A stretch of 64,000 nucleotides of DNA from an uncultured delta proteobacterium (lineage in GTDB: Bacteria > Desulfobacterota > WTBG01 > CAIYCZ01). Where the stretch lies: NCBI GenBank assembly GCA_963803975.1, contig CAWDOY010000003.1:128001-192000 (forward strand), in the 5' to 3' direction. Positions 1 to 64,000 of this stretch are shown piece by piece. Each line of letters begins with the position of its first letter. The stretch's first letter is position 1. The position numbers were made by a program, and so were the translations under genes. The notes under the pieces are model-generated. The model did not search any database. It was not told where the DNA came from and was given only the letters and a program-made list of their open reading frames with translations.

Positions 1-154
1 GGCCGGTTCTGCGCGTCAACACTGTGCGCTGTTCTGCTGCAGCTGCCGCGATAATCTGTGACAGGGAGAGGGAACTCGAGTAGCTGGCATCCATCCCCAC
101 TATGCGCAAATATTTTGCCAGTTTGCCCAGCATGATATCACAGATAAATTTCAT
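1..154 (-). CDS. Mut7-C RNase (PIN-like) domain protein, 5' part (runs off the window)
   Basis: Manual translation from the ATG at 154 gives MKFICDIMLGKLAKYLRIVGMDASY...EQRTVLTR, matching the Mut7-C pattern F.CD.MLG.LA..LR..G.D ... R.VLTR. Confidence 0.8.
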   Translation of the reverse strand, partial: MKFICDIMLGKLAKYLRIVGMDASYSSSLSLSQIIAAAAAEQRTVLTRRTG

Positions 155-161
155 ACAGAAA

Positions 162-1025
162 TCAGCGAAGATGAAGGTCTGCTGATAATTGTGTCACCAC
201 AGCAGCGAGCTTTTCAAATTCAAGCAGCGAAAGTGTTTCTCCCCGTCTTGAACAGTCAATCCCTTCCTTATGTAAACGGGCTTTTAAAACTGCCGCATCT
301 ATTTCCCTGCCTGAACAATAGGCTTTTAAGCAGTTAGACAATGTCTTCCGCCTGTGGGCTAGCGATGCAGTCACAATCTCTCTATACATATCCTCACCGG
401 GCGTGTCCCAGGCCCGACCCGGCACCGGCTCCATGCGCAACACCGTTGAATCTATTTTCGGCTTAGGGAAAAAACATGAGGCGGGAACATCAAAGAGACG
501 TGTTATGTTAAAATACCGCTGCGTTTGGATAGAAAGCACTCCGTAGTTCTTATTCCCGGGTTCAGCAATGAGGCGCTCTCCGGCTTCCTTCTGCACCATG
601 AAGATGCCGCGCTTCATGAGACAGGATATTTCAGCAAACCGGGTAAAAAGTGACGTAGTAATTGCATAGGGAATATTACCGACCAGGACGGCCCTGGCAG
701 GTGCCTGAATAAAATCTGCTAACGAAATATTGAGGATATTATCGTTGATAATGGTTATTGAAGCTCCAGCAGGACAAAACCGCTGCAGGATGTCTGTGAG
801 CAAAGGATCAATTTCAATGGCAATAACCTGCTTTGCTTTCTCTGCCAGAAAAGTGGTGAGTGCTCCAAGGCCGGCGCCGATTTCAATAACCACATCAACG
901 GGAGAGAGATCACTTGAGGTAATAATTTTATGGGCAAGGTGCTGATCGATGAGGAAGTTTTGGCCAAGGGCTTTGCTGGGTTTTATATGCAGACTTTTGA
1001 TAATACTAATCGAAGGGAACACCAT
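162..1025 (-). CDS. rsmA: 16S rRNA dimethyladenosine transferase RsmA/KsgA
   Basis: GQNFL, EIGAGLG, GNIPY, MVQKE and FFPKPKIDS motifs; ATG at 1025 preferred (the ORF extends to 1049). Confidence 0.95.
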   Translation of the reverse strand: MVFPSISIIKSLHIKPSKALGQNFLIDQHLAHKIITSSDLSPVDVVIEIGAGLGALTTFLAEKAKQVIAIEIDPLLTDILQRFCPAGASITIINDNILNISLADFIQAPARAVLVGNIPYAITTSLFTRFAEISCLMKRGIFMVQKEAGERLIAEPGNKNYGVLSIQTQRYFNITRLFDVPASCFFPKPKIDSTVLRMEPVPGRAWDTPGEDMYREIVTASLAHRRKTLSNCLKAYCSGREIDAAVLKARLHKEGIDCSRRGETLSLLEFEKLAAVVTQLSADLHLR

Positions 1026-1085
1026 AGCGGAGGATACCCTGTTTAACAAGACCAGCGATATGCCGCGATATTAAGGCTCATAAAA

Positions 1086-1592
1086 CTATTTGGCCGGAGC
1101 AATGCCAGCAAAACAGGGAAGGAGCCGGTCATAGGTATCTTCAAGATACTCTGACATCACCTGGGTTTGAGCAATCACGGGCATAAAATTGGCATCGCCA
1201 TTCCAGCGGGCGACAATATGGAAATGCAGATGATTCTCTTCACCGGCACCAGCCGCCTTCCCCAGGTTTGCCCCGACATTGTAGCCATGGGGCTTGAAGG
1301 CCTGTTCCAGAGCACTGATGGATAGTTGGACCTGTTCGAAAAAATCAAGAAGTTCCTCTTTTGCAAGCTCCCGCAAATCTTTAAGATGGCGTTTCGGCAC
1401 TACCAGCAAATGCCCCGGTGCATAAGGGTATTTATTCATGATGATCATTGCATAGGTGCTTTCGTTCAGAATCAGGTGCTTCTTTTTGTAGCCTTTTGTT
1501 TTTTTAATACAGAATATGCAGGACTCAGATTTCTTGCCCAGTATATATTTGATTCGCCAGGGTGCCCAGAGCGTTTTCACAGCAGACCTCAA
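1086..1592 (-). CDS. HIT family hydrolase (Ap4A phosphorylase type)
   Basis: LWAPWR, CIFC, NKYPY and the HLHFHIV histidine triad. Confidence 0.9.
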   Translation of the reverse strand: MRSAVKTLWAPWRIKYILGKKSESCIFCIKKTKGYKKKHLILNESTYAMIIMNKYPYAPGHLLVVPKRHLKDLRELAKEELLDFFEQVQLSISALEQAFKPHGYNVGANLGKAAGAGEENHLHFHIVARWNGDANFMPVIAQTQVMSEYLEDTYDRLLPCFAGIAPAK

Positions 1593-1620
1593 AATAATGT
1601 TGGGTTACAGGGTGGAAAAA

Positions 1621-1649
1621 AGGGTTCAAGGTTTCCAGGGTTCAAGGGT
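1621..1649. repeat. Degenerate intergenic 8-mer tandem repeat (AGGGTTCA)
   Basis: agggttca aggtttcc agggttca agggt. Confidence 0.5.
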
Positions 1650-1719
1650 AATGATGTTATCTTTTTGCCATCGAACTCTTGGCGACACTCAGCCTTTAGA
1701 CCCTTTGCCTTCTTTAGTT

Positions 1720-2445
1720 TTATAATGCCACCAGATTAATATTGCCCCACACGCCCATATGCTCATCCTTGATGATGAGTATCCCGGCAACAGCTTCAAT
1801 CTGTTTTCCGCTGTCAATGGCTTTCTGTATGTCTGAGGCAGCATTAACCAGATTGCCAATTGCTGTGGCTGCAGCATCTGCAAGAGACGCTGATGAAGAG
1901 ACAATGGTTACCGCATCAGCAGTACCAAGGCTCAGGGACGGGCCAACCGTTCCAGAGGAAGTACAGACTCCCCAGGCGCTGTTTGGCTGACTTATTTTTA
2001 TGCCAATCCGGTTGCTCAGCGGAGATGCGCCGGCATATATACTGAGCGTGACGTCGCGGTTGACTTTTAGAAAGATGTCGCCGCCATTTTCCACTATTAC
2101 CTCATCGCAGGATTTGAGAATCTCCCGGCCGGTATATTCGGCTACAGCGCCGGCCACCGCGGCCATGGGTCCTACACCTGCTGCAGCGGAAGCCCGCAGC
2201 AGTGCCTGCACAATATCAGGAGCATATGCATCTTCAGGGAGCGGTACCAGACTGATCAGGAACTCAGGATGTTTTTCTATATACTGTTCAAGTTTAAAGC
2301 GCACATCTAAAACAGCCTCGCGCGCTATTGCCTCAGCATTGTGAGATGCGGCAATAAAAAGGTCAGTTTCCTTTATCACTACTGAACAATGAATCAGGCC
2401 GTCGGTCTTCAGACTGTCCCGGTATGTTCTTGGCTGATAGGGCAT
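1720..2445 (-). CDS. UPF0280 / ApbE-like protein
   Basis: GVGPMAAVAGAVAE, VENGGDIF and GVCTSSGTVGPSLSLG.AD motifs. Confidence 0.88.
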   Translation of the reverse strand: MPYQPRTYRDSLKTDGLIHCSVVIKETDLFIAASHNAEAIAREAVLDVRFKLEQYIEKHPEFLISLVPLPEDAYAPDIVQALLRASAAAGVGPMAAVAGAVAEYTGREILKSCDEVIVENGGDIFLKVNRDVTLSIYAGASPLSNRIGIKISQPNSAWGVCTSSGTVGPSLSLGTADAVTIVSSSASLADAAATAIGNLVNAASDIQKAIDSGKQIEAVAGILIIKDEHMGVWGNINLVAL

Positions 2446-2505
2446 GGTACTACTACTTAAGGATAGTGCTATTGAATAATTTCACTGACCCTGCCACCAA
2501 TAGTA

Positions 2506-5500
2506 TCAGTTATAGGTAATGCAGTTTTTTCCGACAAGTGCTTCTATTTCGCTGACTAACAGTTCTGAAGGGTTTATGTAATAGTCTTTACCGAGGCTGA
2601 TAACTGTTTCACTGGTGTCGGGAATAATAACATGGATATACACCCGGGATTTACCGGCATTATTCTGTAAAATATTTTTTATTCTGGTTATTTCATTAAT
2701 GGTCAGGCGGTCAATATAGCACTTGATGTGGGTGTCAGGATGCAGTCGTTCACTGGCCTGCTCAAGCGATATGATTTCATTTACCACGATATTACGTTTT
2801 GTTTCACCCTCGATGGTAAGCCGGCCTTTAACCAGCAGCGGTTTATCGCTTTTTAAAAGAGTGGTATTCTGCTTATACAGATCCGGGAAAACAGTCAGCT
2901 CTATAGAACCGGAAAGGTCTTCAAGAGTGACAAAAGCCATAATGTCGCCTTTTTTAGTTTTATATTCTTTTAAGCTCTGTACGACCCCCCCTATGGTCAC
3001 ATCAGCGTCTTCCTCTGCTGCCTGCGCCTCAAGGGTGTCTATGGTAGTAAACTTTTTAAGAACACCAAAAACCTTGTTGAGCGGATGACCGGTCAAATAA
3101 AATCCGAGGCATTCTTTTTCGTATATGAGCTTTTCATGTTCGTTCAATTCCGGAATGTCCGGATAGCGAATGGCATCTATATCTTCGCTTCTGCCGTTCT
3201 CTTTCAAGGCGGTAAAAATGCTCAGCTGGCTGTTTTCACTTTCTTTCTGCAGCGCCTGTGCTTTGTCAGCCACTTCCTCCATGATTGCCAGCAGCTGTGA
3301 GCGCTTGATCTGCAGGGAGTCAAAGGCGCCGCATTTGATGAGGCTTTCCAGGACTTTTTTATTTACCTTGCGAAGATCGACACGCGTGCAGAAGTCAAGC
3401 AGAGAGATAAAAGGTCCTGACTCAGAGCGAATCTTCACGATGGAATCAATGGCATTGACACCGACATTTTTTACTGCTGCCAAACCAAAGCGAATTTTAT
3501 TGCCGTCTACCGAAAAGTCGCTGGTGCTGGCATTAATATCAGGCGGGAGGACCTCAATAGCGTGTTCCCTGCACTCAAATATATGCCGCACTACTTTATC
3601 CGTATTATCCATCTCACAGCTGAGTAGTGCTGCCATGAATTCAACAGGATAGTGGGCCTTAAGATATGCGGTTTGGTAGGCAATAACCGCATACGCAGCA
3701 CTATGTGATTTATTGAAACCGTATTCAGCAAATTTTAACATGAGCTCAAATATTTTCTGGGCTTTTGGCTGGGAAATCTTGTTCTTCTTTGCGCCCTCCA
3801 AAAACTTTTCCTGCTGCTTCTGCATTTCCGAAGACTTTTTCTTGCCCATGGCCCGCCGCAGGATGTCCGCATCGCTCAGGGAAAAGTTTGCCAGGGCGCT
3901 TGCTATTTTCATGACCTGTTCCTGATACAGAATCACGCCATGGGTATCTCCCAGGATCTCCTTCAATTGCGGCAGGTCAGAGGTGGCACCGCCTTTCCCA
4001 TGCTTTCCCTTGATAAAATCGTCAACCATACCGCTGCCCAGAGGGCCTGGACGATACAGGGCAAGAAGCGCGATAATCTCATCAAATGTTTCAGGGCGCA
4101 GCCGTCTGATGAGGTCTTTCATACCCGAGCTTTCAAGCTGGAAGATGCCTTCAGTATCTCCGGAACAGAGCAGCTCATAGGTTCTGGCATCATCGAGGGG
4201 CAGATTATTAATATCAAAAAGAGCATCAGGATGGCTGAAATGAATTAAATGTATCGCTTCCTGAATGACGGTAAGGGTTCTCAATCCAAGAAAATCAAAT
4301 TTTATCAGGCCAATTTTACCAACCTCATTCATGGCAAACTGGGTAATCACTTCGCCTTTTTGCCCGCGATAGAGGGGGAGATAGTTGACCAGCGGTGCAT
4401 CTGATATAACCACTCCTGCTGCATGGGTTGAAGCGTGCCGGGGCAGGCCTTCAAGCGCACGGGAAAGTTTGATGAGCGTTGCCACCTGCGGGTCTTTATC
4501 CATGAGCTCTTTTAATTTCGGCTCCTGGACGGTGGCTTGATCAATGGTTATATTCAGAACGTTGGGCACCAGTTTTGCAATTTTGTCCACTTCCTTATAG
4601 GGCATGTCAAGGGCACGGCCCACATCGCGGAGAACAGCTTTGGCCTGCATTTTACCGAACGTAATAATTTGTGCGACATTGTCTTTGCCATATTTGTTAG
4701 TGACATACTCAATGACGCTGTCCCGGCCATCCATGCAGAAGTCGATATCTATATCAGGCGGGCTGATTCGTTCAGGATTTAAAAAGCGCTCAAACAGCAG
4801 GCCATAGGGGATAGGATCAAGCTCGGTTATTTTTAATGCATATGCCACCAGGCTTCCAGCAGCAGAGCCTCTGCCCGGTCCGACGGGAATGTCATGCTGC
4901 TTGGCGTAGTTGACGAAGTCGGCAACGATGAGGAAGTATGAGACAAAGCCGGTCTTTTTTATCATCCGCATCTCTTCGTCGAGCCGCAGATGGTACGGGG
5001 CTGCCAGCTTATCAAAGCCCTGCGGATTCTGTTTCTGTAAAACAACAAGCCGTTCCGCAAGACCTTCGCGGGCTGCTTTTTCGAAATGCTCCTCAATTGT
5101 GGTGTCGGGGGGCGGGGTAAAGGGAGGAAACTTGTACTCATTGAAGACAATATCAAGATTGCATTCTTCGGCAATGGCAATGGTATTCCTGAGAGCTTCG
5201 GGCGCATAGGAAAACGCCCGCTCCATCTCTTCCGGGGACTTAAAGTAAAACTGATCGGTTGAAAAGCGCATGCGGTCTGCTGAATTTATGGTTTTGCCGG
5301 TTTGAATGCAGAGGAGTATTTCATGCGCCCTGGCATCATCGGGATTGAGATAATGGCAGTCATTTGTTGCTACCACAGGGAGAGAGAGCTTGCGGGAAAC
5401 TTCCAAAAGTCCCTGATTAACTTTCTTCTGATCTTCGATGTTATTTTCCTGCAGTTCCAGATAGAAACGGCCATCACTGAAGATGCTGCGATATTCATCG

Positions 5501-5985
5501 GCAACAACGAGGGCCCGGTCCATGTCTCCTGCGAGCAGCGCGTGGGGAATCTCTCCGTGAAGGCAGCTGCTCAAGGCGATGAGCCCGTCATGGTTTTTGC
5601 TTAAAAGATCTTTGTCAACCCGGGGACGGTAATAGAACCCTTCAAAGTAAGCAGCGGTTATGAGCTTGAAGAGGTTCTGGTAGCCGGTTTTATTTTTTGC
5701 CAGCAGCACCAGGTGATGGGAGGCGTCTTTAGCGCCATGTGCCTCCTTATTAAACCTGCTGCCCGGCGCAACATATATCTCGCATCCTATAATCGGTTTA
5801 ATGCCATGCTGGATGGCATGTTCATAGAACTCGATAGCACCAAACATATTGCCATGGTCTGTTATGGCCAGGGCAGGCATGCGAAATTCTTTTGCTCTCT
5901 TAAACAGATCATCCAGGCGCATTGCGCCGTCTAAGAGGCTGTACTGCGTGTGAACATGGAGATGAACAAATTCAGCGTGCTTCAT
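2506..5985 (-). CDS. dnaE: DNA polymerase III alpha subunit
   Basis: PHP domain HLHVHTQYSLLDG, GPGRGSAAGS, PDIDIDF, KFDFLGL, C-terminal OB fold; 1159 aa with no intein. Confidence 0.98.
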   Translation of the reverse strand: MKHAEFVHLHVHTQYSLLDGAMRLDDLFKRAKEFRMPALAITDHGNMFGAIEFYEHAIQHGIKPIIGCEIYVAPGSRFNKEAHGAKDASHHLVLLAKNKTGYQNLFKLITAAYFEGFYYRPRVDKDLLSKNHDGLIALSSCLHGEIPHALLAGDMDRALVVADEYRSIFSDGRFYLELQENNIEDQKKVNQGLLEVSRKLSLPVVATNDCHYLNPDDARAHEILLCIQTGKTINSADRMRFSTDQFYFKSPEEMERAFSYAPEALRNTIAIAEECNLDIVFNEYKFPPFTPPPDTTIEEHFEKAAREGLAERLVVLQKQNPQGFDKLAAPYHLRLDEEMRMIKKTGFVSYFLIVADFVNYAKQHDIPVGPGRGSAAGSLVAYALKITELDPIPYGLLFERFLNPERISPPDIDIDFCMDGRDSVIEYVTNKYGKDNVAQIITFGKMQAKAVLRDVGRALDMPYKEVDKIAKLVPNVLNITIDQATVQEPKLKELMDKDPQVATLIKLSRALEGLPRHASTHAAGVVISDAPLVNYLPLYRGQKGEVITQFAMNEVGKIGLIKFDFLGLRTLTVIQEAIHLIHFSHPDALFDINNLPLDDARTYELLCSGDTEGIFQLESSGMKDLIRRLRPETFDEIIALLALYRPGPLGSGMVDDFIKGKHGKGGATSDLPQLKEILGDTHGVILYQEQVMKIASALANFSLSDADILRRAMGKKKSSEMQKQQEKFLEGAKKNKISQPKAQKIFELMLKFAEYGFNKSHSAAYAVIAYQTAYLKAHYPVEFMAALLSCEMDNTDKVVRHIFECREHAIEVLPPDINASTSDFSVDGNKIRFGLAAVKNVGVNAIDSIVKIRSESGPFISLLDFCTRVDLRKVNKKVLESLIKCGAFDSLQIKRSQLLAIMEEVADKAQALQKESENSQLSIFTALKENGRSEDIDAIRYPDIPELNEHEKLIYEKECLGFYLTGHPLNKVFGVLKKFTTIDTLEAQAAEEDADVTIGGVVQSLKEYKTKKGDIMAFVTLEDLSGSIELTVFPDLYKQNTTLLKSDKPLLVKGRLTIEGETKRNIVVNEIISLEQASERLHPDTHIKCYIDRLTINEITRIKNILQNNAGKSRVYIHVIIPDTSETVISLGKDYYINPSELLVSEIEALVGKNCITYN

Positions 5986-6112
5986 GATTTTTTACAGGAT
6001 GTTTTTATTGCTCCAATGGTGCGGCATTGGGGGAGAACTATCTGCTATCAAGTGCATATGTTTTTATCATAAGCAACGTCAATTATCCATCTTAAAGTTG
6101 TCTATTTACCCC

Positions 6113-6141
6113 TTGACTCACCTGAGGCTTTTACATATACT
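6113..6141 (+). promoter_or_regulatory. Sigma70-type promoter of the L,D-transpeptidase gene
   Basis: TTGACT-17 bp-TATACT. Confidence 0.55.
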
Positions 6142-6206
6142 CTAATCACTGAGTTCTTGATCCCGTGCGGGGAAGAAGGATTGCCAGAAAGAATGGATAG
6201 TAAAGA

Positions 6207-7168
6207 ATGTGCATGCAAATGATGGTAAATAAACTCTTTTTAATGCTTGCGTTATTATTACTATATAATAACGTTTCTGCGCAAGATGAGTTTACCCGGG
6301 AGCTGAAGGCCTATCCCTATAACCTCAAGGATACGACGGTTATCGGATCGACGCTGCGGGCAACCATACGAGCAGAAAGACACGCTTCTTGATGTGGCAC
6401 GACGCTATGACCTCAGCTACTACAATGAACTGGAGTTTTTATATCCCCATCTGGATGAATGGCTGCCGCCGCGTGATAAGCCCATGGTGATTCCCACCAT
6501 GTGGGTACTGCCGCCCACCAGGCATCAGCAGCTGGTAATTAATCTGCCTGAGCAGCGGCTCTATTATTTCAATAAAACAAGCGCAACGGTTCAGACCTAT
6601 CCGATTGGCATCGGGGATGAAGGATGGGAAACGCCCGTGGGCACTTTTCACATTTATGAAAAGCGTCCAAACCCTACCTGGTATATCCCGGCATCTCTGC
6701 AGGAGAAATACGGCATGAAAATAATGCCGCCCGGACCTGATAATCCCATGGGTGATTTTGTTATGAAGTTCTCAGCCGGAGCCTATGGTATTCACGGTAC
6801 CAATGTCCCCTGGGGAGTTGGCGGTCTGGTTAGCCATGGGTGTATCCGCCTCTATCCGGAAGATATTCGCATTTTATACTCTCAGGTAAAGATGGGAACA
6901 AAGCTTGAGATCATATATGAACCGGTTAAACTGGGACAGCGCAAGCGGGCATATTTATATGGAAGCACATCCTGATATTTACCGGCGAATTCCTGATTAT
7001 TGTCGTTATGCCTGGGATAAATTGAGACAATTTTCACTGGCAGATAACGTTGATCTCAAGCGTTTTCAGCTGGCACTTCTCCTGCAAAATGGCATGGTTA
7101 CCGACATCACCCGTTTACCGGTGACGGATGGATTTGAACGCGAAATTATTAATCTCATGATCCAGTAA
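6207..7168 (+). CDS. L,D-transpeptidase (ErfK/YcfS-like), split by two apparent frameshifts
   Basis: Signal peptide in 6207..6392; INLPEQRLY, YPIGIG, PGPDNPMG, YGIHGTN and SHGCIRL in 6394..6975; IYMEAHPD C-terminal part in 6905..7168. Confidence 0.85.
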
Positions 7169-7265
7169 CTATCTGTAATGAAATTATTATAAGAAATTAT
7201 TAAATTAAAATAGCAGCCATTTAAAAGGTTTGCATTTTTGATAAAAATAGTTTATAAAATATTAC

Positions 7266-7294
7266 TTGATTTTTCCAATAAAGCTGATTATACT
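7266..7294 (+). promoter_or_regulatory. Sigma70-type promoter of the lipoprotein gene
   Basis: TTGATT-17 bp-TATACT in AT-rich intergenic DNA. Confidence 0.5.
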
Positions 7295-7441
7295 TCTCAA
7301 ATATAAACTGAGCATATCAAAGGGCACAGCCCAAAAAAATAATCAAATTAATTAAGGAGGTGAGAGGCGAGAGAAACGATACGAGTCGTTAACATAAAAT
7401 AAACGGGTACACAGTAAAACAAAAACTTTTAAAAGGAGGAA

Positions 7442-7705
7442 ATGGTAATGAAAAAGATTTTAGCAGGACTTTTTGTAATGGCTTTTGCAATCAGTTTAAC
7501 CGCATGCGCTTCGCTGAACGATGTCAGGAAATTAGAGGATGAGGCCAAGCAGACACTGAGCAAATGCGAGGCTTCAGCAACAAAGGCAGAAGACGCTGCA
7601 ATGAAAGCTGAAAAATCAGCGGCCAAGGCTGAAGAGATGGCAAACAAGGCCGAGGCAATGGCTGACAAGTGCGAGCAGATTTTCAAGAAAAGAATGAAAA
7701 AGTAA
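7442..7705 (+). CDS. Lpp/OprI-like alanine-zipper lipoprotein
   Basis: AGGAGG ribosome-binding site, lipobox LTA-C, six K-[AC]-E heptads, C-terminal KKRMKK. Confidence 0.8.
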   Translation: MVMKKILAGLFVMAFAISLTACASLNDVRKLEDEAKQTLSKCEASATKAEDAAMKAEKSAAKAEEMANKAEAMADKCEQIFKKRMKK

Positions 7706-7721
7706 CTTGCTATACGAAGCT

Positions 7722-7761
7722 CAATAAAAAAGGCCAGTTTTTAAACTGGCCTTTTTTATTG
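7722..7761. terminator. Bidirectional rho-independent terminator
   Basis: caataaaaaaggccagttt-tt-aaactggccttttttattg, a perfect hairpin between convergent genes. Confidence 0.85.
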
Positions 7762-7777
7762 AATGGGGTTCAATGCG

Positions 7778-9019
7778 TTACGGATTAACGGTCATTATCT
7801 TTTTGGCTATAGCCGGATATTTTGCAATAAAAATCAGCTCCTCCTCAGTCAAAGGCTTTTGCGTGTGGACATTGGCAAAGCGTACCAGATCAAGTATTTC
7901 ACGGGCTTCTGTCTCATCTTTGAATTCAATTTCTAATTTACCAAAAACGTGTTGAAATCCTTTAATACCTCCGTACTCACCCGTGGTAATTTTCCTGCCG
8001 GTCTCCAGAAATTCAAGCTGTCCTCTTCCCAGATCCTCACAGTCATACAGCTCGTAGTTACGCCTGGCTTTCAATGCGCCATCCGCATGTATCCCCGACT
8101 CGTGAGCAAAAGCATTATCACCGACCCCTACTTGAAATACCGGTATTGGTAAACCAAAAGAGTAGGCTGCATACTTTGCCAGTTTATAGGATTTGGTAAG
8201 ATCAATTTTTTGCAGGAACTTTGAATAATCATTTTCAAAACCACTTGATTTTTGAATCGCAAGGATAACCGAAAGCATATCAGCATTGCCGGCACGCTCC
8301 CCAACGCCATTAACGGTTGTATTAATATACGCATCCTGACCACCGTCAAGACAGCCTTTGGCACCTGCCACAGAACAGGCAACAGCCATCCCCAAGTCAT
8401 TATGACAGTGGAGTTCACAGGGAAGTTTGGTTTTTTCCACAAGGGTTTTAATGCGCTGGTAAATGGTAAAAGGTTCGTCGTAGCCAAGTGTGTCGCAGTA
8501 GCGGATGCGATCTGCGCCGTTTTCTTTGGCCTGCTGGCAAAATTCAATTAAAAATCCCATATCGGTGCGGGATGCATCTTCCGCATTAACGCCGACGGTC
8601 TCGAAGTTTAAATCTTTAGCGCACTTCAAAGCAGCTACCATCATCTGGATGACATCATCGCGGCTTTTTTTGCCGCCAAATTTTCCCTGGATCATCTGAT
8701 CTGAGGTGGAAAGAGAAATATTTATATGTTGAAGGCGGGGAACAAGCTGACGGGCTTCCTTTACATCAGAAACAGTCGCCCTGGTCCATCCTGCAAGGCG
8801 CATGGGAGCGAGCACACCCATCTCTGCAAGCTCAATGTTTGCATTAAGATAATTCAGTTCATGCCGGGTATTAGGAAAACCAATTTCCGACTGAAAAATT
8901 CCCATCTCATTGAGCAGCATGTTGAGAAGGGATTTTTCCAGCTTGGCAAGTCCCAACCGTGAAGTTTGAACACCATCACGGTTGGTGACATCCAGTATAT
9001 AGATTTTATGCTTGCTCAT
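7778..9019 (-). CDS. DRE-TIM metallolyase, homocitrate-synthase-like; probable Re-citrate synthase
   Basis: DVTNRDGVQT, NAEDASRT, YCDTLG, HCHNDLG, GERAGNA and HESGIHADG; follows isocitrate dehydrogenase. Confidence 0.8.
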   Translation of the reverse strand: MSKHKIYILDVTNRDGVQTSRLGLAKLEKSLLNMLLNEMGIFQSEIGFPNTRHELNYLNANIELAEMGVLAPMRLAGWTRATVSDVKEARQLVPRLQHINISLSTSDQMIQGKFGGKKSRDDVIQMMVAALKCAKDLNFETVGVNAEDASRTDMGFLIEFCQQAKENGADRIRYCDTLGYDEPFTIYQRIKTLVEKTKLPCELHCHNDLGMAVACSVAGAKGCLDGGQDAYINTTVNGVGERAGNADMLSVILAIQKSSGFENDYSKFLQKIDLTKSYKLAKYAAYSFGLPIPVFQVGVGDNAFAHESGIHADGALKARRNYELYDCEDLGRGQLEFLETGRKITTGEYGGIKGFQHVFGKLEIEFKDETEAREILDLVRFANVHTQKPLTEEELIFIAKYPAIAKKIMTVNP

Positions 9020-9033
9020 GATAATCAGCCTCC

Positions 9034-10098
9034 TTATAGACGTTCAATAATAGTATCTGCCATTTCCATGGTCCCCACATATGCAGCTGGATTCAGATCA
9101 CGGGTAACATAGCGGCCTTCTTTTACCACAGCTTCAACCGCGTTCTGCAAACGGTCAGCAGCGTCTGATTCTCCCAGATACCTGAGAAGCATGACGCCGG
9201 CCAGGGTCAAGGCACAGGGGTTCATCAGATTTTTTCCTTTATATTGTGGCGCTGAGCCATGCACTGCTTCAAACATGGCGCAATCTTTTCCGATATTGGC
9301 GCTTGGCACCATGCCAAGGCCTCCAACCAGCGCAGCGCACAAATCAGAAATAATATCTCCATAAAGATTGGGGGCCAGCAGTATATCAAATTTCTGGGGG
9401 TTGGAAACCAGCTGAAAACACATGTTATCAACTAAAAAATGATCGCATGCTATCTGCGGAAACTGTTTTGCGTACGCTTCTATTTCCTGGTGAAACAAGC
9501 CGTCAGTAAACTTCATGATATTGTCTTTGGTCACGATGGTGATTTTGTTGCGCCTGTTTTCCTGTGCATATCTGAAGGCAAATTCTCCAATCCGCCTTGT
9601 TGCAGAGCGTGAAATTGGTTTCAGGGTAATACCTGAATCCGGGGCTATTTCCTTATGCAGGGTGGCTTTTACAAAGTCAATAATCTTAAGGGTGGCAGCA
9701 TCGCCCTCTTTGAATTCAATGCCGGCATACAGGTCTTCAGTATTTTCCCGTATGATTACGAGGTCGGCATTTTCAACCGAGCACCTGAAGCCGGTTATGG
9801 TTTTACAAGGCCTGATGCAGGCGAAAAGATCAAAATGCTGGCGAAGCGCAACATTTACGCTTCTATACCCGGTGCCTAAAGGAGTAGTTATGGGACCTTT
9901 CAGTGCAATGCGATTTTTTTCTATGGAGTCAAGTACTGACTGAGGGAGTGGCGTTCCCTGCTGATTAAAAACATCAAGGCCTGCATCTACTGTTTCCCAT
10001 TGGATCTTTACACCAGTGGCATCAATACATTTCTTAGCTGCAGCTGTCAGTTCAGGCCCGGTTCCGTCACCGGGAATTAGTGTTACTCTGTGGGCCAT
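9034..10098 (-). CDS. icd: Isocitrate/isopropylmalate dehydrogenase family; probable isocitrate dehydrogenase
   Basis: GDGTGPE, LKGPITTP, SVNVALRQ, RENTEDLY, K.NIMKFTDG, NLYGDIISD and FEAVHGSAP. Confidence 0.8.
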   Translation of the reverse strand: MAHRVTLIPGDGTGPELTAAAKKCIDATGVKIQWETVDAGLDVFNQQGTPLPQSVLDSIEKNRIALKGPITTPLGTGYRSVNVALRQHFDLFACIRPCKTITGFRCSVENADLVIIRENTEDLYAGIEFKEGDAATLKIIDFVKATLHKEIAPDSGITLKPISRSATRRIGEFAFRYAQENRRNKITIVTKDNIMKFTDGLFHQEIEAYAKQFPQIACDHFLVDNMCFQLVSNPQKFDILLAPNLYGDIISDLCAALVGGLGMVPSANIGKDCAMFEAVHGSAPQYKGKNLMNPCALTLAGVMLLRYLGESDAADRLQNAVEAVVKEGRYVTRDLNPAAYVGTMEMADTIIERL

Positions 10099-10314
10099 CT
10101 AGTCACCGTGCTTGGTAATTTAATAAAGAATGCTTAGCATAATTAAACGGGCAGGGCAAATCATATACCATATATGCAAGGTACATAATAAAAAAGGCTC
10201 CCTGGAGGGGGCCAGGGAGCCTATAACAGGGGAGACTCGAAATCATTTTCAGTATGCAGGGTCCACTATCACATCCGCGCAATCGTTCCTTCCCAGGTGC
10301 TGACTTTTCCCTTT

Positions 10315-11826
10315 TTACGTATCCTTGAGCCATCTCGTGGTAACCGTTTTCGATTCAGTGTAGAATTGTACGCCGTCTCTCCCCATGCAATGAAGATCTC
10401 CAAAGAAAGAGTTTTTATGACCGCAGAACGGGAAATATGAAACCGGTACGGGAATACCCACATTGACACCTACCATGCCGCCGTCGGTTCTCAAGACAAA
10501 CTCGCGCGCCCAATGGCCGCTTTCAGTGAAAATTGCAGATCCATTGGCAAACTGGTTGTTGTTCATCAGGGTAATTCCTTCTTCAAAGTCTTTAACGCGC
10601 TTGATGAAGGTGACTGGCCCGAACACTTCCTCTTTACCGCAGCTCATATCCTCGGTAACAAGATCAAAAATCGTTGGGCCGATAAAATGTCCTTTTTCAA
10701 AGCCCGGTACTATCGCATTTCTTCCGTCAAGGATCAGTTGAGCGCCTTCCTCAATTGCCTTGTTAATCCAGCCGAGAACAAACTGTTTATGTTCTGCGGA
10801 AACAACCGGCCCGAGATCAGTTTCAGGGTCATAGGAACAGCCGATTTTCCTCAGTTGTGCGTATTTTTTGAGATAGGAAACAAACTCGTCAGCAACACAA
10901 TCTTCCACAACCATCACCGGCAGAGCCATGCAGCGCATGCCGGCGCAGCCGAAAGTGGAATTGATGATGCGTTGTGCAGCCACCTCAAGCTCTGCATCAC
11001 GCATGATCAGCGCGTGATTTTTTGCCTCAGTAAGGCACTGGACGCGCTTGCCGTTTTTAGCTGCGGTGGAGTAGATATGGGTACCAACCGAGGTTGAGCC
11101 GACAAAAGAAATACCGCTGATATCCGGATGCTCAAGCAGGAGGTCAGCTTCATTTCTGCTGCAGGTAACCAGATTCACAACCCCCGGGGGCAGTCCGGCT
11201 TCAATTGCAAGCTCAAGTATTCTCATGGAGGTCATGGGTGTAAGGCTTGCTGATTTTAAGACAAAAGTATTACCGCAGCTGATGCAAAAGGGAATCATCC
11301 ATCCCCAGGGAATCATTGCCGGAAAATTAAACGGAACGATGCCGGCAAATACGCCGATCGGTTCACGATACATCACCGTGTCATGGCCGGTCGATACGTT
11401 CAGCAGTGAGTCACCCTGCATGAGATAGGGTGTAGCACAGGCGCACTCGACAACCTCGATGGCCTTAATAACATCACCGCGGGCTTCATCAAGGGTTTTG
11501 CCAAGCTCTTTAGAAACGCTTAATGAAAGTTCCGCGAGATGGTTATCCATGAGAGCTTTAAGTTTGAACATGACAGCAATTCTTTGCTGAATAGGGGTAT
11601 ATCTCCATTTCTGAAAAGCTGTTTTTGCTGCTGCCACTGCTTCCAGAACTTCTTCCCTGGTACAGCAGGGTGCTTCTGCCATTACCTCACCGGTGCTTGA
11701 ATCGGTAATAGGCATATATTTGCTGGTTTTTGACTGCTTCCAGCTATTGTTAACGCAGTATTTTAATTTAGGTGCAGCGGTTGTTTCACCCTGAAAGACA
11801 ATAGCTGCGGCTGGTTCTTTTGACAT
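10315..11826 (-). CDS. mmsA: CoA-acylating methylmalonate/malonate-semialdehyde dehydrogenase
   Basis: PFNFPAMIP, SFVGST, AKNH, GCAGMRCMA and GMVGVNVGIPVP; ATG at 11826 follows GAAAGGAG. Confidence 0.92.
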   Translation of the reverse strand: MSKEPAAAIVFQGETTAAPKLKYCVNNSWKQSKTSKYMPITDSSTGEVMAEAPCCTREEVLEAVAAAKTAFQKWRYTPIQQRIAVMFKLKALMDNHLAELSLSVSKELGKTLDEARGDVIKAIEVVECACATPYLMQGDSLLNVSTGHDTVMYREPIGVFAGIVPFNFPAMIPWGWMIPFCISCGNTFVLKSASLTPMTSMRILELAIEAGLPPGVVNLVTCSRNEADLLLEHPDISGISFVGSTSVGTHIYSTAAKNGKRVQCLTEAKNHALIMRDAELEVAAQRIINSTFGCAGMRCMALPVMVVEDCVADEFVSYLKKYAQLRKIGCSYDPETDLGPVVSAEHKQFVLGWINKAIEEGAQLILDGRNAIVPGFEKGHFIGPTIFDLVTEDMSCGKEEVFGPVTFIKRVKDFEEGITLMNNNQFANGSAIFTESGHWAREFVLRTDGGMVGVNVGIPVPVSYFPFCGHKNSFFGDLHCMGRDGVQFYTESKTVTTRWLKDT

Positions 11827-11870
11827 GATGTGGCTCCTTTCATGGATAAGCATTCTTATCTTCTGCTATT

Positions 11871-11886
11871 ATCAATTTACATGCCA
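11871..11886 (-). promoter_or_regulatory. Possible sigma54 (-24/-12) promoter of mmsA
   Basis: Minus strand TGGCATG-TAAA-TTGAT versus consensus TGGCACG-N4-TTGCW; mismatch at the -12 C. Confidence 0.4.
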
Positions 11887-12123
11887 AAAGGTAATTAATT
11901 GCAACCATATGAAATTACATGCTAATTATAAGATTCATATCAAAATATTTATCTATATTGAGTCAAAGGTCATGTGTATATCCTATGTGGGATAATAATA
12001 AGTATTGAAATTCTAATTGCATTGAATTTTAATGATTTTCTATTTGTTCTCTAAACGGGGCAATGCAAATGTGGAACACGTGCGGAAAGCGAGGTTTGAA
12101 TGGCTGTTAAAGATATATTATAA

Positions 12124-13674
12124 TTATTCCCATTCAATGGTGCTGGGTGGTTTTGAGGAGATATCATAAACAATGCGGTTAATTCCCCTTATCTCATTAA
12201 TTATGCGATTAGATATGGTCCCAAGCAGGTCGTAGGGCAGTTTAGCCCAGTCAGCGGTCATGGCATCAATGCTCTGTACCACCCGCACGGCAACCACCTT
12301 TTCATAGGTGCGCTCATCGCCCATGACGCCAACAGTCTGGATGGGAAGAAGCACGGCAAAAGCCTGCCATACCTGACGATACCATCCTGATTTTTTCATC
12401 TCATCAAGTATGATTTCATCAGCTTCACGAACGAGCCTCAGGTTCTCATCGGTAATCTCACCAATGATGCGGATCGCGAGGCCAGGGCCGGGGAAGGGAT
12501 GGCGATAAATAGCATCATCCGGCAAGCCGAGTTCCTTCCCCAGTTCACGCACTTCATCTTTAAAAAGTTCACGAAATGGCTCAATCAGCTTGAGGTTCAT
12601 CTTTTCCGGCAAGCCGCCGACATTGTGATGGCTTTTGATGGTAGCTGATGGGCCTTTAAATGAAATGCTTTCTATAACATCAGGATAGAGAGTGCCCTGT
12701 GCCAGAAAATCGACTTTGCCAAGTTTGCGCGCCTCTTCTTCAAAGACATAAATAAATTCATGGCCTATAATTTTTCTTTTTCTCTCAGGGTCAACAACAC
12801 CTTTAAGGTTTTGCAGAAAGCGCTGCGAAGCATCAATGGTTAACAGGTTCACATTGAAAGACTTTGTGAGTAATTCTGAAACTTTTACAAACTCATTTTT
12901 TCGCAGCAGCCCGTTATCAATGAAGATGCAGGTGAGCTGATGACCTATTGCTTTCTCCAGCAGCACTGCAGCAACAGTAGAATCTACCCCGCCACTGCAC
13001 CCGCATATGACTTTGTTCTCTCCAACAGCCCTGCGTATCTCCTTAATGGACTGTTGAATAAAAGATTTCATGGTCCAGACTGGTGAGCACTTGCAAATTT
13101 TGAATATGAAGTTATTGAGTATTTCTTTTCCCTGGGGGGTATGCACAACTTCCGGGTGAAACTGTACACCAAAGATGTTGTGTTCTTTATCCCGCATTGC
13201 GGCAAAGGGCGAGTTTTCACTGTGGCCGATTATCTCAAATCCCTGCGGCAGTCGTTTGATCCGGTCGCCGTGACTCATCCACACTTGAATTGTATCGTTT
13301 ACAGAAAAACCCGCAAAGAGATCGTTGGCAGCATCAATAATAAGCTCTGCTTTACCATATTCGCGCTTCTGCGATGGCGCAACCTCACCTGCAAGAAGAA
13401 AGGTTGTAATCTGCATGCCATAACAAATACCAAGAATCGGAATGCCAAGCTGAAAAAGGTCTTTTTCAATACAGGGTGATTTTTCATCATAAACGCTGGA
13501 GGGGCTGCCAGACAGGATGATTCCCTTGGGCTGCAGCTCACGTATCCTGTCTAAGCTGATATTGTAGGGATAAATCTCAGAATAGACCTTGCTCTCACGG
13601 ACCCGCCGGGCAATGAGCTGGGTATACTGAGAGCCGAAATCAAGTATGATTATTTTTTCCTGTTCTATTTTCAT
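12124..13674 (-). CDS. guaA: GMP synthase (glutamine-hydrolysing)
   Basis: [42 protein letters not shown] and KPPSTIEWE. Confidence 0.98.
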
Positions 13675-13684
13675 GGCAGTAATG

Positions 13685-13727
13685 AAAATCAGCCCCTCCC
13701 CAAAAGATGAGGAGGGGTGATTTTTTT
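13685..13727 (-). terminator. Terminator-like hairpin between guaB and guaA
   Basis: aaaatcagcccctcccca...tgaggaggggtgatttt stem with A/T tracts. Confidence 0.5.
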
Positions 13728-13810
13728 ATGGTTATCCTTAGGGGGGATTAACCATTATTTTGCCGCTGCCGCGCATCCTCTGTAATGAGAAGCACGATCA
13801 GGGCAAAAGG

Positions 13811-15274
13811 TTATTCAACCTGATAATTGGGCGCTTCTTTGGTGATTATAACGTTGTGAACATGGCTCTCTTTGAGCCCTGAACTGGTAATCTTTATAAA
13901 CCGGGCTTTCTCACGCAGTTCATGTATGCTGGCGCAGCCAACGTACCCCATGCCGGAGCGCAAGCCGCCGACCAACTGATAAATATTAGAGGAAAGGCTG
14001 CCGCGATACGGCACCCGGCCCTCTATTCCTTCAGGGACAAGCTTTGACTGGTTTTCAACATCGCACTGAAAATAACGGTCACTTGAGCCTTCCTTCATGG
14101 CTTCAATCGAACCCATGCCGCGGTATACTTTGTAGGTGCGGCCCTGGTACAGGACCGTTTCCCCCGGGCTTTCATCCGTTCCGGCAAACAGGCTGCCAAT
14201 CATGACAGAATGCGCTCCAGCCGCAATAGCCTTGGGTACATCACCGGAATATTTAATGCCGCCATCGGCAATAAGCGGTATGCCATGTTTGTCAGAAATC
14301 TTTCTGCACTCCATTATTGCGGTAATCTGCGGCACGCCAACACCTGCTATTATCCGGGTAGTACAAATGGAGCCGGGTCCCATCCCGACTTTTATAGCGT
14401 CACAGCCGGCCTGCATGAGATCCTCTGCAGCCTCTGCGGTGGCGATGTTGCCGCCGATAAGCTCACAGTCTTTAAAATTCTTTTTTGTATCACGAATTGC
14501 TTCAAGCACTGTTTTGGTGTGCCCATGAGCAGTGTCGATGGCGAGCACATCAGCGCCGGCTTTTAGAACTGCTTCGGTGCGTGCCTCACGGTCAGGTCCC
14601 ACGCCGATGGCAGCACCCACGCGCAGCCTGCCGAAGGAGTCCTTGCATGCCTGCGGATACTGGACAGTTTTTTCAATGTCTTTTACCGTGATGAGACCCT
14701 TGAGATTATTATTCTCATCAACTACCAGCAATTTCTCGATGCGGTTTTTATGTAATAGTTTTTTTGCTTCTTCAAGACTGATACCCGTCGGTGCGGTGAC
14801 CAGATTTTCTTTGGTCATGACCGAGGAAATCGGCTTTTCAAGTTTGGTTTCAAAGCGCAGGTCCCGGTTGGTAAGGATACCGACAAGCTTTCCTTTCTTT
14901 ACGACCGGAAGGCCTGATATCCGGTACTGCTTCATGATCTCCAGTGCGGTATAAATTTTCTGGTCGGGATCAAGGGTAATAGGATCTACGATCATACCGC
15001 TTTCAGATTTTTTTACCTTTTCAACTTCAAGGGCCTGTGTTTCAATGGAAAGGTTTTTATGAATAATACCGATCCCGCCTTCCCGTGCCATGGTAATAGC
15101 AGTCTGCGCCCTTGTTACGGTATCCATGGCAGCACTGAGCAGGGGAATATTCAGTTTGATATTTCTGGTCAGCAGTGTTGATACATCTACATCCCGGGGC
15201 AGGACCGAGGACTTCGCAGGTACGAGCAGCACATCATCAAATGTCAGGCTCGTTTGTATATGATCGTTGCTCAT
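13811..15274 (-). CDS. guaB: IMP dehydrogenase
   Basis: [13 protein letters not shown] pair, [20 protein letters not shown] and PEGIEG. Confidence 0.98.
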
Positions 15275-15392
15275 TGAAAGTACCTTGTTTAGTAATAAAA
15301 AGTCCCCCTTGGGTTGGGGGGAGAAGATGTTAGAAGAGGGAAAAAGAGTGTTATTTGTGAGTGAGTATAATTATACTAAACCCTGGTTCATG

Positions 15393-16338
15393 TCAAGTAT
15401 TTACCCCGGCTTTTTCGAGAAGTATTCCCTCCAGAAGCCCGGCATCGCTTACCGACAGTTCCTGAACATGCAGCAGCTCCATAATGGTCAATACAATAGC
15501 AGTCCCGGCAATAATAACTATTTCCCGACCCGGCTCGAGCCCCGGCAAATCAACCCTTTCTTTAGAATTAAGGGTAATAATCATATTATAAAGATAATTC
15601 AGATAATTATAAGACAAAATATGTTTATTAACCTTATCTATATTGTACTCAACGAGCTTCAGATCCATTGCTGCAAGGGTGGTAACAGTGCCGGCTGTTC
15701 CGATAATGCGGACGTTTTGACTAGTTACTTTTAATTAAATTATTAATGATATTACTATTAGTTAAAATTATTGATCTGATGGTATGGTTTAAAATATTGA
15801 GGTCATCTTTCAGGGGCGGGTCGTGCTGTAAATACTGTTCAGAAAGAGTGACAACACCAAGGGGAATACTTTCCACACACTCTATTGACTGGTTGCTGGT
15901 AAGAATAAGCTCTGTGCTTCCTCCGCCAATATCGAGGATAAGCGACAGATTAGGGTTATCGTTAAAAACAGACTGAACACCTTTCAGGGAAAGGTTCGCT
16001 TCTTCCTCTCCGGTTACCAATCTCACCAAAAGATTGGTCTCTGTTAAAACATTATTTAGAAATGCCCTGCCATTTACAGCTTCCCTGACACATGCAGTTG
16101 CAACAGCATAGATATGTTCTGCTCCTTTTTGCCGGGCGCTCATGACAAACTTTTTTATGCATGATAACGCCCGGTTCATAGGCTCATTTTGCAGCTGTTT
16201 GCTCTCGTTCATCCCCTGACCGAGCCTGACTATCGAGCGATCCCGGTAGATGGGAACAATCCCGCCATTATTGCTTACATCTGCAACAAGAAGACGAATG
16301 GTTTGCGTGCCGATATCAATTGAAGCGTAGCGGGGCAT
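15393..16338 (-). CDS. ppx: Ppx/GppA phosphatase (one frameshift near 15720)
   Basis: ASIDIGT, ATACVREAVN and DIGGGSTE; continues in another frame as IIGTAGTVTTLAAM...GLEPGRE...VSDAGLLEG. Confidence 0.88.
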
Positions 16339-16394
16339 AAAAACTTTGTTCTACTGGTTGATTAGTGTATTAGTTATATTGGTTCCTTAATTGA

Positions 16395-17661
16395 TCAATA
16401 GCACCAATCAAAACCAATGAAACCAACATAACCAATACAATTATTTGATTTTGTTAACAGTTTGTTTAATTCATCCTTTGCCTTAAAGCCAAAATCTTTT
16501 ATCTTTTCAGGGGTGCTGAGGGCATTGCCTGCAAGTGAGCCGACTTTCTTTGCAATACTTCCGGCGATCTGCTGAATGATTTTTTCACGTAACTTGAACT
16601 TTAATTTATCAAAATTACCCTTCACCTGAAAATCAAAATCTATGCTGCCGTTAGTTGTTTCCAGTACTTTCATTAGCCCTGCTGCCGGCAGACCCAGGAA
16701 GGTTTTGCCCAGAAGGGTTTTATCCCTGCCGGTTAACGTGAGATTTTTAACCTCAACATGATGGCTGCTGTCCAGATAATCATCTTTAATACTGATCTTT
16801 GACGTAACCCAGGCATTGCCATCCTCTATTTTCACGGCAGTGTCAGGGTAATAATAGTAATAATCAGAGAGGTCTATATTGTCGATTTTGCTTTGCGCCG
16901 TAAGGGTAAGCTGTTTTTTAAACAGCAGCCCTTCTCCAGTGCATTTCAAGGGGGCCTTATGCTGTGAAGAGGTGAGCGAAGCGGTGATGGTAAAAGTAGT
17001 TTTAACATCTTTTGTGTTAGGGACTATAACATCTTCTATTTCGATATTCAGTTCAGTTAAAACAATCGTTGGGTCCTGACTGCGGGTTTTGTAATTATAA
17101 ATCGTAAGGGTACCATCTTTGACAACAAGATTATTGATGTGAAGAGTAAAGGGTTCGGGAGAATTTTCAGAGGCAACCGGAAAGGAAGATTCTTTTGCCG
17201 GCAGAACAGAAGAAGTATTTGTTGCTCTCTCCGCGTTCAAGGCTATCAGTCTTTGAAGAAAATATGTAGTCAGTATTAATCTTTTCATCACGGGTCATTA
17301 TTACCGTAAACTCCGGTTTGATAATGGTGATGTTTTTAAAAGGCAGGCTATTCCTGAAAAGAGGTAATATTTCAAAATTGCTTTGTAATGATGCTGCCTT
17401 TAGCAGGTTCCCCTTTCCAAAGCCCTCCGGCTGCAGCAGCTCAACATCCTTTAATTCAACCATCCAGCGAAAGAGTGAAATATTGACAGAACCGATTTTA
17501 AGCCTGTTCTGAAAGATGGGATAAACCCTTTGCTCAACAATTCTCTGGGCTATGGGATTTATATAAAATGGAACTATCGCAAGAATTACTATTATAATAG
17601 CAACAAGTATGAATAGAATTTTTAAGCCCTTATTTTCATAAAACATTCCCCTAATCCCCAT
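16395..17661 (-). CDS. AsmA-like / DUF748-type membrane-anchored protein (frameshift near 17230)
   Basis: N-terminal transmembrane helix, IGSVNISLF, beta-rich body and NGSIDFDFQVKG; two overlapping ORFs. Confidence 0.65.
16402..16437. repeat. Degenerate 9-mer tandem repeat (AACCAATxx)
   Basis: caccaatca a aaccaatga aaccaacat aaccaatac. Confidence 0.5.
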
Positions 17662-17680
17662 CTTAATTCAACAATTTTCT

Positions 17681-17708
17681 ATTGCCTTTTGCCTGTTGCC
17701 TATTGCCT
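17681..17708. repeat. Intergenic 7-mer tandem repeat (NTTGCCT x4)
   Basis: attgcct tttgcct gttgcct attgcct. Confidence 0.65.
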
Positions 17709-18024
17709 CACGCTTCTTGCCTTTTACTAATCCCGAACCCCTAACTCCCATTCCCTATTTTATAGCAAATTGATAAAATTAAGCAATTATAGTTCATTGA
17801 CTCTTATCAGGCCATTTGATAAGTTGATACATGTCGTTTGTCGTCATTGCTGGCAAAATGTTTTATTATGTGTGACATAAATAGGCTGTAGAGACTATGA
17901 AGCACAGTCAAAAGATACCAAGAAGCCATTTGGCCTATTTAAGAATCGACGAGCGTAACCCCTTCGATATACTTCTCTCTTTTCCCTGGTTGGCTAACAA
18001 CCATGCTGGATTGGGAGCGTGTAA

Positions 18025-18321
18025 ATGAATAAAACCCCCCCTGCAGGACCTGAATCCGCTGAGATCCTCCTCTACCAGACCGAGGACGGACAGACGCGGC
18101 TGGAAGTGCGCTTACAAGACGAAACCGTTTGGCTCACACAGAAGCGAATGGCAGAGCTATTCCAGAAGGATGTCCGAACAATCAACGAACACATTAAGAA
18201 CATCTTCACGGAGGGCGAGCTCAAGTCGGAATCAGTTATCCGGAATTTCCGGATAACTGCGGATCAGAACACAACAGTATCAGAAGGAATTCTCGATGGC
18301 AAAAAGAACCGCCTCTCTTGA
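18025..18321 (+). pseudogene. Truncated RhuM-family protein (N-terminus only)
   Basis: LLYQTEDGQTRLEVRLQDETVWLTQKRMAELFQ...HIKNIF.EGEL...VIRNFRITA, then homology ends. Confidence 0.75.
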
Positions 18322-18499
18322 TCTGACAGATTGACATCTTTTGGACTTATAAAAAAAGAAGGCAGCACTGGCAAAGGCGTCATCTATCGATTGGCCAAAG
18401 GGGCATTCGCTAATGGCAGAGAGGCAAACGGTTCATAATTGGCTCAAATGGCTCATCGGGAACCAGACACCAAAGTGGCCACAAAGGAGCCAAATGCGC

Positions 18500-18681
18500 C
18501 ACATCAAGTATCGAAAGGCCGTCGGTGGGATTACCGGGGAAGTTACCGGGGAAGTTACCGGGGAAGTACAGAGGCTTCTCAGTGTACTGGCTGGAGAGAT
18601 GAAACGTACGGTTATCCAGGAGGGCTCTGGCCCTCCGGCATGAAGACTACTTCAGGGAGGCTTATCTTCTTCCGGCGCTAA
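18500..18681 (+). pseudogene. Fragment of a Fic/RecG-like regulator C-terminus with a TGEV repeat linker
   Basis: TGEVTGEVTGEVQRLLSVLAGEMKR, followed in another frame by LRHEDYFREAYLLPAL; no N-terminus. Confidence 0.5.
18531..18566 (+). repeat. Perfect 12-bp tandem repeat x3 (TTACCGGGGAAG)
   Basis: Directly visible; encodes TGEV repeats. Confidence 0.85.
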
Positions 18682-18685
18682 CTTG

Positions 18686-18975
18686 TTCGCGGTCAAAGAG
18701 TGATTATGGATTGCGATCTTGCAGCGTTAAACGGCATTCCGACCTTTAGATTTAATGAAGCGGTAAAGCGCAACCAAAAACGGTTCCCTGATGATTTTAT
18801 GTTTCAATTAACTGCTCCGGAATATGCAGTTTTGACATCGCAATTTACGATGTCAAAACCTGGCAGGGGTGGACGAAGAACCCTTCCTTATGTCTTTACC
18901 GAACACGGTGCCATCATGGCGGCAAACATAAGGCTAAGAGCTGATAGCTCTTGCACCGGTGCTGAAGGCTACTAA
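18686..18975 (+). pseudogene. ORF6N (KilA-N-like) DNA-binding domain fragment, copy 1
   Basis: RGQRVIMDCDLA, FNEAVKRNQKRFPDDFMFQLT and PYVFTEHGAIM; truncated at both ends. Confidence 0.75.
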
Positions 18976-19062
18976 AAAGAAAAAAGAAGGCAAGATGCCT
19001 AGTAACAAAAAGAGGGAAATGTGAACTAAACAACAGGCAGATAACTATTTAAAAGTGGCTGT

Positions 19063-20627
19063 GGGGGTGTTGAAAAAGTCTCCGTGAGAAATGATTATAT
19101 GATATGCTGCAGAGCAAAATCAAACATAATCATGGAGACATTATGATAGGCAAGCAGGACCGTTGGCAGCGGCACTTATTTATCGCAGGAGACATCGATC
19201 AGTTCATTCCTGAAGATCACATACTGCGGCGGGTAGATAGAATCCTTGATTTGAGCTGGTTGCGAGAAGAAGTGCGGGGGAGTTACTGTGAAGAAAACGG
19301 ACGGCCAGGGATAGACCCGGAAGCAGCAGTACGGCTGATGCTGGCCGGGTTTTTTCATGGGGTAGTGCATGATCGGAAGTTAATGAGAGAGGCACAGGTA
19401 AATCTGGCGCTCCGATGGTTTGCGGGATACAGTCTGGAAGATAAATTGCCGGATCATTCGAGCCTGAGCCGGATACGGCAGCGCTGGGGGGAAGAGCGGT
19501 TTAAGAAGATATTTCAGAGGACGGTACAGAGCTGTATAGCAAAGGGGTTGGTGAGCGGAGAAACAGTGCATATCGATGCGACCTTGATACGAGCGGACGT
19601 GTCGTGGGAGAGCATAACCGAGAGACACGCAGAGCAGGTGGTGGCAGAGAACAATACCGAGGAGGACAACCGGGCGGAAGATCCATTGCCACGGGGGCCG
19701 GGACGACCGCGGACAAAGAAGGAGCATCCGAAGAAGGTAAGCAGTACCGACCCGGAGGCAACGCTGGTGACCTCACGGAGGGATTTTCACCTTGAGCCGT
19801 CATACAAACAGCACACGGCAGTCGATGACAAGGAAGGGGTAATCGTAGATATTGAGATAACGACTGGAGAAGCGAATGAGGGCCAACGGTTACTTGAGAC
19901 GGTAGAACGAATTGAGCAGACAACCGGGAAGAAGCTGGGCCGGGTAACGGCAGACAAGAGCTACGCACATGCACGGAATTATGAGGGGTTAGAGAAACGA
20001 GGGATAGATGGCATCATACCGCCGGAGCGGGAGCGGGTGAAGGAGAAGCGGATACCGATCAGGCGGTTCAAATATGACGGCAAGCATCAACGGGTACGGT
20101 GTCCTGGAGGTAAAAGTCTGGAGCGGGCAAACCGTACGAAGAATGGGTGGTTCTACCGCGCACGGAAGAGTGATTGTAGCGCTTGTCCACTACAGAAACG
20201 CTGTATCCCTGAGACAGCGAAGGCACGGGTGATACTCATTGTAGACGGCTATGAGGCACTGTTGCGAGCGCGCAGGAGAAAGAACCGTGGCTGGGATACA
20301 GATACGCAACGGGTCTATAACCGGCATCGGGTTTATGTTGAAGGAGTGCATGGTGAGGGTAAAACGCAGCATGGCTTGCGGCGGGCAGTACGTCGCGGAT
20401 TAGCAAATGTGGCGATTCAAGTGTATTTGATAGCGGCAGTAATCAATCTGAAGCGGCTGGCCAAGGCCTTAAGCCCCCGACCAGATGATGGAGACTGGTA
20501 TTTAATTATTCGTAACAGGTTAGGAGCTGTTATTAAACAGTTTTTTGGTGATTGGGTAGAAAAACTGTATAGCGCTTTGTTTTGTGCTGCATGACAATAC
20601 TTATAGAGGGGGTTTTTCAACACCCCC
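19063..20627 (+). mobile_element. IS1182-family insertion sequence, apparently intact
   Basis: 15-bp perfect terminal inverted repeats GGGGGTGTTGAAAAA (19063-19077) and TTTTTCAACACCCCC (20613-20627); 5-bp direct repeat GCTGT at 19058-19062 and 20628-20632. Confidence 0.9.
19104..20594 (+). CDS. IS1182-family DDE transposase
   Basis: IPEDHILR, GRPGIDPE, LPDHSSLSRIR, HIDATLI, STDPEA, ADKSY, CP.G / C..CP...RC and YNRHRVYVEGVHGE.K. Confidence 0.92.
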   Translation: MLQSKIKHNHGDIMIGKQDRWQRHLFIAGDIDQFIPEDHILRRVDRILDLSWLREEVRGSYCEENGRPGIDPEAAVRLMLAGFFHGVVHDRKLMREAQVNLALRWFAGYSLEDKLPDHSSLSRIRQRWGEERFKKIFQRTVQSCIAKGLVSGETVHIDATLIRADVSWESITERHAEQVVAENNTEEDNRAEDPLPRGPGRPRTKKEHPKKVSSTDPEATLVTSRRDFHLEPSYKQHTAVDDKEGVIVDIEITTGEANEGQRLLETVERIEQTTGKKLGRVTADKSYAHARNYEGLEKRGIDGIIPPERERVKEKRIPIRRFKYDGKHQRVRCPGGKSLERANRTKNGWFYRARKSDCSACPLQKRCIPETAKARVILIVDGYEALLRARRRKNRGWDTDTQRVYNRHRVYVEGVHGEGKTQHGLRRAVRRGLANVAIQVYLIAAVINLKRLAKALSPRPDDGDWYLIIRNRLGAVIKQFFGDWVEKLYSALFCAA

Positions 20628-20639
20628 GCTGTCCCCACA

Positions 20640-21059
20640 TAAGGCGGATTTCCTGAAGATTTCATGTTTGTGCTATCCAGCGAAGAAGCTAAAAACTTGA
20701 GGTCACAAATTGTGACCTCAAGTTTACCCCATTGGGGTGGTTCCCGCTATCTGCCTATGGCCTTTACTGAACAGAGCGTTGCAATGTTGTCCAGTGTACT
20801 TAAAAGTGATCGAGCTATAGAGGTTAACATCCAGATTATGAGGGTGTTCACCAGGCTTAGACAAATACTCTTGGGCAATAAAGATCTAAGGCGGGAACTT
20901 GAAGAATTAAAGCGGGTTACTGATGATAGGTTTCGTGTCGTTTTCGAGACACTGGACCAGTTGTTAAGTAATGATGAAAGGCCCAAACGAAAAATCGGGT
21001 TCGAGGTGAAGGAAAGGGCGGCAAGATACCGGGTAAACAGAAAGAAAACTGTGAACTAA
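20640..21059 (+). pseudogene. ORF6N domain protein, 5'-truncated (copy 2)
   Basis: FPEDFMFVLS..EAKNLRSQIVTSS, PMAFTEQSVAMLSSVLKSDRAIEVNIQIMRVF and KRKIGF. Confidence 0.75.
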
Positions 21060-21100
21060 ACATAAAGTTAAGATAACGGGCGCTGTTCCCATTACCCATT

Positions 21101-21180
21101 GGTCACGAGACCCGAGTCACGAGCCACGATTCAGCTGACTGCTGTAGTCTATTTTGCACGATTCACAGGTCACGGGTCAC
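21101..21180. repeat. Degenerate 7-mer repeats (xGTCACG)
   Basis: ggtcacg agacccg agtcacg agccacg ... attcaca ggtcacg ggtcac. Confidence 0.5.
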
Positions 21181-21224
21181 TTGCTTGCGAGCCCCGTCCC
21201 TAACCCCTAGTTAGAGAGAGCATT

Positions 21225-21785
21225 ATGATGAAAAAGACACTACGCATACTGTTTTTCATCCTTATCGTGCTGGGTGGTGTTGGATTTTATTTCACGCCAT
21301 ATATATCCTTTCACAACATGAGACTAACGGCTGAGAATCGCGATGCAGTGACATTGACAGATTATATTGACTATCCGTCGCTCAAGGAAAGCTTGAAAGT
21401 AAATTTACATGCCCGGATGTCAGGTGAGGCTCAGGGCAAACAGGATAAAGACCCGTTTGAGAAAGTGGGTGAAGCTATTGTTTCAGCTTTTATCAATCCG
21501 GTGGTTGATGCATTTGTCACGCCTGAAAGCCTGAGTATGATGATGCGGGGCTATATACCGCCAGTCAATAAATCAGATCGCACGTCAGAAAAGAAATCAG
21601 AAAATGCTTCAAAAAAGAAAACCTCACATGATGATTCGGATATCGAAACCACAATGTATTATGAGAGCTTTAATCGCTTTGTGGTGAAGGTGAAGAATAA
21701 AGATTCTGCTGAAGATCCGGTCGAACTTATATTCAGGCGGGATGGGGTTATTTACTGGAAACTATCTGCCATAAAGCTGCCTTAG
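21225..21785 (+). CDS. DUF2939-like membrane-anchored protein
   Basis: N-terminal transmembrane helix, TPY, YIDYPSLKESLK, VDAFVTPE and WKLSAIKLP. Confidence 0.7.
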   Translation: MMKKTLRILFFILIVLGGVGFYFTPYISFHNMRLTAENRDAVTLTDYIDYPSLKESLKVNLHARMSGEAQGKQDKDPFEKVGEAIVSAFINPVVDAFVTPESLSMMMRGYIPPVNKSDRTSEKKSENASKKKTSHDDSDIETTMYYESFNRFVVKVKNKDSAEDPVELIFRRDGVIYWKLSAIKLP

Positions 21786-21888
21786 TAAAAGAAGCAGCCA
21801 TGAGGGTGCGGCAATACTTTTAAGAGAAGAGGATTAAAATAACGTGCTCTATTATTGGCTTCTTCAAGGTAAAAAAGGGGAATGATTG

Positions 21889-22484
21889 ATGAAAGATAAA
21901 CTATCCAGATATGAGCCAGAAGATATTGAAAGAAGAATTTATACTATTCGCGGTCAAAGAGTGATTATGGATTGCGATCTTGCAACATTATACGTCATTC
22001 CGACCTTTAGATTTATGAAGCGGTAAAGCGCAACCAAAAACGTTTCCCTGATGATTTTATGTTTCAATTAACTGCTCCGGAATATGCAGTTTTGACATCG
22101 CAAATTGCGATGTCAAAACCTGGCAGGGGAGGACGAAGAACCCTTCCGTATGTCTTTACCGAACATGGTGCCATCATGGCGGCGAATGTGCTCAATAGCC
22201 CGAAAGCAATAGAGATGAGTGTTTTTGTCGTCCGTGCATTCATTAAGATGCGTGAAACTCTTGCTAATAATAAAGCACCGGCGTTAGAATTGTCAGAGCT
22301 TGAAAAGAAACTTACCGGGCGGCTTAATGTCCATGAAAGAGCCATTGTGCATGTTTTGGCCGAGATAAGAAAGTTAATGGCTTCAGCAGAGCCGTCACCT
22401 GAACCGACAAAACAAAAAATAGGATTTACGGTAAAGGAGAAGGCGGCAAGATACCAGATAACAAGAAAGAAAACTGTAAACTAA
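21889..22484 (+). CDS. ORF6N domain protein, copy 3 (frameshift near 22015)
   Basis: Manual translation MKDKLSRYEPEDIERRIYTIRGQRVIMD joins ORF 22059..22484; one A is missing relative to copy 1 (tttatgaag vs tttaatgaag). Confidence 0.78.
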
Positions 22485-22509
22485 ACATAAAGATAATAAA
22501 CAGGATTCT

Positions 22510-23970
22510 ATGTTTGAACAAGCCTTCAAAAACATCGACGACGTCCTCTGGAAAGAGGCCGGCTGCACCACCGAGCTGGACTACACCGAGCAGACCTCCT
22601 GGCTGCTGTTCCTGAAATACCTCGACGGGCTGGAGCAGGACAAGGCCGATGGAGGCCGCGCTGGAGGGGAAGAAGTACACCTACATCCTCGACAAGCCCT
22701 ACCGCTGGGAAAGCTGGGCCGCGCCCAAGGGCAAGGACGGCAAGCTCGACCACAACAAGGCCCTGACCGGCGACGACCTGCGCGACTTCGTCAATCAGAA
22801 GCTCTTTCCCTACCTGCACGGCTTCAAGCAGAAGGCCAGCGGGCCGAACACCATCGAATACAAGATCGGGGAGATCTTCGGCGAGATCAAAAACAAGATC
22901 CACAGCGGCTACAACCTGCGCGAGATCATCGACCACATCGACGAACTGCGCTTCCGCTCGCAGACCGAGAAGCACGAGCTCTCGCACCTCTACGAAGCCA
23001 AGATCAAGAACATGGGCAACGCCGGGCGCAACGGCGGCGAGTATTACACCCCGCGCCCGCTCATCCGCGCCATCGTGCAGGTGGTCAAGCCCAAGATCGG
23101 CGAGCGCATCTACGACGGCGCGGTCGGCTCGGCGGGCTTCTTGTGCGAAGCGTTCGACTACCTGAAGAGCCAAGCCCAAGCTGCACCACCGCCAGGACCT
23201 GAAGACGCTGCAGGAGCGCACCTTCTACGGCAAGGAAAAGAAGTCGCTCGCCTACGTCATCGCGATCATGAACATGATCCTGCACGGCATCGAGGCGCCG
23301 AACATCATCCACACCAACACGCTCACCGAGAACCTCGCCGACATTCAGGAGAAGGACCGCTATCGACGTGGTGCTGGCCAATCCGCCCTTCGGCGGCAAG
23401 GAGCGCAAGGAGGTCCAGCAGAACTTCCCCATCCGCACCGGCGAGACCGCCTTCCTGTTCCTCCAGCACTTCATCAAGATGCTCAAGGCCGGCGGGCGCG
23501 GCGGCGTGGTCATCAAGAACACCTTCCTCTCCAACACCGACAACGCCTCGGTGAGCCTGCGCAAGCTGCTGCTGGAAAGCTGCAACCTGCACACCGTGCT
23601 CGACTGCCCCGGCGGCACGTTCCAGGGCGCGGGCGTGAAGACCGTGGTGCTGTTCTTCGAGAAGGGCGCGCCGACCCGCAAGGTCTGGTACTACCAGCTC
23701 GACCCCGGCCGCAACCTGGGCAAGACCAACCCGCTCAACGATGACGACCTCGCCGAGTTCGTCGAACTGCAAAAGACCTTCGCCGACTCGCCCAAGAGCT
23801 GGAGCGTGGACGCCAAGAGCATCGACCAGACGACCTTCGATCTCTCCGTGAAGAACCCCAACGGCGGCGAGGAAGTCACCCACCGCAGCCCGCAGGAGAT
23901 CATGGACGAGATCGCCGCGCTGGATGCCGAGAGTGCGGAGGTGCTGGCGAACATCAGGGCGCTGCTATGA
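22510..23970 (+). CDS. hsdM: Type I restriction-modification methyltransferase subunit (about 3 frameshifts)
   Basis: GEYYTPR, YDGAVGSAGFL, MNMILHG, LANPPFGG and FLQHF, spread over four ORFs. Confidence 0.9.
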
Positions 23971-25216
23971 AGAACGGGTGGCAAACGAAGAACGCTTGGG
24001 CGACGTCTGCGAGTCATCGACTACGGGCAAGCACGCCAGCAAAGACAATCGACCGTTCTGACGGCAATCACTGACGAATGTGATATCTGCGGTCATTACA
24101 GACTGTAACCGATGAAAGTTCGTTGACAGACCGAGACATGTCGATATGGTCAGCGATGCTCGAGCAATTCCAGAAGGGTGACGTTCTGTTTGCGACATCA
24201 CTGAGTCACGTCGGGCAAGGTCGCGCATTGCATACTGACGAGCGAGTTGCTATCGGCACGACGATGCGCATTGTCTGCATCCGACCAATGACGCAAGCTA
24301 TTGACTCGAGATTCTTGCTTTACTATCTGCTTCTATCGACTAGTTCAAGAGCATGTTCGAGCAGCAGATGGAGTCAGGCGCGACCGTCAAGCGTAATCAA
24401 AGTCGAGCTTCAAGAGCATTCAGATTCCCATTCCCCCGCTCCCCGAACAGCAGCGGATCGTCGGCATCCTCGACGAAGCGTTTGACGGCATCGCCACCGC
24501 CAAAGCCAACGCCGAAAAGAACCTCCAAAACGCCCGCGCCCTCTTCGAAAGCCACCTCCAATCCGTCTTCACCCAGCGCGGCGAGGGGTGGGTGGAGAAG
24601 ACGCTTGGAGAATCTGTCGAATGATCAACGGCGACAGCGGAAGCACTATCCGACCGAGAGAATACGTCGAGACGGCATTCCTGTTGTGAACACCGGACAA
24701 ACGTTCGATGCACGATGGTACTTGTCGCAGACGATATATGAGTTACATTCGACCAAGGATGCTACGAATCCACGAAGACGTGCAAATTCAGCAGGCGGCG
24801 ACGTCTGATTGTTGCATCGACGGCGCAACCGCTGGAAGAGCGGCATTGCGATTGTCCGACACCGCAGCGAGCTTACGACATCTGCTTGATCAGCGTCGAT
24901 CTCAGTTACAGCAAGCAGTCGCGACATAGTCGCTTCGCTTTATCTGCTATGCTTCAAGTCCGAGGATCTTTCAGGCAGACATCACGTTGATGACAGTTCT
25001 GGCAGCTGCACAACAGCTCAACTTGAGACTAAAGCTGTTGAGACTCTTCGATGCCATCTCCTGAATCGACCGAACAAGCAAGTCAGTATCTCGAAAGCTC
25101 GATGACCTCGTCAGACCGAAACCCAACGCCTCGAATCCATCTACCAGCAGAAGCTCGCCGCACTGGAGGAGTTGAAAAAATCGCTGCTGCACCAAGCCTT
25201 CAGCGGCCAACTTTAG
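23967..25216 (+). pseudogene. hsdS: Type I specificity subunit; conserved repeats readable, target-recognition domains scrambled
   Basis: IPIPPLPEQQRIVGILDEAFDGIATAKANAEKNLQNARALFESHL (about 24424-24560) and YQQKLAALEELKKSLLHQAFSGQL*; overlaps the hsdM stop (ATGA). Confidence 0.8.
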
Positions 25217-25225
25217 GAATACGCC

Positions 25226-27641
25226 ATGAACGAAGCCGAAACCCGAGCCGAACATATCGACCCTGCGCTGAAAGCGGCGGGCTGGGGCGTGGTTGAAGGC
25301 AGCCGCATCCGGCGCGAGTATCCGATCACGCTGGGCCGCATCGAAGGCCACGGCAAGCGCGGCAAGGCGCTGACCGCCGATTATGTGCTGGAGTACCGCA
25401 ACACCAAGCTGGCGGTGGTCGAGGCCAAGGCGTGGGACAAACCGCTGACCGAAGGCGTGGGGCAGGCCAAGGACTACGCCGGCAAGCTGGCCATCCGCTT
25501 CACCTATGCCACCAACGGCCAGGGCATCTACGGCATCGACATGGAGACCGGCGCCGAGGGCGAACTGGCGCAGTATCCGACGCCGGATGAACTGTGGAAC
25601 CGGACCTTTGCCACGCAGAACGCCTGGCGCGACCGCTTCGCCGCCGTGCCGTTCGAGGACAAGGGCGGCTACTTCCAGGGCCGCTACTATCAGGACATCG
25701 CCATCGAGCGGGTGCTGGAGGCCATCGCCGACGGACAAGCAGCGCATCCTGCTGACGCTGGCCACCGGCACGGGCAAGACCTTCATCGCCTTCCAGATCG
25801 CCTGGAAGCTGTTCCACAGCCGCTGGAACCTGACCGACTGGAAGACGGAGGGCGAACCAACGCGCCGGCCGCGCATCCTGTTCCTGGCCGACCGCAACAT
25901 TCTGGCCGACCAGGCATACAACGCCTTTTCCGCCTTTCCCGAAGACGCCCTGGTGCGCATCGCCCCGGACGACATCACGCAAGAAGGGCAAGGTGCCGAA
26001 GAACGGCAGCATCTTCTTCACCATCTTCCAGACCTTCATGAGCGGGCCGCCCAAGGATGGCCAGCCATCGCCCTATTTCGGCGAGTATCCGCCGGACTTC
26101 TTCGACTTCATCGTCATCGACGAGTGCCACCGCGGCGGCGCCAACGACGAGAGCAACTGGCGCGGCATCCTGGACTACTTCGCCCCTGCCGTGCAGCTCG
26201 GCCTGACCGCCACGCCCAAGCGCAAGGACAACGTGGACACCTACGCCTATTTCGGCGAGCCGGTCTACATCTACTCGCTGAAGGACGGCATCAACGACGG
26301 CTTTCTCACGCCGTTCCGGGTGAAGCAGATTTCCACGACGCTGGACGAGTACGTCTATACGCCCGACGACACGGTGGTCGAGGGCGAGATCGAGGCGGGC
26401 AAGCGGTACGAGGAACCCGACTTCAACAAGATCATCGAGATCAAGGAGCGGGAGAAGAAGCGGGTCGAAATCTTCATGTCGCAGATCGACCAGCGGGAGA
26501 AGACGCTGGTCTTCTGCGCCACCCAGGACCATGCGCTGGCGGTGCGCGACCTCATCAACCAGATGAAGACCAGCACCGACCCGAACTACTGCCAGCGGGT
26601 GACGGCCAACGACGGCGCGCTGGGCGAACAGCACCTGCGGGACTTCCAGGACAACGAGAAGACCATCCCGACCATCCTGACCACCTCGCAGAAGCTCTCG
26701 ACCGGCGTGGATGCCCGCAATATCCGCAACATCGTGCTGATGCGCCCGATCAACTCGATGATCGAGTTCAAGCAGATCATCGGGCGCGGCACACGGCTCT
26801 ACGACGGCAAGGACTACTTCACGATCTACGATTTCGTGAAGGCGCACCATCATTTCAGCGATCCGGAGTGGGATGGCGAGCCGCTTGAGCCGGAAACTGT
26901 CCAAAATGCGGCTGCTATCCCTGCCAATGCGAAAAGCCACCGCCGAAACCTTGTCCGGTCTGCGGCAAGCAGCCTTGCGAATGCGTCGAAAGAACCGTGC
27001 CCGAACTGCGGCAAGCGTCCGTGCGTGTGCAAGAAGAAAGCGAAGGTGAAGCTCGCCGACGGCAAGGAACGCACCATCCAGCACATGATGGTGACGAGCT
27101 TCTGGCACCCCGACGGCACGCCGATGTCGGCGCAGCAGTTCATGGAAGTGCTCTTCGGCAAGCTGCCGGAGTTCTTCAAGGACGAAGAGGAACTGCGCGC
27201 CCTCTGGAGCGCGCCGGATACGCGCAAGAAGCTGCTGGAGGGACTGGCCGAAAAGGGCTTCGGCAAAGATCAACTGGCCGAGATGCAGAAGATCATCGAC
27301 GCCGAGAAGAGCGACCTGTTCGACGTGCTGGCCCATGTGGCCTATGCCCTGCCGCCGCTCACCCGTGAGGAACGGGCCGCAAAGGCCAAGGTCATCATCA
27401 GCACAGCATTTCAACAGCAAGCAGCAGGTCTTCCTCGACTTCGTGCTGTCGCATTACGTGAGCGTCGGCGTGGAGGAACTCGACCAGGACAAAGCTGACA
27501 CCGCTGCTGCGGCTCAAGTATCACGACTCCATTGCCGATGCCGTGGCCGACCTGGGCAAGCCGGAGGAGATTGGCAAGGTGTTCGCCGGCTTCCAGAAGT
27601 ACCTCTATCAGCAGCAAGCGGCAGTAACGCAAGAAAAATAA
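25226..27641 (+). CDS. hsdR: Type I restriction subunit R (EcoAI/EcoEI-like), several frameshifts
   Basis: [12 protein letters not shown]...EAK, QAKDYA, ATGTGKT, DECHRG, GLTATP, STGVD and [10 protein letters not shown]. Confidence 0.9.
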
Positions 27642-27704
27642 GTTAAATACGGGCTAACAAGGCACCGTACACACAGGGCAACAGATACTATTCGTGGAGT
27701 ATAC

Positions 27705-28772
27705 ATGGTGAGTGATAAACTGCTGAAAAAAACAATTTCGGCACAGGGCGAAGTTTTACTCTATCAGACCGAAGACGGCGCAACTCGAATTGAAGTACGA
27801 ATGGAGGGTGAAACCGTCTGGATGACGCAGGGAACCATGGCGGAACTGTATCAGAACCACGCCGCAAAATATCACGCTTCATTTAAAAGCCATTTATGAG
27901 GAGGGCGAACTGGAGGAAGGAGCAACTTGTAAGGAATTCTTACAAGTTCAAAATGAAGGGGCGCGGAAGGTGACCCGGTCACGAAAATTCTACAGTCTGC
28001 CTGCTATTCTTGCAGTCGGCTATCGTGTGCGCTCACACCGGGGAACACAGTTCCGGCAATGGGCAACTGAACGGCTTACTGAATATCTCGTCAAGGGCTT
28101 TAACCTTGATGACGAGCGATTTAAAAGAGCTGGCGGCGGCGGATATTTCGATGAGCTGCTCGCCCGCATCCGCGACATACGCTCATCAGAGAAGGTTTTC
28201 TGGCGCAAGGTGCTTGATATTTACGCCACGAGCATTGACTATGACTCTCCACGGAAATGTCACAGAAATTCTTTGCCACAGTGCAGAACAAAATGCACTG
28301 GGCTGCCCACGGCCACACCGCAGCGGAGGTAATCGCCGCGCGTGTCGATTCTGAAAAACCCAGCATGGGACTCACCAGCTGGACTGGCGCTCATCCCAAC
28401 AAAGATGATGTGAGCATTGCGAAGAACTATCTCGACGAAAAGGAACTCGATGCGCTCAATCGCATTGTGACACTGTATTTGGAATTTGCAGAACTTCAGG
28501 CATTGAACCGTAAACCCATGTATATGGGCGAATGGATCGCCAAGCTCGACGAATTTCTACGAATAAGTGAGCGCGATATTCTTACTCATGCAGGCAAGGT
28601 GAGCCATGAGAACGCTCTACTGAAAGCTGAAACTGAATATCAGAAGTTCGAGCAGAAGCGTCTGGCTGAACCGACACAGGCGGAGAAGGATTTTGAGGAA
28701 GCCGTGAAGAAACTGAGGAAGCTGAAAGCACCCAGCAGGGGAGCAAAAAAGCCAAAAGGAAAGATGTCATGA
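27705..28772 (+). CDS. RhuM-family protein (two frameshifts)
   Basis: LLYQTEDG, AVGYRVRSHRGTQFRQWAT, RIRDIRSSEKVF, FFATVQNKMHWA and AKNYL. Confidence 0.85.
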
Positions 28773-28873
28773 ACCGTTATGTAAATGCAATCGCCGGGCG
28801 ATTAAGTCTGCGGCAGCCACAGCGTCGCTTCTTGAGAATTAAAGGGGCAGAGCCCAAAAGACTGCTTCGGTGA
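28769..28873 (+). pseudogene. 34-codon stub resembling the N-terminus of a type III restriction (Res) helicase
   Basis: MNRYVNAIAGRLSLRQPQRR..., coupled to rhuM by an ATGA overlap, then homology breaks. Confidence 0.55.
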
Positions 28874-28894
28874 AGAATAATATGGAGATAGAAA

Positions 28895-30137
28895 ATGCCT
28901 TTAAAATCCTACGAGCACTGCTGTTCTTCCTGTATTGCTCTTGCTAATCTCGGAAAGATTGAGGGAGTGATACCCATCCTCCATGGACCGCAGGCCTGCG
29001 CCTTCGGCAATCAGATCGGCTCCATGTTCTGCCGGCCATCCCGGTTGCTGACCATTGGCACCACACTTAAAAAGAGTGAAGTTATTTTTGGCGGTGAAGA
29101 TAAGCTCAAAGAACAGATTGTTAATGTCTATAAACAATACAAGCCCAAAATTATCGTGATTATTAACACCTGTGTTCCGCAGCTCATAGGCGAAGATTTA
29201 AAGGGAGTAATCATCGAGCTGAAGGAAGAACTGCCGGAGCTGAAGGTGACCTATTGTGAGACCGGATTCAATCAGCCAAAATCTACCCCACTGGGCAATG
29301 ACGTATCATGGCGGGCGATTATTGACGTGCTGGAGCCCAGGGATATGATCAAGGGCTCAGTGGGAATACTGGGGAGGGCAGGGCAGGATGCGGACAGCAT
29401 GGGCTGTCTTGACGTCTCTGTTGCGGGAAGCGGGTATTACCACGTTTGCTTTTCCTGCCGGGCACCTTGAAGAAATGGAGAAGATTGTCCAGGCTGAGTA
29501 TCTGTTCCCCATTCATTTAGTCCCCTATCTGACCAGCAAACGGATTAATGAACGGTTTGGCTCAAAGACTGTTTATATTGAACTGCCGGTGGGGATTGCC
29601 GGGACTACCAATTTTCTACGCGGAGTTGCCGACCTGACAGGCAGCATTAAACTTAAAGAAATTGCAGACCGTGAAGAAAAAAGATCATTGCCGCGATTAG
29701 AGAAAATAAGGGAGCAATTCAGACAGAAGCCAACAAAGGTTCTGTTAGTATCCGGGCCTGCCAATGAAACATCAATTGGGAAAATACTGGCTGAATTCGG
29801 AGCAGAAGTGATTATTGTGCCATCCATGCGCAATGCCTTTGCCCGCCAGGAGCAGGACATTTTGCAAAAGCGCTATGGCTCCCGCATTATCTTCCATGAA
29901 AATGACTTTAACAAAGTTTCAGACCTTGTAGGTTTATATAAGCCGGATGTTGTGTTTGGTGATTTCCAGGCACGCGTTGAGGTTATACGAAACCTTATCC
30001 CCTGTCTCATCAACGAGAACTATTTGAATGAATACGGCTATGATTATGCCCTGGACTTTGGTGAAAACTTTTTTGAGAACTTGAAGCAGCCATTTTTTAC
30101 CGAGTGGAAGGATATTATGCGTCAATACGCAGGATAG
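28895..30137 (+). CDS. Nitrogenase component-1 family, BchN/BchY-like subunit, pair 1 (frameshift near 29402)
   Basis: HCCSS, LHGPQAC, EVIFGGEDKL and INTCVPQLIGED give a three-Cys cluster pattern (C10/C35/C93); PVGIAGTTNFL in the second ORF. Confidence 0.85.
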
Positions 30138-30207
30138 AATCTGGAACTCAGGAACTCATAAATTACAGCCTAATCAAATTAATCTGGAACTCAGGAACTG
30201 CATAAAT
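30138..30207 (+). repeat. 26-bp direct repeat x2 in the spacer between the N and B genes of pair 1
   Basis: aatctggaactcaggaactcataaat (30138-30163) and aatctggaactcaggaactgcataaat (30181-30207). Confidence 0.75.
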
Positions 30208-30255
30208 ATGATTTTTAAACCCTGTGCACGATCGTAGTTTTGTATTGGAGATAGC

Positions 30256-31987
30256 ATGTCTGCAACTGACAGAAGAGATTTTATTGCTCCAGAAATAAAG
30301 ATGAAGGAGATTCATAAGCCATCTTCTTTTGAAGGCGCTTTATGGGCCGCGCAGGGGATAACAGATGCCCGGGTGATTTATCATGCACCTCCCGGCTGCT
30401 ATCTTATGCAGCACATGAACTCCATCTGCAATGAATGGCATCCTGAGATGTACAGCACGCTCATATCATACGCTGAAGTTATGCAGGGCACCGGGAAAAA
30501 GCTGGAGGAGGTGCTGGAAAAGGTTGTCGCTGAAAAGCCGCAGGCAATTATTATAATAACCTCACCGGTGATTGAGATTACCGGCGATGACGTTCAGGGT
30601 GCAGTCGCGGCTGCAGGATTCGAGAAGACGGTAATAATAAGACCAACCCTGGGCGGCACACTCGCTGATGGAAAGGAAAAGGCATTTATCGCTCTGACCG
30701 GACTGATGAAGACAGACGAAGAGAAGCGGAAAAAGTCCGTCAATTTAATAGGGCCGACCTATAATACGTTCAACTGGCGGGCGGATGTATTTGAACTTAA
30801 AAGAATGCTCTCTGCCATCGGTATCTGCGTCAACGCTGTTTTAACAGCTGACTGCACGGTTGATGAAATTATACATGCACCCCGGGCTGAACTAAATATA
30901 TGCATGTATCCCTATGATTGCGGGATAGAATTTGCCAAGAAAATGCAGGAGCAGTTCAGCATACCGTATATTGCAAGCCATATTCCCCTTGGCTTCCGAG
31001 AATCAGCTGCATGGCTTGATGAAATTGCCCGGTTCTTTCTGATTGATGCAAAGCAGTATATTGCACAGGAAATAAAAAGTGCCCGGGACTTTGTCACAAC
31101 GCTTTTGGTAACCAACACCTTCTTTGAAGCAACGGCTGCCCTCTCAACTGACAACTGTGATACCTACAGCGTCGGGATAAGCAGTTTTCTGAAAAGAGAA
31201 CTCGGCATGGATGTTTGCATGGCGTCGGTAGCAACTGATGAGGCATTGGAAAAAGTGTCCCAGGTTTGCTCTACGGTACTATTAAATCCAAGCATTGATG
31301 AGAAAAAGTCGGTAATGCTGGAGAAATCCCCGACCATTATTCTCGGGAATTACTATGACCTCAAGCTTGCAACTGACCTGGGATTCAAGAACTTCCTGTT
31401 TGCGGATATCCCGCTTATCGGATACATCTTTTCAGAAACTACTCCATTCATGGGCTTCATGGGTGCTAAGCATCTGGTGCAGGCCATGGGCAATGAGATT
31501 TATACCAAGATATTTATTGAGACCAAGGGGGAAATGGAAGGCGCCATATCAGCAGGGGAGGTGCCGTGGGAACTCGATGCGGAGCGGGCGCTGGGAAGGA
31601 TTGCTGAGATGCTCCCTCATTTTATACGTTCAATCGCGCTGAAGAAAATTCATCAAGTGGCAGATGAGACAGCCGTGCAAAAAAAATCTTCGGTCACGCT
31701 GGGGATCCTGCAGGAGGTCGCCACAAAATATACCCCGACGAGGTTTAAGTCAAAATATGCCACCATCTTTACGGATATAAAAGATACCCCGCTTGTTCCA
31801 GATGGCGCTGAGCAGACCGTGTTTCAGATGGAGTGGGATCAGGGCTGCTAAAGAGATGCTTGAGATGGTGCCCGATGAGTTCGTGGCAAAGGCGGTGAGG
31901 GAAACAGAAGGCTATGCCCGCGAGAACAATTATGGTCAAATAACTACAGCGGTTGTCGAGGAATACCGGAAGAAGCTCGGCTTTTGA
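30256..31987 (+). CDS. Nitrogenase component-1 family, BchB/BchZ-like subunit with two C-terminal PCP_red-like domains, pair 1 (frameshift near 31843)
   Basis: HAPPGCY, EITGDD, VNLIGPT..FNWRADVFELKRML, PLGF and PFMGFMGA; WELDAERAL...PHFIR and MEWD..AKEMLEMVP...ETEGYARENNYGQIT. Confidence 0.85.
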
Positions 31988-32000
31988 TTAATTGAAATAA

Positions 32001-32874
32001 CTATTCTTCGTCAAACCGCTTATCCCTCAGACTGTCTACAAACTGCGGGGTAATGACAGAAATTCCCTTTTCTTTTGCTGCATCAACAACCACTTCTATC
32101 ATTCCATTCAAAAAGATAGCGGGCACTTTCAAAAGCCGTGCGCAGGCATCTTCCTGCCATGTGATGTTCGGGTCAAATCGGGAACAGGCATACTTAACGG
32201 TTGCCATGGTGTTGCCTTTTCCCCGCGGGATCGGGATAGCATAGGGCGGTGAGTGCCTGGCAAACCAGAACCGTACATTATCCCGGTATCCATAATCAAC
32301 GGGCAGGGCAGGGAACCCCTGTCCCTTGAATAAACAATCCCGCCATTTTTTCTGCATGATGATTTTGTCAATGCGCAGCAGAAAGTGGTATTCCATGCGC
32401 TCTTTATTATGCTGCAGCGTAAAACTCTCATCCCAGCTGCACAAAAAGACCTGAACCGCCTCTTTCACAATATCAGGATGCGTCGCGCAAACCTGGCGGT
32501 TGCGCGGCTTGCCATACGGGGTTGCCGGCAGCAGGGTAAAGATGCTTCTTTTCATTTTCTCCTCAGTGGTCTCACCGGGATAACCAAGCATAACGCAGTT
32601 CTTCATATATTTCTTCGTGTCAGGAATATAATTAAGGGAGCAAACTTTCGTGCGTATGATGTTAGCGGCGGTATTGCTGCTGCCGCGTGCGATAAGCATC
32701 ATGGCGTGCTGCTGGTCTCCCGCGATAATATGGGGAAAGCAGAGTGAATACGGTCCCAGGTTGATCATCCCGGACTCTGAATAAGGTGCTCACCAGTATC
32801 ACCGGCATCGGAATAAAACTCGACGTCTGATAAAAGTTATCTACAATTCGTATTTCGGTAAAATCCTGAGACAT
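32001..32874 (-). CDS. Flavin-reductase-like (FMN split-barrel) protein fused to a C-terminal PCP_red-like domain (frameshift near 32775)
   Basis: IPMPVILVST...NLGPYSLC...SNTAANI; C-terminal WQEDACARLLKVPAIFL...AKEKGISVIT. Confidence 0.65.
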
Positions 32875-32937
32875 GCATGAACCTCCATTGGAAAGAGTAA
32901 AATGTTATAATTAACCGCGTTAAACAGATAATATAAG

Positions 32938-32974
32938 AGCCCTTTAATTTCAAGAAAAATGAAATTAAAGGGCT
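32938..32974. promoter_or_regulatory. 15-bp perfect inverted repeat in a divergent promoter region
   Basis: agccctttaatttca-agaaaaa-tgaaattaaagggct. Confidence 0.5.
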
Positions 32975-33011
32975 GATAAATATATCTTGACTCGAAAGTT
33001 GCTTGTGATAA

Positions 33012-33025
33012 TAGTTTGGAAACTA
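33012..33025. promoter_or_regulatory. Candidate MarR operator palindrome
   Basis: TAGTTT-GG-AAACTA, downstream of TTGACT (32987) and upstream of marR. Confidence 0.45.
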
Positions 33026-33101
33026 AATATAAGGTATCAAATTAAACAGCATGTGGCAACATAATTATTACAGCTGATAATCGGCTGACCATTTACCGGA
33101 T

Positions 33102-33602
33102 ATGAAGACAGGAAAGAAAATAATGAAAAATAAAAATGAAAACATTAATTTAAAGGAAATTGAGGAGTTCGGAGATCATCTGCGCAATTGGAGAAATTTT
33201 TTCACTGAGTTTTTTAATAACGTAATAAAAGACAGCGGCAAAATATCAGGCTTTGATTTCAGTATGTCACAGTTTAAGACCATGGGGGCCTTTCGGGAAG
33301 ATACGGTCTATACCATGGGCGAGTTAAGTAAAAATGCTTCTGTTACCATGCCGACCATGACTGAAATGATTGATAATCTGGAGCGGGAAGGAATTGCCGA
33401 GCGGATAAGGGATTCTCAGGATCGGAGGGTAGTAAAGGTACGTTTAACTGCAAAAGGAAAAAAGCTGCGCAAGAAATTCATGGATAAACGAAGGAATGAA
33501 CTTAAAAACATACTCAGCAATCTGAGTAAAGAAGACCGGGGTGAGCTTATGAATGCGCTTGCCAAAGCGTACAGCGTACTGAAGAAAAACAGCACGGTAT
33601 AA
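33102..33602 (+). CDS. MarR family transcriptional regulator
   Basis: TMGELS...TMTEMIDNLEREG..ER.RD..DRRVVKVRLT.KG winged-helix signature. Confidence 0.92.
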   Translation: MKTGKKIMKNKNENINLKEIEEFGDHLRNWRNFFTEFFNNVIKDSGKISGFDFSMSQFKTMGAFREDTVYTMGELSKNASVTMPTMTEMIDNLEREGIAERIRDSQDRRVVKVRLTAKGKKLRKKFMDKRRNELKNILSNLSKEDRGELMNALAKAYSVLKKNSTV

Positions 33603-33637
33603 TACGGCCTGTAGAATAAACAGATAAGGAGAGGATT

Positions 33638-34883
33638 ATGCTTAAAAGCTATGAGCACTGCTGTTCTTCAATGCAGGCTTTGGCAACACTGGGGAAGGTG
33701 GAGGGAATCATTCCTTTGCTGCATGGACCGCAGCCATGCGCCTATCAGATTCAGATAGGAACCATGACCTGCCGTCCATCACGCCTTCTTACCGCTGGTA
33801 CTTTGATTAAGAAATCAGAGGTGGTCTTCGGCGGCGAAGAAAATTTAAAAAATCAAATAATCAATATGTACCGCCAGTATAAGCCAAAAATAATCGTAAT
33901 CATCAATACGTGTCTTCCCCAGCTCATCGGCGAGGATATAAAAGGGGTAATCAGTGAAATAGAACTGGAACTGCCTGATTTAAAAGTGACCTATATTGAC
34001 AGTGGATTCAATTTCCCTAAATGTATGCCTCTGGGAAACGATGTGGCGTGGGTATCGATCGTGAGACTGCTTGAAATAAAAGAGAAGGTAAAGGGATCAA
34101 TTGGTCTGGTTGGAAGGTCAGGGCAGGATGCCGGAGCTTTTACATCATTTGACACGTTTTTAAAGCGGGCAGGGATTACGGTATTCCCGTTTCCCGCTCC
34201 GCATCTGAATGAAATGGAAAAAATTGCATGTGCAGAAATTATATTCCCAGTCCATGTAGTACCGTTCCTGACCTGCAAAGAGATGAGCGAACGCTTCGGG
34301 TCAAGGGTAGAATATATTGAAATTCCTGCAGGTGTGCAGGGCACTACAAATTTCCTGCGGGGGGTTGCTGATATCCTGAAAAACCAGAAGCTGCATGATC
34401 TGGTGGATACAGCAGGAGCAGGAAATGCGGCCCCGCATAGAAGCTATAAAAGAGCGCTTTGCCAAAAACCCGATTAAAGTGATGTTTGCATTCGGGCCGG
34501 CAAGTGAGTTCGGGCTGAGCAAGATTATGGCTGACTTCGGAGCTGAGGTCATAATGATTCCTTCAATGAAAAATAAGTTCGCACAGCAGGAGAAAGAGCT
34601 GCAGAAGAAGCGATACAACGTGACTATTATTGAGGAAGATTTTGATACCCTGGAGGATCTCTATGATCAGTACCGGCCGGATGCAGTGTTTTGTGAAACG
34701 CAGGGCCGGGTAGAACTTACCTCGCGGCTTATTCCAACATTTTGCAACATGACTTATTTAACTGCTTACGGATATGACTTTGCTCTGGATATGGGGGAAA
34801 AGTTCCATGAGAGTATGAAGCTCGATGTATTATCATCCTGGAGAGATGTGGTTCAGAGATACGGAGGCGATCTCAATGCGTAG
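33638..34883 (+). CDS. BchN/BchY-like nitrogenase-fold subunit, pair 2 (frameshift near 34408)
   Basis: Paralog of 28895: YEHCCSS, LHGPQPC and INTCLPQLIGED; AAGGAGAGG ribosome-binding site. Confidence 0.85.
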
Positions 34884-36639
34884 TACTGAAGGCAAGGCAA
34901 TGAAGCAGCTGGAACTGGCAGGCGCCCGCGAGCTGAAGATGAAGGAGATTCATAAGCCTTCAGCGTTTGAGGGGGCTTTGTGGACGGCTCTCGGTATAAA
35001 AGATGCGCGGGTTATTTACCACGCACCTCCCGGCTGCTACATCAGTCAGCATATGGATGCGCTGATGCATGAGTATCCGTTTGAATTATATACGACGTCA
35101 CTTTCATATGCCAATGTTATGCAGGGTGCAGAGAACCAGCTCGAAGCAGTGTTGAGAAAAACCCTGGCACGAAAACCAAAACCGAAACTGGTAATCATTG
35201 TTACTTCTCCCAGTGTTGAAATAACCGGCGATGATGTGGAGGGGGTTGTAGAAAAAGTCGGAGATAAAAACTGTGTCGTAATAAGGCCCCCGATTGGCGG
35301 AAGCCTGCACGAGGGAAGGGAAAAGGCGTTAATAAGTCTGATAGACATAATGGTTCCAGCTGTTGAAAAGATTGCTAAAACAGTTAATTTTATTGGTCCG
35401 ACTTTTGATACCTTTAACTGGAGAGCTGACGCATTTGAGCTAAAAAGAATGCTTTCACGTATCGGCATCAAGGTTAATGCGGTACTGACCGGTGGATCAC
35501 GAGTGAATGAAATTATTAACGCACCACGTGCTTTATTAAACCTCTGCTTGTATCCCTATGACTGCGGTATTGAGACGGCGCAGATCATGGAGAAGAAATT
35601 CGGCATTCCGTATCTTGCCGGCCATGTACCAATTGGTTTTAAAGAATCTGCTGTCTGGCTTGAAGAAATTGCTGGCTTTTTCAAGGTGGACGCACGGGAA
35701 TATCTTAAAGAAGAGACCGAAATGATATTTGAACTAATCCAGTCCTTTATGGTGCTGCCTATTACGTTTGAATGCTCTGCTGCTCTGTCGCTGGATAATA
35801 ACGATACCTATGCAGTGGGCATAAGTCAATTTCTGAAAAAGGAATTGGGAATGGAGCTCTCCATGGTGGCTGTAGGCAGTGATGCTGCAGGGGAAAAAGT
35901 AAAAGAAGTCTGCAGTAATGTTCTGGTAGAACCTACCATTGATGAAAAGAAGGAGCAGTTTATCGAAAAGGGCCCGATGATGATTATGGGCAACTTTTAT
36001 GATTTAAAGATAGCCAAAGAACTTGGTTTTAATAACTTCCTCTTCGCTGATATTCCAACGCTGGGATACATTGCCACAGAGGCAAGCCCCTACATGGGTT
36101 TCCAGGGGGCAAGGAATTTGATTCAGCAGACGGGCAATCAGATTTATATCAATTTTCTCATTGAGACCAAGGGCGGCATGGAAGAAGCCATCTCTTTGGG
36201 AGAAATTCCCTGGGACCTTGATGCACGGGAAGCGTTTGTAAAAGTCGCAGCCGTAATTCCGCATTTTATTAAAGCTACCGCCATGAGAAAGCTGCAGAAA
36301 AAAGCAGAAGAGCTTGCAGTTAAAAATGGCACGGGAATTACTATGGATATAATTAGAACGGTAACAGAACAGTACACGCCAACCAGGTTTAAATCAAAAT
36401 TTTTATCTGCATTGCAGGGCGGTCAAGACGGAGAGCAACAGGGGGAATTTTCTGCAGAACTAACATTTACCATGGAATGGGATGCACCAGCCAGGGAATT
36501 GATGGAAAAGATTCCGCAGGAAGTTAAAACAATGGCAGTTGCAGGTACTGAGGAATTTGCAAGAGAGAAAGGCTACAAAAAAATAACAGTCGGCGTAGTG
36601 AATGAGTTCAAAGAAGAGGCCGGCATGGGGAAAAATTAA
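34876..36639 (+). CDS. BchB/BchZ-like nitrogenase-fold subunit with two PCP_red-like domains, pair 2 (intact)
   Basis: HAPPGCY and FNWRADAFELKRML; WDLDAREAF...PHFIK and MEWDAPARELMEKIP...TEEFAREKGYKKIT; ATG at 34876 follows GGAGG and overlaps the upstream stop. Confidence 0.87.
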   Translation: MRSTEGKAMKQLELAGARELKMKEIHKPSAFEGALWTALGIKDARVIYHAPPGCYISQHMDALMHEYPFELYTTSLSYANVMQGAENQLEAVLRKTLARKPKPKLVIIVTSPSVEITGDDVEGVVEKVGDKNCVVIRPPIGGSLHEGREKALISLIDIMVPAVEKIAKTVNFIGPTFDTFNWRADAFELKRMLSRIGIKVNAVLTGGSRVNEIINAPRALLNLCLYPYDCGIETAQIMEKKFGIPYLAGHVPIGFKESAVWLEEIAGFFKVDAREYLKEETEMIFELIQSFMVLPITFECSAALSLDNNDTYAVGISQFLKKELGMELSMVAVGSDAAGEKVKEVCSNVLVEPTIDEKKEQFIEKGPMMIMGNFYDLKIAKELGFNNFLFADIPTLGYIATEASPYMGFQGARNLIQQTGNQIYINFLIETKGGMEEAISLGEIPWDLDAREAFVKVAAVIPHFIKATAMRKLQKKAEELAVKNGTGITMDIIRTVTEQYTPTRFKSKFLSALQGGQDGEQQGEFSAELTFTMEWDAPARELMEKIPQEVKTMAVAGTEEFAREKGYKKITVGVVNEFKEEAGMGKN

Positions 36640-36744
36640 ACGAAATGTTCTTAACAGAAAGGAGGCAAACATTTACGCAATAATAGCAGAAAATGAAAGC
36701 CAGAGAAAATTTAAAACTATGAAAAAATATGGAGGAGAATTGTT

Positions 36745-37785
36745 ATGAAAAAAACATTGTCAGTACTGTTTGCTTTTATATTTATGGTTAGTTCCGCCTC
36801 TATACTATTTGCTTCAGAAGCAAAAAAGGCAGCAACTGCAGGCGGCAAAGAAAAGATAGGTATTCTTATGGTTGCCCATGGAGAGCCGGAAACGTTTGAT
36901 GCTCCGGTATGGGAAAAAGGCTTAAAACTGATGTTCAAAGAGTTTAAGGACTCCGGCATGGAAGTACCTACTGATGAAGCATTTCCGACAATCCTTGAAG
37001 AGATTAAGCATAAATATGAGGTTATGGGAGGTAAATCACGCCATGCCGAAATGTCACGATTGCAGTGCAAGCTTGTCTGCACAGAAGATGCCCGGCTATG
37101 ATTTCCGTCTTGGCTTTATGGAGTTTATGGGGCCTGAATTTTCCGAAGTGGCAGAAGGGATGATTAAGGATGGAATTAAAAAGATAGTCTTTCTGCACAT
37201 GCTGCAGACGGATTCCACACACACCGGAGAAATAAACAACAAGATAAAAGAGATGAAGCTTGAGGAGCGGGGGATAAAATACGCAATCAGCAAGCCACTC
37301 TTCTACAGACCTGAACCTACGCAGCTCGTTATCGATAAAATTTTGAAAGCTACCGGGAATACGCCGTATGAGCAGGTCGGGGTTGTGCTTGCATCACACG
37401 GAGAACCTGAGGCCTGGGTTAAAGCGAATCTGTTAAATACAAAATGCAAAGAGCAGGAGATTGCATTCTGTAACTGCGTAAAAAAGGGCTTAATTGAGAG
37501 AGGCTTTGTTTGGGAAAATATTACCCAGGGATTTAATGAATTCCAAAAACCGGAAATGCCCGAGGCGGTAGAGCTTATGGCTGAACGGAAAGCAAAGAAA
37601 GTGGTTGTCATCCCCAGCTTTGGCACTACTGAAGGAATGCATATCACCTACGATATACCGACCAAAGCACGGACAGCTTGGTAGATCCTTCAATAGAACT
37701 GGTTTATACCGGAGGATGGAACGATAACCCGCTTCTTATAAAAGCATGGGTTGAGCTTGCAAAAGAGGCTTTGAAAAGGTTGTAG
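36745..37785 (+). CDS. Exported class II chelatase-fold protein (CbiX/CbiK/HemH-like; two frameshifts)
   Basis: Sec signal peptide; GILMVAHGEPE, GFMEF..P, DSTHT, VVLASHGEPE, GFNEF..P and HITYDIP; the third frame ends GGWNDNPLLIKAW..L*. Confidence 0.72.
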
Positions 37786-37814
37786 TGACTAACTATTTTA
37801 AAAGGATACTAAGC

Positions 37815-37985
37815 ATGGCAAAAATAGATACAACTAAGTGTGTAGGATGCGGCGGGTGCATTGACCTCTGTCCAGTGATTGCGATTGCTATGATACAGGA
37901 TGTGGTGACTGTAGATCAGGATATCTGTACAAAATGCGGCATCTGCATAAAAGTCTGTCCCGTGCGTGCACCTTACGAAGATTAG
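37815..37985 (+). CDS. 2[4Fe-4S] ferredoxin
   Basis: CVGCGGCIDLCP and CTKCGICIKVCP. Confidence 0.92.
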   Translation: MAKIDTTKCVGCGGCIDLCPVIAIAMIQDVVTVDQDICTKCGICIKVCPVRAPYED

Positions 37986-38022
37986 CACGAATAATTAGAC
38001 ATTTTATAAAAGAGGATGCTAT

Positions 38023-39354
38023 ATGGCAAAAAAATATGATCTCGTGATAGTGGGCGCGGGCCCTGCAGGATTAATGGCTGGAAGAATCGCTGCTGAGAAC
38101 GGCTTGAAGGTTGTCATTTTAGAGAGGAAAACAGATATCTGCAAGGTGAGAAGATTTGACGGCGGCGTGTTTGCTATCAATGAATACACCTTTGGCCAGC
38201 TCGCTTTGTATAACGAACGGGATAAGAGGGTCACTTTTCCTGTTGGCGGATTTTCCACTCGCTATGACGGCCCGTACACCAATGTTTTTGGCTTCCACCT
38301 TTATTCGCCGGGAGGAAAAAGGCTGCGGTTTGGTGACTGGACGAAACTGAAGGACGATCCAATAAAAAACCGGGTAGCCATAGCGCTCAATAAAGAAATA
38401 CTGTTAAAAAGCATGCTTGATGATTGTCTGGCAACGAGTGTTGAGGTGTTACCCAATGTAAATGTCACTGCCGTGAAAACCGGCGATAACCGGGTTACGG
38501 TAACCGGCAACGGCGAGGAGTATGAAGCACCGTTTCTGATAGCGGCAGATGGTTCTAATTCGAGGATTGCACGGCTTGCCGGTTTCAACAAAGAACGGGA
38601 GTTTTTTGCTACCTCGCGTCACATCGGTTATGAGGTTGAGGGAATGGACTATGATGAATTAAACGGGTTTATCATAGCTCTCACCAAACATGGCTTCTAC
38701 AGCATACTCCCTTATTTTGAAAAAGGGGTAAATCACATCGGGCATCTTACCCATGACCCGTCAGTAGACCTGCATGCAACCATGCAATGGTTCATCAAGG
38801 AATCGCCGGTCTTTTCATCCTGGTTTAAAAAGGCCAAGGTGCGCGAAACAGGACTTACCGGATGTGTTGTGAATGTCTATAAGGCACTGGAAGACCCGTT
38901 TAAAGATAATGTGATACTGGTGTCTGATGCTGCCTGGATACAGGAGGTGAGCATTCCCTCGGCAATGTGTTTTGGCTGGAAGGCGGCAAATGCTGTTACG
39001 CTGGCTTTGCATGATGGAAAACCAAACCGTGAAGGAGTGCAAAGCTATCTTGATTGGTATGGCATTAATTTTTACCAGCCGCACGGCAACAGAAAAATGG
39101 TTGCAATTGAAATGCAGAAGTTTCTTGCAACCGAAGACCTTGATTATCTGGCAGAGCTGCCGGGGAAGGTCTTTCGCCAGACCATGGATTTCCACTATCT
39201 GTTCCATATGCTCGGCGAGATATATGGCGGAGACGGGATGATAAAAATATCAGAAGAGCGTCCGGATATCATGGAAAAGCTTATTGATGCGCGGGGAAGT
39301 ATGGCAGAAGCATCTGAGGAAAGACGCAAGATGGGTTTTCCCGGGAAAAAATAA
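38023..39354 (+). CDS. FAD-dependent oxidoreductase, geranylgeranyl reductase/FixC-like
   Basis: YDLVIVGAGPAG, ILERK, IAADGSNSRIAR and NVILVSDAA; directly follows the ferredoxin. Confidence 0.8.
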   Translation: MAKKYDLVIVGAGPAGLMAGRIAAENGLKVVILERKTDICKVRRFDGGVFAINEYTFGQLALYNERDKRVTFPVGGFSTRYDGPYTNVFGFHLYSPGGKRLRFGDWTKLKDDPIKNRVAIALNKEILLKSMLDDCLATSVEVLPNVNVTAVKTGDNRVTVTGNGEEYEAPFLIAADGSNSRIARLAGFNKEREFFATSRHIGYEVEGMDYDELNGFIIALTKHGFYSILPYFEKGVNHIGHLTHDPSVDLHATMQWFIKESPVFSSWFKKAKVRETGLTGCVVNVYKALEDPFKDNVILVSDAAWIQEVSIPSAMCFGWKAANAVTLALHDGKPNREGVQSYLDWYGINFYQPHGNRKMVAIEMQKFLATEDLDYLAELPGKVFRQTMDFHYLFHMLGEIYGGDGMIKISEERPDIMEKLIDARGSMAEASEERRKMGFPGKK

Positions 39355-39372
39355 TAAACAAAGGAGAAGAAC

Positions 39373-40188
39373 ATGAATAAAATCAGATTACCAATAATAC
39401 CAGTTATAGTTGCAGCACTGATGTGCATGTGGGCATACGGCACCGTAGCCTACGCAGCCGCAGATATAAAAGCTTTGAAAACTAAAATAGACGATACCTG
39501 GGACAGTGGTGATTTTAAAGCATTTGAAAATCTGGAAAAGGAATTAACTTCACAGGTTAGCGATAAGGATGCTGATGGCTGTCTGGTGCTGGCTAAATTT
39601 TACTATTGGTATTCGATGCTCTATGCGGAAAAAGCAAATACTGATAAAAAGCACTGGCTTGATGAGGAAAAGTATGCCGGCGATAAGGCACTGTGGGCTA
39701 AAGGCGGGGAGATGATTGATAAGGCCCTTGACTTAATTAAAAAGGCTGATGAAATGAGTCCGGGAAATCCCCAAATACTTCCTTATTATGCTGTAATCAA
39801 ATATCGCAAGATACGCCATTGCGGCAACATGATATGTGCCATGCTGCATATGAAGAGCCTTTTGGATGTAACCCGGCTTACCATTGAGAAAGGCAAAAAT
39901 GACGCAAGCGCCAATCTGGCTTATGGTATCTACAAGCTCGGCAGATCACAGAAAATGGGAGGCAATCCCCGTGAAGCCATCAGCTATCTGCAGGTGGTTA
40001 TAAAACTTGATCCCAACAGGGCCGAAGGATATTTCTGGTACGGTAAATTTTTCATGAGCCCGAATATAAAATTTCAACCTAAGCTTGCCCGTCCGAATTT
40101 TGAAAAGGCGGTTGCTCTTAATCCAAAAAACTGGCTGTATAAGGAAACGCTTGAACAATTTAACAAAGACTATCCTCCTGAAAAATAA
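39373..40188 (+). CDS. Exported TPR-like helical repeat protein
   Basis: Signal peptide ending AYA-A; EAISYLQVVIKLDPNRAEGYFWYG and FEKAVALNPKN. Confidence 0.7.
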   Translation: MNKIRLPIIPVIVAALMCMWAYGTVAYAAADIKALKTKIDDTWDSGDFKAFENLEKELTSQVSDKDADGCLVLAKFYYWYSMLYAEKANTDKKHWLDEEKYAGDKALWAKGGEMIDKALDLIKKADEMSPGNPQILPYYAVIKYRKIRHCGNMICAMLHMKSLLDVTRLTIEKGKNDASANLAYGIYKLGRSQKMGGNPREAISYLQVVIKLDPNRAEGYFWYGKFFMSPNIKFQPKLARPNFEKAVALNPKNWLYKETLEQFNKDYPPEK

Positions 40189-40208
40189 AACAACAATAAT
40201 TCTGCTAT

Positions 40209-40244
40209 GGTTCGGGACCATCTTTAGTTTAGGCGGTTCCGAAC
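40209..40244. other. Intra-operon hairpin
   Basis: ggttcgggacc...ggttccgaacc. Confidence 0.4.
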
Positions 40245-40277
40245 CTTAATAAATTTAAATACACCAAGAGGTATAGC

Positions 40278-41717
40278 ATGAAAATTCTTAAAATAGTCCT
40301 ACTATGTATAGTTGTTCTTGTTATCGCAGGGTATGGATTATACAAGTATAAAAACCTACCACAAAAACCCGATTATTATGAGTTCTATAAGAATCAGGAT
40401 ACCGTGCCTGAAGGGAAGATAGGGGTTCTGGTGGCCGGCTTGATCATGCCGGAAAAGATCAGCCCGGTGTTTTTCAATAATGTAGCGAAAAAAATCTTTA
40501 AGACGATCGTTCCCTGGCCGGCCCGCAATTTTGTTACAGCAGATAAAGGGGTCGCTCTGCTTGATCCGGTTACGTTCCACTCTCATGAATCTTTTACGCC
40601 GACCAGTCTTATTGACCCTGATGGTAGCGACCGTGACATAGACGGAATGCCCTATATCGAGAAGTATAAGCAGGGACTGGTGAAATGGGTTCCCCCATCA
40701 TCCATGCTCTATCTTGATCACGGCTATTTTCTCTACACCGGACGCAAGGGTGGCCAGCCAACTATTTGCGGGAAAATAATAAATAAATCCCGCATCTGGT
40801 ATCACAATAAAGGCAGCCTCCAGCATGATCTTCCCCACTGGAAGCAGACCTTTAAGGTAATTGATGGTGCACATGAAAAGCTGAAGGAAAAATATGGAAA
40901 TATTGAGTTCCGGGCTGAATGTAATATGTTTTATTATGAGCTGCGCGAAAAGCTCTATGAACTGCTCGATGCAGGATGCACTACGCTCGTGCTCAGCTCG
41001 CCTCTTCCCATGTACTCGCACTTTGAAGAATTTAACTCAGGTTTTCGCCACTGCTTTGAGTTTATTGAGGAGTGGGAAAAAGAACACCCCGGTAAGAAAA
41101 TTAAGGTCATCATGGCGCCGCCCATGGGGCTCTATCAGCCCTATCGAAAGGCGTTTTTAGAAATGCTGAAAGACCGATTGGATACTTTGCCTAAAGATGC
41201 CAGCATTACGGTAGTGGTAAGTGTTCACGGCATGCCCTGGGATCTTTTCACATGGGAAGCATGGATACAGCTTGCTCCACCCTGGCGCGACAAGCTGTTT
41301 GAAGAAATCAAGGAGATGGTGGATTCATATAAATTTAAAAAGACTAATGTGGTAGCAGCACAGGATGAGTTTGCAGACCCGATCTGGGACCCAAAACAAA
41401 AATATCTTTCAACCAACCGCGCCTACTGGAATGCAATCAAGGAAGGATATGATTATGCGATTAATATCCCGATAGAATTTTATGGCGAAAACTCAGATAC
41501 GATGTTTCACCATGCACTGAAAAACTATCACGGGTTTGATCAGTATGATTTGTATAAGCCGATTGATTATCCTGACTGGTCGGTTCCTTTAACCAGAGAA
41601 TTTGTACAAGGAAAAACCCGCATAATATATAATGGAGTGCCGGTAGGCAAATATCAAAAGTACGTAATTGAAGCATTTTACCAATCAATTGACTCCATTT
41701 TATCTAAGAAAAAATAA
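40278..41717 (+). CDS. Membrane-anchored, divergent ferrochelatase (HemH)-fold protein
   Basis: N-terminal transmembrane anchor; KIGVL, LSSPLPMYSHFEEF (compare LPLYPQYS), VVVSVHGMP (compare FSAHGLP) and PIEFYGENSDT (compare P..F..D..ET). Confidence 0.55.
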   Translation: MKILKIVLLCIVVLVIAGYGLYKYKNLPQKPDYYEFYKNQDTVPEGKIGVLVAGLIMPEKISPVFFNNVAKKIFKTIVPWPARNFVTADKGVALLDPVTFHSHESFTPTSLIDPDGSDRDIDGMPYIEKYKQGLVKWVPPSSMLYLDHGYFLYTGRKGGQPTICGKIINKSRIWYHNKGSLQHDLPHWKQTFKVIDGAHEKLKEKYGNIEFRAECNMFYYELREKLYELLDAGCTTLVLSSPLPMYSHFEEFNSGFRHCFEFIEEWEKEHPGKKIKVIMAPPMGLYQPYRKAFLEMLKDRLDTLPKDASITVVVSVHGMPWDLFTWEAWIQLAPPWRDKLFEEIKEMVDSYKFKKTNVVAAQDEFADPIWDPKQKYLSTNRAYWNAIKEGYDYAINIPIEFYGENSDTMFHHALKNYHGFDQYDLYKPIDYPDWSVPLTREFVQGKTRIIYNGVPVGKYQKYVIEAFYQSIDSILSKKK

Positions 41718-41740
41718 TTTGTTATTTGCCTGACTCGCAA

Positions 41741-41782
41741 GCAGGTTCAGACCTTGCCGCATAAGGATGGGTCTGAACCTGC
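41741..41782. other. Intra-operon hairpin
   Basis: gcaggttcagacc...ggtctgaacctgc, 13-bp stem. Confidence 0.45.
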
Positions 41783-41852
41783 TTGGAAAATTCAATCTGC
41801 AACACATAATATATCAACCAGCACTAAATGGGTCTTAACGGTGGAGAAATTA

Positions 41853-42440
41853 ATGGACATTTTAGCAATCTGTGGAAGTCCCAGAAAACATAAAACTACT
41901 CACAGCGTGCTGGAGGCGGTACTGTCTGGAGCAGGCAGGCCATATGAAATACTGTGGCCTGCTTTTATGAAGATTGGCCACTGCATAAGCTGTCAAAAGT
42001 GTAAGTACAAAACACCTGGCGAATGCTGGCAGGACGATGACATGAAAGTGGCCATCGAAAAAATGTTTGCAGCCAGAGCGCTTATAATAGCATCTCCCAC
42101 TTATTTTGGTAATGTACCAGGCCCCTTAAAGAACTTTATCGATAGAACCATCCCTACCTGCTATACCGGCAAGGGAGACACTTGGATGGGAGCAGAGAAC
42201 CACGGGAAACGGCCTTTTAAGGGGCAACTCGGCATGATTGTTGTCGTGTCGGGTGGTGCTGACCAGGAGAAAACAGCAGCTAATCTGCGCCTGGTATTTG
42301 ATTATTATGAATATGCTGTGATTGGAGAATTTGCCGAGAGCATGGGTGGGATTATTGTCAGCAAACAAGAATACCCGGATATCTATACCAGGCTTTTTGC
42401 TCTTGGCAAAATACTTGATGAAGCCCTGAAAACAAGGTAA
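41853..42440 (+). CDS. Iron-sulfur flavoprotein (Isf) / flavodoxin-fold FMN reductase
   Basis: GSPRK, CISCQKC-X7-C, DDM, ASPTYFGNV and LKNFIDR. Confidence 0.85.
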   Translation: MDILAICGSPRKHKTTHSVLEAVLSGAGRPYEILWPAFMKIGHCISCQKCKYKTPGECWQDDDMKVAIEKMFAARALIIASPTYFGNVPGPLKNFIDRTIPTCYTGKGDTWMGAENHGKRPFKGQLGMIVVVSGGADQEKTAANLRLVFDYYEYAVIGEFAESMGGIIVSKQEYPDIYTRLFALGKILDEALKTR

Positions 42441-42449
42441 TATACGAAC

Positions 42450-43562
42450 ATGACAATAGAAGGGATAAATTCCAAAACAGGGATAATCATGATTGGCCAT
42501 GGAGAGCCGGAAGTCTTTGAAGAAGAACTGTGGGCTGAAGCGCTGCATGAAATGTTTGAGGAGTTAAAGAGAACCGGTATCGAAGCTCCTTCTGATGAAG
42601 CCATTCCCCTGATGCTGCCCATAATAGAGGGAAAATATGCAGCCATAGGGGGCAGATCAAGACATAATGAGATCATTGGCAAGCAAAGCGAACTAATAGC
42701 CCGGACGTTGCATGAACACGTAGTCAGTTATGGATTCAATGAATTCACCAGCCCGCATTTTACGGCCGTTACCGAGCAGATGATACGTGAAGGAATAACC
42801 AGGATGGTGTTTGTTCCCATGCTGATGACAGATTCCTCGCATACGCAGGAGATAAAAAATAAAATTGAATGCATGAATCTGCAAGAACAGGGTGTTACCT
42901 GGGTTATGAGTAAGCCACTCTTTTATAGACCGGAACCAATACAACTGGTAATAAATAAAATTATGCGAGCTGCGGGAAACATTCCGCCAGATAAAACAGG
43001 CATACTACTCGTTTCCCATGGAGAACCGGATCAGTGGGCTTTATCGTCCACTATACATACCAAATGCAATGAGCAGGAGAAAGCGTTTGCTTTGAGTGTA
43101 AAAAAGGGGCTTATTGAGAGAGGCTTCCCAGGGGAGAATATCGTGCGGGCATTTAATGAATTCACCCATCCTGAAATAGCAGAAGCGGCTGAAGGACTGG
43201 CGCATAAAAAAGTCAAAAAGATTATTGCCGCAGCCACCTTTGGCAATACTGACTGTATCCATGTAAACTATGACATACCGGCAAAACTAATAGAATCTAT
43301 TGATAACGCAGCCGTAGAGATTGTTTGTCTTGATGGGTGGAATGAAGATCCTCTGCTGATTACCGCATATTGCGAACTGATCAAGGAATCGCTGCTACTG
43401 CTATCTGAAAACCAGATTGAAGGTTGCTACCTGTCGAAGGGGGGTAGCAGCGTCTGCAGTCAGAATGCAAACAATCATTACAGAGCAATAATAAAGCGTC
43501 TGGCTGCTGCTCGCATAGGGGCACATGTCTCTTTATCCCTGACCATAGAGCCGTACGACTAA
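42450..43562 (+). CDS. Cytoplasmic class II chelatase-fold protein, paralog of 36745
   Basis: GIIMIGHGEPE, GFNEFTSP, DSSHT, LLVSHGEPD, HVNYDIP and GWNEDPLL; no signal peptide; the last ~50 aa may be read-through. Confidence 0.75.
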   Translation: MTIEGINSKTGIIMIGHGEPEVFEEELWAEALHEMFEELKRTGIEAPSDEAIPLMLPIIEGKYAAIGGRSRHNEIIGKQSELIARTLHEHVVSYGFNEFTSPHFTAVTEQMIREGITRMVFVPMLMTDSSHTQEIKNKIECMNLQEQGVTWVMSKPLFYRPEPIQLVINKIMRAAGNIPPDKTGILLVSHGEPDQWALSSTIHTKCNEQEKAFALSVKKGLIERGFPGENIVRAFNEFTHPEIAEAAEGLAHKKVKKIIAAATFGNTDCIHVNYDIPAKLIESIDNAAVEIVCLDGWNEDPLLITAYCELIKESLLLLSENQIEGCYLSKGGSSVCSQNANNHYRAIIKRLAAARIGAHVSLSLTIEPYD

Positions 43563-44871
43563 AAAATTACCTGAGATACGCATATTTCATCCGGCAGAGG
43601 AACGCTTCTTCCCATGGTATCCTCCCCGTAATTAACTTCAGCAAGCAGCTTGAGATCGTGGAGTGTTTTTTTATCTCCCCGGAACTCAACTGCCGTGATA
43701 CCCTCCTTTTTTATGATTCCAGCAGCCCACATCATGTCAATGACACTCGCGGCATCGAACTCTTTATTGCTTACTACCATGGTTGTTTTAGTGCCGTAGT
43801 TGTTTACTGCTTTAGCCACAAGGGTTGATGGTCTAAGATGAAAGCCAAGTCCCTGGGGTACATTAAGCGTGATGGAATCAACAACGGTATATTTTGTGAC
43901 AATAGATTCAGCCAGCGTCAGGCCGTCTTTTATAAACAGGGTGTAGTAATAAAGAGCAAAATTAATAATGGTATTGAGCACTTCTTTTCTGCTGACAATT
44001 TTTTCAATGCGCTTCATGGTGCTTTCAGCCCGCACTTTGGTTTCATGCCGTTCAACAAAATGACAGAGGCCCTGGGCGATTTCCAGAAAATGGAGGGTAA
44101 TGGAAATATAGCCGCGTAAACTTTTCAGCGATTCGTCCTTCAATTCAACCGGCGTTTTATGAATATAGGTATCATACATTGACTGCAGACTGTGCATTTT
44201 AGCTTCGATATGACGCAGGATGTCTTCATTGATTTTTGCCGGTATGAGTTTTTCTATATTTTTATCAGTGATTTTTTTCTCGAACAATAAGATGTTCCGA
44301 AGCTTTTATAACGGCAAGAAATTCAGCGGCAACGCGGGTAACATTTTCATTAATTTCATGCACCGTCTCCTCGTCAATCGTGTGGGGCAGGATCTTTAAC
44401 GATCAGATTTTCTTCCACATCTTCTTCATTAAGCACGCAGGATGGGATGCTCAAGTGGTTAAATAGTTCAGCCTCTTTTTTAAGACTGGAAAAGAGGGAT
44501 ATGATGGACTCATTCAGGAACTGCACTATCAACTGGGCATCCTGAATAAAGGAAGTCTCATGTTTATTGTTCAGGCGGTACAGAGTGATGCGGCGCAGTA
44601 TATGGCTGATTATATAGGCAACGTTTGCAAAGTTGCGGATAGAAGCGACAAGTTCACCAAAATAGACCCAGGTTTTGTTGTTGCGCGCCCCATGGTCATC
44701 GAGCAGGTCTTCTAAATCCGTTGCTTCCTTAATCAGTATCCCATACAGCTTTTTGTTGAGCTTGTGGGTATTATCAAGCAAACAGGATGACAGAATAAGC
44801 ATTTTACGGGCTGCTTTTTGTGCAATGCCCAGAAACTCTTCTTCCTTTATTATTTCAAGCAGTGATTCCAT
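43559..44871 (-). CDS. Large helical protein with a C-terminal HPr phosphocarrier domain (frameshifted)
   Basis: GFHLRPSTLV (HPr His15 motif) and DAASVIDMM; ORFs 44374..44871 and 43559..44287 joined by an open linker. Confidence 0.65.
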
Positions 44872-44911
44872 ATTTCCCCTGTTTGTGTCTCAAGACCAAT
44901 GGTAGATGGTT

Positions 44912-46517
44912 CTAATCGTTAATGGTATCAGGCTCCTGGCTCATGAAAATGTGAAAAGGCCAGGGGATAAGGGCCGCATTCAGCTCTAAGGAATCATCAA
45001 CCGCAGGGTTGATATTTTTTCTTATACAGGGAAGATAGCCGGGCGCTGCAATAGTAATGTCAGTTTTGCAGACCGGAAGATCCAAAGTATAGAATCCCTC
45101 TGTATCTGTTTTAGAAAGCGCACCATAGCCGGTGCTGACGACAACAGCTTCAATTGGCTTCCCGGTAAAGATATTGTGTACTGCTCCGTGAACAGTTCCC
45201 ATGCCAGCAGCTTCAAGTAAAACATCCTGCTCCAGTATGTTATCACCAGACACGACAATATCAGCTTGTGCTCCGGAGAGGTAACAAGGGTGCGACACGT
45301 TGACGGTATGGCTGCCGGGCTCTATATCTTTCAGCATATATCTGCCATCAGAAGAGCTGATGCAGGAAACTGCAGGATCTTCCTTCAGGGTTACTATGGC
45401 CCCCTTAATGCCACAGCCGTTATGGCGGTCCCGGATGAAACCTGAAATAATTCCCAGAGGCTGCATTGAAAAATTGAGAGTGGTCACCGTCCCCTTGCCT
45501 ATTGATACGGATTTCAATATTGGCAGCAAACCCTGCCGTGAGGCAAACAGGGTCAGTCGTACAGATGCTCGAGTATAATTTATAGGTTCCGTCTTGAGTG
45601 CTGAAACTGGCTGCGCCATTATCCGCCTCTACGCGCACACCCGATAGCGGAGCTCCGGTATCACGATTGGTAATTAACCCCCGGATGAGTCCGGTACCAT
45701 TTGTTGTGGGGATGAGAGAGAAATCATAGGTTTTTACAGAAAAAGGGCTGAGAAAAAAGGTTTGACTGCTGAACTGATAACCATCAGCGCTGACGATCAG
45801 GGTAGACAGTCCAAGAGGGGTATCTATGGAATAGAATCCATCACTGCTTGCGGAGATTTCGCCGGCATTTGAAATAATAATAGCGTCATTTATCCGTATG
45901 CCGGTGCAGGCATCCTTGATGATACCTTTAACCGCGATGCGAGCAGCAGGAGCTGTATTGAGTTCAACATTAAGATTGGTTGTAACATAGGGGTATAGGG
46001 GATATTTTTTAACTTGTTTACTGGTAAACCCGTCTGCAGAAAAAGTAATGGTAACCACGCCTGAGGGGGAAGGCAACCTGAAACTGCCGTCCCTGCCGCT
46101 TGAAATGGTTGCGCCGCCAAGGTCCGTTGTGATCAGTGCCCCCTGAATACCCTCTCCGTTAGAAGAGCGAACTATATGACCCTCAACATAGCCAACCGGG
46201 GTGGAAGCGGGTGTAATGCCGAAATCGACCTGTGCAATGTTTCCGGGAGTAGCGGGAATACCTGATAAGAGATTTGCCGAAGAGTCAGGCGCAGTTGCGA
46301 TTAACGTATAGATGCTGGGAGGAACGCGTAACACATACGCCCCGTTTGACGAGGCGGTTGAAACTCCATTTGCCGTTGTAATGGTTGCACCGGTTACCAG
46401 CGTACTGCTAAACGTGTTAAATATGGTGCCTTTGATAAATGCGGGCTGAATAGCATGTGCGGGGATAGCTGAAAAGGGCAGAGAAAACAGAGAGAACAGT
46501 AAAAGCGCAAGTATCAT
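44912..46517 (-). CDS. Exported protein with carboxypeptidase-regulatory-like (PEGA/Cna-B) beta-sandwich repeats (frameshift near 45550)
   Basis: Signal peptide ending AHA; repeated G.I.G.I....G..I.GA.I / DG.Y / SA.GY units; start codon approximate. Confidence 0.7.
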
Positions 46518-46551
46518 AACTGCCGGAATGCAGTTCGACGGTGGGGTGCTT

Positions 46552-46872
46552 CTATTTTTCAACAAAAACCCGGTGTCCACTAAAGGGCAGTAGATCGCCT
46601 GCCTTAAGATTATATTTTCTGATAATTTCATTATCGAGCGATACTTTTTCCCCGCTGATGGTGATATAATATTTACGCATCGGTATTACCATCGCTTTAC
46701 GAGCGGGCTTTTTTGATGGCTTTTTTATTGCTCTGACCTGTTTTTTTACCGGTTTCTGCTTTGTCTTGGTTTTGGCTGCTGCGGCAGTGCTGCTTTTTTG
46801 CCTGGTGCGAACCTTGCGCTGTACCTTGGTGCGACGGGAGATCAGAGACTTACTTTTTTTTGCTTTCATCAA
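46552..46872 (-). CDS. Small Lys/Arg-rich basic hypothetical protein
   Basis: About 60-aa K/R/A-rich N-terminus plus a small globular C-terminus. Confidence 0.55.
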   Translation of the reverse strand: MMKAKKSKSLISRRTKVQRKVRTRQKSSTAAAAKTKTKQKPVKKQVRAIKKPSKKPARKAMVIPMRKYYITISGEKVSLDNEIIRKYNLKAGDLLPFSGHRVFVEK

Positions 46873-47038
46873 CTGGTTTCTGTTTTAACCTTTTCAGTAG
46901 ATTAATCGGCTTGTGAATAATCTCACATTCCTCTAATTTGTTTTGCCCGTCAGGCAAAAGACCGGAAATATCTTTTACATATTTTTCCTGTTCTGCTAAT
47001 TCCATATGCTCAACTAAACGTTTATCCTTTATATCCAT
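46850..47038 (-). CDS. Small hypothetical protein
   Basis: 62-aa ORF with a GGAGAGG ribosome-binding site. Confidence 0.5.
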   Translation of the reverse strand: MDIKDKRLVEHMELAEQEKYVKDISGLLPDGQNKLEECEIIHKPINLLKRLKQKPVDESKKK

Positions 47039-47110
47039 GGCAACTCATTCCTCTCCCAAATTACTGTATGGCGGGGTTTCAAGACATTTTATTTTAAAAA
47101 ACCATTATGG

Positions 47111-47491
47111 TTATGAAACACCGCTTATCAGGGAATCCCGTATCTGCAGGATCTCTTCCTTTATCTCTTTTAATACCTCCCGGTATTTATGCGGTACAAA
47201 GCCGAGGGGTAACTGTTTCTCTTTATCTTTCTCTTTCTCGTGAATGTTTGAATCTTTCAGTTTTAGCTTTGCCCCGGCAATGGTAAACTTATCCTCATAG
47301 AGCATTTTTTTTATTTTTAGAATTGATTCAACGTCTTTTTTACGGTACAGGCGCTGATTTGATTTTGTCCGGTATGGTTTCACTAACTTGAATTCTGATT
47401 CCCAATAGCGCAAAATGTACGGCTCAACCCCGGTAATCTTGCACACTTCGCCTATTTTAAAGTAGAGCTTATCGGGAATTACTGCTACCAT
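47111..47491 (-). CDS. MerR-family regulator (ihfA-associated)
   Basis: [12 protein letters not shown]...[11 protein letters not shown]...QRLY. Confidence 0.9.
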
Positions 47492-47631
47492 GATATGTCT
47501 GCTCCCGGCGTTTCGTATCTGACTTAGTTATCTTTATATAAATTATTAACTAAGTGCAAGGAAATTATAACAATAATTAGAATTTATATGCAGCTTTATG
47601 GTAACGCTGCTAAATAAAAAATAAAGTTATA

Positions 47632-47907
47632 TTATCTATTTAGGTATTTCTTGAGTACCGGGCTTGCCTTAAAAGTAAGCACACTGCGCGCTGAAATGGC
47701 GATCTCTTCCCCGGTCTGCGGGTTTCTGCCCCGTCTCACCTTCTTTGAACGAACATTAAAATTTCCAAACCCTGATATTTTTACCTTATCGCCGTGCTCA
47801 AGGGAAGATCGGATAATTTCAAAAATAAGCTCAACAATCATTGTTGATTCCTTTTTGGAAAGCCCCACCTTTTCATAAATGTTTGCAATTAAATCTGCCT
47901 TGGTCAT
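47632..47907 (-). CDS. ihfA: Integration host factor alpha
   Basis: MTKADL, VKISGFGNF and GRNPQTGE; follows pheT. Confidence 0.93.
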   Translation of the reverse strand: MTKADLIANIYEKVGLSKKESTMIVELIFEIIRSSLEHGDKVKISGFGNFNVRSKKVRRGRNPQTGEEIAISARSVLTFKASPVLKKYLNR

Positions 47908-47932
47908 AAATCAGTGCCCTCCTTGAAATGTG

Positions 47933-50344
47933 TTACCTGAGATCAGCTCCTACCTCTTTGGTTAGGTGTAGGAGAAGCTTTTCCTGGATTTTATTTATTT
48001 CATCATCAGTAAGGTTGCGGCTGTAGGATTGATACTGTATTCGATATGCAAGGCTCTTTTTCCCCGGCGGAATCGTGCCGCCGGAAAAACAATCGAACAG
48101 CAGGATATGCTCAATCAGTTTATTTTTAAATGAAGCAATAGCATTGTGTACCGCCTCTGCGGTTACGCTTTCATCAACTATCAGGGCAACGTCGCGATAA
48201 ATCGCCGGATGGCGGGGCAGTGGGGCAAACTGAGCAGCTTTTCCGGAAACAGAGGAACAGATAAAATCAAAATCAAGATCAAACAGATACGCAGTCCGGT
48301 CAATATTGAATTTTTCCAGCACTTCAGGATGCACCTCGCCAACAAAGCCGGCGTAGAAATCATCGGCTACCAGGGACAGGCAATTGTGCGGATGCATGAA
48401 TGGCTCACGGATATCATGCATAAAACGGATATTTGAAATAGATGCTTTATCAAGAAGCATTTCCACGCAGCCTTTAATGTCAAAAAAGTCCGCCTCGGCC
48501 CGGGGAAAGCTCCAATTTTCCTGAAAACGGAGCCCGCACATCAGACCGCATATCCTTTTCTTTTCAACCGGCAAGGGGCGCGCATGATCAGCAAAAAATA
48601 CGGTGCTGATTTCAAACAGCTTAATGGTATTGTTTTTATGGCGAAGATTATCACCGAGATTGACCAGCAAACTGGGAATCAAAGAAGTGCGGAGAATAGA
48701 CTGACCCTCTGCAAGCGGATTTAAAATAGTAACGTATCTAAGACGCAGGTCGTGCGCCGGAAGATTTAAACGAGGCAGAAGGGCAGGGTCAACAAAGCTG
48801 TAGTTAATAGCTTCATAAAATCCCTGTGATACCATGACATCCCGTGCAAGAGCGGTCAGTGTATGAGAAGCGGCACGGGGTCTCCCTGATATGCGCGCCA
48901 GGGGATATGTTAACGGAATATGCTGATAACCATTGAGGCGGGCTACCTCTTCGATGAGGTCAACAGGCTCCTGGATGTCAACGCGAAATGTAGGCGGGGT
49001 GACCTGCAGTTCGTCTGCACCGGATTTGCTTACCGACATGTGCAGGCGGTTCAGCAATTGTTCAATAACCTCATTGGTACATGATATGCCGATGTGCTTG
49101 CGCGTTTTTGCGGTACTGAGGTTAATTGATGGCGGCGGCGGCAGGGGCAGGGGATAGCAATCAATAATGCCGCGGGAAATATTGCCATTGCATAATTGCG
49201 CAATGAGTGAAGCGGCCCGGTTAAGAGAAGGAATAACGCCCTGTATATCGACCCCTTTTTCAAACCTGAGCGACGCCTCAGTTTTGAGATTTGCTGCCTG
49301 GCTGGTTTTCCTGATGGAAGCGGGCAAAAAGTAGGCACTTTCAAGGAGAATACGGCTGGTTGAAGCATGCACTTCTGAATTTTGTCCTCCCATGATACCT
49401 CCCAGCGCAACCGGACGAGCGCCGTCACAGATCATGAGCGAATCGGAATTCATTATGCGTTCATCACCGTCGAGAGTTATAAAGCGCTCTTTATCAGAGG
49501 CCCTTTTAACAACGATTCTGTGGCCTGACAAAAGATCATAATCGAAGGCATGCAGCGGCTGGCCCCATTCAAGCAAAACATAATTTGTAACATCGACCGC
49601 ATTGTTGATTGAGCGTATCCCTGCTGTTTCAAGCCTCCGGCGCATCCACAGAGGAGAAGGTCCTATGGTTATATCCGAGATGATACGGGCGGTGTAGCGG
49701 GGGCAAAGGTCCGTATCGATAATTTCAACACTGGTGAGCGTTGCAAGGGGTGTCCCGTTCTCCTGCAGGGTAATCTCCGGCATGGTGAAGGGCACGTCAA
49801 GGATCGCAGAAATTTCCCGTGCCATGCCTATAACACTCAGGCAGTCAGGGCGGTTTGGTGCTATGCCCAGCTCAAAGATAGTGTCAACAAGACCGAGCGC
49901 GTGCGCAAACGGTGTACCGGATTTTTGATCAGGGGAAAGTATCATGATCCCTGAGGTATTATTACCCAAAGCAAGTTCCTGTTCTGAACAGAGCATCCCC
50001 TGAGAAAGCTCACCCCGGATTTTTGCTTCCTTTATCTGCATGCCGCTCGGCAGATCTGCTCCCGCCAGAGCCAGGGGCACTTTCTGGCCGATCGTTATAT
50101 TTGATGCGCCGCAGACAACTGAAAAGATCCGTTCACCGGCCTGAACCTGTGTCAATGAGAGCTTGTCTGCCTGAGGATGGGGCTTGATATCAAGAATCTC
50201 GCCCACCACAATATTTTTCCATTCACCGCCGATATGAGTTATCTGTTCCACCTCAATGCCAGCCATGACCAGTTTTTCGGCAAGCGTTTCAGGTGACAGA
50301 TCAAACAATATGAAATCTTTAAGCCAGTTAATGCTGAGGAACAT
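47933..50344 (-). CDS. pheT: Phenylalanine-tRNA ligase beta subunit
   Basis: PNRPDCLS, VDVTNYV, GQPLHAFD, DLIEEVAR and a C-terminal FDX-ACB domain. Confidence 0.97.
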   Translation of the reverse strand: MFLSINWLKDFILFDLSPETLAEKLVMAGIEVEQITHIGGEWKNIVVGEILDIKPHPQADKLSLTQVQAGERIFSVVCGASNITIGQKVPLALAGADLPSGMQIKEAKIRGELSQGMLCSEQELALGNNTSGIMILSPDQKSGTPFAHALGLVDTIFELGIAPNRPDCLSVIGMAREISAILDVPFTMPEITLQENGTPLATLTSVEIIDTDLCPRYTARIISDITIGPSPLWMRRRLETAGIRSINNAVDVTNYVLLEWGQPLHAFDYDLLSGHRIVVKRASDKERFITLDGDERIMNSDSLMICDGARPVALGGIMGGQNSEVHASTSRILLESAYFLPASIRKTSQAANLKTEASLRFEKGVDIQGVIPSLNRAASLIAQLCNGNISRGIIDCYPLPLPPPPSINLSTAKTRKHIGISCTNEVIEQLLNRLHMSVSKSGADELQVTPPTFRVDIQEPVDLIEEVARLNGYQHIPLTYPLARISGRPRAASHTLTALARDVMVSQGFYEAINYSFVDPALLPRLNLPAHDLRLRYVTILNPLAEGQSILRTSLIPSLLVNLGDNLRHKNNTIKLFEISTVFFADHARPLPVEKKRICGLMCGLRFQENWSFPRAEADFFDIKGCVEMLLDKASISNIRFMHDIREPFMHPHNCLSLVADDFYAGFVGEVHPEVLEKFNIDRTAYLFDLDFDFICSSVSGKAAQFAPLPRHPAIYRDVALIVDESVTAEAVHNAIASFKNKLIEHILLFDCFSGGTIPPGKKSLAYRIQYQSYSRNLTDDEINKIQEKLLLHLTKEVGADLR

Positions 50345-50354
50345 AGGGTGAATG

Positions 50355-51371
50355 CTAGAACTGTGTTAAAAATCTGTAATCGTTTTCAAAAAAGAGCCGG
50401 ATGTCATTTATGCCGAATTTAAGCATGGCGATTCGCTCAATCCCAAGACCAAAAGCAAAACCAGTGACCTTTTCAGGGTCATAGCCGACATTGCGAAACA
50501 CCTGTGGATGCACCATGCCGGAACCAAGAATCTCCAGCCAGCCTGAGTTACCACAGACACGACACCCTTTGCCCCGGCACATCACGCACTGGATGTCAAC
50601 TTCTGCGCTTGGTTCAGTGAAAGGAAAAAAACTCGGGCGGAATCTGAGCCGGGTATCCTCATCAAAAATCTGCTGAACGAAGGTTGTCAAGAGACCTTTT
50701 AAATCGCCAAACGAGATGTTTTCATCAACCATTAAACCTTCGACCTGGTGAAACATGGGCGTATGGGATATATCTGAATCACAGCGGTAGACCTTGCCGG
50801 GGCAGATTATTCTGATCGGCGGCCTGGTTACCTGCATGGTGCGAATCTGTACCGGTGAGGTGTGCGTTCTGAGCAGGGAATCATCTGATATGTAAAAGGT
50901 ATCATGCATGTCCCTTGCCGGGTGGTCTTTAGGAAGGTTGAGCGCTTCAAAATTAAAGAAATCAAGCTCTACCTCGGGCCCCTCTACAATCTCAAAACCA
51001 AGGCGGGTAAATATATCAATTATTTTATCAGCTACAATGGTGACAGGATGTCTGCCTCCCAGGTGCACCTGTCTTCCCGGAAGGGTGACATCTACCGTGT
51101 GTTCGGAGACCTTCAGGTTGCGCACTGCAGCTTGCACCTGGGACAACGCCTGCTCTATCTGTTCCTCCAGCTCGTTCTTGAAGGCGTTAATGAGCGCTCC
51201 AACTGCAGCACGTTCACCCTGTGGTACATTTTTAAGCAGCTTTATCAGCTGGGTCAGGGACCCGTTACGGCCGAGATAGCGGCTTTTAAACTGATATATA
51301 TCAGTTTCATTTAACAGGTTTGTTAATTCCAGCTGGCTTTGTCTTTTTAGCTTTTCGATTTCTTCTTGCAT
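50355..51371 (-). CDS. pheS: Phenylalanine-tRNA ligase alpha subunit
   Basis: HPARDMHDTF, LRTHTSPVQ, FHQVEG and FPFTEPS. Confidence 0.98.
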   Translation of the reverse strand: MQEEIEKLKRQSQLELTNLLNETDIYQFKSRYLGRNGSLTQLIKLLKNVPQGERAAVGALINAFKNELEEQIEQALSQVQAAVRNLKVSEHTVDVTLPGRQVHLGGRHPVTIVADKIIDIFTRLGFEIVEGPEVELDFFNFEALNLPKDHPARDMHDTFYISDDSLLRTHTSPVQIRTMQVTRPPIRIICPGKVYRCDSDISHTPMFHQVEGLMVDENISFGDLKGLLTTFVQQIFDEDTRLRFRPSFFPFTEPSAEVDIQCVMCRGKGCRVCGNSGWLEILGSGMVHPQVFRNVGYDPEKVTGFAFGLGIERIAMLKFGINDIRLFFENDYRFLTQF

Positions 51372-51501
51372 GGGCTGGTTTCATGCCGTTCTTAAAAGAT
51401 TTTGTGAGCGGCAGAGAGCTTTACCTGTCACATTGTTCTAAGCACCGTGTGCCGGATGTCACCATAATGCTCATGATGCGGCAAATAGACGGTATGTCCC
51501 C

Positions 51502-51879
51502 TTATGCAGCCGCAGGAGCTTTTTGCTGAATATGTTCTTTTACCATGCTGACCAGCTGGGTAAAAGATTGCGGGTCAAAGATGGCCATATCAGCAAGAAT
51601 TTTTCTGTCAATCGTGATATTGGCCAGCTGCAGCCCATGTATGAACTGGCTGTAGTTCATGTCGTTATTTCTTACCGCCGCATTAATGCGGGCAATCCAG
51701 AGGCTCCGGAATTCTCTTTTTCGCACCCGTCGGTCACGATAGGAAAATTTAAGGGCCCGTGCGACAGTTTCGTTGGCGATACGAAACAGTTTGCTGCGGG
51801 GGCCGGTAAAGCCCTTTGCAAGAGCCAGCACTCTTTTTCTTCGTCTTCTCAGCTTAAAACCTCTTTTAACTCGTGGCAT
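51502..51879 (-). CDS. rplT: 50S ribosomal protein L20
   Basis: [28 protein letters not shown] and DRKILAD. Confidence 0.98.
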
Positions 51880-52086
51880 GATTACTACCCTTTCAACTTT
51901 AAAATTGTATCTATTTCTGTTTCATTAGAGAGCATGCGTGCTTAAAAACACTGCATTATGTTGCTTACCGTCATTTTACCTCAGTCTCAAGCCGGGATCC
52001 GGCCATGACCCGGTAAAAGAAGGGGCGCAGATGTTTTGCGCACGAGCATGTGCAACAAAAAAAACCGGGAAGTGCAACGCACTGTT

Positions 52087-52284
52087 CTACGCATAGGGGA
52101 TAAGCCTGCGAACATTTCTTTCATCTACTTTTGCTATGAGTGCTCCTTTGCGCAGGGTTCTTTTCCGATTCTTATTTTTATGGGTGAGCAAGTGGCTTGC
52201 GTTTGCCTTTGACCGTTTTACTTTTCCGCTCTTAGTCAGTGTGAAGCGCTTGGCAGCGCCACTATTGGTTTTTAATTTAGGCAT
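52087..52284 (-). CDS. rpmI: 50S ribosomal protein L35
   Basis: MPKLKTNSGAAKRF. Confidence 0.97.
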   Translation of the reverse strand: MPKLKTNSGAAKRFTLTKSGKVKRSKANASHLLTHKNKNRKRTLRKGALIAKVDERNVRRLIPYA

Positions 52285-52361
52285 TGCGTTATATTCTCCT
52301 GAAAAATAGTGTTAATTGCCCGTTGCTGGGACAGCTCATAATCGAAGACTGCCGGTCAACA

Positions 52362-52880
52362 TTATTTCTGTTTTTTCCCGGTGAGGAGCATCAGAATATT
52401 TCGGCCTTCCAGGCGAGGTTCCTGCTCAGTGATGCCATGCTCCTGAACAGCTTCCTTTATTTCCTGTAATAGGGCGAATGCATTTTCCTGATGAAGTATC
52501 TCCCGCCCGCGAAACACAACAGATATTTTTACTTTGTGGCCCTTCTCCAGAAACTCCAGTATATGCCGGATCTTCACCTCAAGGTCATGCTTGCCGGTAT
52601 AGGGCCGAAGTTTGATTTCTTTTACATGCACGGTGCTCTGGACACTTTTTTTGTGAAGTTTCTTGCTTTGCTGATATTTAAATTTGCCATAGTCCATGAA
52701 CCGGCATACCGGCGGGTCTGCATTCGGTGATACTTCAACAAGATCGAGGCCCTGTTCAGCCGCCGCGGCTAATGCCTGGTCAGTAGGCAGAATACCGAGC
52801 TGTCTTCCCTCGGCATCTATTACCCGGACCTTATCTATTCTAATCATCCTGTTGATGCGCAGTGATTTTTCTATGCTGAT
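52362..52880 (-). CDS. infC: Translation initiation factor IF-3, with a non-canonical ATC start
   Basis: AAGGAGGTG-TAGT-ATC in frame restores the conserved RIN motif; LDLVEVSP, MDYGKFKY and KEIKLRP. Confidence 0.93.
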   Translation of the reverse strand: MSIEKSLRINRMIRIDKVRVIDAEGRQLGILPTDQALAAAAEQGLDLVEVSPNADPPVCRFMDYGKFKYQQSKKLHKKSVQSTVHVKEIKLRPYTGKHDLEVKIRHILEFLEKGHKVKISVVFRGREILHQENAFALLQEIKEAVQEHGITEQEPRLEGRNILMLLTGKKQK

Positions 52881-52902
52881 ACTACACCTCCTTGCTGATG
52901 GT

Positions 52903-54831
52903 TCACTGTAACTTCTGCAGATTTATCTGCAGTTCCTGACGGCAAACCGTCCTGATAACATCTATAAGCTGATCGACGTGCATGAACTTCAGGTCTTCCC
53001 CGCTGCGTTGTCTGGGAGAAATACCTCTGTTTTCAACCTCACGATCCCCTATAACGAGCATGTAGGGTGTTTTCTGCAGCTGAGCTTCACGAATTTTCAA
53101 GCGCAGGCTCTCATTGCGCAGGTCAATCTCCGCTCGTATATCATTGTCCATGAGCTGTTTAAAAACTTCTTCACCATAGGGGAAATGACGGTCTGCGATG
53201 GGCAGTACAATTGTCTGCACGGGTGATAGCCAAGTCGGAAATGCCCCTGCATAATGTTCTATAAGAACTCCGAGAAAACGCTCTATTGAACCGAGAATTA
53301 CCCGGTGCAGCATTACCGGACGGTGTTTTGCCCCGTCTTCCCCTATGTAAGAAAGGTCGAACCGATCCGGCAGGGCAAAGTCACACTGGATAGTGGCACA
53401 CTGCCATGAACGTCCCAGACAGTCTTTGAGCTTAACGTCAATCTTGGGCCCGTAAAATGCGCCGTCTCCCTCATTTATGTCGTATGGAATATGATATTTA
53501 TCCAGTACGGTGCGCAGGGCAGCAGTAGCACGCTCCCAGTCTTCATCAGTGCCGATAGATTTTTCCGGGCGGGTGCTCAGTTCCATTTCATACGTAAACT
53601 GAAAAATACCCATAACATCACGCACAAAATCAATGATGCGTGCAATTTCCTGATCGAGCTGAGCGGGAGTGCACAGAATATGGGCATCGTCCTGGGTGAA
53701 CTCCCGCACGCGGGTAAGGCCGTGAAGTACTCCTGATTTTTCGTGCCGGTTTACAGTACCAAGCTCAAAGTAACGGACCGGTAAATCACGATAACTGTGG
53801 AGCTTGGATTTATAAATGAGCATATGGGCAACACAGTTCATGGGCTTCAACCCGTACTTTTGTCCGTCCACTTCAGTAAAATACATAAACTGCCGGTAGT
53901 TATCGAGATGGCCGGATTTTTGCCAAAGATCCTGGCGGAGTATTTGCGGGCCCTTTACCATCTGGTAACCTCTTTTAAGGTGCTCCCTTACCTCAAAATC
54001 CTCCAGTATCCTGCGCAGCAGTGCTCCTTTGGGATGATAAACTATTAGTCCCGCACCAGCTTCATCATATATATTAAACAGGTCGAGTTCTCTGCCGAGC
54101 TTTCTGTGGTCGCGGGCTTTGGCCTCTTCGACAAGCTTAATATGGCGCTGCAGCTCTTCTCCGGAAGGAAACGCCGTGCCGTAAATCCGCTGCAGCATTT
54201 TATTGCGTTCATCACCACGCCAGTAAGCACCGGCAATGCTCAGGAGCTTGAATGCCCTGATTTTCCCGGTTGATGGCAGGTGAGGCCCGCGGCATAAATC
54301 AATAAAATCTCCCTGCTGATACAGGGAAACTGTTGGAGACGGTATTTCCTTGATGATTTCCACCTTGTAGTCTTCTTTTCTCTCGGCAAAAAGCTTGATA
54401 GCATCTTCCCTGCTTGTTTCAACACGGGTAAAAAGATTATTCCGGTCAATGATATCCTGCATCTTTATTTCTATTTTATCCAGATCCTCGGGAGAAAAGG
54501 TATTGTCATAATCAAAGTCATAGTAGAATCCGTTCTCTATTGACGGCCCTATTGTTACCTTGATATTGGGATACAATGCTTTTACTGCCTGAGCCATGAC
54601 ATGGGAAGTGCTGTGGCGAAGAATTTCCCTGCCTTCATCAGATGAGATGTCAATGAAAGAGAGTTCAGCGTCCTGTACCAGCGGAGTGCTCAAGTCAACG
54701 GGGTGACCGTCAAGATTTGCAGCGATAGCATCGGGATTAATCTGCAGATCACTGAGCAGTGCTGCAATCAGCTTCCCTTTTTCAACGGTGTGGCTCACGC
54801 CCCCGGGCAGTTTTATTTTAATTGTTTCCAT
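52903..54831 (-). CDS. thrS: Threonine-tRNA ligase
   Basis: [28 protein letters not shown] and [11 protein letters not shown] at 54831 preferred. Confidence 0.98.
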
Positions 54832-54930
54832 GCGGTTGATTATGTAAAGAAAATGGCACCACAACTGTCTTTTATGATGCCATTGCGATATTAACGTTTA
54901 CCTGGATGTTGTCAGGATTTTGAAATGAAA

Positions 54931-55005
54931 TGGTAGGCGCGGGCGGTTTCGAACCGCCGACTTCTACCGTGTCAAGGTAGCGATCTCCCGCTGATCTACG
55001 CGCCT
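54931..55005 (-). tRNA. tRNA-Val(GAC)
   Basis: AGGCGCGTAGATCAGCGGGAGATCGCTACCTT-GAC-ACGGTAGAAGTCGGCGGTTCGAAACCGCCCGCGCCTACCA; cloverleaf with encoded CCA. Confidence 0.96.
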
Positions 55006-55329
55006 GAAATTCTTAACTTATTTTCATGTTATTGTTAACAGCCTCAAAAAAATTTGTCAAGAAAATTATTTAGTTAGAGTTATTATTGCAAATATAGTAT
55101 AAGAAAAAAAGATTAAGCAGAATAAATTTCAAGCTTGTTAATTAAATTGATAAAATAAAATTAGCATATTACTTTAATGTAATCAATGGACTAATAATGT
55201 TATATGTAACAAATAAAGGAATAATAAAAGTAGTAGTAATGAATTTTATTCTGCTATTAACAGTTTAAACTTTAAGAGATGGTGATTGCTTCTTGTTAGA
55301 ACTCTTATTCAGTCTCAAGCAGGTGGTAA

Positions 55330-56022
55330 TTAAATACACCCTTCTTCCCTGAAGCTGAAATAACCTTGTTTTCCTATAATGAGATGGTCATGTACCTTGA
55401 TGCCGATATTTTCAGAGATCTGCTTAAGCAGATCGGTTAAATTCTTATCATGAACGGATGGCTCAGGACTGCCACTGGGGTGGTTGTGAACAAAAATTAA
55501 TGCGCTTGCCCTGTGCTTAAGAGCATGCTCAATTATTTTGCGGGGATAGACAGCCGACTGATCAACAGTTCCCTCCTGAAGAGGTTCATCGGCTATAATT
55601 TCATTTTTTGTGTTCAAATAGATTACCCTGAATTGTTCATCTCCAAGTCCAGCCATAGCGGATTTGCAATAATTAAGCAGCGCTTCTGGTGATGAAATTA
55701 TATCTTTATGGTATATTTTCCCTCTGAGATAGAAATCACTGCACTCTTTAACCAGTTTCATGAGAAGGGCAGAATGCTCCCCGATGCCCGCGACTGTTTT
55801 TAATTCATTGAGTGGTGCATCAAGGACACCCTGAAAAGTCTGAAAGCGGGAAATGAGCTGCTTAGCCAAAACCTTTACATCTTTTTGTGCAATGGCAAAC
55901 GTGAGCAATAGTTCAAGCACTTCATAATCATGGAATGACGCAAGACCGGTCTTTAAAAAGCGCTCTTTGATTCTTTTTCGATGACCAAGATAGTGTTGAT
56001 GTTCACTTTTTTGTGATTGCAT
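55330..56022 (-). CDS. radC: RadC/JAB-domain protein
   Basis: GHRKRIKERF, YEVLELLL, VYPR, HNHPSG and DHLII. Confidence 0.93.
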   Translation of the reverse strand: MQSQKSEHQHYLGHRKRIKERFLKTGLASFHDYEVLELLLTFAIAQKDVKVLAKQLISRFQTFQGVLDAPLNELKTVAGIGEHSALLMKLVKECSDFYLRGKIYHKDIISSPEALLNYCKSAMAGLGDEQFRVIYLNTKNEIIADEPLQEGTVDQSAVYPRKIIEHALKHRASALIFVHNHPSGSPEPSVHDKNLTDLLKQISENIGIKVHDHLIIGKQGYFSFREEGCI

Positions 56023-56279
56023 GCTATAAAACCCCCTGCGGTAATGCATTGTTGGATCGCTACACTGGCATAGCAAATATATTTCAGCATATGAGAAATT
56101 ATTCAAGAAAATTATTTAGCACTGTGGCTGTGCACGGTTTAAACGGGTGAACAGTAGGGAGGCATTAACACGCACCTGCCGCGCGGCAGGGACTGGGCTC
56201 GTTTGATCTGCAGAAGATAAAGTTTATAAATGATGGCTACGAGAGTAGTGCAGGGACAATATAGAAAGGGCACGGGGAT

Positions 56280-56687
56280 ATGAAACAGATACTGCTTTTT
56301 CATCCTGCCGGGCAAATTATTGCATGTATCTGCGGTCTTTTTAACATATTTACGGGTATAACGAAAAGATGTTTTGTTTTGAGCCTTCACATAAACTGCG
56401 GTCTGTTATATTATTTCATGTCAGCACTTGGCTTTATTATGGGCATTTCTGTGTACTCATGGGCAGTGGAGAAGGGTATCAAGTTATCTATGCAATCCCA
56501 TCTGTTGAGTGGTGTCTGTATCATTATGTTATCCATTGCCGGGGCAGCCAGTGGCTTTATGTTGCGAAATCAAATGCCGGTTAAACAGCAGCTGCGCTCT
56601 CTTCATAAATGGGTAAACATAGTGAGCATGGTGCTCTTTGTTGTTCAGAGTATGACCGGAATCCTGGCGTTGATACCTGTTATGTGA
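56280..56687 (+). CDS. Four-helix membrane protein with histidines in its helices (DUF4079/cytochrome b561-like)
   Basis: Four hydrophobic segments; HP, LH, SH and LHKW. Confidence 0.55.
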   Translation: MKQILLFHPAGQIIACICGLFNIFTGITKRCFVLSLHINCGLLYYFMSALGFIMGISVYSWAVEKGIKLSMQSHLLSGVCIIMLSIAGAASGFMLRNQMPVKQQLRSLHKWVNIVSMVLFVVQSMTGILALIPVM

Positions 56688-56780
56688 TTTGTTAACAGGA
56701 TAATGCTGAACAAGTACTATTATTAGAATATGTTTCAATAAATAATATAATTCATAGGTAAACAAGGAGGAAAAGACAGG

Positions 56781-57344
56781 ATGATTGATACATCAGATAT
56801 CAGAAAAAATTTAAAAGTTGAAATCGATGGATACCCGTGGATAGTTGTTGACTTTCAATTTGTCAAGCCCGGGAAAGGGCAGGCATTTACCCGCACCAAA
56901 TTTAAAAATCTGATTACCGGTAATGTGATTGAACGGACCTACAAATCAGGGGAAAAGCTGGAAGAGGCGGCAATTGAGGAACATGAAATGGCATTTCTAT
57001 ATTCGCAGAGCAATAACTATCATTTCATGAATAATCAGACCTATGATCAAGTGGAAATGTCAGAAGACCAGGTAGGGGAAGCAAAATCGTTTTTGACTGA
57101 AAATATGGTTGTGGAGGTCATGTACTTCAAAGGCAGGCCCATAGGCATTGAACTTCCAAATTTTGTTGAACTGCAGATCGTGCATACCGAACCAGCCGTC
57201 AAGGGAGATACCGTAAGTGGTGCGACAAAGATCGCAGAAGTATCAACCGGCTATAAGATGCAGGTTCCGGTATTCCTGAGCAATGAAGAGTGGATTGTTA
57301 TAGATACCCGGACCGGGGCATATGTTGAGCGGGTTAAACGATGA
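56781..57344 (+). CDS. efp: Elongation factor P
   Basis: VKPGKGQAF, VKGDT and DTRTG.YVER. Confidence 0.97.
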   Translation: MIDTSDIRKNLKVEIDGYPWIVVDFQFVKPGKGQAFTRTKFKNLITGNVIERTYKSGEKLEEAAIEEHEMAFLYSQSNNYHFMNNQTYDQVEMSEDQVGEAKSFLTENMVVEVMYFKGRPIGIELPNFVELQIVHTEPAVKGDTVSGATKIAEVSTGYKMQVPVFLSNEEWIVIDTRTGAYVERVKR

Positions 57345-58267
57345 CCGGAGGAACGGCAGAGCATTCCTTTCCAGAGAACTTTTTGAAAACCTTAACAGCC
57401 CGGCATCAGATAATAAGGGCGATAAGAAATTTTTTTGATTCCGCACACTACCTTGAAGTCGAAACACCCATAAGGGTACATTCTCCGGGAATTGACCCCT
57501 ACATTGATGCCATCCATGCCGGAACTGGCTATTTCTTATCACCTTCTCCAGAGTTGCAGATGAAACGGCTTCTGACCTTAAGAATACCGTGCATCTACCA
57601 GATAACACATGCCTTTCGCAACAATGAGCGGGGATCTCAGCACAACCCGGAATTTACCATTCTTGAGTGGTATCGGTGCAATACGGATTATGTCAATATC
57701 ATGGAAGAGACAGAACAGCTTATTTACTCTCTTGTTCATGACGCTGCAATCCGGCACACATCGCAGCCATCGTATACATTTCCTTTTCTGCGTATTAGTG
57801 TGGATGCATTATTTAAGAGCAGAGCAGGGTGGGAGCCATCCTGCCAGTGGGACGAAGACAGGTTTTTCCTTGACTGGGTAGATAAAATTGAGCCGTATCT
57901 CAACTCGTTAGCTGGAGTTTTTGTTGTTGACTTTCCCGCCCCGCTTGCGTCACTTGCAAAGTTGAAAAATGACAACCCCTTACTCTGCGAACGCTTTGAA
58001 TTGTTTATGGGGGGATTGGAGATTGCTAACGCCTTTTCCGAACTTACTGACTCAATAGAACAGACACGGCGTTTTGAAAATGCCCGGAAAAAAAGAAAAG
58101 TCATGGGCAAGGAAAGCTATAAAATTGACGAAAGATTCATCTCTGCCTTACAGCTCGGCATACCGGAATGTGCTGGAATTGCACTGGGTATAGATCGGCT
58201 TGTTATGGCAATTCTTGGCTCTCGCGATATCAGTATGGTGCAAACTTTCCCTGATGACCGTCTGTAG
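57341..58267 (+). CDS. epmA: EF-P lysine aminoacylase EpmA/GenX
   Basis: EVETP, SPELQMKRLL, FRN.E...HNPEFT.LEWY, ERFELF and GIALGIDRL; coupled to efp. Confidence 0.93.
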   Translation: MTGGTAEHSFPENFLKTLTARHQIIRAIRNFFDSAHYLEVETPIRVHSPGIDPYIDAIHAGTGYFLSPSPELQMKRLLTLRIPCIYQITHAFRNNERGSQHNPEFTILEWYRCNTDYVNIMEETEQLIYSLVHDAAIRHTSQPSYTFPFLRISVDALFKSRAGWEPSCQWDEDRFFLDWVDKIEPYLNSLAGVFVVDFPAPLASLAKLKNDNPLLCERFELFMGGLEIANAFSELTDSIEQTRRFENARKKRKVMGKESYKIDERFISALQLGIPECAGIALGIDRLVMAILGSRDISMVQTFPDDRL

Positions 58268-58284
58268 GTCTGATAATAAACAGC

Positions 58285-59163
58285 ATGAAACAAACCATTG
58301 AGTATATTAAAACTATTGCGGAAAAAACTGACACCTTTGTGCAGTTTCAGAAAAGTATCCTGACGTCGGAACAGGTAGACATCTTAAAGAAAATACCACG
58401 TCTTGCCATGGGAGAAATACGCGGGGTTGAAAGCATGGTTGCAGTGTATGATGCTCTAGACAGAAAAACAGTAGATGCATTTTTACCTACTGTTGTCTAC
58501 ACCGGAACAGAATATGGAGAATGGAAGACATTACTTAAACACCTCAACACATTAAAAAAGAAGATAGAAAAAACACATCAGATATACTGTCTCGAACCTG
58601 TACTGATTGGTGCGCCTGAGTTTTGGGGGGCTTTAAATGGCCGTTTTATGCATGAACTGCTTAATCGTTTTAAATTTTACAGCCCTTGCCTTGGATGCCG
58701 TATCTACTGTTATGCAGTGCGAATTCCTTTATGCAAACAGCTCAATTGCAGTGTGATAATATCCGGTAGAACTCCAGGGAATGCAACACCTGTTGCCATT
58801 AACGCATCACAGGAAGTTATGTATTATTGCAACACACTGCTTTCAAATTTTGGTATTAACCTGATGTATAGAATCGTGGAAGAAAATAAACAGGATATTA
58901 TTGAACAAGACGCACAGGTGAAACCAATCGGTAGAAGAGATACCTGTGCTTGCTGCTTATTTAAAGAAAATTATAAGATGATGCGCAATGATCCCAAGGA
59001 ACCGCATGACAACAAAAAATATTTTGAGCAATTTGCAATACCTGCTGCTGCTAAAATTGTCAGCCGTGTTCTGGCTGGTAAAATGCCAGATTACCTGCAT
59101 GAGGTAATGAACACGCTGCTACCCGGGGAAAATATAAAATCTAAAAAGCTACATAACAGGTGA
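58285..59163 (+). CDS. Hypothetical protein, possibly a degenerate adenine-nucleotide alpha hydrolase-like fold
   Basis: YTGTEYG, FWGALNGRF, YSPCLGC and IISG; no canonical PP-loop. Confidence 0.55.
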   Translation: MKQTIEYIKTIAEKTDTFVQFQKSILTSEQVDILKKIPRLAMGEIRGVESMVAVYDALDRKTVDAFLPTVVYTGTEYGEWKTLLKHLNTLKKKIEKTHQIYCLEPVLIGAPEFWGALNGRFMHELLNRFKFYSPCLGCRIYCYAVRIPLCKQLNCSVIISGRTPGNATPVAINASQEVMYYCNTLLSNFGINLMYRIVEENKQDIIEQDAQVKPIGRRDTCACCLFKENYKMMRNDPKEPHDNKKYFEQFAIPAAAKIVSRVLAGKMPDYLHEVMNTLLPGENIKSKKLHNR

Positions 59164-59259
59164 ACAGAAAAATCGTTTCAACTCCTTATTCTTTTTTGAC
59201 GATTTATAAGCATAATTTTAATGATGGGTATCGATGATAGCGATAGAGGATTGTAAATC

Positions 59260-59535
59260 ATGGATGAGTTAAATAAAAAACCAAAAAAACGAGAGGATTT
59301 GGCAATTCATGAGCTTGGCGATGAAGTAATGTTATATGATGCAGCAAATGAAAAGATTCATGTATTAAATCACACAGCATCTTTAATATGGAATTTTTGC
59401 GATGGGCAACATTCCATAAAAGACATAAAAGAAGAAATGAATAAATATTTTCCAATAATTGAAGATAAACATTTATTGCAAGATATCATGAAAACAATAG
59501 AAGAATTAAATAAAAATATTTTATTGATAATATAG
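59260..59535 (+). CDS. PqqD family protein (RiPP recognition element)
   Basis: ELGDEVMLYD....IHVLNHTASLIWNFCDG. Confidence 0.88.
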   Translation: MDELNKKPKKREDLAIHELGDEVMLYDAANEKIHVLNHTASLIWNFCDGQHSIKDIKEEMNKYFPIIEDKHLLQDIMKTIEELNKNILLII

Positions 59536-59699
59536 TAATAATGTCTTTAATATTAGAAAAATACAGACAGGAAGAAATTTAAAATAACTACGGAAAGGTC
59601 TTAACGGCAGAGTAAATCGATAAACCAATTGCAAAAAGCCTGATTTGGGGTTATACACTAATAGCGTGTGTAACCCTAATTTTTTTATGTTTTGATCTC

Positions 59700-61106
59700 A
59701 TGTCGCATAATACTCTACTAACCGATACCCCGCAGCTGCCAGAAGGCTCTTTTCATAAAGAGATAGAATCATTCCATATAATAACTCATCCTTCAAGACC
59801 ATCGTGGGCTGTCATAAATAAATTTGGCTGGGAAATCCTGCAACAGTGTAATGGAAGAAATTCGATAAACGATATTATTAATACCATAAAATACCAGTAT
59901 GATATTTCCGATAGTATTCTTAGAGATGATATCGCGACCTTTATACAATCTGTCACCAAATCCGGCATCATGTCGAATGACGAATTGCCGGTTCAAGCAA
60001 ACGCAGCGGCAATTAAAAGCGCCTTTCTTCATTTGACTGATACCTGTAATCTTCATTGTAAGCACTGCTATGCACATAACATGTCCGAAGGGAATCCGGA
60101 ACTTACCGACAAGGAACTCACCTCTTTGGTAGAAAACTTTTACGAAGCCGGGGGCAAAGCTTTAGTTATAAGCGGTGGCGAACCGTTACTACGGAAGAAT
60201 TTTAAAAACATTTTTGAAATTAACCCTGAAGCGCACTTCATTCTTTTAACAAATGCTACCCTCATTGATGAAAACTATGCGTCATTCCTCGCCCGGTTCA
60301 ATGTTTCAATACAGGTAAGTATCGATGGCGCAACCGCCGGTGTGCATGATAGCATTCGTGGAGATGGAGCATTTCAGGCCGCAATGAAGGGGATTGAGCA
60401 TCTGCAACGATGCGGATTACAGAAAAAAATAAATTTATGCACTACGGTCATGAAACAGAACATCAACGATCTGCCGAATATTTTTGCTCTTGCCAGCAGT
60501 CTCGGAATACCGTTTGTCAGGTTCCTTCCTCTCCGACGGAAGGGCAACGCACGTACTAACTGGCAGGATATCCAGGGTGAGGTTTCTGCAAAGGATTATG
60601 AGCAATTTTATACCTATGTATTTAAAACTGCTATGCGTCAGTATCCAGAACTTGATATACGATGCGGCTTAAGCGGATTCATAGTGGACCCTAAGAAGCT
60701 TATGGATGATGGTCATTGGTGCCCGATTGGAAAAAACATAATAATCGACACCAGAGGGAATGTATATCCCTGTTCTCTGCTTATCAACGATAGATTTAAA
60801 ATCGGCAATATAAAAGAAAATACTTTCAACGATATACTAAAACACCCCACTCTTCTGGAGTTAATGGCTGCACGAAACAAAAGAAAAGATACAATTGAGA
60901 AATGCAAAATATGCATGTGGAAAAATTTCTGTCAAAGCAGTTGCCTGGGCTCCATCTTCGAGCAACAGGGTACCATCTGGGATACCGACGAGTTTTGCGA
61001 TTTCAGAATCAGGTTATATGAGCAGAGTGTTATTAAACTTGCCCACAATAGATCATCAGCCACGCCCCCTATGCCTATCGGAGATACCACCGAAGAATGC
61101 TTCTAA
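59700..61106 (+). CDS. Radical SAM/SPASM protein with an N-terminal PqqD-like domain
   Basis: INKFGWEILQQCNG (RRE-like), CNLHCKHC, SGGEP, SIDG; SPASM C.IG...GNVYPC...CKICMWKNFCQSSC...C. Confidence 0.92.
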   Translation: MSHNTLLTDTPQLPEGSFHKEIESFHIITHPSRPSWAVINKFGWEILQQCNGRNSINDIINTIKYQYDISDSILRDDIATFIQSVTKSGIMSNDELPVQANAAAIKSAFLHLTDTCNLHCKHCYAHNMSEGNPELTDKELTSLVENFYEAGGKALVISGGEPLLRKNFKNIFEINPEAHFILLTNATLIDENYASFLARFNVSIQVSIDGATAGVHDSIRGDGAFQAAMKGIEHLQRCGLQKKINLCTTVMKQNINDLPNIFALASSLGIPFVRFLPLRRKGNARTNWQDIQGEVSAKDYEQFYTYVFKTAMRQYPELDIRCGLSGFIVDPKKLMDDGHWCPIGKNIIIDTRGNVYPCSLLINDRFKIGNIKENTFNDILKHPTLLELMAARNKRKDTIEKCKICMWKNFCQSSCLGSIFEQQGTIWDTDEFCDFRIRLYEQSVIKLAHNRSSATPPMPIGDTTEECF

Positions 61107-62267
61107 CCTTGAATGATAAACAACTATCAGCCATTAAACGGTCTGCAGTTCACAGCGCACACTTCCGGTTTCTGAATGTAAGCCTCACCTTCTCCTCAGA
61201 TTCGAACGAGGCCGTTGATATTTTTTCAGCCATGTATCAAAATTTTATGGCGTCTGCGCAACCAGTTCCTGACATTTTGTGTTATATAATAAAGGAGACA
61301 GACACGGGAAGCAAAGCCGGCTGCAGTTGTTAATGGCAAGGCCTATGAACTATTTGAAGACGAGCTTTTCATAAGCCATGCACATATGATTGTTTTTCAG
61401 CATGTTCTGGACACTATTGACGACCACCTGCTTATACATGCAGGAGTTGTCGCAAAAGAAGGCAGGGGGATTATCATTTCGGGTCCGTCAACATATGGAA
61501 AAACAACAATGATGCTTGAACTGGTATCACGGGGATTTGAATTTTATTCAGACGAATTCTGCGCGGTGAATCTCAGTGACTTTACCATTACGGCTTTCCC
61601 TCGCAGCATCGGTCTCAGGGAAAGCAACCCTTTTCTCAGCCGCATAGACAAAAGTAAATGCTTATTGCTGAAGAATATAGGAAGGGGTAAAAAATATCTG
61701 GTTAATTGTGATAACATATTCCCGAATTCCAGAGGATCAATCTGTAAAGCACACTATCTTATATTGTTAAAAAACAGGCAGACCACTGAAAAAATGAACA
61801 ATAAAACTACGATTGATCTTGCCCTCTATAATGATAACCAGACTCTTGCTGATGAAATTTGCAGCCATGATGGCATCGACCATATAGGTACGTATATGGA
61901 GAGCGACTATGTGGTATACCGCTTCTCAATACCTTTACAGACCGGTCTGACTAAAGCATTCAGAGACATCTGCAACCGTTATACAGATCAAATATTTTAT
62001 CAGGAGCGGGTGACACAGGAAGATCCTGATTTTATCTCCGAGCCATTTCTTAAACCTATAGCAAAATCCGCCGCTTCCCTTGAGATACTTAAAAATCTCA
62101 GAAACCGCTCGATACACAGCAAACTGCTTAATAAATTTAACCATAAAAGCTCTCAACTCCTGCTTACCATAGGTGATTTTCTCAACGGAGTGGAGTGTTA
62201 CGAAATGACTACCGGGCCATTAAATAAAATGGCTGCCATGATCGAATCACTGTATCAGAAAGGATAG
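61097..62267 (+). CDS. HprK-related P-loop kinase-like protein (frameshift near 61320)
   Basis: LLIHAGVV, SGPSTYGKTT, FYSDE and FPR. Confidence 0.7.
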
Positions 62268-62275
62268 GATATAAA

Positions 62276-64000
62276 ATGAAAGTTATTATTAGGATTGCAT
62301 CATTGTTCTGGGCGGTGGTGTTCTGCTTCATTACAGTACATACGGCGCATGCTGCTGATATATCGGTGCGTCTTCTGAATGAAACACCGGATGGTTTGGA
62401 CATGGATGTTACCATATCCAACTATTCCCTCATAGCATCTCCGTATCAGTCATATCAGAAAATTGTGATACAGGGATGCGGTAGTAACGCCCGGGAAGGG
62501 GCACCGGGCGTGTCACTGAGGGGTCAGCTCATTGAATTGCCGGAAGGAAGTGAACTGGCAGTCTCGTATCAGTCTTTAGATAAAATAACCCTGCGCAACG
62601 TATTGCTGGCTCCTGCTCCTGGTGCGATCGTTGAGGAGGATAAAGCCGGCTCAAAACAGCTGAGCGAACAGTACCGTATCGATGAAGCAGCCTATACAGC
62701 AGATGCCTTTTACCCGGGTAAACTTGCAGCTGCAGACTTTACCGGTTACTTGCGTGACAAACATATCGCAAACATTATTTTGTATCCGGTTCAGTATAAT
62801 CCGGTTGCAAGAACGCTTGAAATTCATACTAGATATAAAGTTCACCTGCGATTTATCAGTATAGAAAAAGACGCAGGGAAAAATCAGCTAACAGATTATA
62901 GAGCAGCGAGCAGATTGGAAAACACGCAGCAGAACACTTTTAGCACTCTTTATAAAAAAGTGCTGCTCAATTATAAAGCAGAAGGCGGCAACCTTTCACA
63001 ACAATCAGATTTACAACTATCGAGTACTGTTCGCGCACCGTCATTACAGACAGAAAACAGCCCCTTTGCGGTGAGGGTAACGCTGAAGGATGAGGGGATT
63101 TACAAGGTCAGTTACGACGATTTAAATGCATTGGGCATTGATTTAACAGCTGCCACCAACGAGAATATCAAAATGGAAAATCAGGGCAGGGAAGTGCCTG
63201 TGTATCGCAGCAGTTCCGGTCCTTTCAAGGCTGGTGATTACCTTCTGTTTTATGGGGAGCCGTTCAAGTCGCTCTACAGCAAGAGCAATGTATATTGGAT
63301 CTACCGGGGCTCTGGTGCCGGGAAAAAAATAGAACAAATGCCGGCCGGATCGTTTAACAGTTCAAATGTTCAGCAGACCTTTAACAGCAGCTATCACGGA
63401 GAGGTGGATAAAAAATACTGGGAATCAATTCCCAATGGCGCGAATGTTGATCACTGGTTCTGGGAGAGTCTTCAGCCTACTGAAATCAACACTGCCAAGG
63501 TAGTATTATCTCCCCCGGCACACCTGGGAAACATAAGCACCGCCGGCGGTACTTATACCATGAAGGTTAATTTAAGAGGGGAAACGACACTTGCTCACCA
63601 TACCAGGGTATATGTCAATGGTACCGTTGTTGATGACTTCACCTGGAACGGACAGATTGAATACACTAAAACTATTCCAGCCATCACTCCCACGGTATTT
63701 AAGAATGGTGACAATGCCATCCAAATAGAGGAAGTGCTCGATCCGGGAACAACCGTGGACCGGATTTATATAAACTGGTTCGATATCACCTATACAGCTG
63801 CCTATGTTGCTGAAAGCGATATGTTGAAATGTAGTGGCAGCAGTTCCGGCAACGCATCATTAGAAATTAAAAAATTCACTACTAATAACATCTGGGTATT
63901 AGACATCACCAATCCCCTAACCGTCACAAACGTTACCAATACACAGATAACAGAAAGCGGCGGTCAGTATACTATTGCGTTTGGCGAGCCGGGATCGGGA
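62276..64000 (+). CDS. Secreted C25 (gingipain/PorU-like) peptidase precursor, 5' part (runs off the window)
   Basis: Manual translation from the ATG at 62276: signal peptide ending AHA-A, propeptide motifs FYPG and GYLRD..IA....YPVQYNP, then EGIYKVSYDDL, DYLLFYG, YSKSNVYW and DHWFW; the catalytic domain is outside the window. Confidence 0.78.
   Translation, partial: MKVIIRIASLFWAVVFCFITVHTAHAADISVRLLNETPDGLDMDVTISNYSLIASPYQSYQKIVIQGCGSNAREGAPGVSLRGQLIELPEGSELAVSYQSLDKITLRNVLLAPAPGAIVEEDKAGSKQLSEQYRIDEAAYTADAFYPGKLAAADFTGYLRDKHIANIILYPVQYNPVARTLEIHTRYKVHLRFISIEKDAGKNQLTDYRAASRLENTQQNTFSTLYKKVLLNYKAEGGNLSQQSDLQLSSTVRAPSLQTENSPFAVRVTLKDEGIYKVSYDDLNALGIDLTAATNENIKMENQGREVPVYRSSSGPFKAGDYLLFYGEPFKSLYSKSNVYWIYRGSGAGKKIEQMPAGSFNSSNVQQTFNSSYHGEVDKKYWESIPNGANVDHWFWESLQPTEINTAKVVLSPPAHLGNISTAGGTYTMKVNLRGETTLAHHTRVYVNGTVVDDFTWNGQIEYTKTIPAITPTVFKNGDNAIQIEEVLDPGTTVDRIYINWFDITYTAAYVAESDMLKCSGSSSGNASLEIKKFTTNNIWVLDITNPLTVTNVTNTQITESGGQYTIAFGEPGSG

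Follow-up and report, generated by a model that had tools for sequence, protein, structure and literature searches.

The window analysed here is a stretch of 64,000 nucleotides from an uncultured delta proteobacterium, and it holds, between positions 28895 and 43562, a 14.7-kb locus built around two pairs of nitrogenase-like subunits, N1/B1 and N2/B2 (Table 1). Every gene listed for this locus in the original prediction is found in place when open reading frames and Pfam matches are checked again, and the claim that the window is devoid of nif, bch, cob and cfb genes holds for its other 59 open reading frames. All four N and B subunits pass the PF00148 profile, with E-values from 1e-7 to 6e-67. 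No NifH-like gene is present in the 64 kb.

Table 1. Genes of the locus, with positions in the window.
Feature	Positions	Strand	Supporting detail
N1, alpha-type (N-like) subunit, pair 1	28895..30137	+	PF00148 profile 1-155 + 164-392
B1, beta-type (BchB/BchZ-like) subunit, pair 1	30256..31966 including tail	+	PF00148 E 4.5e-65
Flavin-reductase-like protein, C-terminal PCP_red-like domain	32001..32768	-	Weak Pfam matches, PCP_red E 0.007
MarR-family regulator, upstream of pair 2	33102..33602	+	PF01047 E 2e-8
N2, alpha-type subunit, pair 2	33638..34883	+	PF00148 profile 1-246 + 254-391
B2, beta-type subunit, pair 2	34825..36639	+	PF00148 E 6e-67; intact PCP_red tail E 1e-11
Chelatase 1, ferrochelatase/CbiX fold, Sec signal peptide	36745..37785	+	C-terminal piece in frame 37633-37785
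Ferredoxin, 56 aa, 2x[4Fe-4S], two CxxCxxCxxxCP motifs	37815..37985	+	
FAD-dependent oxidoreductase, geranylgeranyl-reductase/FixC superfamily	38023..39354	+	GG-red-SF 75.3 bits
Exported TPR protein	39373..40188	+	TPR Pfam matches; signal peptide from sequence
Chelatase 2, N-terminal membrane anchor, ferrochelatase fold	40278..41717	+	AF2 and Foldseek
Isf-like FMN reductase, CxxCxxCx7C motif	41853..42440	+	FMN_red E 5e-24
Chelatase 3, cytoplasmic, ferrochelatase/CbiX fold	42450..43562	+	Pfam CbiX and Ferrochelatase

The gene for the flavin-reductase-like protein also lies next to B1 in the related loci L026, where the product measures 307 aa, and L027. Its nearest ESM Atlas clusters combine Flavin_Reduct and PCP_red domains (score 0.92-0.98), and a 66% identical paralog is encoded on contig C42, where its neighbours are bilin-reductase-like and PNPOx-like genes. 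In most related loci, a MarR gene adjoins the N/B (or H-H-N-B) genes. The gene order B2-ferredoxin-FAD reductase-chelatase-TPR is kept in L027 and L047, with orthologs of the FAD oxidoreductase (84-91%) after B2 and the ferredoxin, and the TPR gene retained in both; ferredoxin orthologs (80-93%) directly follow B2 in L026, L027 and L047. The FAD oxidoreductase had been described as GGR-like, a comparison that is limited: its GG-red-SF score falls short of the cut-off of 158.8 bits and BchP aligns with it at the FAD motif only, and membership of the GGR family is rejected on these grounds.

Chelatases 1 and 3 share 51% identity. The family profile of chelatase 3 matches the ferrochelatase of B. 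subtilis (E 1.5e-10), and five His are invariant in 6/6 members. The AF2 model of chelatase 2 (pLDDT 89) is matched by Foldseek to B. subtilis and human ferrochelatase (E 1e-10, TM 0.62-0.71), as well as to periplasmic CbiK and FetB. This protein belongs to a large unnamed family (at least 352 homologs, 58-81% identical), and its paralogs on contigs C4 and C31 are each found beside pairs of bilin-reductase-like genes. The proposed association between chelatases and reductase pairs stands as far as co-occurrence is concerned: the chelatase family is present in 8 of 42 genomes of the class, all eight of them also reductase-positive, and in five the chelatase and B genes lie no more than 3 kb apart. 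A chelatase follows the B2-type pair in all three related loci with enough downstream DNA. The three-chelatase layout, on the other hand, is particular to this genome; relatives hold a single cytoplasmic copy, and L026 has no chelatase between B2 and the ferredoxin.

The only two NifH-like genes of the genome, H1 and H2, are located on contig C50 beside a third N/B pair. The window contains two of the three paralogous N/B catalytic components of an uncharacterised nitrogenase-like reductase. The H1-H2 tandem is found in 18 of the 19 loci having any H gene, and both proteins keep the P-loop and the two cluster Cys. Contrary to what a DPOR/COR-like reading would lead one to expect, H1 and H2 score closer to NifH (310 bits, cut-off 394) and CfbC (302 bits) than to BchL and BchX.

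While the PF00148 (N/B) and PF00142 (H) cut-offs are both passed, neither N, B nor H reaches any NCBIfam equivalog cut-off among the DPOR, COR, Nif and Cfb models. The B subunits score 136-181 bits on the BchB model (cut-off 490), and the N subunits 66 bits on the BchN model (cut-off 420). In an LG+C20 tree with one reference per clade, which leaves aside CfbD, Mar, Isr, Group VI and the actinobacterial DPOR-like sequences, the N and B families form separate clades with 100/100 support each, placed with moderate support as probable sisters of DPOR/COR: BchN+BchY for N (87/90) and BchB+BchZ for B (88/86). A quick tree of 61 rows again recovers both as clades of their own. Trees and models together place the subunits outside the DPOR, COR, NifDK, NifEN and Vnf clades, and nesting in one of these characterised clades, which would have told against the original prediction, is not seen.

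The alignment also reveals the cluster ligands. Cys occupies the columns of BchN C29, C54 and C115 in 23/23 N subunits, and the column of BchB D36 and BchZ C35 in 25/25 B subunits, while no Cys is found in the NifK C70/C153 or NifD C283 columns. Judged by these residues, each pair is equipped to ligate a single [4Fe-4S] cluster between its subunits, with N supplying three Cys and B one, as in COR and NifEN, and is devoid of P-cluster and FeMo-cofactor ligands. The B subunit ends in a BchB-type PCP_red domain, the genome as a whole has 11 PCP_red matches, and the AF2 model of B2 (pLDDT 71) has BchB/ChlB as its best target-normalised TM match (0.82-0.83). The position aligned with the proton-donor Asp of BchB is not conserved in B, although this part of the alignment is of low confidence.

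The apparent non-phototrophy proposed at the outset is borne out by a profile search of the whole genome, in which no Photo_RC or PsaA/B reaction-centre genes and no CobN/BchH (Mg-chelatase H) were found; haem oxygenase is likewise missing. The organism makes its own tetrapyrroles, as indicated by hemB, and has 22 Fe_bilin_red (PF05996) matches, 17 of them above the cut-off. PF05996 genes are found in 21/22 B-positive genomes of the class and in 11/20 B-negative ones; since these 11 genomes have many bilin-reductase-like genes without N/B, there is no obligate link between the two.

Of 42 genomes from one Thermodesulfobacteriota class, 22 carry the reductase family; none of the 387 genomes sampled outside that class does. 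Among the genomes searched, the family is confined to this class-level lineage of uncultured, sediment-dwelling bacteria. B1-type loci have bilin-reductase-like genes (three loci), a BchE-like B12 radical SAM gene (four) or a DUF169-ferredoxin (four) as neighbours. In the commonest subtype, Bc, with 18 loci, a chelatase is nearby in one and a bilin-reductase-like gene in one. More usually, Bc loci are flanked by genes for DUF1302/DUF1329 outer-membrane proteins, hydrolases and an OYE-type reductase, a set that could serve any hydrophobic substrate.

On balance, we lean slightly towards an ATP-driven nitrogenase-like reductase for tetrapyrrole-type pigments, probably serving catabolism or salvage, with the substrate class suggested by homology and gene neighbours. 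The single H1-H2 tandem on C50 would serve all three pairs in trans, possibly as a heterodimer, and low-potential, ATP-driven electrons would reduce C=C bonds in a substrate of the porphyrin, chlorin or bilin type. The operon of the B2 type encodes a ferredoxin, the FAD reductase, Isf and ferrochelatase-fold proteins whose predicted locations are the periplasm, the membrane and the cytoplasm; it may capture an external metallo-tetrapyrrole, import it and perhaps de-metalate it, while MarR would make the operon substrate-inducible. Its purpose could be to break down or salvage pigment debris anaerobically. The pathway first proposed for this locus gains from the clade separation, the co-occurrence, the non-phototrophic host and the additional tetrapyrrole-type context; the BchP analogy and the DPOR-then-COR order suggested for the two pairs are resemblances only. 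A sediment non-phototroph carrying uncharacterised cousins of dark chlorophyll-synthesis enzymes beside haem-chelatase-shaped proteins hints at an undescribed, oxygen-free handling of chlorophyll- or haem-type pigments.

The substrate might instead be an aromatic, a quinone or an isoprenoid, with the chelatase- and bilin-reductase-fold neighbours recruited for other chemistry. MarR regulators often sense aromatics, the Bc loci also hold 3-hydroxyacyl-CoA dehydrogenase, alpha/beta hydrolases, a 2,4-dienoyl-CoA-reductase-like OYE enzyme and MMPL genes beside DUF1302/DUF1329, and the proton-donor position mentioned above points the same way at its low alignment confidence. Moreover, the Group IV relatives described as characterised in PMC13474568 cleave C-S bonds of small molecules. 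This explanation is nevertheless unlikely, as B has retained the PCP_red domain specific to BchB and clusters with BchB/BchZ, and several independent families of tetrapyrrole type (ferrochelatase fold, Fe_bilin_red, BchE-like radical SAM proteins and PCP_red fusions) recur around the pairs. Equally, reductases and chelatases could build a modified tetrapyrrole cofactor of a new kind, as CfbA-E do for F430 or BchLNB and BchXYZ for bacteriochlorophyll. In the cfb pathway, too, a class II chelatase works alongside a nitrogenase-like reductase, hemB makes precursors available, and lineage restriction is a trait of specialised cofactors. The characterised tetrapyrrole-acting relatives covered in PMC13474568 (DPOR, COR and CfbCD) are, in addition, all biosynthetic. 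Such a role is rather doubtful in view of the MarR-type repressor control, the export of one chelatase and membrane anchoring of another, the neighbouring outer-membrane uptake-type genes, esterase-fold hydrolases and heavy-metal P-type ATPase, the 6-22 bilin-reductase-like paralogs per genome, which look like substrate diversification, and the presence of the family in only 22/42 class genomes.

A further explanation holds that the two pairs of the window are decaying pseudogenes by a mobile-element island and that the C50 operon alone is functional. The 14.7 kb contain at least seven frame breaks, whereas about 16 kb of housekeeping genes elsewhere in the window are free of them. N1 spans two frames (28895-29470 and 29388-30137) owing to a 1-base indel near 29400, an extra base with respect to L026. 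The frame of B1 breaks at 31843 and stops at 31851, its PCP_red tail continuing in another frame at about 31844-31966 (match at C3:159844-159966). A single surplus base at 34409 divides N2, chelatase 1 is broken twice, and the tail of chelatase 3 is altered by a base missing at 43435. Immediately upstream of the locus come an IS element and degraded restriction-modification genes. Identity to L026 drops to 84% in the 5' part of N1, compared with 94-97% elsewhere, and the N1 gene of L026 carries a separate deletion of about 150 bp. Decay is nonetheless improbable, because every indel site that other data reach, in contigs from three other runs (X1, X2 and X19) or in L026, is intact there. These contigs, none of which spans the N1 indel region (28954-29480), lack one letter at 31843/31846 in B1 and at 34409/34411 in N2, where L026 is intact too, and in chelatase 1 the other-run contigs omit 37079 and insert a C behind 37676. 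Neither the contigs of these other runs nor a 94% relative share the indels, which are confined to this assembly, and 1-base indels also hit intergenic sites and H1 of the supposedly intact C50 operon. As the essential genes hemB and nrdD are split as well, the indels are probably technical; the split-ORF index is 24% genome-wide, compared with 23% for nanopore-type MAG loci and 14% for other MAG loci. The frame breaks are thus most likely assembly errors, and in the organism itself the locus probably works. RNA-library contigs of relatives span parts of N1, B1, N2, B2 and the FAD reductase, which is weak evidence in view of possible DNA carry-over.

The closest known systems to the putative pigment reductase include the Group V (proto)chlorophyllide reductases DPOR (BchL/BchN/BchB) and COR (BchX/BchY/BchZ), with which it shares tandem genes for two paralogous catalytic subunits, a single inter-subunit [4Fe-4S] site with 3+1 ligands and a NifH-like ATPase drive, and next to which it stands in the tree. 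With DPOR it further shares the C-terminal PCP_red domain of B, whose best PDB matches in sequence and fold are BchB/ChlB. However, it lies outside both clades and misses all equivalog cut-offs, and its fourth cluster ligand is Cys as in BchZ rather than Asp as in BchB. It also has two distinct Fe-protein paralogs scoring nearer NifH/CfbC, a host without reaction centre or Mg-chelatase, MarR-controlled operons and up to three N/B pairs per H1-H2 pair.

CfbC/CfbD and CfbA of F430 synthesis offer the same theme of a nitrogenase-like tetrapyrrole reductase near a class II chelatase in a non-phototroph, and H scores almost equally on the CfbC and NifH models. CfbD, however, is of the single-subunit type, N and B reach only 26-56 bits on its model (cut-off 268), and the window's chelatases are HemH-like and two-domain, unlike the small CfbA. 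A class II chelatase fold outside the cytoplasm is likewise found in CbiK from Desulfovibrio vulgaris (PDB 2xvx, 2xvz) and FetB from Porphyromonas gingivalis (9b86), exported haem binders that offer a precedent in which tetrapyrroles are captured, not made. With E 1e-6 to 2e-5 they match the fold less well than true ferrochelatases do, and the unnamed chelatase families of the window are separate from them.

Two further groups can be compared by description. Group VI NflH/D/K, reported from Elusimicrobia, Gracilibacteria and Myxococcales (Meheust et al., 10.1101/765248), is likewise described there as an uncharacterised nitrogenase paralog without P-cluster or FeMo-cofactor ligands and with tetrapyrrole reduction predicted from context; it is defined by radical SAM-rich neighbourhoods, whereas 4/28 loci of the present family have a B12 radical SAM gene as neighbour. 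The uncharacterised DPOR-related proteins that PMC11194577 places as an outgroup to DPOR and COR are also BchNB-related and borne by non-phototrophs, although of different phyla, namely Actinobacteria, Limnochordia and Dehalococcoidia.

The locus carries two N/B pairs (N1/B1 and N2/B2), that is, alpha- and beta-type subunits of a nitrogenase-like enzyme, and every gene that the original prediction had placed between 28895 and 43562 was found again by ORF listing, Pfam, NCBIfam and direct sequence reading. None of the remaining 59 ORFs of the window is a nif, bch, cob or cfb gene, as had also been predicted, and the sole Rfam match across the window is a tRNA. A NifH-like gene is likewise missing from the window; the only two in the source genome (G000), H1 and H2, are encoded on another contig, C50, in an operon that contributes a third N/B pair. 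The B gene of this operon is followed by a 355-aa protein without a Pfam or NCBIfam family (ESM Atlas score 0.77 at best), two Abhydrolase_5 alpha/beta hydrolases, and an enzyme of the OYE/2,4-dienoyl-CoA-reductase type. The top NCBIfam model of the latter is 'bilirubin reductase, long form' (357, cut-off 750), nearly equalled by BaiCD (351), so the models do not discriminate.

Immediately upstream of N1, the window contains a mobile or foreign island. Downstream of the locus, two conserved genes are each split in two; their intact forms in L027, a related locus from another MAG, encode a 436-aa protein without known family and a 572-aa CarboxypepD_reg repeat protein, and the synteny between both sequences extends further downstream. 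A peptide-maturation-like gene set occupies the end of the window.

Positions of the features discussed, in the window unless a contig or locus name precedes them
Feature	Position	Strand	Description
Mobile or foreign island	15700-28800		ORF6N fragments; DDE transposase (19104-20594); split RhuM gene (27970-28772); degraded type I restriction-modification genes (22-28 kb, GC 0.57-0.58 vs 0.42-0.49 around)
Two tandem N/B pairs	28895-36639	+	Nitrogenase component-1 family, PF00148; N1 28895-30137, B1 30256-31966, N2 33638-34883, B2 34825-36639
Flavin-reductase-like/PCP_red protein	between pairs	-	
MarR gene	between pairs		
Chelatase 1	36745-37785	+	Signal-peptide chelatase-fold protein; opens the co-directional series 3' of pair 2
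Ferredoxin	37815-37985	+	56 aa, two-cluster; same series
FAD oxidoreductase	38023-39354	+	Same series
Exported TPR protein		+	Same series
Chelatase 2	40278-41717	+	Membrane-anchored ferrochelatase-fold protein; same series
Isf-like FMN reductase		+	Same series
Chelatase 3	42450-43562	+	Cytoplasmic chelatase-fold protein; same series
Two split conserved genes	43559-46631	-	
tRNA	54934-55005		
Peptide-maturation-like set	59260-64000		PqqD-like protein; radical SAM/SPASM enzyme with N-terminal PqqD domain; HPr-kinase-related protein; Propeptide_C25-domain protein
C50 operon	C50:21405-32287 (L024:7405-18287)		MarR-H1-H2-N-B; third N/B pair
Accessory cluster	C8:11000-20000 (L062:6977-15934)		MarR, gene without known family, heavy-metal P1B ATPase, second such gene, two Fe_bilin_red-like genes, ferredoxins, BchE-like B12 radical SAM enzyme; detached from N1-B1
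hemB	C1:209626-210568		Essential; in two pieces
nrdD	C8:5400-7700		In three pieces

No B, N or H protein reaches an NCBIfam equivalog cut-off. The B proteins score 136-181 bits against BchB (TIGR01278, cut-off 490.35) and 114-146 bits against BchZ (TIGR02014, 529), while N of C50 scores 65.6 bits against BchN (TIGR01279, 419.95). The best model for N is NifE, with 82 bits (cut-off 505), that for BchY (TIGR02015, 425) gives 19, and the CfbD model (TIGR03282, 268.4) yields 26-56 bits. In a sequence search of the PDB, the top matches are BchB/ChlB for B (E 2e-22) and, for N, NifEN and NifK. Searched with the AF2 model of B2 (pLDDT 71), the beta-type subunits all match with similar E-values; target-normalised TM is highest for BchB/ChlB (0.82-0.83), AnfK, VnfK, MarK and NifN reaching 0.75-0.78.

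The phylogeny used references from annotated plasmids: BchN/B/Y/Z of Roseobacter litoralis, NifD/K/E/N of a Rhizobium, and VnfD/K/E/N of a Nostoc. In a quick tree of 61 rows, the families of the N and B subunits (famN and famB) form separate clades (SH-aLRT 100 each), apart from one truncated B mislabelled as N by its length. In a tree of 29 rows (LG+C20+F+G4), BchN+BchY is the sister group of famN (87/90) and BchB+BchZ that of famB (88/86); both groupings join at 82/77. With moderate support, these trees place both subunits beside DPOR (BchL/N/B) and COR (BchX/Y/Z) and outside each of them, and outside the Nif and Vnf references, on the basis of one reference per clade, with long branches and without CfbD, Mar, Isr, Group VI or actinobacterial DPOR-like sequences. 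The suspicion that the subunits fall outside the characterised clades is thus borne out for BchN/B/Y/Z, Nif and Vnf. As both of its subunits branch next to DPOR and COR, the family may preserve the type of enzyme from which the chlorophyll-making reductases were recruited, and such a clade bears on the origin of chlorophyll biosynthesis.

Cys occupies the columns of BchN C29/C54/C115 (NifD C72/C98/C164 in these references) in 23/23 N proteins of the family and, in all 25 B proteins aligned, the column shared by BchB D36, BchZ C35 and NifN C44. In DPOR, an Asp from the B subunit acts as the fourth cluster ligand, and an all-Cys 3+1 inter-subunit [4Fe-4S] site is the pattern of COR and NifEN. 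A single all-Cys inter-subunit [4Fe-4S] cluster of the latter kind is therefore predicted from the alignment. The columns of the other P-cluster ligands, NifK C70 and C153, hold Ser and Pro in the family, and that of the FeMo-cofactor Cys (NifD C283) holds Ile, Val or Leu; the absence of these Cys rules out nitrogenase chemistry.

The Fe proteins H1 and H2 are paralogs of about 55% identity, found in tandem and in the same order in 18 of the 19 loci with any H gene, and H2 stays below the cut-offs for NifH (310 bits against 394), CfbC (302 against 402) and BchL (208 against 345). The P-loop, switch II and the two cluster Cys are retained in H1 as well as in H2. Their switch I regions differ, since all 19 H1 sequences aligned carry a Ser (GCSPKNDST) where NifH, BchL, BchX and H2 carry an Asp, which we take to be NifH Asp39 and to be involved in coupling ATP hydrolysis. 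H1 and H2 may form a heterodimeric, asymmetric Fe protein; if so, the pair, conserved and made up of unlike proteins, would be unusual for the superfamily.

Among the genomes of the phylum searched, the B family is restricted to one class-level lineage of uncultured Thermodesulfobacteriota (hereafter, the class). It occurs in 22/42 genomes of the class and in 12 of its 21 high-quality ones; in a sample drawn evenly from the phylum (E <= 1e-60), the 7 positives among 401 genomes all belong to the class, with 0/387 outside it. The expected co-occurrence of chelatases and N/B pairs holds in other genomes, as the chelatase 1/3 family is present in 8/42 genomes of the class and all 8 are B-positive. 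Both matches lie within 3 kb of each other in five of them (G000, G006, G019, G029, G033); in one of the other three, a single contig carries both, 150 kb from each other, and in the last two, whose assemblies are fragmented, they are on separate contigs. Since related genomes are not independent data points, the counts in this paragraph are given without a statistic.

A pattern scan with one genome per species returned 28 loci, 27 of them in MAGs labelled Thermodesulfobacteriota or 'delta proteobacterium' and one in a Spirochaetota single-cell genome. According to tblastn maps, ORF clustering and Pfam, they fall into three subtypes, which match three subclades in both trees. Bc-type loci (18, plus C50) are arranged MarR-H1-H2-N-B, with the H tandem in 15/18. 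Five of them have DUF1302 downstream, four of these DUF1329 too; among the 18, one has a chelatase nearby (L036) and one a bilin-reductase-like gene (L031). The B2-type (four loci plus the window) shows the order N-B-ferredoxin-FAD reductase-chelatase-TPR in L027 and L047, and two chelatases in L048, while the L026 sequence ends just past the ferredoxin; H1-H2 lie immediately upstream of the pair in L047 and L048. The B1-type (eight loci plus the window) has no H gene in the flanking sequence examined, and the flavin-reductase/PCP_red gene adjoins the pair in L026 and L027. L029 and L030, also of this type, contain two Fe_bilin_red-like genes, ferredoxins, a heavy-metal P1B ATPase, and a B12 radical SAM enzyme whose best NCBIfam model is BchE (207 bits, cut-off 481); there the equivalent of the C8 accessory cluster of the source genome adjoins the N-B1 pair. 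The radical SAM gene is also found in L035 and beside a divergent Bc-type pair in L050. A DUF169-ferredoxin occurs in the B1-type loci L029, L043 and L049, and upstream of the Bc-type pair of L036.

Chelatases 1 and 3 match Pfam CbiX and Ferrochelatase, and the profile of their family finds the ferrochelatase/CpfC of B. subtilis (E 1.5e-10). Five His are invariant in 6/6 members, including an HGEP motif that starts each half. The seven members examined comprise the exported chelatase 1, one protein with N-terminal membrane segments (L036), and five apparently cytoplasmic ones. Chelatase 1 is covered by contigs from two other sequencing runs (X1 and X2); in L026, no such gene lies between B2 and the ferredoxin (L026:7904-7954 vs window 36639-37815). 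Chelatase 2 represents a different family, with at least 352 members of about 480 aa, and its AF2 model (pLDDT 89) matches ferrochelatases with a Foldseek probability of 1.00 and TM 0.62-0.71, and more weakly the periplasmic CbiK and the haem-binding FetB. The analogy drawn between the GGR-like flavoprotein and BchP did not hold: the protein scores 75.3 bits against GG-red-SF (cut-off 158.8), and in BLASTP against R. litoralis BchP it aligns over 35 residues covering the FAD motif only, so that its identity as BchP was rejected.

The host had been taken for a non-phototroph, and its genome (98% complete) indeed contains no match to Photo_RC (PF00124), PsaA/B (PF00223) or the Mg-chelatase family CobN/BchH (PF02514). 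A haem oxygenase match is also missing from it, and a HutW/ChuW member as bilin source was rejected, the best model match being 212 bits (cut-off 400). Fe_bilin_red is matched 22 times in the same genome (17 matches exceed the Pfam cut-off) and PCP_red 11 times. Between 6 and 22 Fe_bilin_red matches are found in 32/42 genomes of the class, being present in 21/22 B-positive vs 11/20 B-negative ones. Strong Fe_bilin_red (PF05996) matches (E <= 1e-30, a threshold too strict for copy counts) occur in 6/401 genomes of the phylum, all in the class. Across this lineage of anaerobes, bilin-reductase-fold genes have undergone an expansion. Nine sampled regions show them repeatedly grouped with FAD reductases of the family encoded in the locus, FMN reductases, PNPOx-like and DUF169 proteins, SDRs, chelatase 2 paralogs, TetR or MarR regulators, and DUF1302/DUF1329/MMPL/BNR envelope genes.

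Several genes of the locus have broken frames, which could reflect local gene decay. The frame changes near 29400 in N1 and at 34409 in N2; B1 has a stop at 31851 and its PCP_red tail in a different frame; chelatase 1 is broken at 37079 and 37676, with its last 50 residues in the frame 37633-37785; and a change at 43435 affects the tail of chelatase 3. The window also holds about 16 kb of housekeeping genes (dnaE, pheST, thrS, guaAB and others) free of breaks, which counts against a purely technical cause. Nevertheless, programmed frameshifts and pseudogenes were rejected as the main reading, because the break positions differ among paralogs, other data lack the breaks, and essential genes are split as well. 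Relative to L026, a related MAG contig 94% identical, one base is inserted in the window at each of the N1, B1-tail and N2 sites; the N2 gene of L026 is unbroken. Logan contigs from two DNA runs and one RNA-library run, aligned to 27900-43700, lack the indel at every site they cover (28954-29480 lies outside their coverage): one letter is omitted at 31843/31846, 32785, 33073, 33122, 34409/34411, 37079 and 43583, and one is added behind 37676 and behind 43435.

The splitting of hemB and nrdD indicates that the assembly is indel-prone. On C50, both H1 and the OYE gene are frame-broken, H1 being truncated compared with its 98% relative in L053. A crude split-ORF index (same-strand neighbouring open frames overlapping by at least 45 nt in different frames) amounts to 789/3260 pairs (24%) in the source genome, 22/96 (23%) in five related loci from MAGs whose isolate names contain 'MFD', presumably nanopore assemblies, and 26/183 (14%) in the other 23 MAG loci; two of the five 'MFD' loci have many frame breaks. 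The private indel sites (29410, 31843, 33073, 34409, 37079 and 37676 among them) never fall in homopolymers, and CWGC/GCWG lies within a few bases of 6/10 sites (a raw count), so these indels may be a systematic, context-dependent sequencing error. The frame breaks are most likely assembly error, and the locus is here treated as functional in the species.

In sum, these data establish a nitrogenase-like reductase that is real, conserved and limited to one lineage, has a single simple cluster site and a BchB-type tail, and comes with two unlike Fe proteins in tandem. Its genes repeatedly have ferrochelatase-fold, bilin-reductase-fold, BchE-like and PCP_red-bearing genes as neighbours, in organisms that carry no photosynthesis genes; from homology and these neighbours we infer a tetrapyrrole-type pigment as its substrate. 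The three N/B pairs would use H1/H2 in common and differ in the position at which they act, the chelatase-fold proteins might capture, import or de-metalate the substrate, and the pathway would probably serve catabolism or salvage. Less probable alternatives are that the genes build a cofactor, that the reductase acts on a substrate other than a tetrapyrrole, or that the locus is decaying. Returning to pigment breakdown, it is a possible but still doubtful proposal that the enzyme forms the catalytic core of anaerobic tetrapyrrole degradation, where chlorophyll- or haem-derived pigments would undergo ATP-driven stepwise reduction of the macrocycle, three N/B pairs working on different rings, followed by ring opening and bilin-reductase-like steps, with one sediment class of Thermodesulfobacteriota specialised in it. 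If true, this would be a counterpart of benzoyl-CoA reductase acting on benzene rings. Little is known about how sediments are cleared of chlorophyll, haem and bilin debris under anoxic conditions, and the enzymes we know of for it, from plants and aerobes, require O2. The lineage offers concrete, clonable candidates: an orphan ATP-driven reductase, haem-chelatase-fold proteins and many bilin-reductase-like genes.

A 2026 Chem Rev review (PMC13474568) names, in the portions available, uncharacterised nitrogenase-like clades as the main open problem of the field, and lists there nitrogenase-like groups IV A-F, V and VI only. The available text of other studies describes uncharacterised DPOR-related proteins in non-phototrophic Terrabacteria (PMC11194577) and pre-PcyA bilin reductases in heterotrophs, with nitrogenase unmentioned in that part (Rockwell et al., PMC10151467). 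The full texts searched, as far as available, do not describe this family or locus type; supplementary trees (PMC11194577, bioRxiv), outside that search, could already show the clade.

The enzyme has the hallmarks of the nitrogenase-like superfamily, namely PF00148 catalytic subunits together with a PF00142 Fe protein that holds a P-loop and two cluster Cys. Group VI (NflH/D/K) is defined, in the part of the source available, by radical-SAM-rich loci (Meheust et al., 10.1101/765248), and the gene neighbourhoods found here differ from these. The chelatases share the two-lobed fold of class II chelatases (HemH/CpfC, CbiK, CbiX), but differ from HemH (TIGR00109) in scoring 26-42.5 bits against a cut-off of 124.6. 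Unlike DPOR and COR, the reductase belongs to a genome without Mg-chelatase and reaction-centre genes, and the fourth ligand column holds Cys rather than the Asp of DPOR. It resembles DPOR in the C-terminal PCP_red domain of the B subunit (PF08369, E 1e-11 in B2 and 7e-15 in B of C50, in a shifted frame in B1), and COR in its all-Cys 3+1 site.

Follow-up and report, generated by a model that had tools for sequence, protein, structure and literature searches.

The closest described systems to the protein studied here are flavoredoxin (2D5M of Desulfovibrio and 3BNK of Methanosarcina) and the MTH152-type FMN-binding protein 1EJE, with which it shares only 12-16% identity. Relative to these, it has in addition a conserved NFYQ helix at the N-terminus, a strand with GYRD...FWF and a PCP_red tail of 70 residues, and its gene context differs. 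The RutF/HpaC/DIM6-NTAB flavin reductases (PF01613) belong to the same superfamily, and many members of the family studied here bear their name through automatic annotation. The 2-nitrobenzoate nitroreductase NbaA (4Z85), at 16% identity, lacks the tail and comes from an unrelated context. The haem-binding split barrels HugZ, HutZ and HOZ also share the superfamily, whereas the protein described here has no DRI domain and retains the flavin-site motif. Passages of PMC11602992 define these three types, describe a DRI domain fused to the barrel and warn that membership of the split-barrel superfamily should not be equated with FMN binding; functions of split-barrel proteins are surveyed in passages of PMC12204192.

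For the second domain, the nearest described counterparts are the PCP_red domain of BchB and ChlB (2KRU, 2XDQ) and the stand-alone Asr4154 (2L09). In contrast to these, the tail is fused to a flavin-type barrel, has an additional helix at its N-terminus and is without the Arg of P-x-F-x-R, which we take to be the pattern of the PCP_red domain; it persists in genomes without nitrogenase-like proteins. It can further be likened to the AAA+ lid domain and its detached relatives, namely RuvBL (2XSZ) and the N-terminal domains of Pol alpha p68 (2KEB) and PolD DP1 (2KXE). To our knowledge, no function has been established for PF08369, the PCP_red family. As to the systems around such domains, passages of PMC13474568 describe DPOR and COR and state that many nitrogenase-like systems are still uncharacterised. 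The literature searched, with incomplete coverage, gave no description of the family, the fusion or FDBR expansions in Desulfobacterota.

Gene and locus

The window is the whole 64,000-nucleotide stretch that was analysed, from contig CAWDOY010000003.1 of an uncultured delta proteobacterium. Around the gene it carries the following features.

28895..31987, plus strand: first nitrogenase-like N/B pair (N1B1; PF00148), convergent on the gene and its neighbour only in one tip clade
32001..32874, minus strand: gene for a flavoredoxin-like split-barrel::PCP_red protein of 290 aa, from ORFs and an intact homologue, with one assembly-error frameshift at about 32785
32244..32874, minus strand: split-barrel domain, about residues 1-210, from fold and alignments
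32004..32219, minus strand: four-helix tail, residues 219-290, comprising an extra helix and PCP_red with an AAA+-lid-like fold (Pfam match 32028-32159, HMM and fold)
32987..33041, plus strand: conserved promoter-like element of the marR operon, from cross-locus conservation
33012-33025, within that element: palindrome TAGTT-N4-AACTA, a candidate MarR box
33102..33602, plus strand: marR (PF01047, E 2e-8), divergent from the split-barrel::PCP_red gene
33638..36639, plus strand: second nitrogenase-like N/B pair (N2B2; PF00148), downstream of marR and a neighbour of the gene only in the tip clade

This layout, with the gene divergent from marR and placed between two N/B pairs, had been predicted from the DNA alone and is borne out by the ORF list and Pfam. 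The minus strand from 32874 to 32001 contains ORFs of 70 and 255 aa in different frames. An intact homologue, P0001 (290 aa), is 97% identical over residues 1-31 and 95% identical over residues 31-290, with the frame change falling near 32783. The base at 32785 is missing from the contigs of all three DNA runs, each from a different study, and the frameshift at about 32785 is therefore an assembly error in a gene that is intact in nature; the RNA run has no cover at this base. Contigs of the RNA run span the gene, which as contigs are no proof of transcription. The motifs PMPVILVST, NLGPYS and SNTAANI, together with WQEDACARLLKVPAIFL...AAKEKGISVIT, all occur in the translation, and the feature is confirmed as a real gene for a split-barrel::PCP_red protein. 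The breaks at 29411, 31843/31846 and 34409 in N1, B1 and N2 are likewise single-base differences and assembly errors. Single-base frameshifts are frequent across the genes of the window, and every one tested proved to be an assembly error.

Between the marR promoter and the gene start lies a 15-bp hairpin (32938-32974), which is absent from the short intergenic regions of two other loci, L010 and L091. A genome-wide MarR regulon was considered and rejected, as the palindrome gave 11 matches at up to one mismatch against 8.8 expected, and a matrix of the tandem site returned one strong match, the locus itself. Just upstream of N1B1, at 19104-28772, is what we take to be a transposase-like gene and a type I restriction-modification-like block, with 57-58% GC over 22-28 kb against about 45% around it. 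A similar type I gene is found beyond N1B1 in the orthologue locus L090.

The split-barrel domain

By its split-barrel fold, the N-terminal domain belongs to the superfamily of FMN-binding split barrels. The top ten VIA matches are all FMN- or flavoredoxin-type barrels, with 3E4V (17.8), 3HMZ (17.5), NbaA 4Z85 (17.2) and 1EJE (17.1) among them, as well as the flavoredoxins 3BNK (16.8) and 2D5M (16.5). The putative flavin site is formed by N38, P41-Y42-S43 and R63-x-x-S66-N67-T68-x-x-N71, so that both the N...P-[FY]-S and the R-x-x-S/H-x-T-x-x-N motifs of the flavoredoxin/MTH152 type are present. In a profile match to 1EJE (E 1.4e-5), N38, P-Y-S and S-N-T-x-x-N align with N, P-F-S and H-H-T-x-x-N, residues that we take to hold the FMN phosphate. 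Y42, S66, N67 and T68 are invariant in a broad alignment, and R63 is found in 20 of its 21 members.

Residues specific to the family are N13-F-Y-Q16, K106, C145 and G195-x-R197...W203. Across archaea, bacteria and the gut branch, the broad alignment shows N13, Y15, Q16, K106, C145, G195, R197, P251, F254 and R286 to be nearly invariant. Residue H163, at a putative nicotinamide site, is conserved in only 71/88 and 17/21 members, which weighs against the reading we favour below. At the level of curated models, the window ORF and P0001 have no PF01613 match and a paralogue of the same genome, on contig C42, reaches 20.2 bits, against a cut-off of 27 bits; PF01613 is matched at E<=0.05 by 78 of the 88 family members. 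The protein has no NCBIfam match, and a single-sequence phmmer search of the PDB gave none.

The PCP_red tail

The original prediction read the C-terminus as PCP_red, and this assignment stands. With PF08369 the protein scores 16.8 bits (E 0.007), short of the gathering cut-off of 32.5; 83/88 family members match at E<=0.05, and one Asgard member reaches the cut-off. An HMM of the tail, run against the 28,107 ORFs of the genome, gave six matches with E<0.01, all of them known PCP_red carriers, and the reversed-sequence control gave a best E of 1.3. Its best match outside the family is a B-subunit tail, with the MFS tail described below scoring nearly as high as the B tails. The modelled tail contains the three-helix fold with a small β-pair seen in 2KRU and 2L09, and these two PCP_red NMR structures are its first two Foldseek matches, both weak (E 0.026-0.027). 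Weak profile matches also link the tail to the PCP_red domains of known proteins. Ribosomal protein L3 appeared among weak profile matches as well and was discarded as a relative, as fold searches did not return it.

The window's genome (G000) has PCP_red on further proteins: an MFS transporter, two DUF169 proteins, two of ferredoxin/NIR_SIR type and a second, separate flavin-reductase family. The coordinates of the first three kinds are given on one line.

L004:6445-7473, L005:6196-7170, L006:1075-2052, L004:11625-12242 and L007:6257-6823: PCP_red fusions to MFS, to DUF169 (uptake-type operons) and to small ferredoxin/NIR_SIR-type proteins

We read the tail as a portable AAA+-lid-like module, which probably serves as a lid or a protein-contact surface rather than as a specific N/B docking tag. 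The second flavin-reductase::PCP_red family (L003:6667-7491, contig C15) is about 20% identical to the gene studied, and both of its domains score above the Pfam cut-offs. Full-length relatives of it are found in about nine genomes of the class, twice beside an MFS transporter gene.

Distribution of the family

The uncharacterised family to which the gene belongs is large, flavoredoxin-like and equipped with a PCP_red tail. Its near part comprises 586 clusters, and in a profile search of 1.84 billion representatives, at least 7,912 of the 8,000 clusters scored fell in a gut/rumen branch that includes bpr_I2931 of Butyrivibrio proteoclasticus B316, other Butyrivibrio, Lachnospiraceae, Oscillospiraceae and Treponema. 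All 120 gut-branch members listed retain the tail, as do the archaeal and myxobacterial members aligned. Two gut-branch clusters, P0422 (15 members) and P0423, are fused to an N-terminal flavodoxin and a 2x[4Fe-4S] ferredoxin, and these fusions point to electron transfer. In Asgard archaea, Bathyarchaeia, Anaerolineae and Myxococcota, the members are orphans in variable contexts. A sample of 301 genomes of the phylum had the gene in nine, all of this class. Searches of viral contigs, plasmids and phages gave no gut-branch match, and 301 Spirochaetota genomes yielded only two non-gut members, both already known.

Domain variants of the family include, besides the flavodoxin-ferredoxin fusions of P0422 and P0423, an N-terminal hydrophobic extension and replacement of the tail by a membrane-like domain, seen among P0123, P0164 and P0194. 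P0128, from an MMETSP transcript, has an N-terminal extension. The thrS-fused P0421 and the aldehyde-dehydrogenase-fused P0302 are singletons and were treated as probable chimeras.

Nitrogenase-like neighbours

DPOR-type enzymes receive their electrons from an ATP-dependent Fe protein. The window has no gene of this kind; two NifH-like genes lie beside a third N/B pair on contig C50, and it is most likely that the N/B pairs of the window use these two Fe proteins.

L002:7406-18285 (G000:C50): marR, two tandem NifH-like genes, third N/B pair, hydrolases and OYE-type gene

The split-barrel::PCP_red protein had been proposed to partner the N/B reductases, with PCP_red as its docking module, a proposal that would be undone if its homologues mostly occurred without nitrogenase-like neighbours. 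This is what we found. Nitrogenase-like neighbours are present in 8 of 160 loci. The 160 comprise the best 80 of 118 loci from genomes and the best 80 of 241 from metagenomes, a selection biased towards close relatives. Where both flanks extend for at least 3 kb, the count is 4 of 70. All eight N/B-adjacent loci are 79-96% identical to the query, and the six that the tree includes group as one tip clade (SH-aLRT 99), itself nested in a clade of 73 rows, most of them labelled Desulfobacterota. The tree was built by a quick method with SH-aLRT only and midpoint rooting, from 130 ORF rows of 161 loci and 12 proteins; two rows, L119 and L015b, are probably antisense artefacts that distort the root, and length or overlap filters left out the remaining loci, including the N/B loci L089 and L098. 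With N/B neighbours this rare and drawn from a single tip clade, the inference of a dedicated partner is not supported; the synteny within that clade leaves room for a local functional link with the N/B pairs.

Among 42 genomes of the class, 24 have the split-barrel::PCP_red family, 22 have a B-like gene and 18 have both, and the association between the two among FDBR-positive genomes has a Fisher p of 0.088. Six carriers have no B-like match, three of them at least 93% complete. The gene adjoins a B-like gene in 3 of the 22 B-positive genomes, all from the window's own family. Of ten carriers from archaea, Myxococcota, Anaerolineae and Spirochaetota, nine lack PF00148 and one has it in another contig region. 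On one contig (G336:C26) of a Myxococcaceae genome that carries the family gene lie two N/B-type pairs that resemble DPOR and COR and have strong PCP_red tails.

Tetrapyrrole-type neighbours

The neighbours that recur beside the gene are of another kind. The paralogue on C42, 68% identical, adjoins a bilin-reductase-like (FDBR-like, PF05996) gene and a PNPOx-type barrel and sits behind an MMPL/DUF1302/DUF1329/BNR uptake set. In 64 de-duplicated loci of the Desulfobacterota-type clade, an FDBR-like gene is present in 20 against 2.9 expected, and within 2 kb in 12 against 1.3 expected, the expected counts being taken from random windows of the window's own FDBR-rich genome. In 38/64 loci, one or more tetrapyrrole-type markers are found no further than 5 kb away; many of the 26 loci without one are short contigs. 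Within this distance we counted OYE-type reductases in 18 loci, PNPOx barrels in 13, alpha/beta hydrolases in 13, chelatase-like genes of the C42 type in 8, chlorophyllase-like genes in 7 and N/B genes in 6. We call the C42-type genes chelatase-like from a 29% tblastn cross-match, at one locus, to the ferrochelatase-like gene of the window; Pfam gives no match. Because the loci are kin and the markers other than FDBR were chosen from the same loci, these enrichments are overstated and only their direction is safe. The FDBR adjacency recurs in several subclades with different paralogues, some 32-36% and others 66-100% identical to the FDBR of C42.

PF05996 is abundant in the class, with 5-19 matches in each of 32 of the 42 genomes, including all 24 carriers; none of the ten PF05996-negative genomes, eight of which are of one family, has the gene. 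The window's genome has 19 PF05996 matches and 25 FDBR-like ORF pieces on 14 contigs. It also has a chlorophyllase-like gene, similarly strong matches being present in five other genomes of the class.

G000:C23:37755-38606: full-length chlorophyllase-like gene (PF07224, E 7e-50)

Profiles for haem oxygenase and reaction-centre families gave no match in this genome, with the profile controls matched; the Staygreen profile (PF12638) matched neither the genome nor its control, so that its absence carries no weight. Outside the clade, none of 82 loci has N/B, chelatase-like or chlorophyllase-like neighbours, and PF05996 was found in none of five archaeal and none of four other carriers.

The neighbouring OYE was considered as the bilirubin reductase BilR and set aside: its highest NCBIfam score, level with those for mycofactocin OYE and BaiCD, is 386 bits where 750 are required, and HGDR, which we take to be the BilR motif, is found in 0/26 ORFs. 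The OYE type commonest beside the family (L022:10904-12859 and relatives) lacks both the active-site His pattern usual in the group, as searched here, and the motif of BilR, and is an atypical OYE. Passages of PMC10151467 report FDBR-like proteins in non-phototrophs and place the known enzymes of the fold downstream of oxygen-dependent steps; the supplementary trees of that study may include relatives of the FDBR-like proteins seen here.

Discussion

The description of the gene as a flavin-reductase-like split barrel with a PCP_red domain thus held for its domains, in fold, motifs and tail, and gave way on the partnership with the N/B pairs. In its place, we tentatively favour, at a little less than an even call, an accessory oxidoreductase that would depend on FMN, would have been drawn in this class into clusters for anaerobic tetrapyrrole reduction and would use its tail as a lid or contact module. 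The protein would be a homodimeric FMN-binding oxidoreductase of the flavoredoxin/MTH152 type that acts as an accessory redox component in anaerobes. Its flavin may be reduced by NAD(P)H or by ferredoxin/flavodoxin, and the electrons would then be passed to partner reductases or to a small substrate. In the Desulfobacterota-type class, it would have been recruited repeatedly into reductive tetrapyrrole clusters (bilin-reductase-like, OYE-type, chelatase-like, hydrolase and uptake genes), joined in a single lineage by DPOR/COR-like N/B pairs. This reading draws on the flavoredoxin-type fold and flavin-site motifs, the electron-carrier fusions, the FDBR-rich context and the portability of the tail; the sub-threshold Pfam scores and the missing tetrapyrrole-type neighbours outside the clade count against it.

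A substrate-specific FMN reductase that itself reduces a tetrapyrrole, a bilin or a pyrrole catabolite, whose tail would close over the active site as a lid and whose chemistry would be shared by sediment bacteria and gut/rumen Clostridia, seems to us rather unlikely. The near-invariant family residues beyond the flavin motif suggest a defined pocket of the kind it would need, and the enriched FDBR adjacency, the chlorophyllase-like gene in a genome without haem oxygenase or reaction-centre matches and the very large gut branch all speak for it. The orphan genes in changing contexts outside the class, and the many FDBR-like pieces in the genome, would fit a flavoprotein of general use in anaerobes, reducing for example metals, quinones or nitro groups, that has no tie to tetrapyrroles and lies near their genes only through genome saturation; we consider this improbable, as the null drawn from the same FDBR-rich genome still falls at 2.9 against 20, the adjacency recurs across subclades with different paralogues and the gene is limited to this class within the phylum sample.

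For a dedicated partner of the DPOR/COR-like N/B pairs docking through PCP_red, one can cite the N1B1-gene-marR-N2B2 synteny, held in the tip clade down to 79% identity, the B-like gene in 18/24 carrier genomes of the class and the B-subunit tail as best match of the tail HMM outside the family. Set against the locus and genome counts above, the near-equal score of the MFS tail and the general reliance of DPOR-type enzymes on an Fe protein, of which the genome encodes two on C50, such a partner is quite improbable. Highly improbable, in our judgement, is a protein of the HugZ/HutZ/HOZ kind that binds haem or a tetrapyrrole and no flavin, an option that had been put forward for this gene: the superfamily is shared and the neighbourhood is rich in tetrapyrrole-type genes, but by fold the protein falls among flavoredoxin-type barrels, its flavin motif of that type is invariant, PCP_red rather than DRI is the only second domain and the broad alignment has no conserved His near the barrel C-terminus. 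HugZ and HutZ are not among the 50 VIA matches listed, which is weak evidence and compatible with a likeness to them.

Returning to the accessory oxidoreductase, a link of the gene to tetrapyrrole chemistry in the Desulfobacterota-type clade is plausible, and in sediment bacteria the gene may help to break down chlorophyll- or haem-like molecules without oxygen. New here are the test that went against the N/B link, counts for the FDBR association, the resemblance of the tail to an AAA+ lid, the fusions to electron carriers and a host in culture. The comparison corrects a call made by neighbourhood, as PCP_red is portable in these genomes and not the mark of a DPOR partner, and the split-barrel::PCP_red protein offers a simple two-domain system for testing the function of PF08369. 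It also brings to light a large conserved family without a curated model, spread over uncultured sediment bacteria, Asgard archaea and abundant rumen and gut bacteria.

Passages of PMC3907879 report that phytoporphyrin is made from chlorophyll by gut bacteria and name no enzymes. Should the gut branch share the tetrapyrrole link, anaerobic pigment breakdown could be tested in a cultured host. We speculate further, as an idea that is itself unlikely, that the family is both an enzyme and a marker of an undescribed oxygen-free pathway of chlorophyll or bilin reduction, common to sediment Desulfobacterota-type bacteria and rumen/gut Clostridia, with PCP_red a detached AAA+-lid module that tags or organises the enzymes and transporters of such pathways. 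If true, bpr_I2931 would provide a handle on the gut conversion of dietary chlorophyll, for example to phytoporphyrin, and on the alteration of pigments in anoxic sediments.
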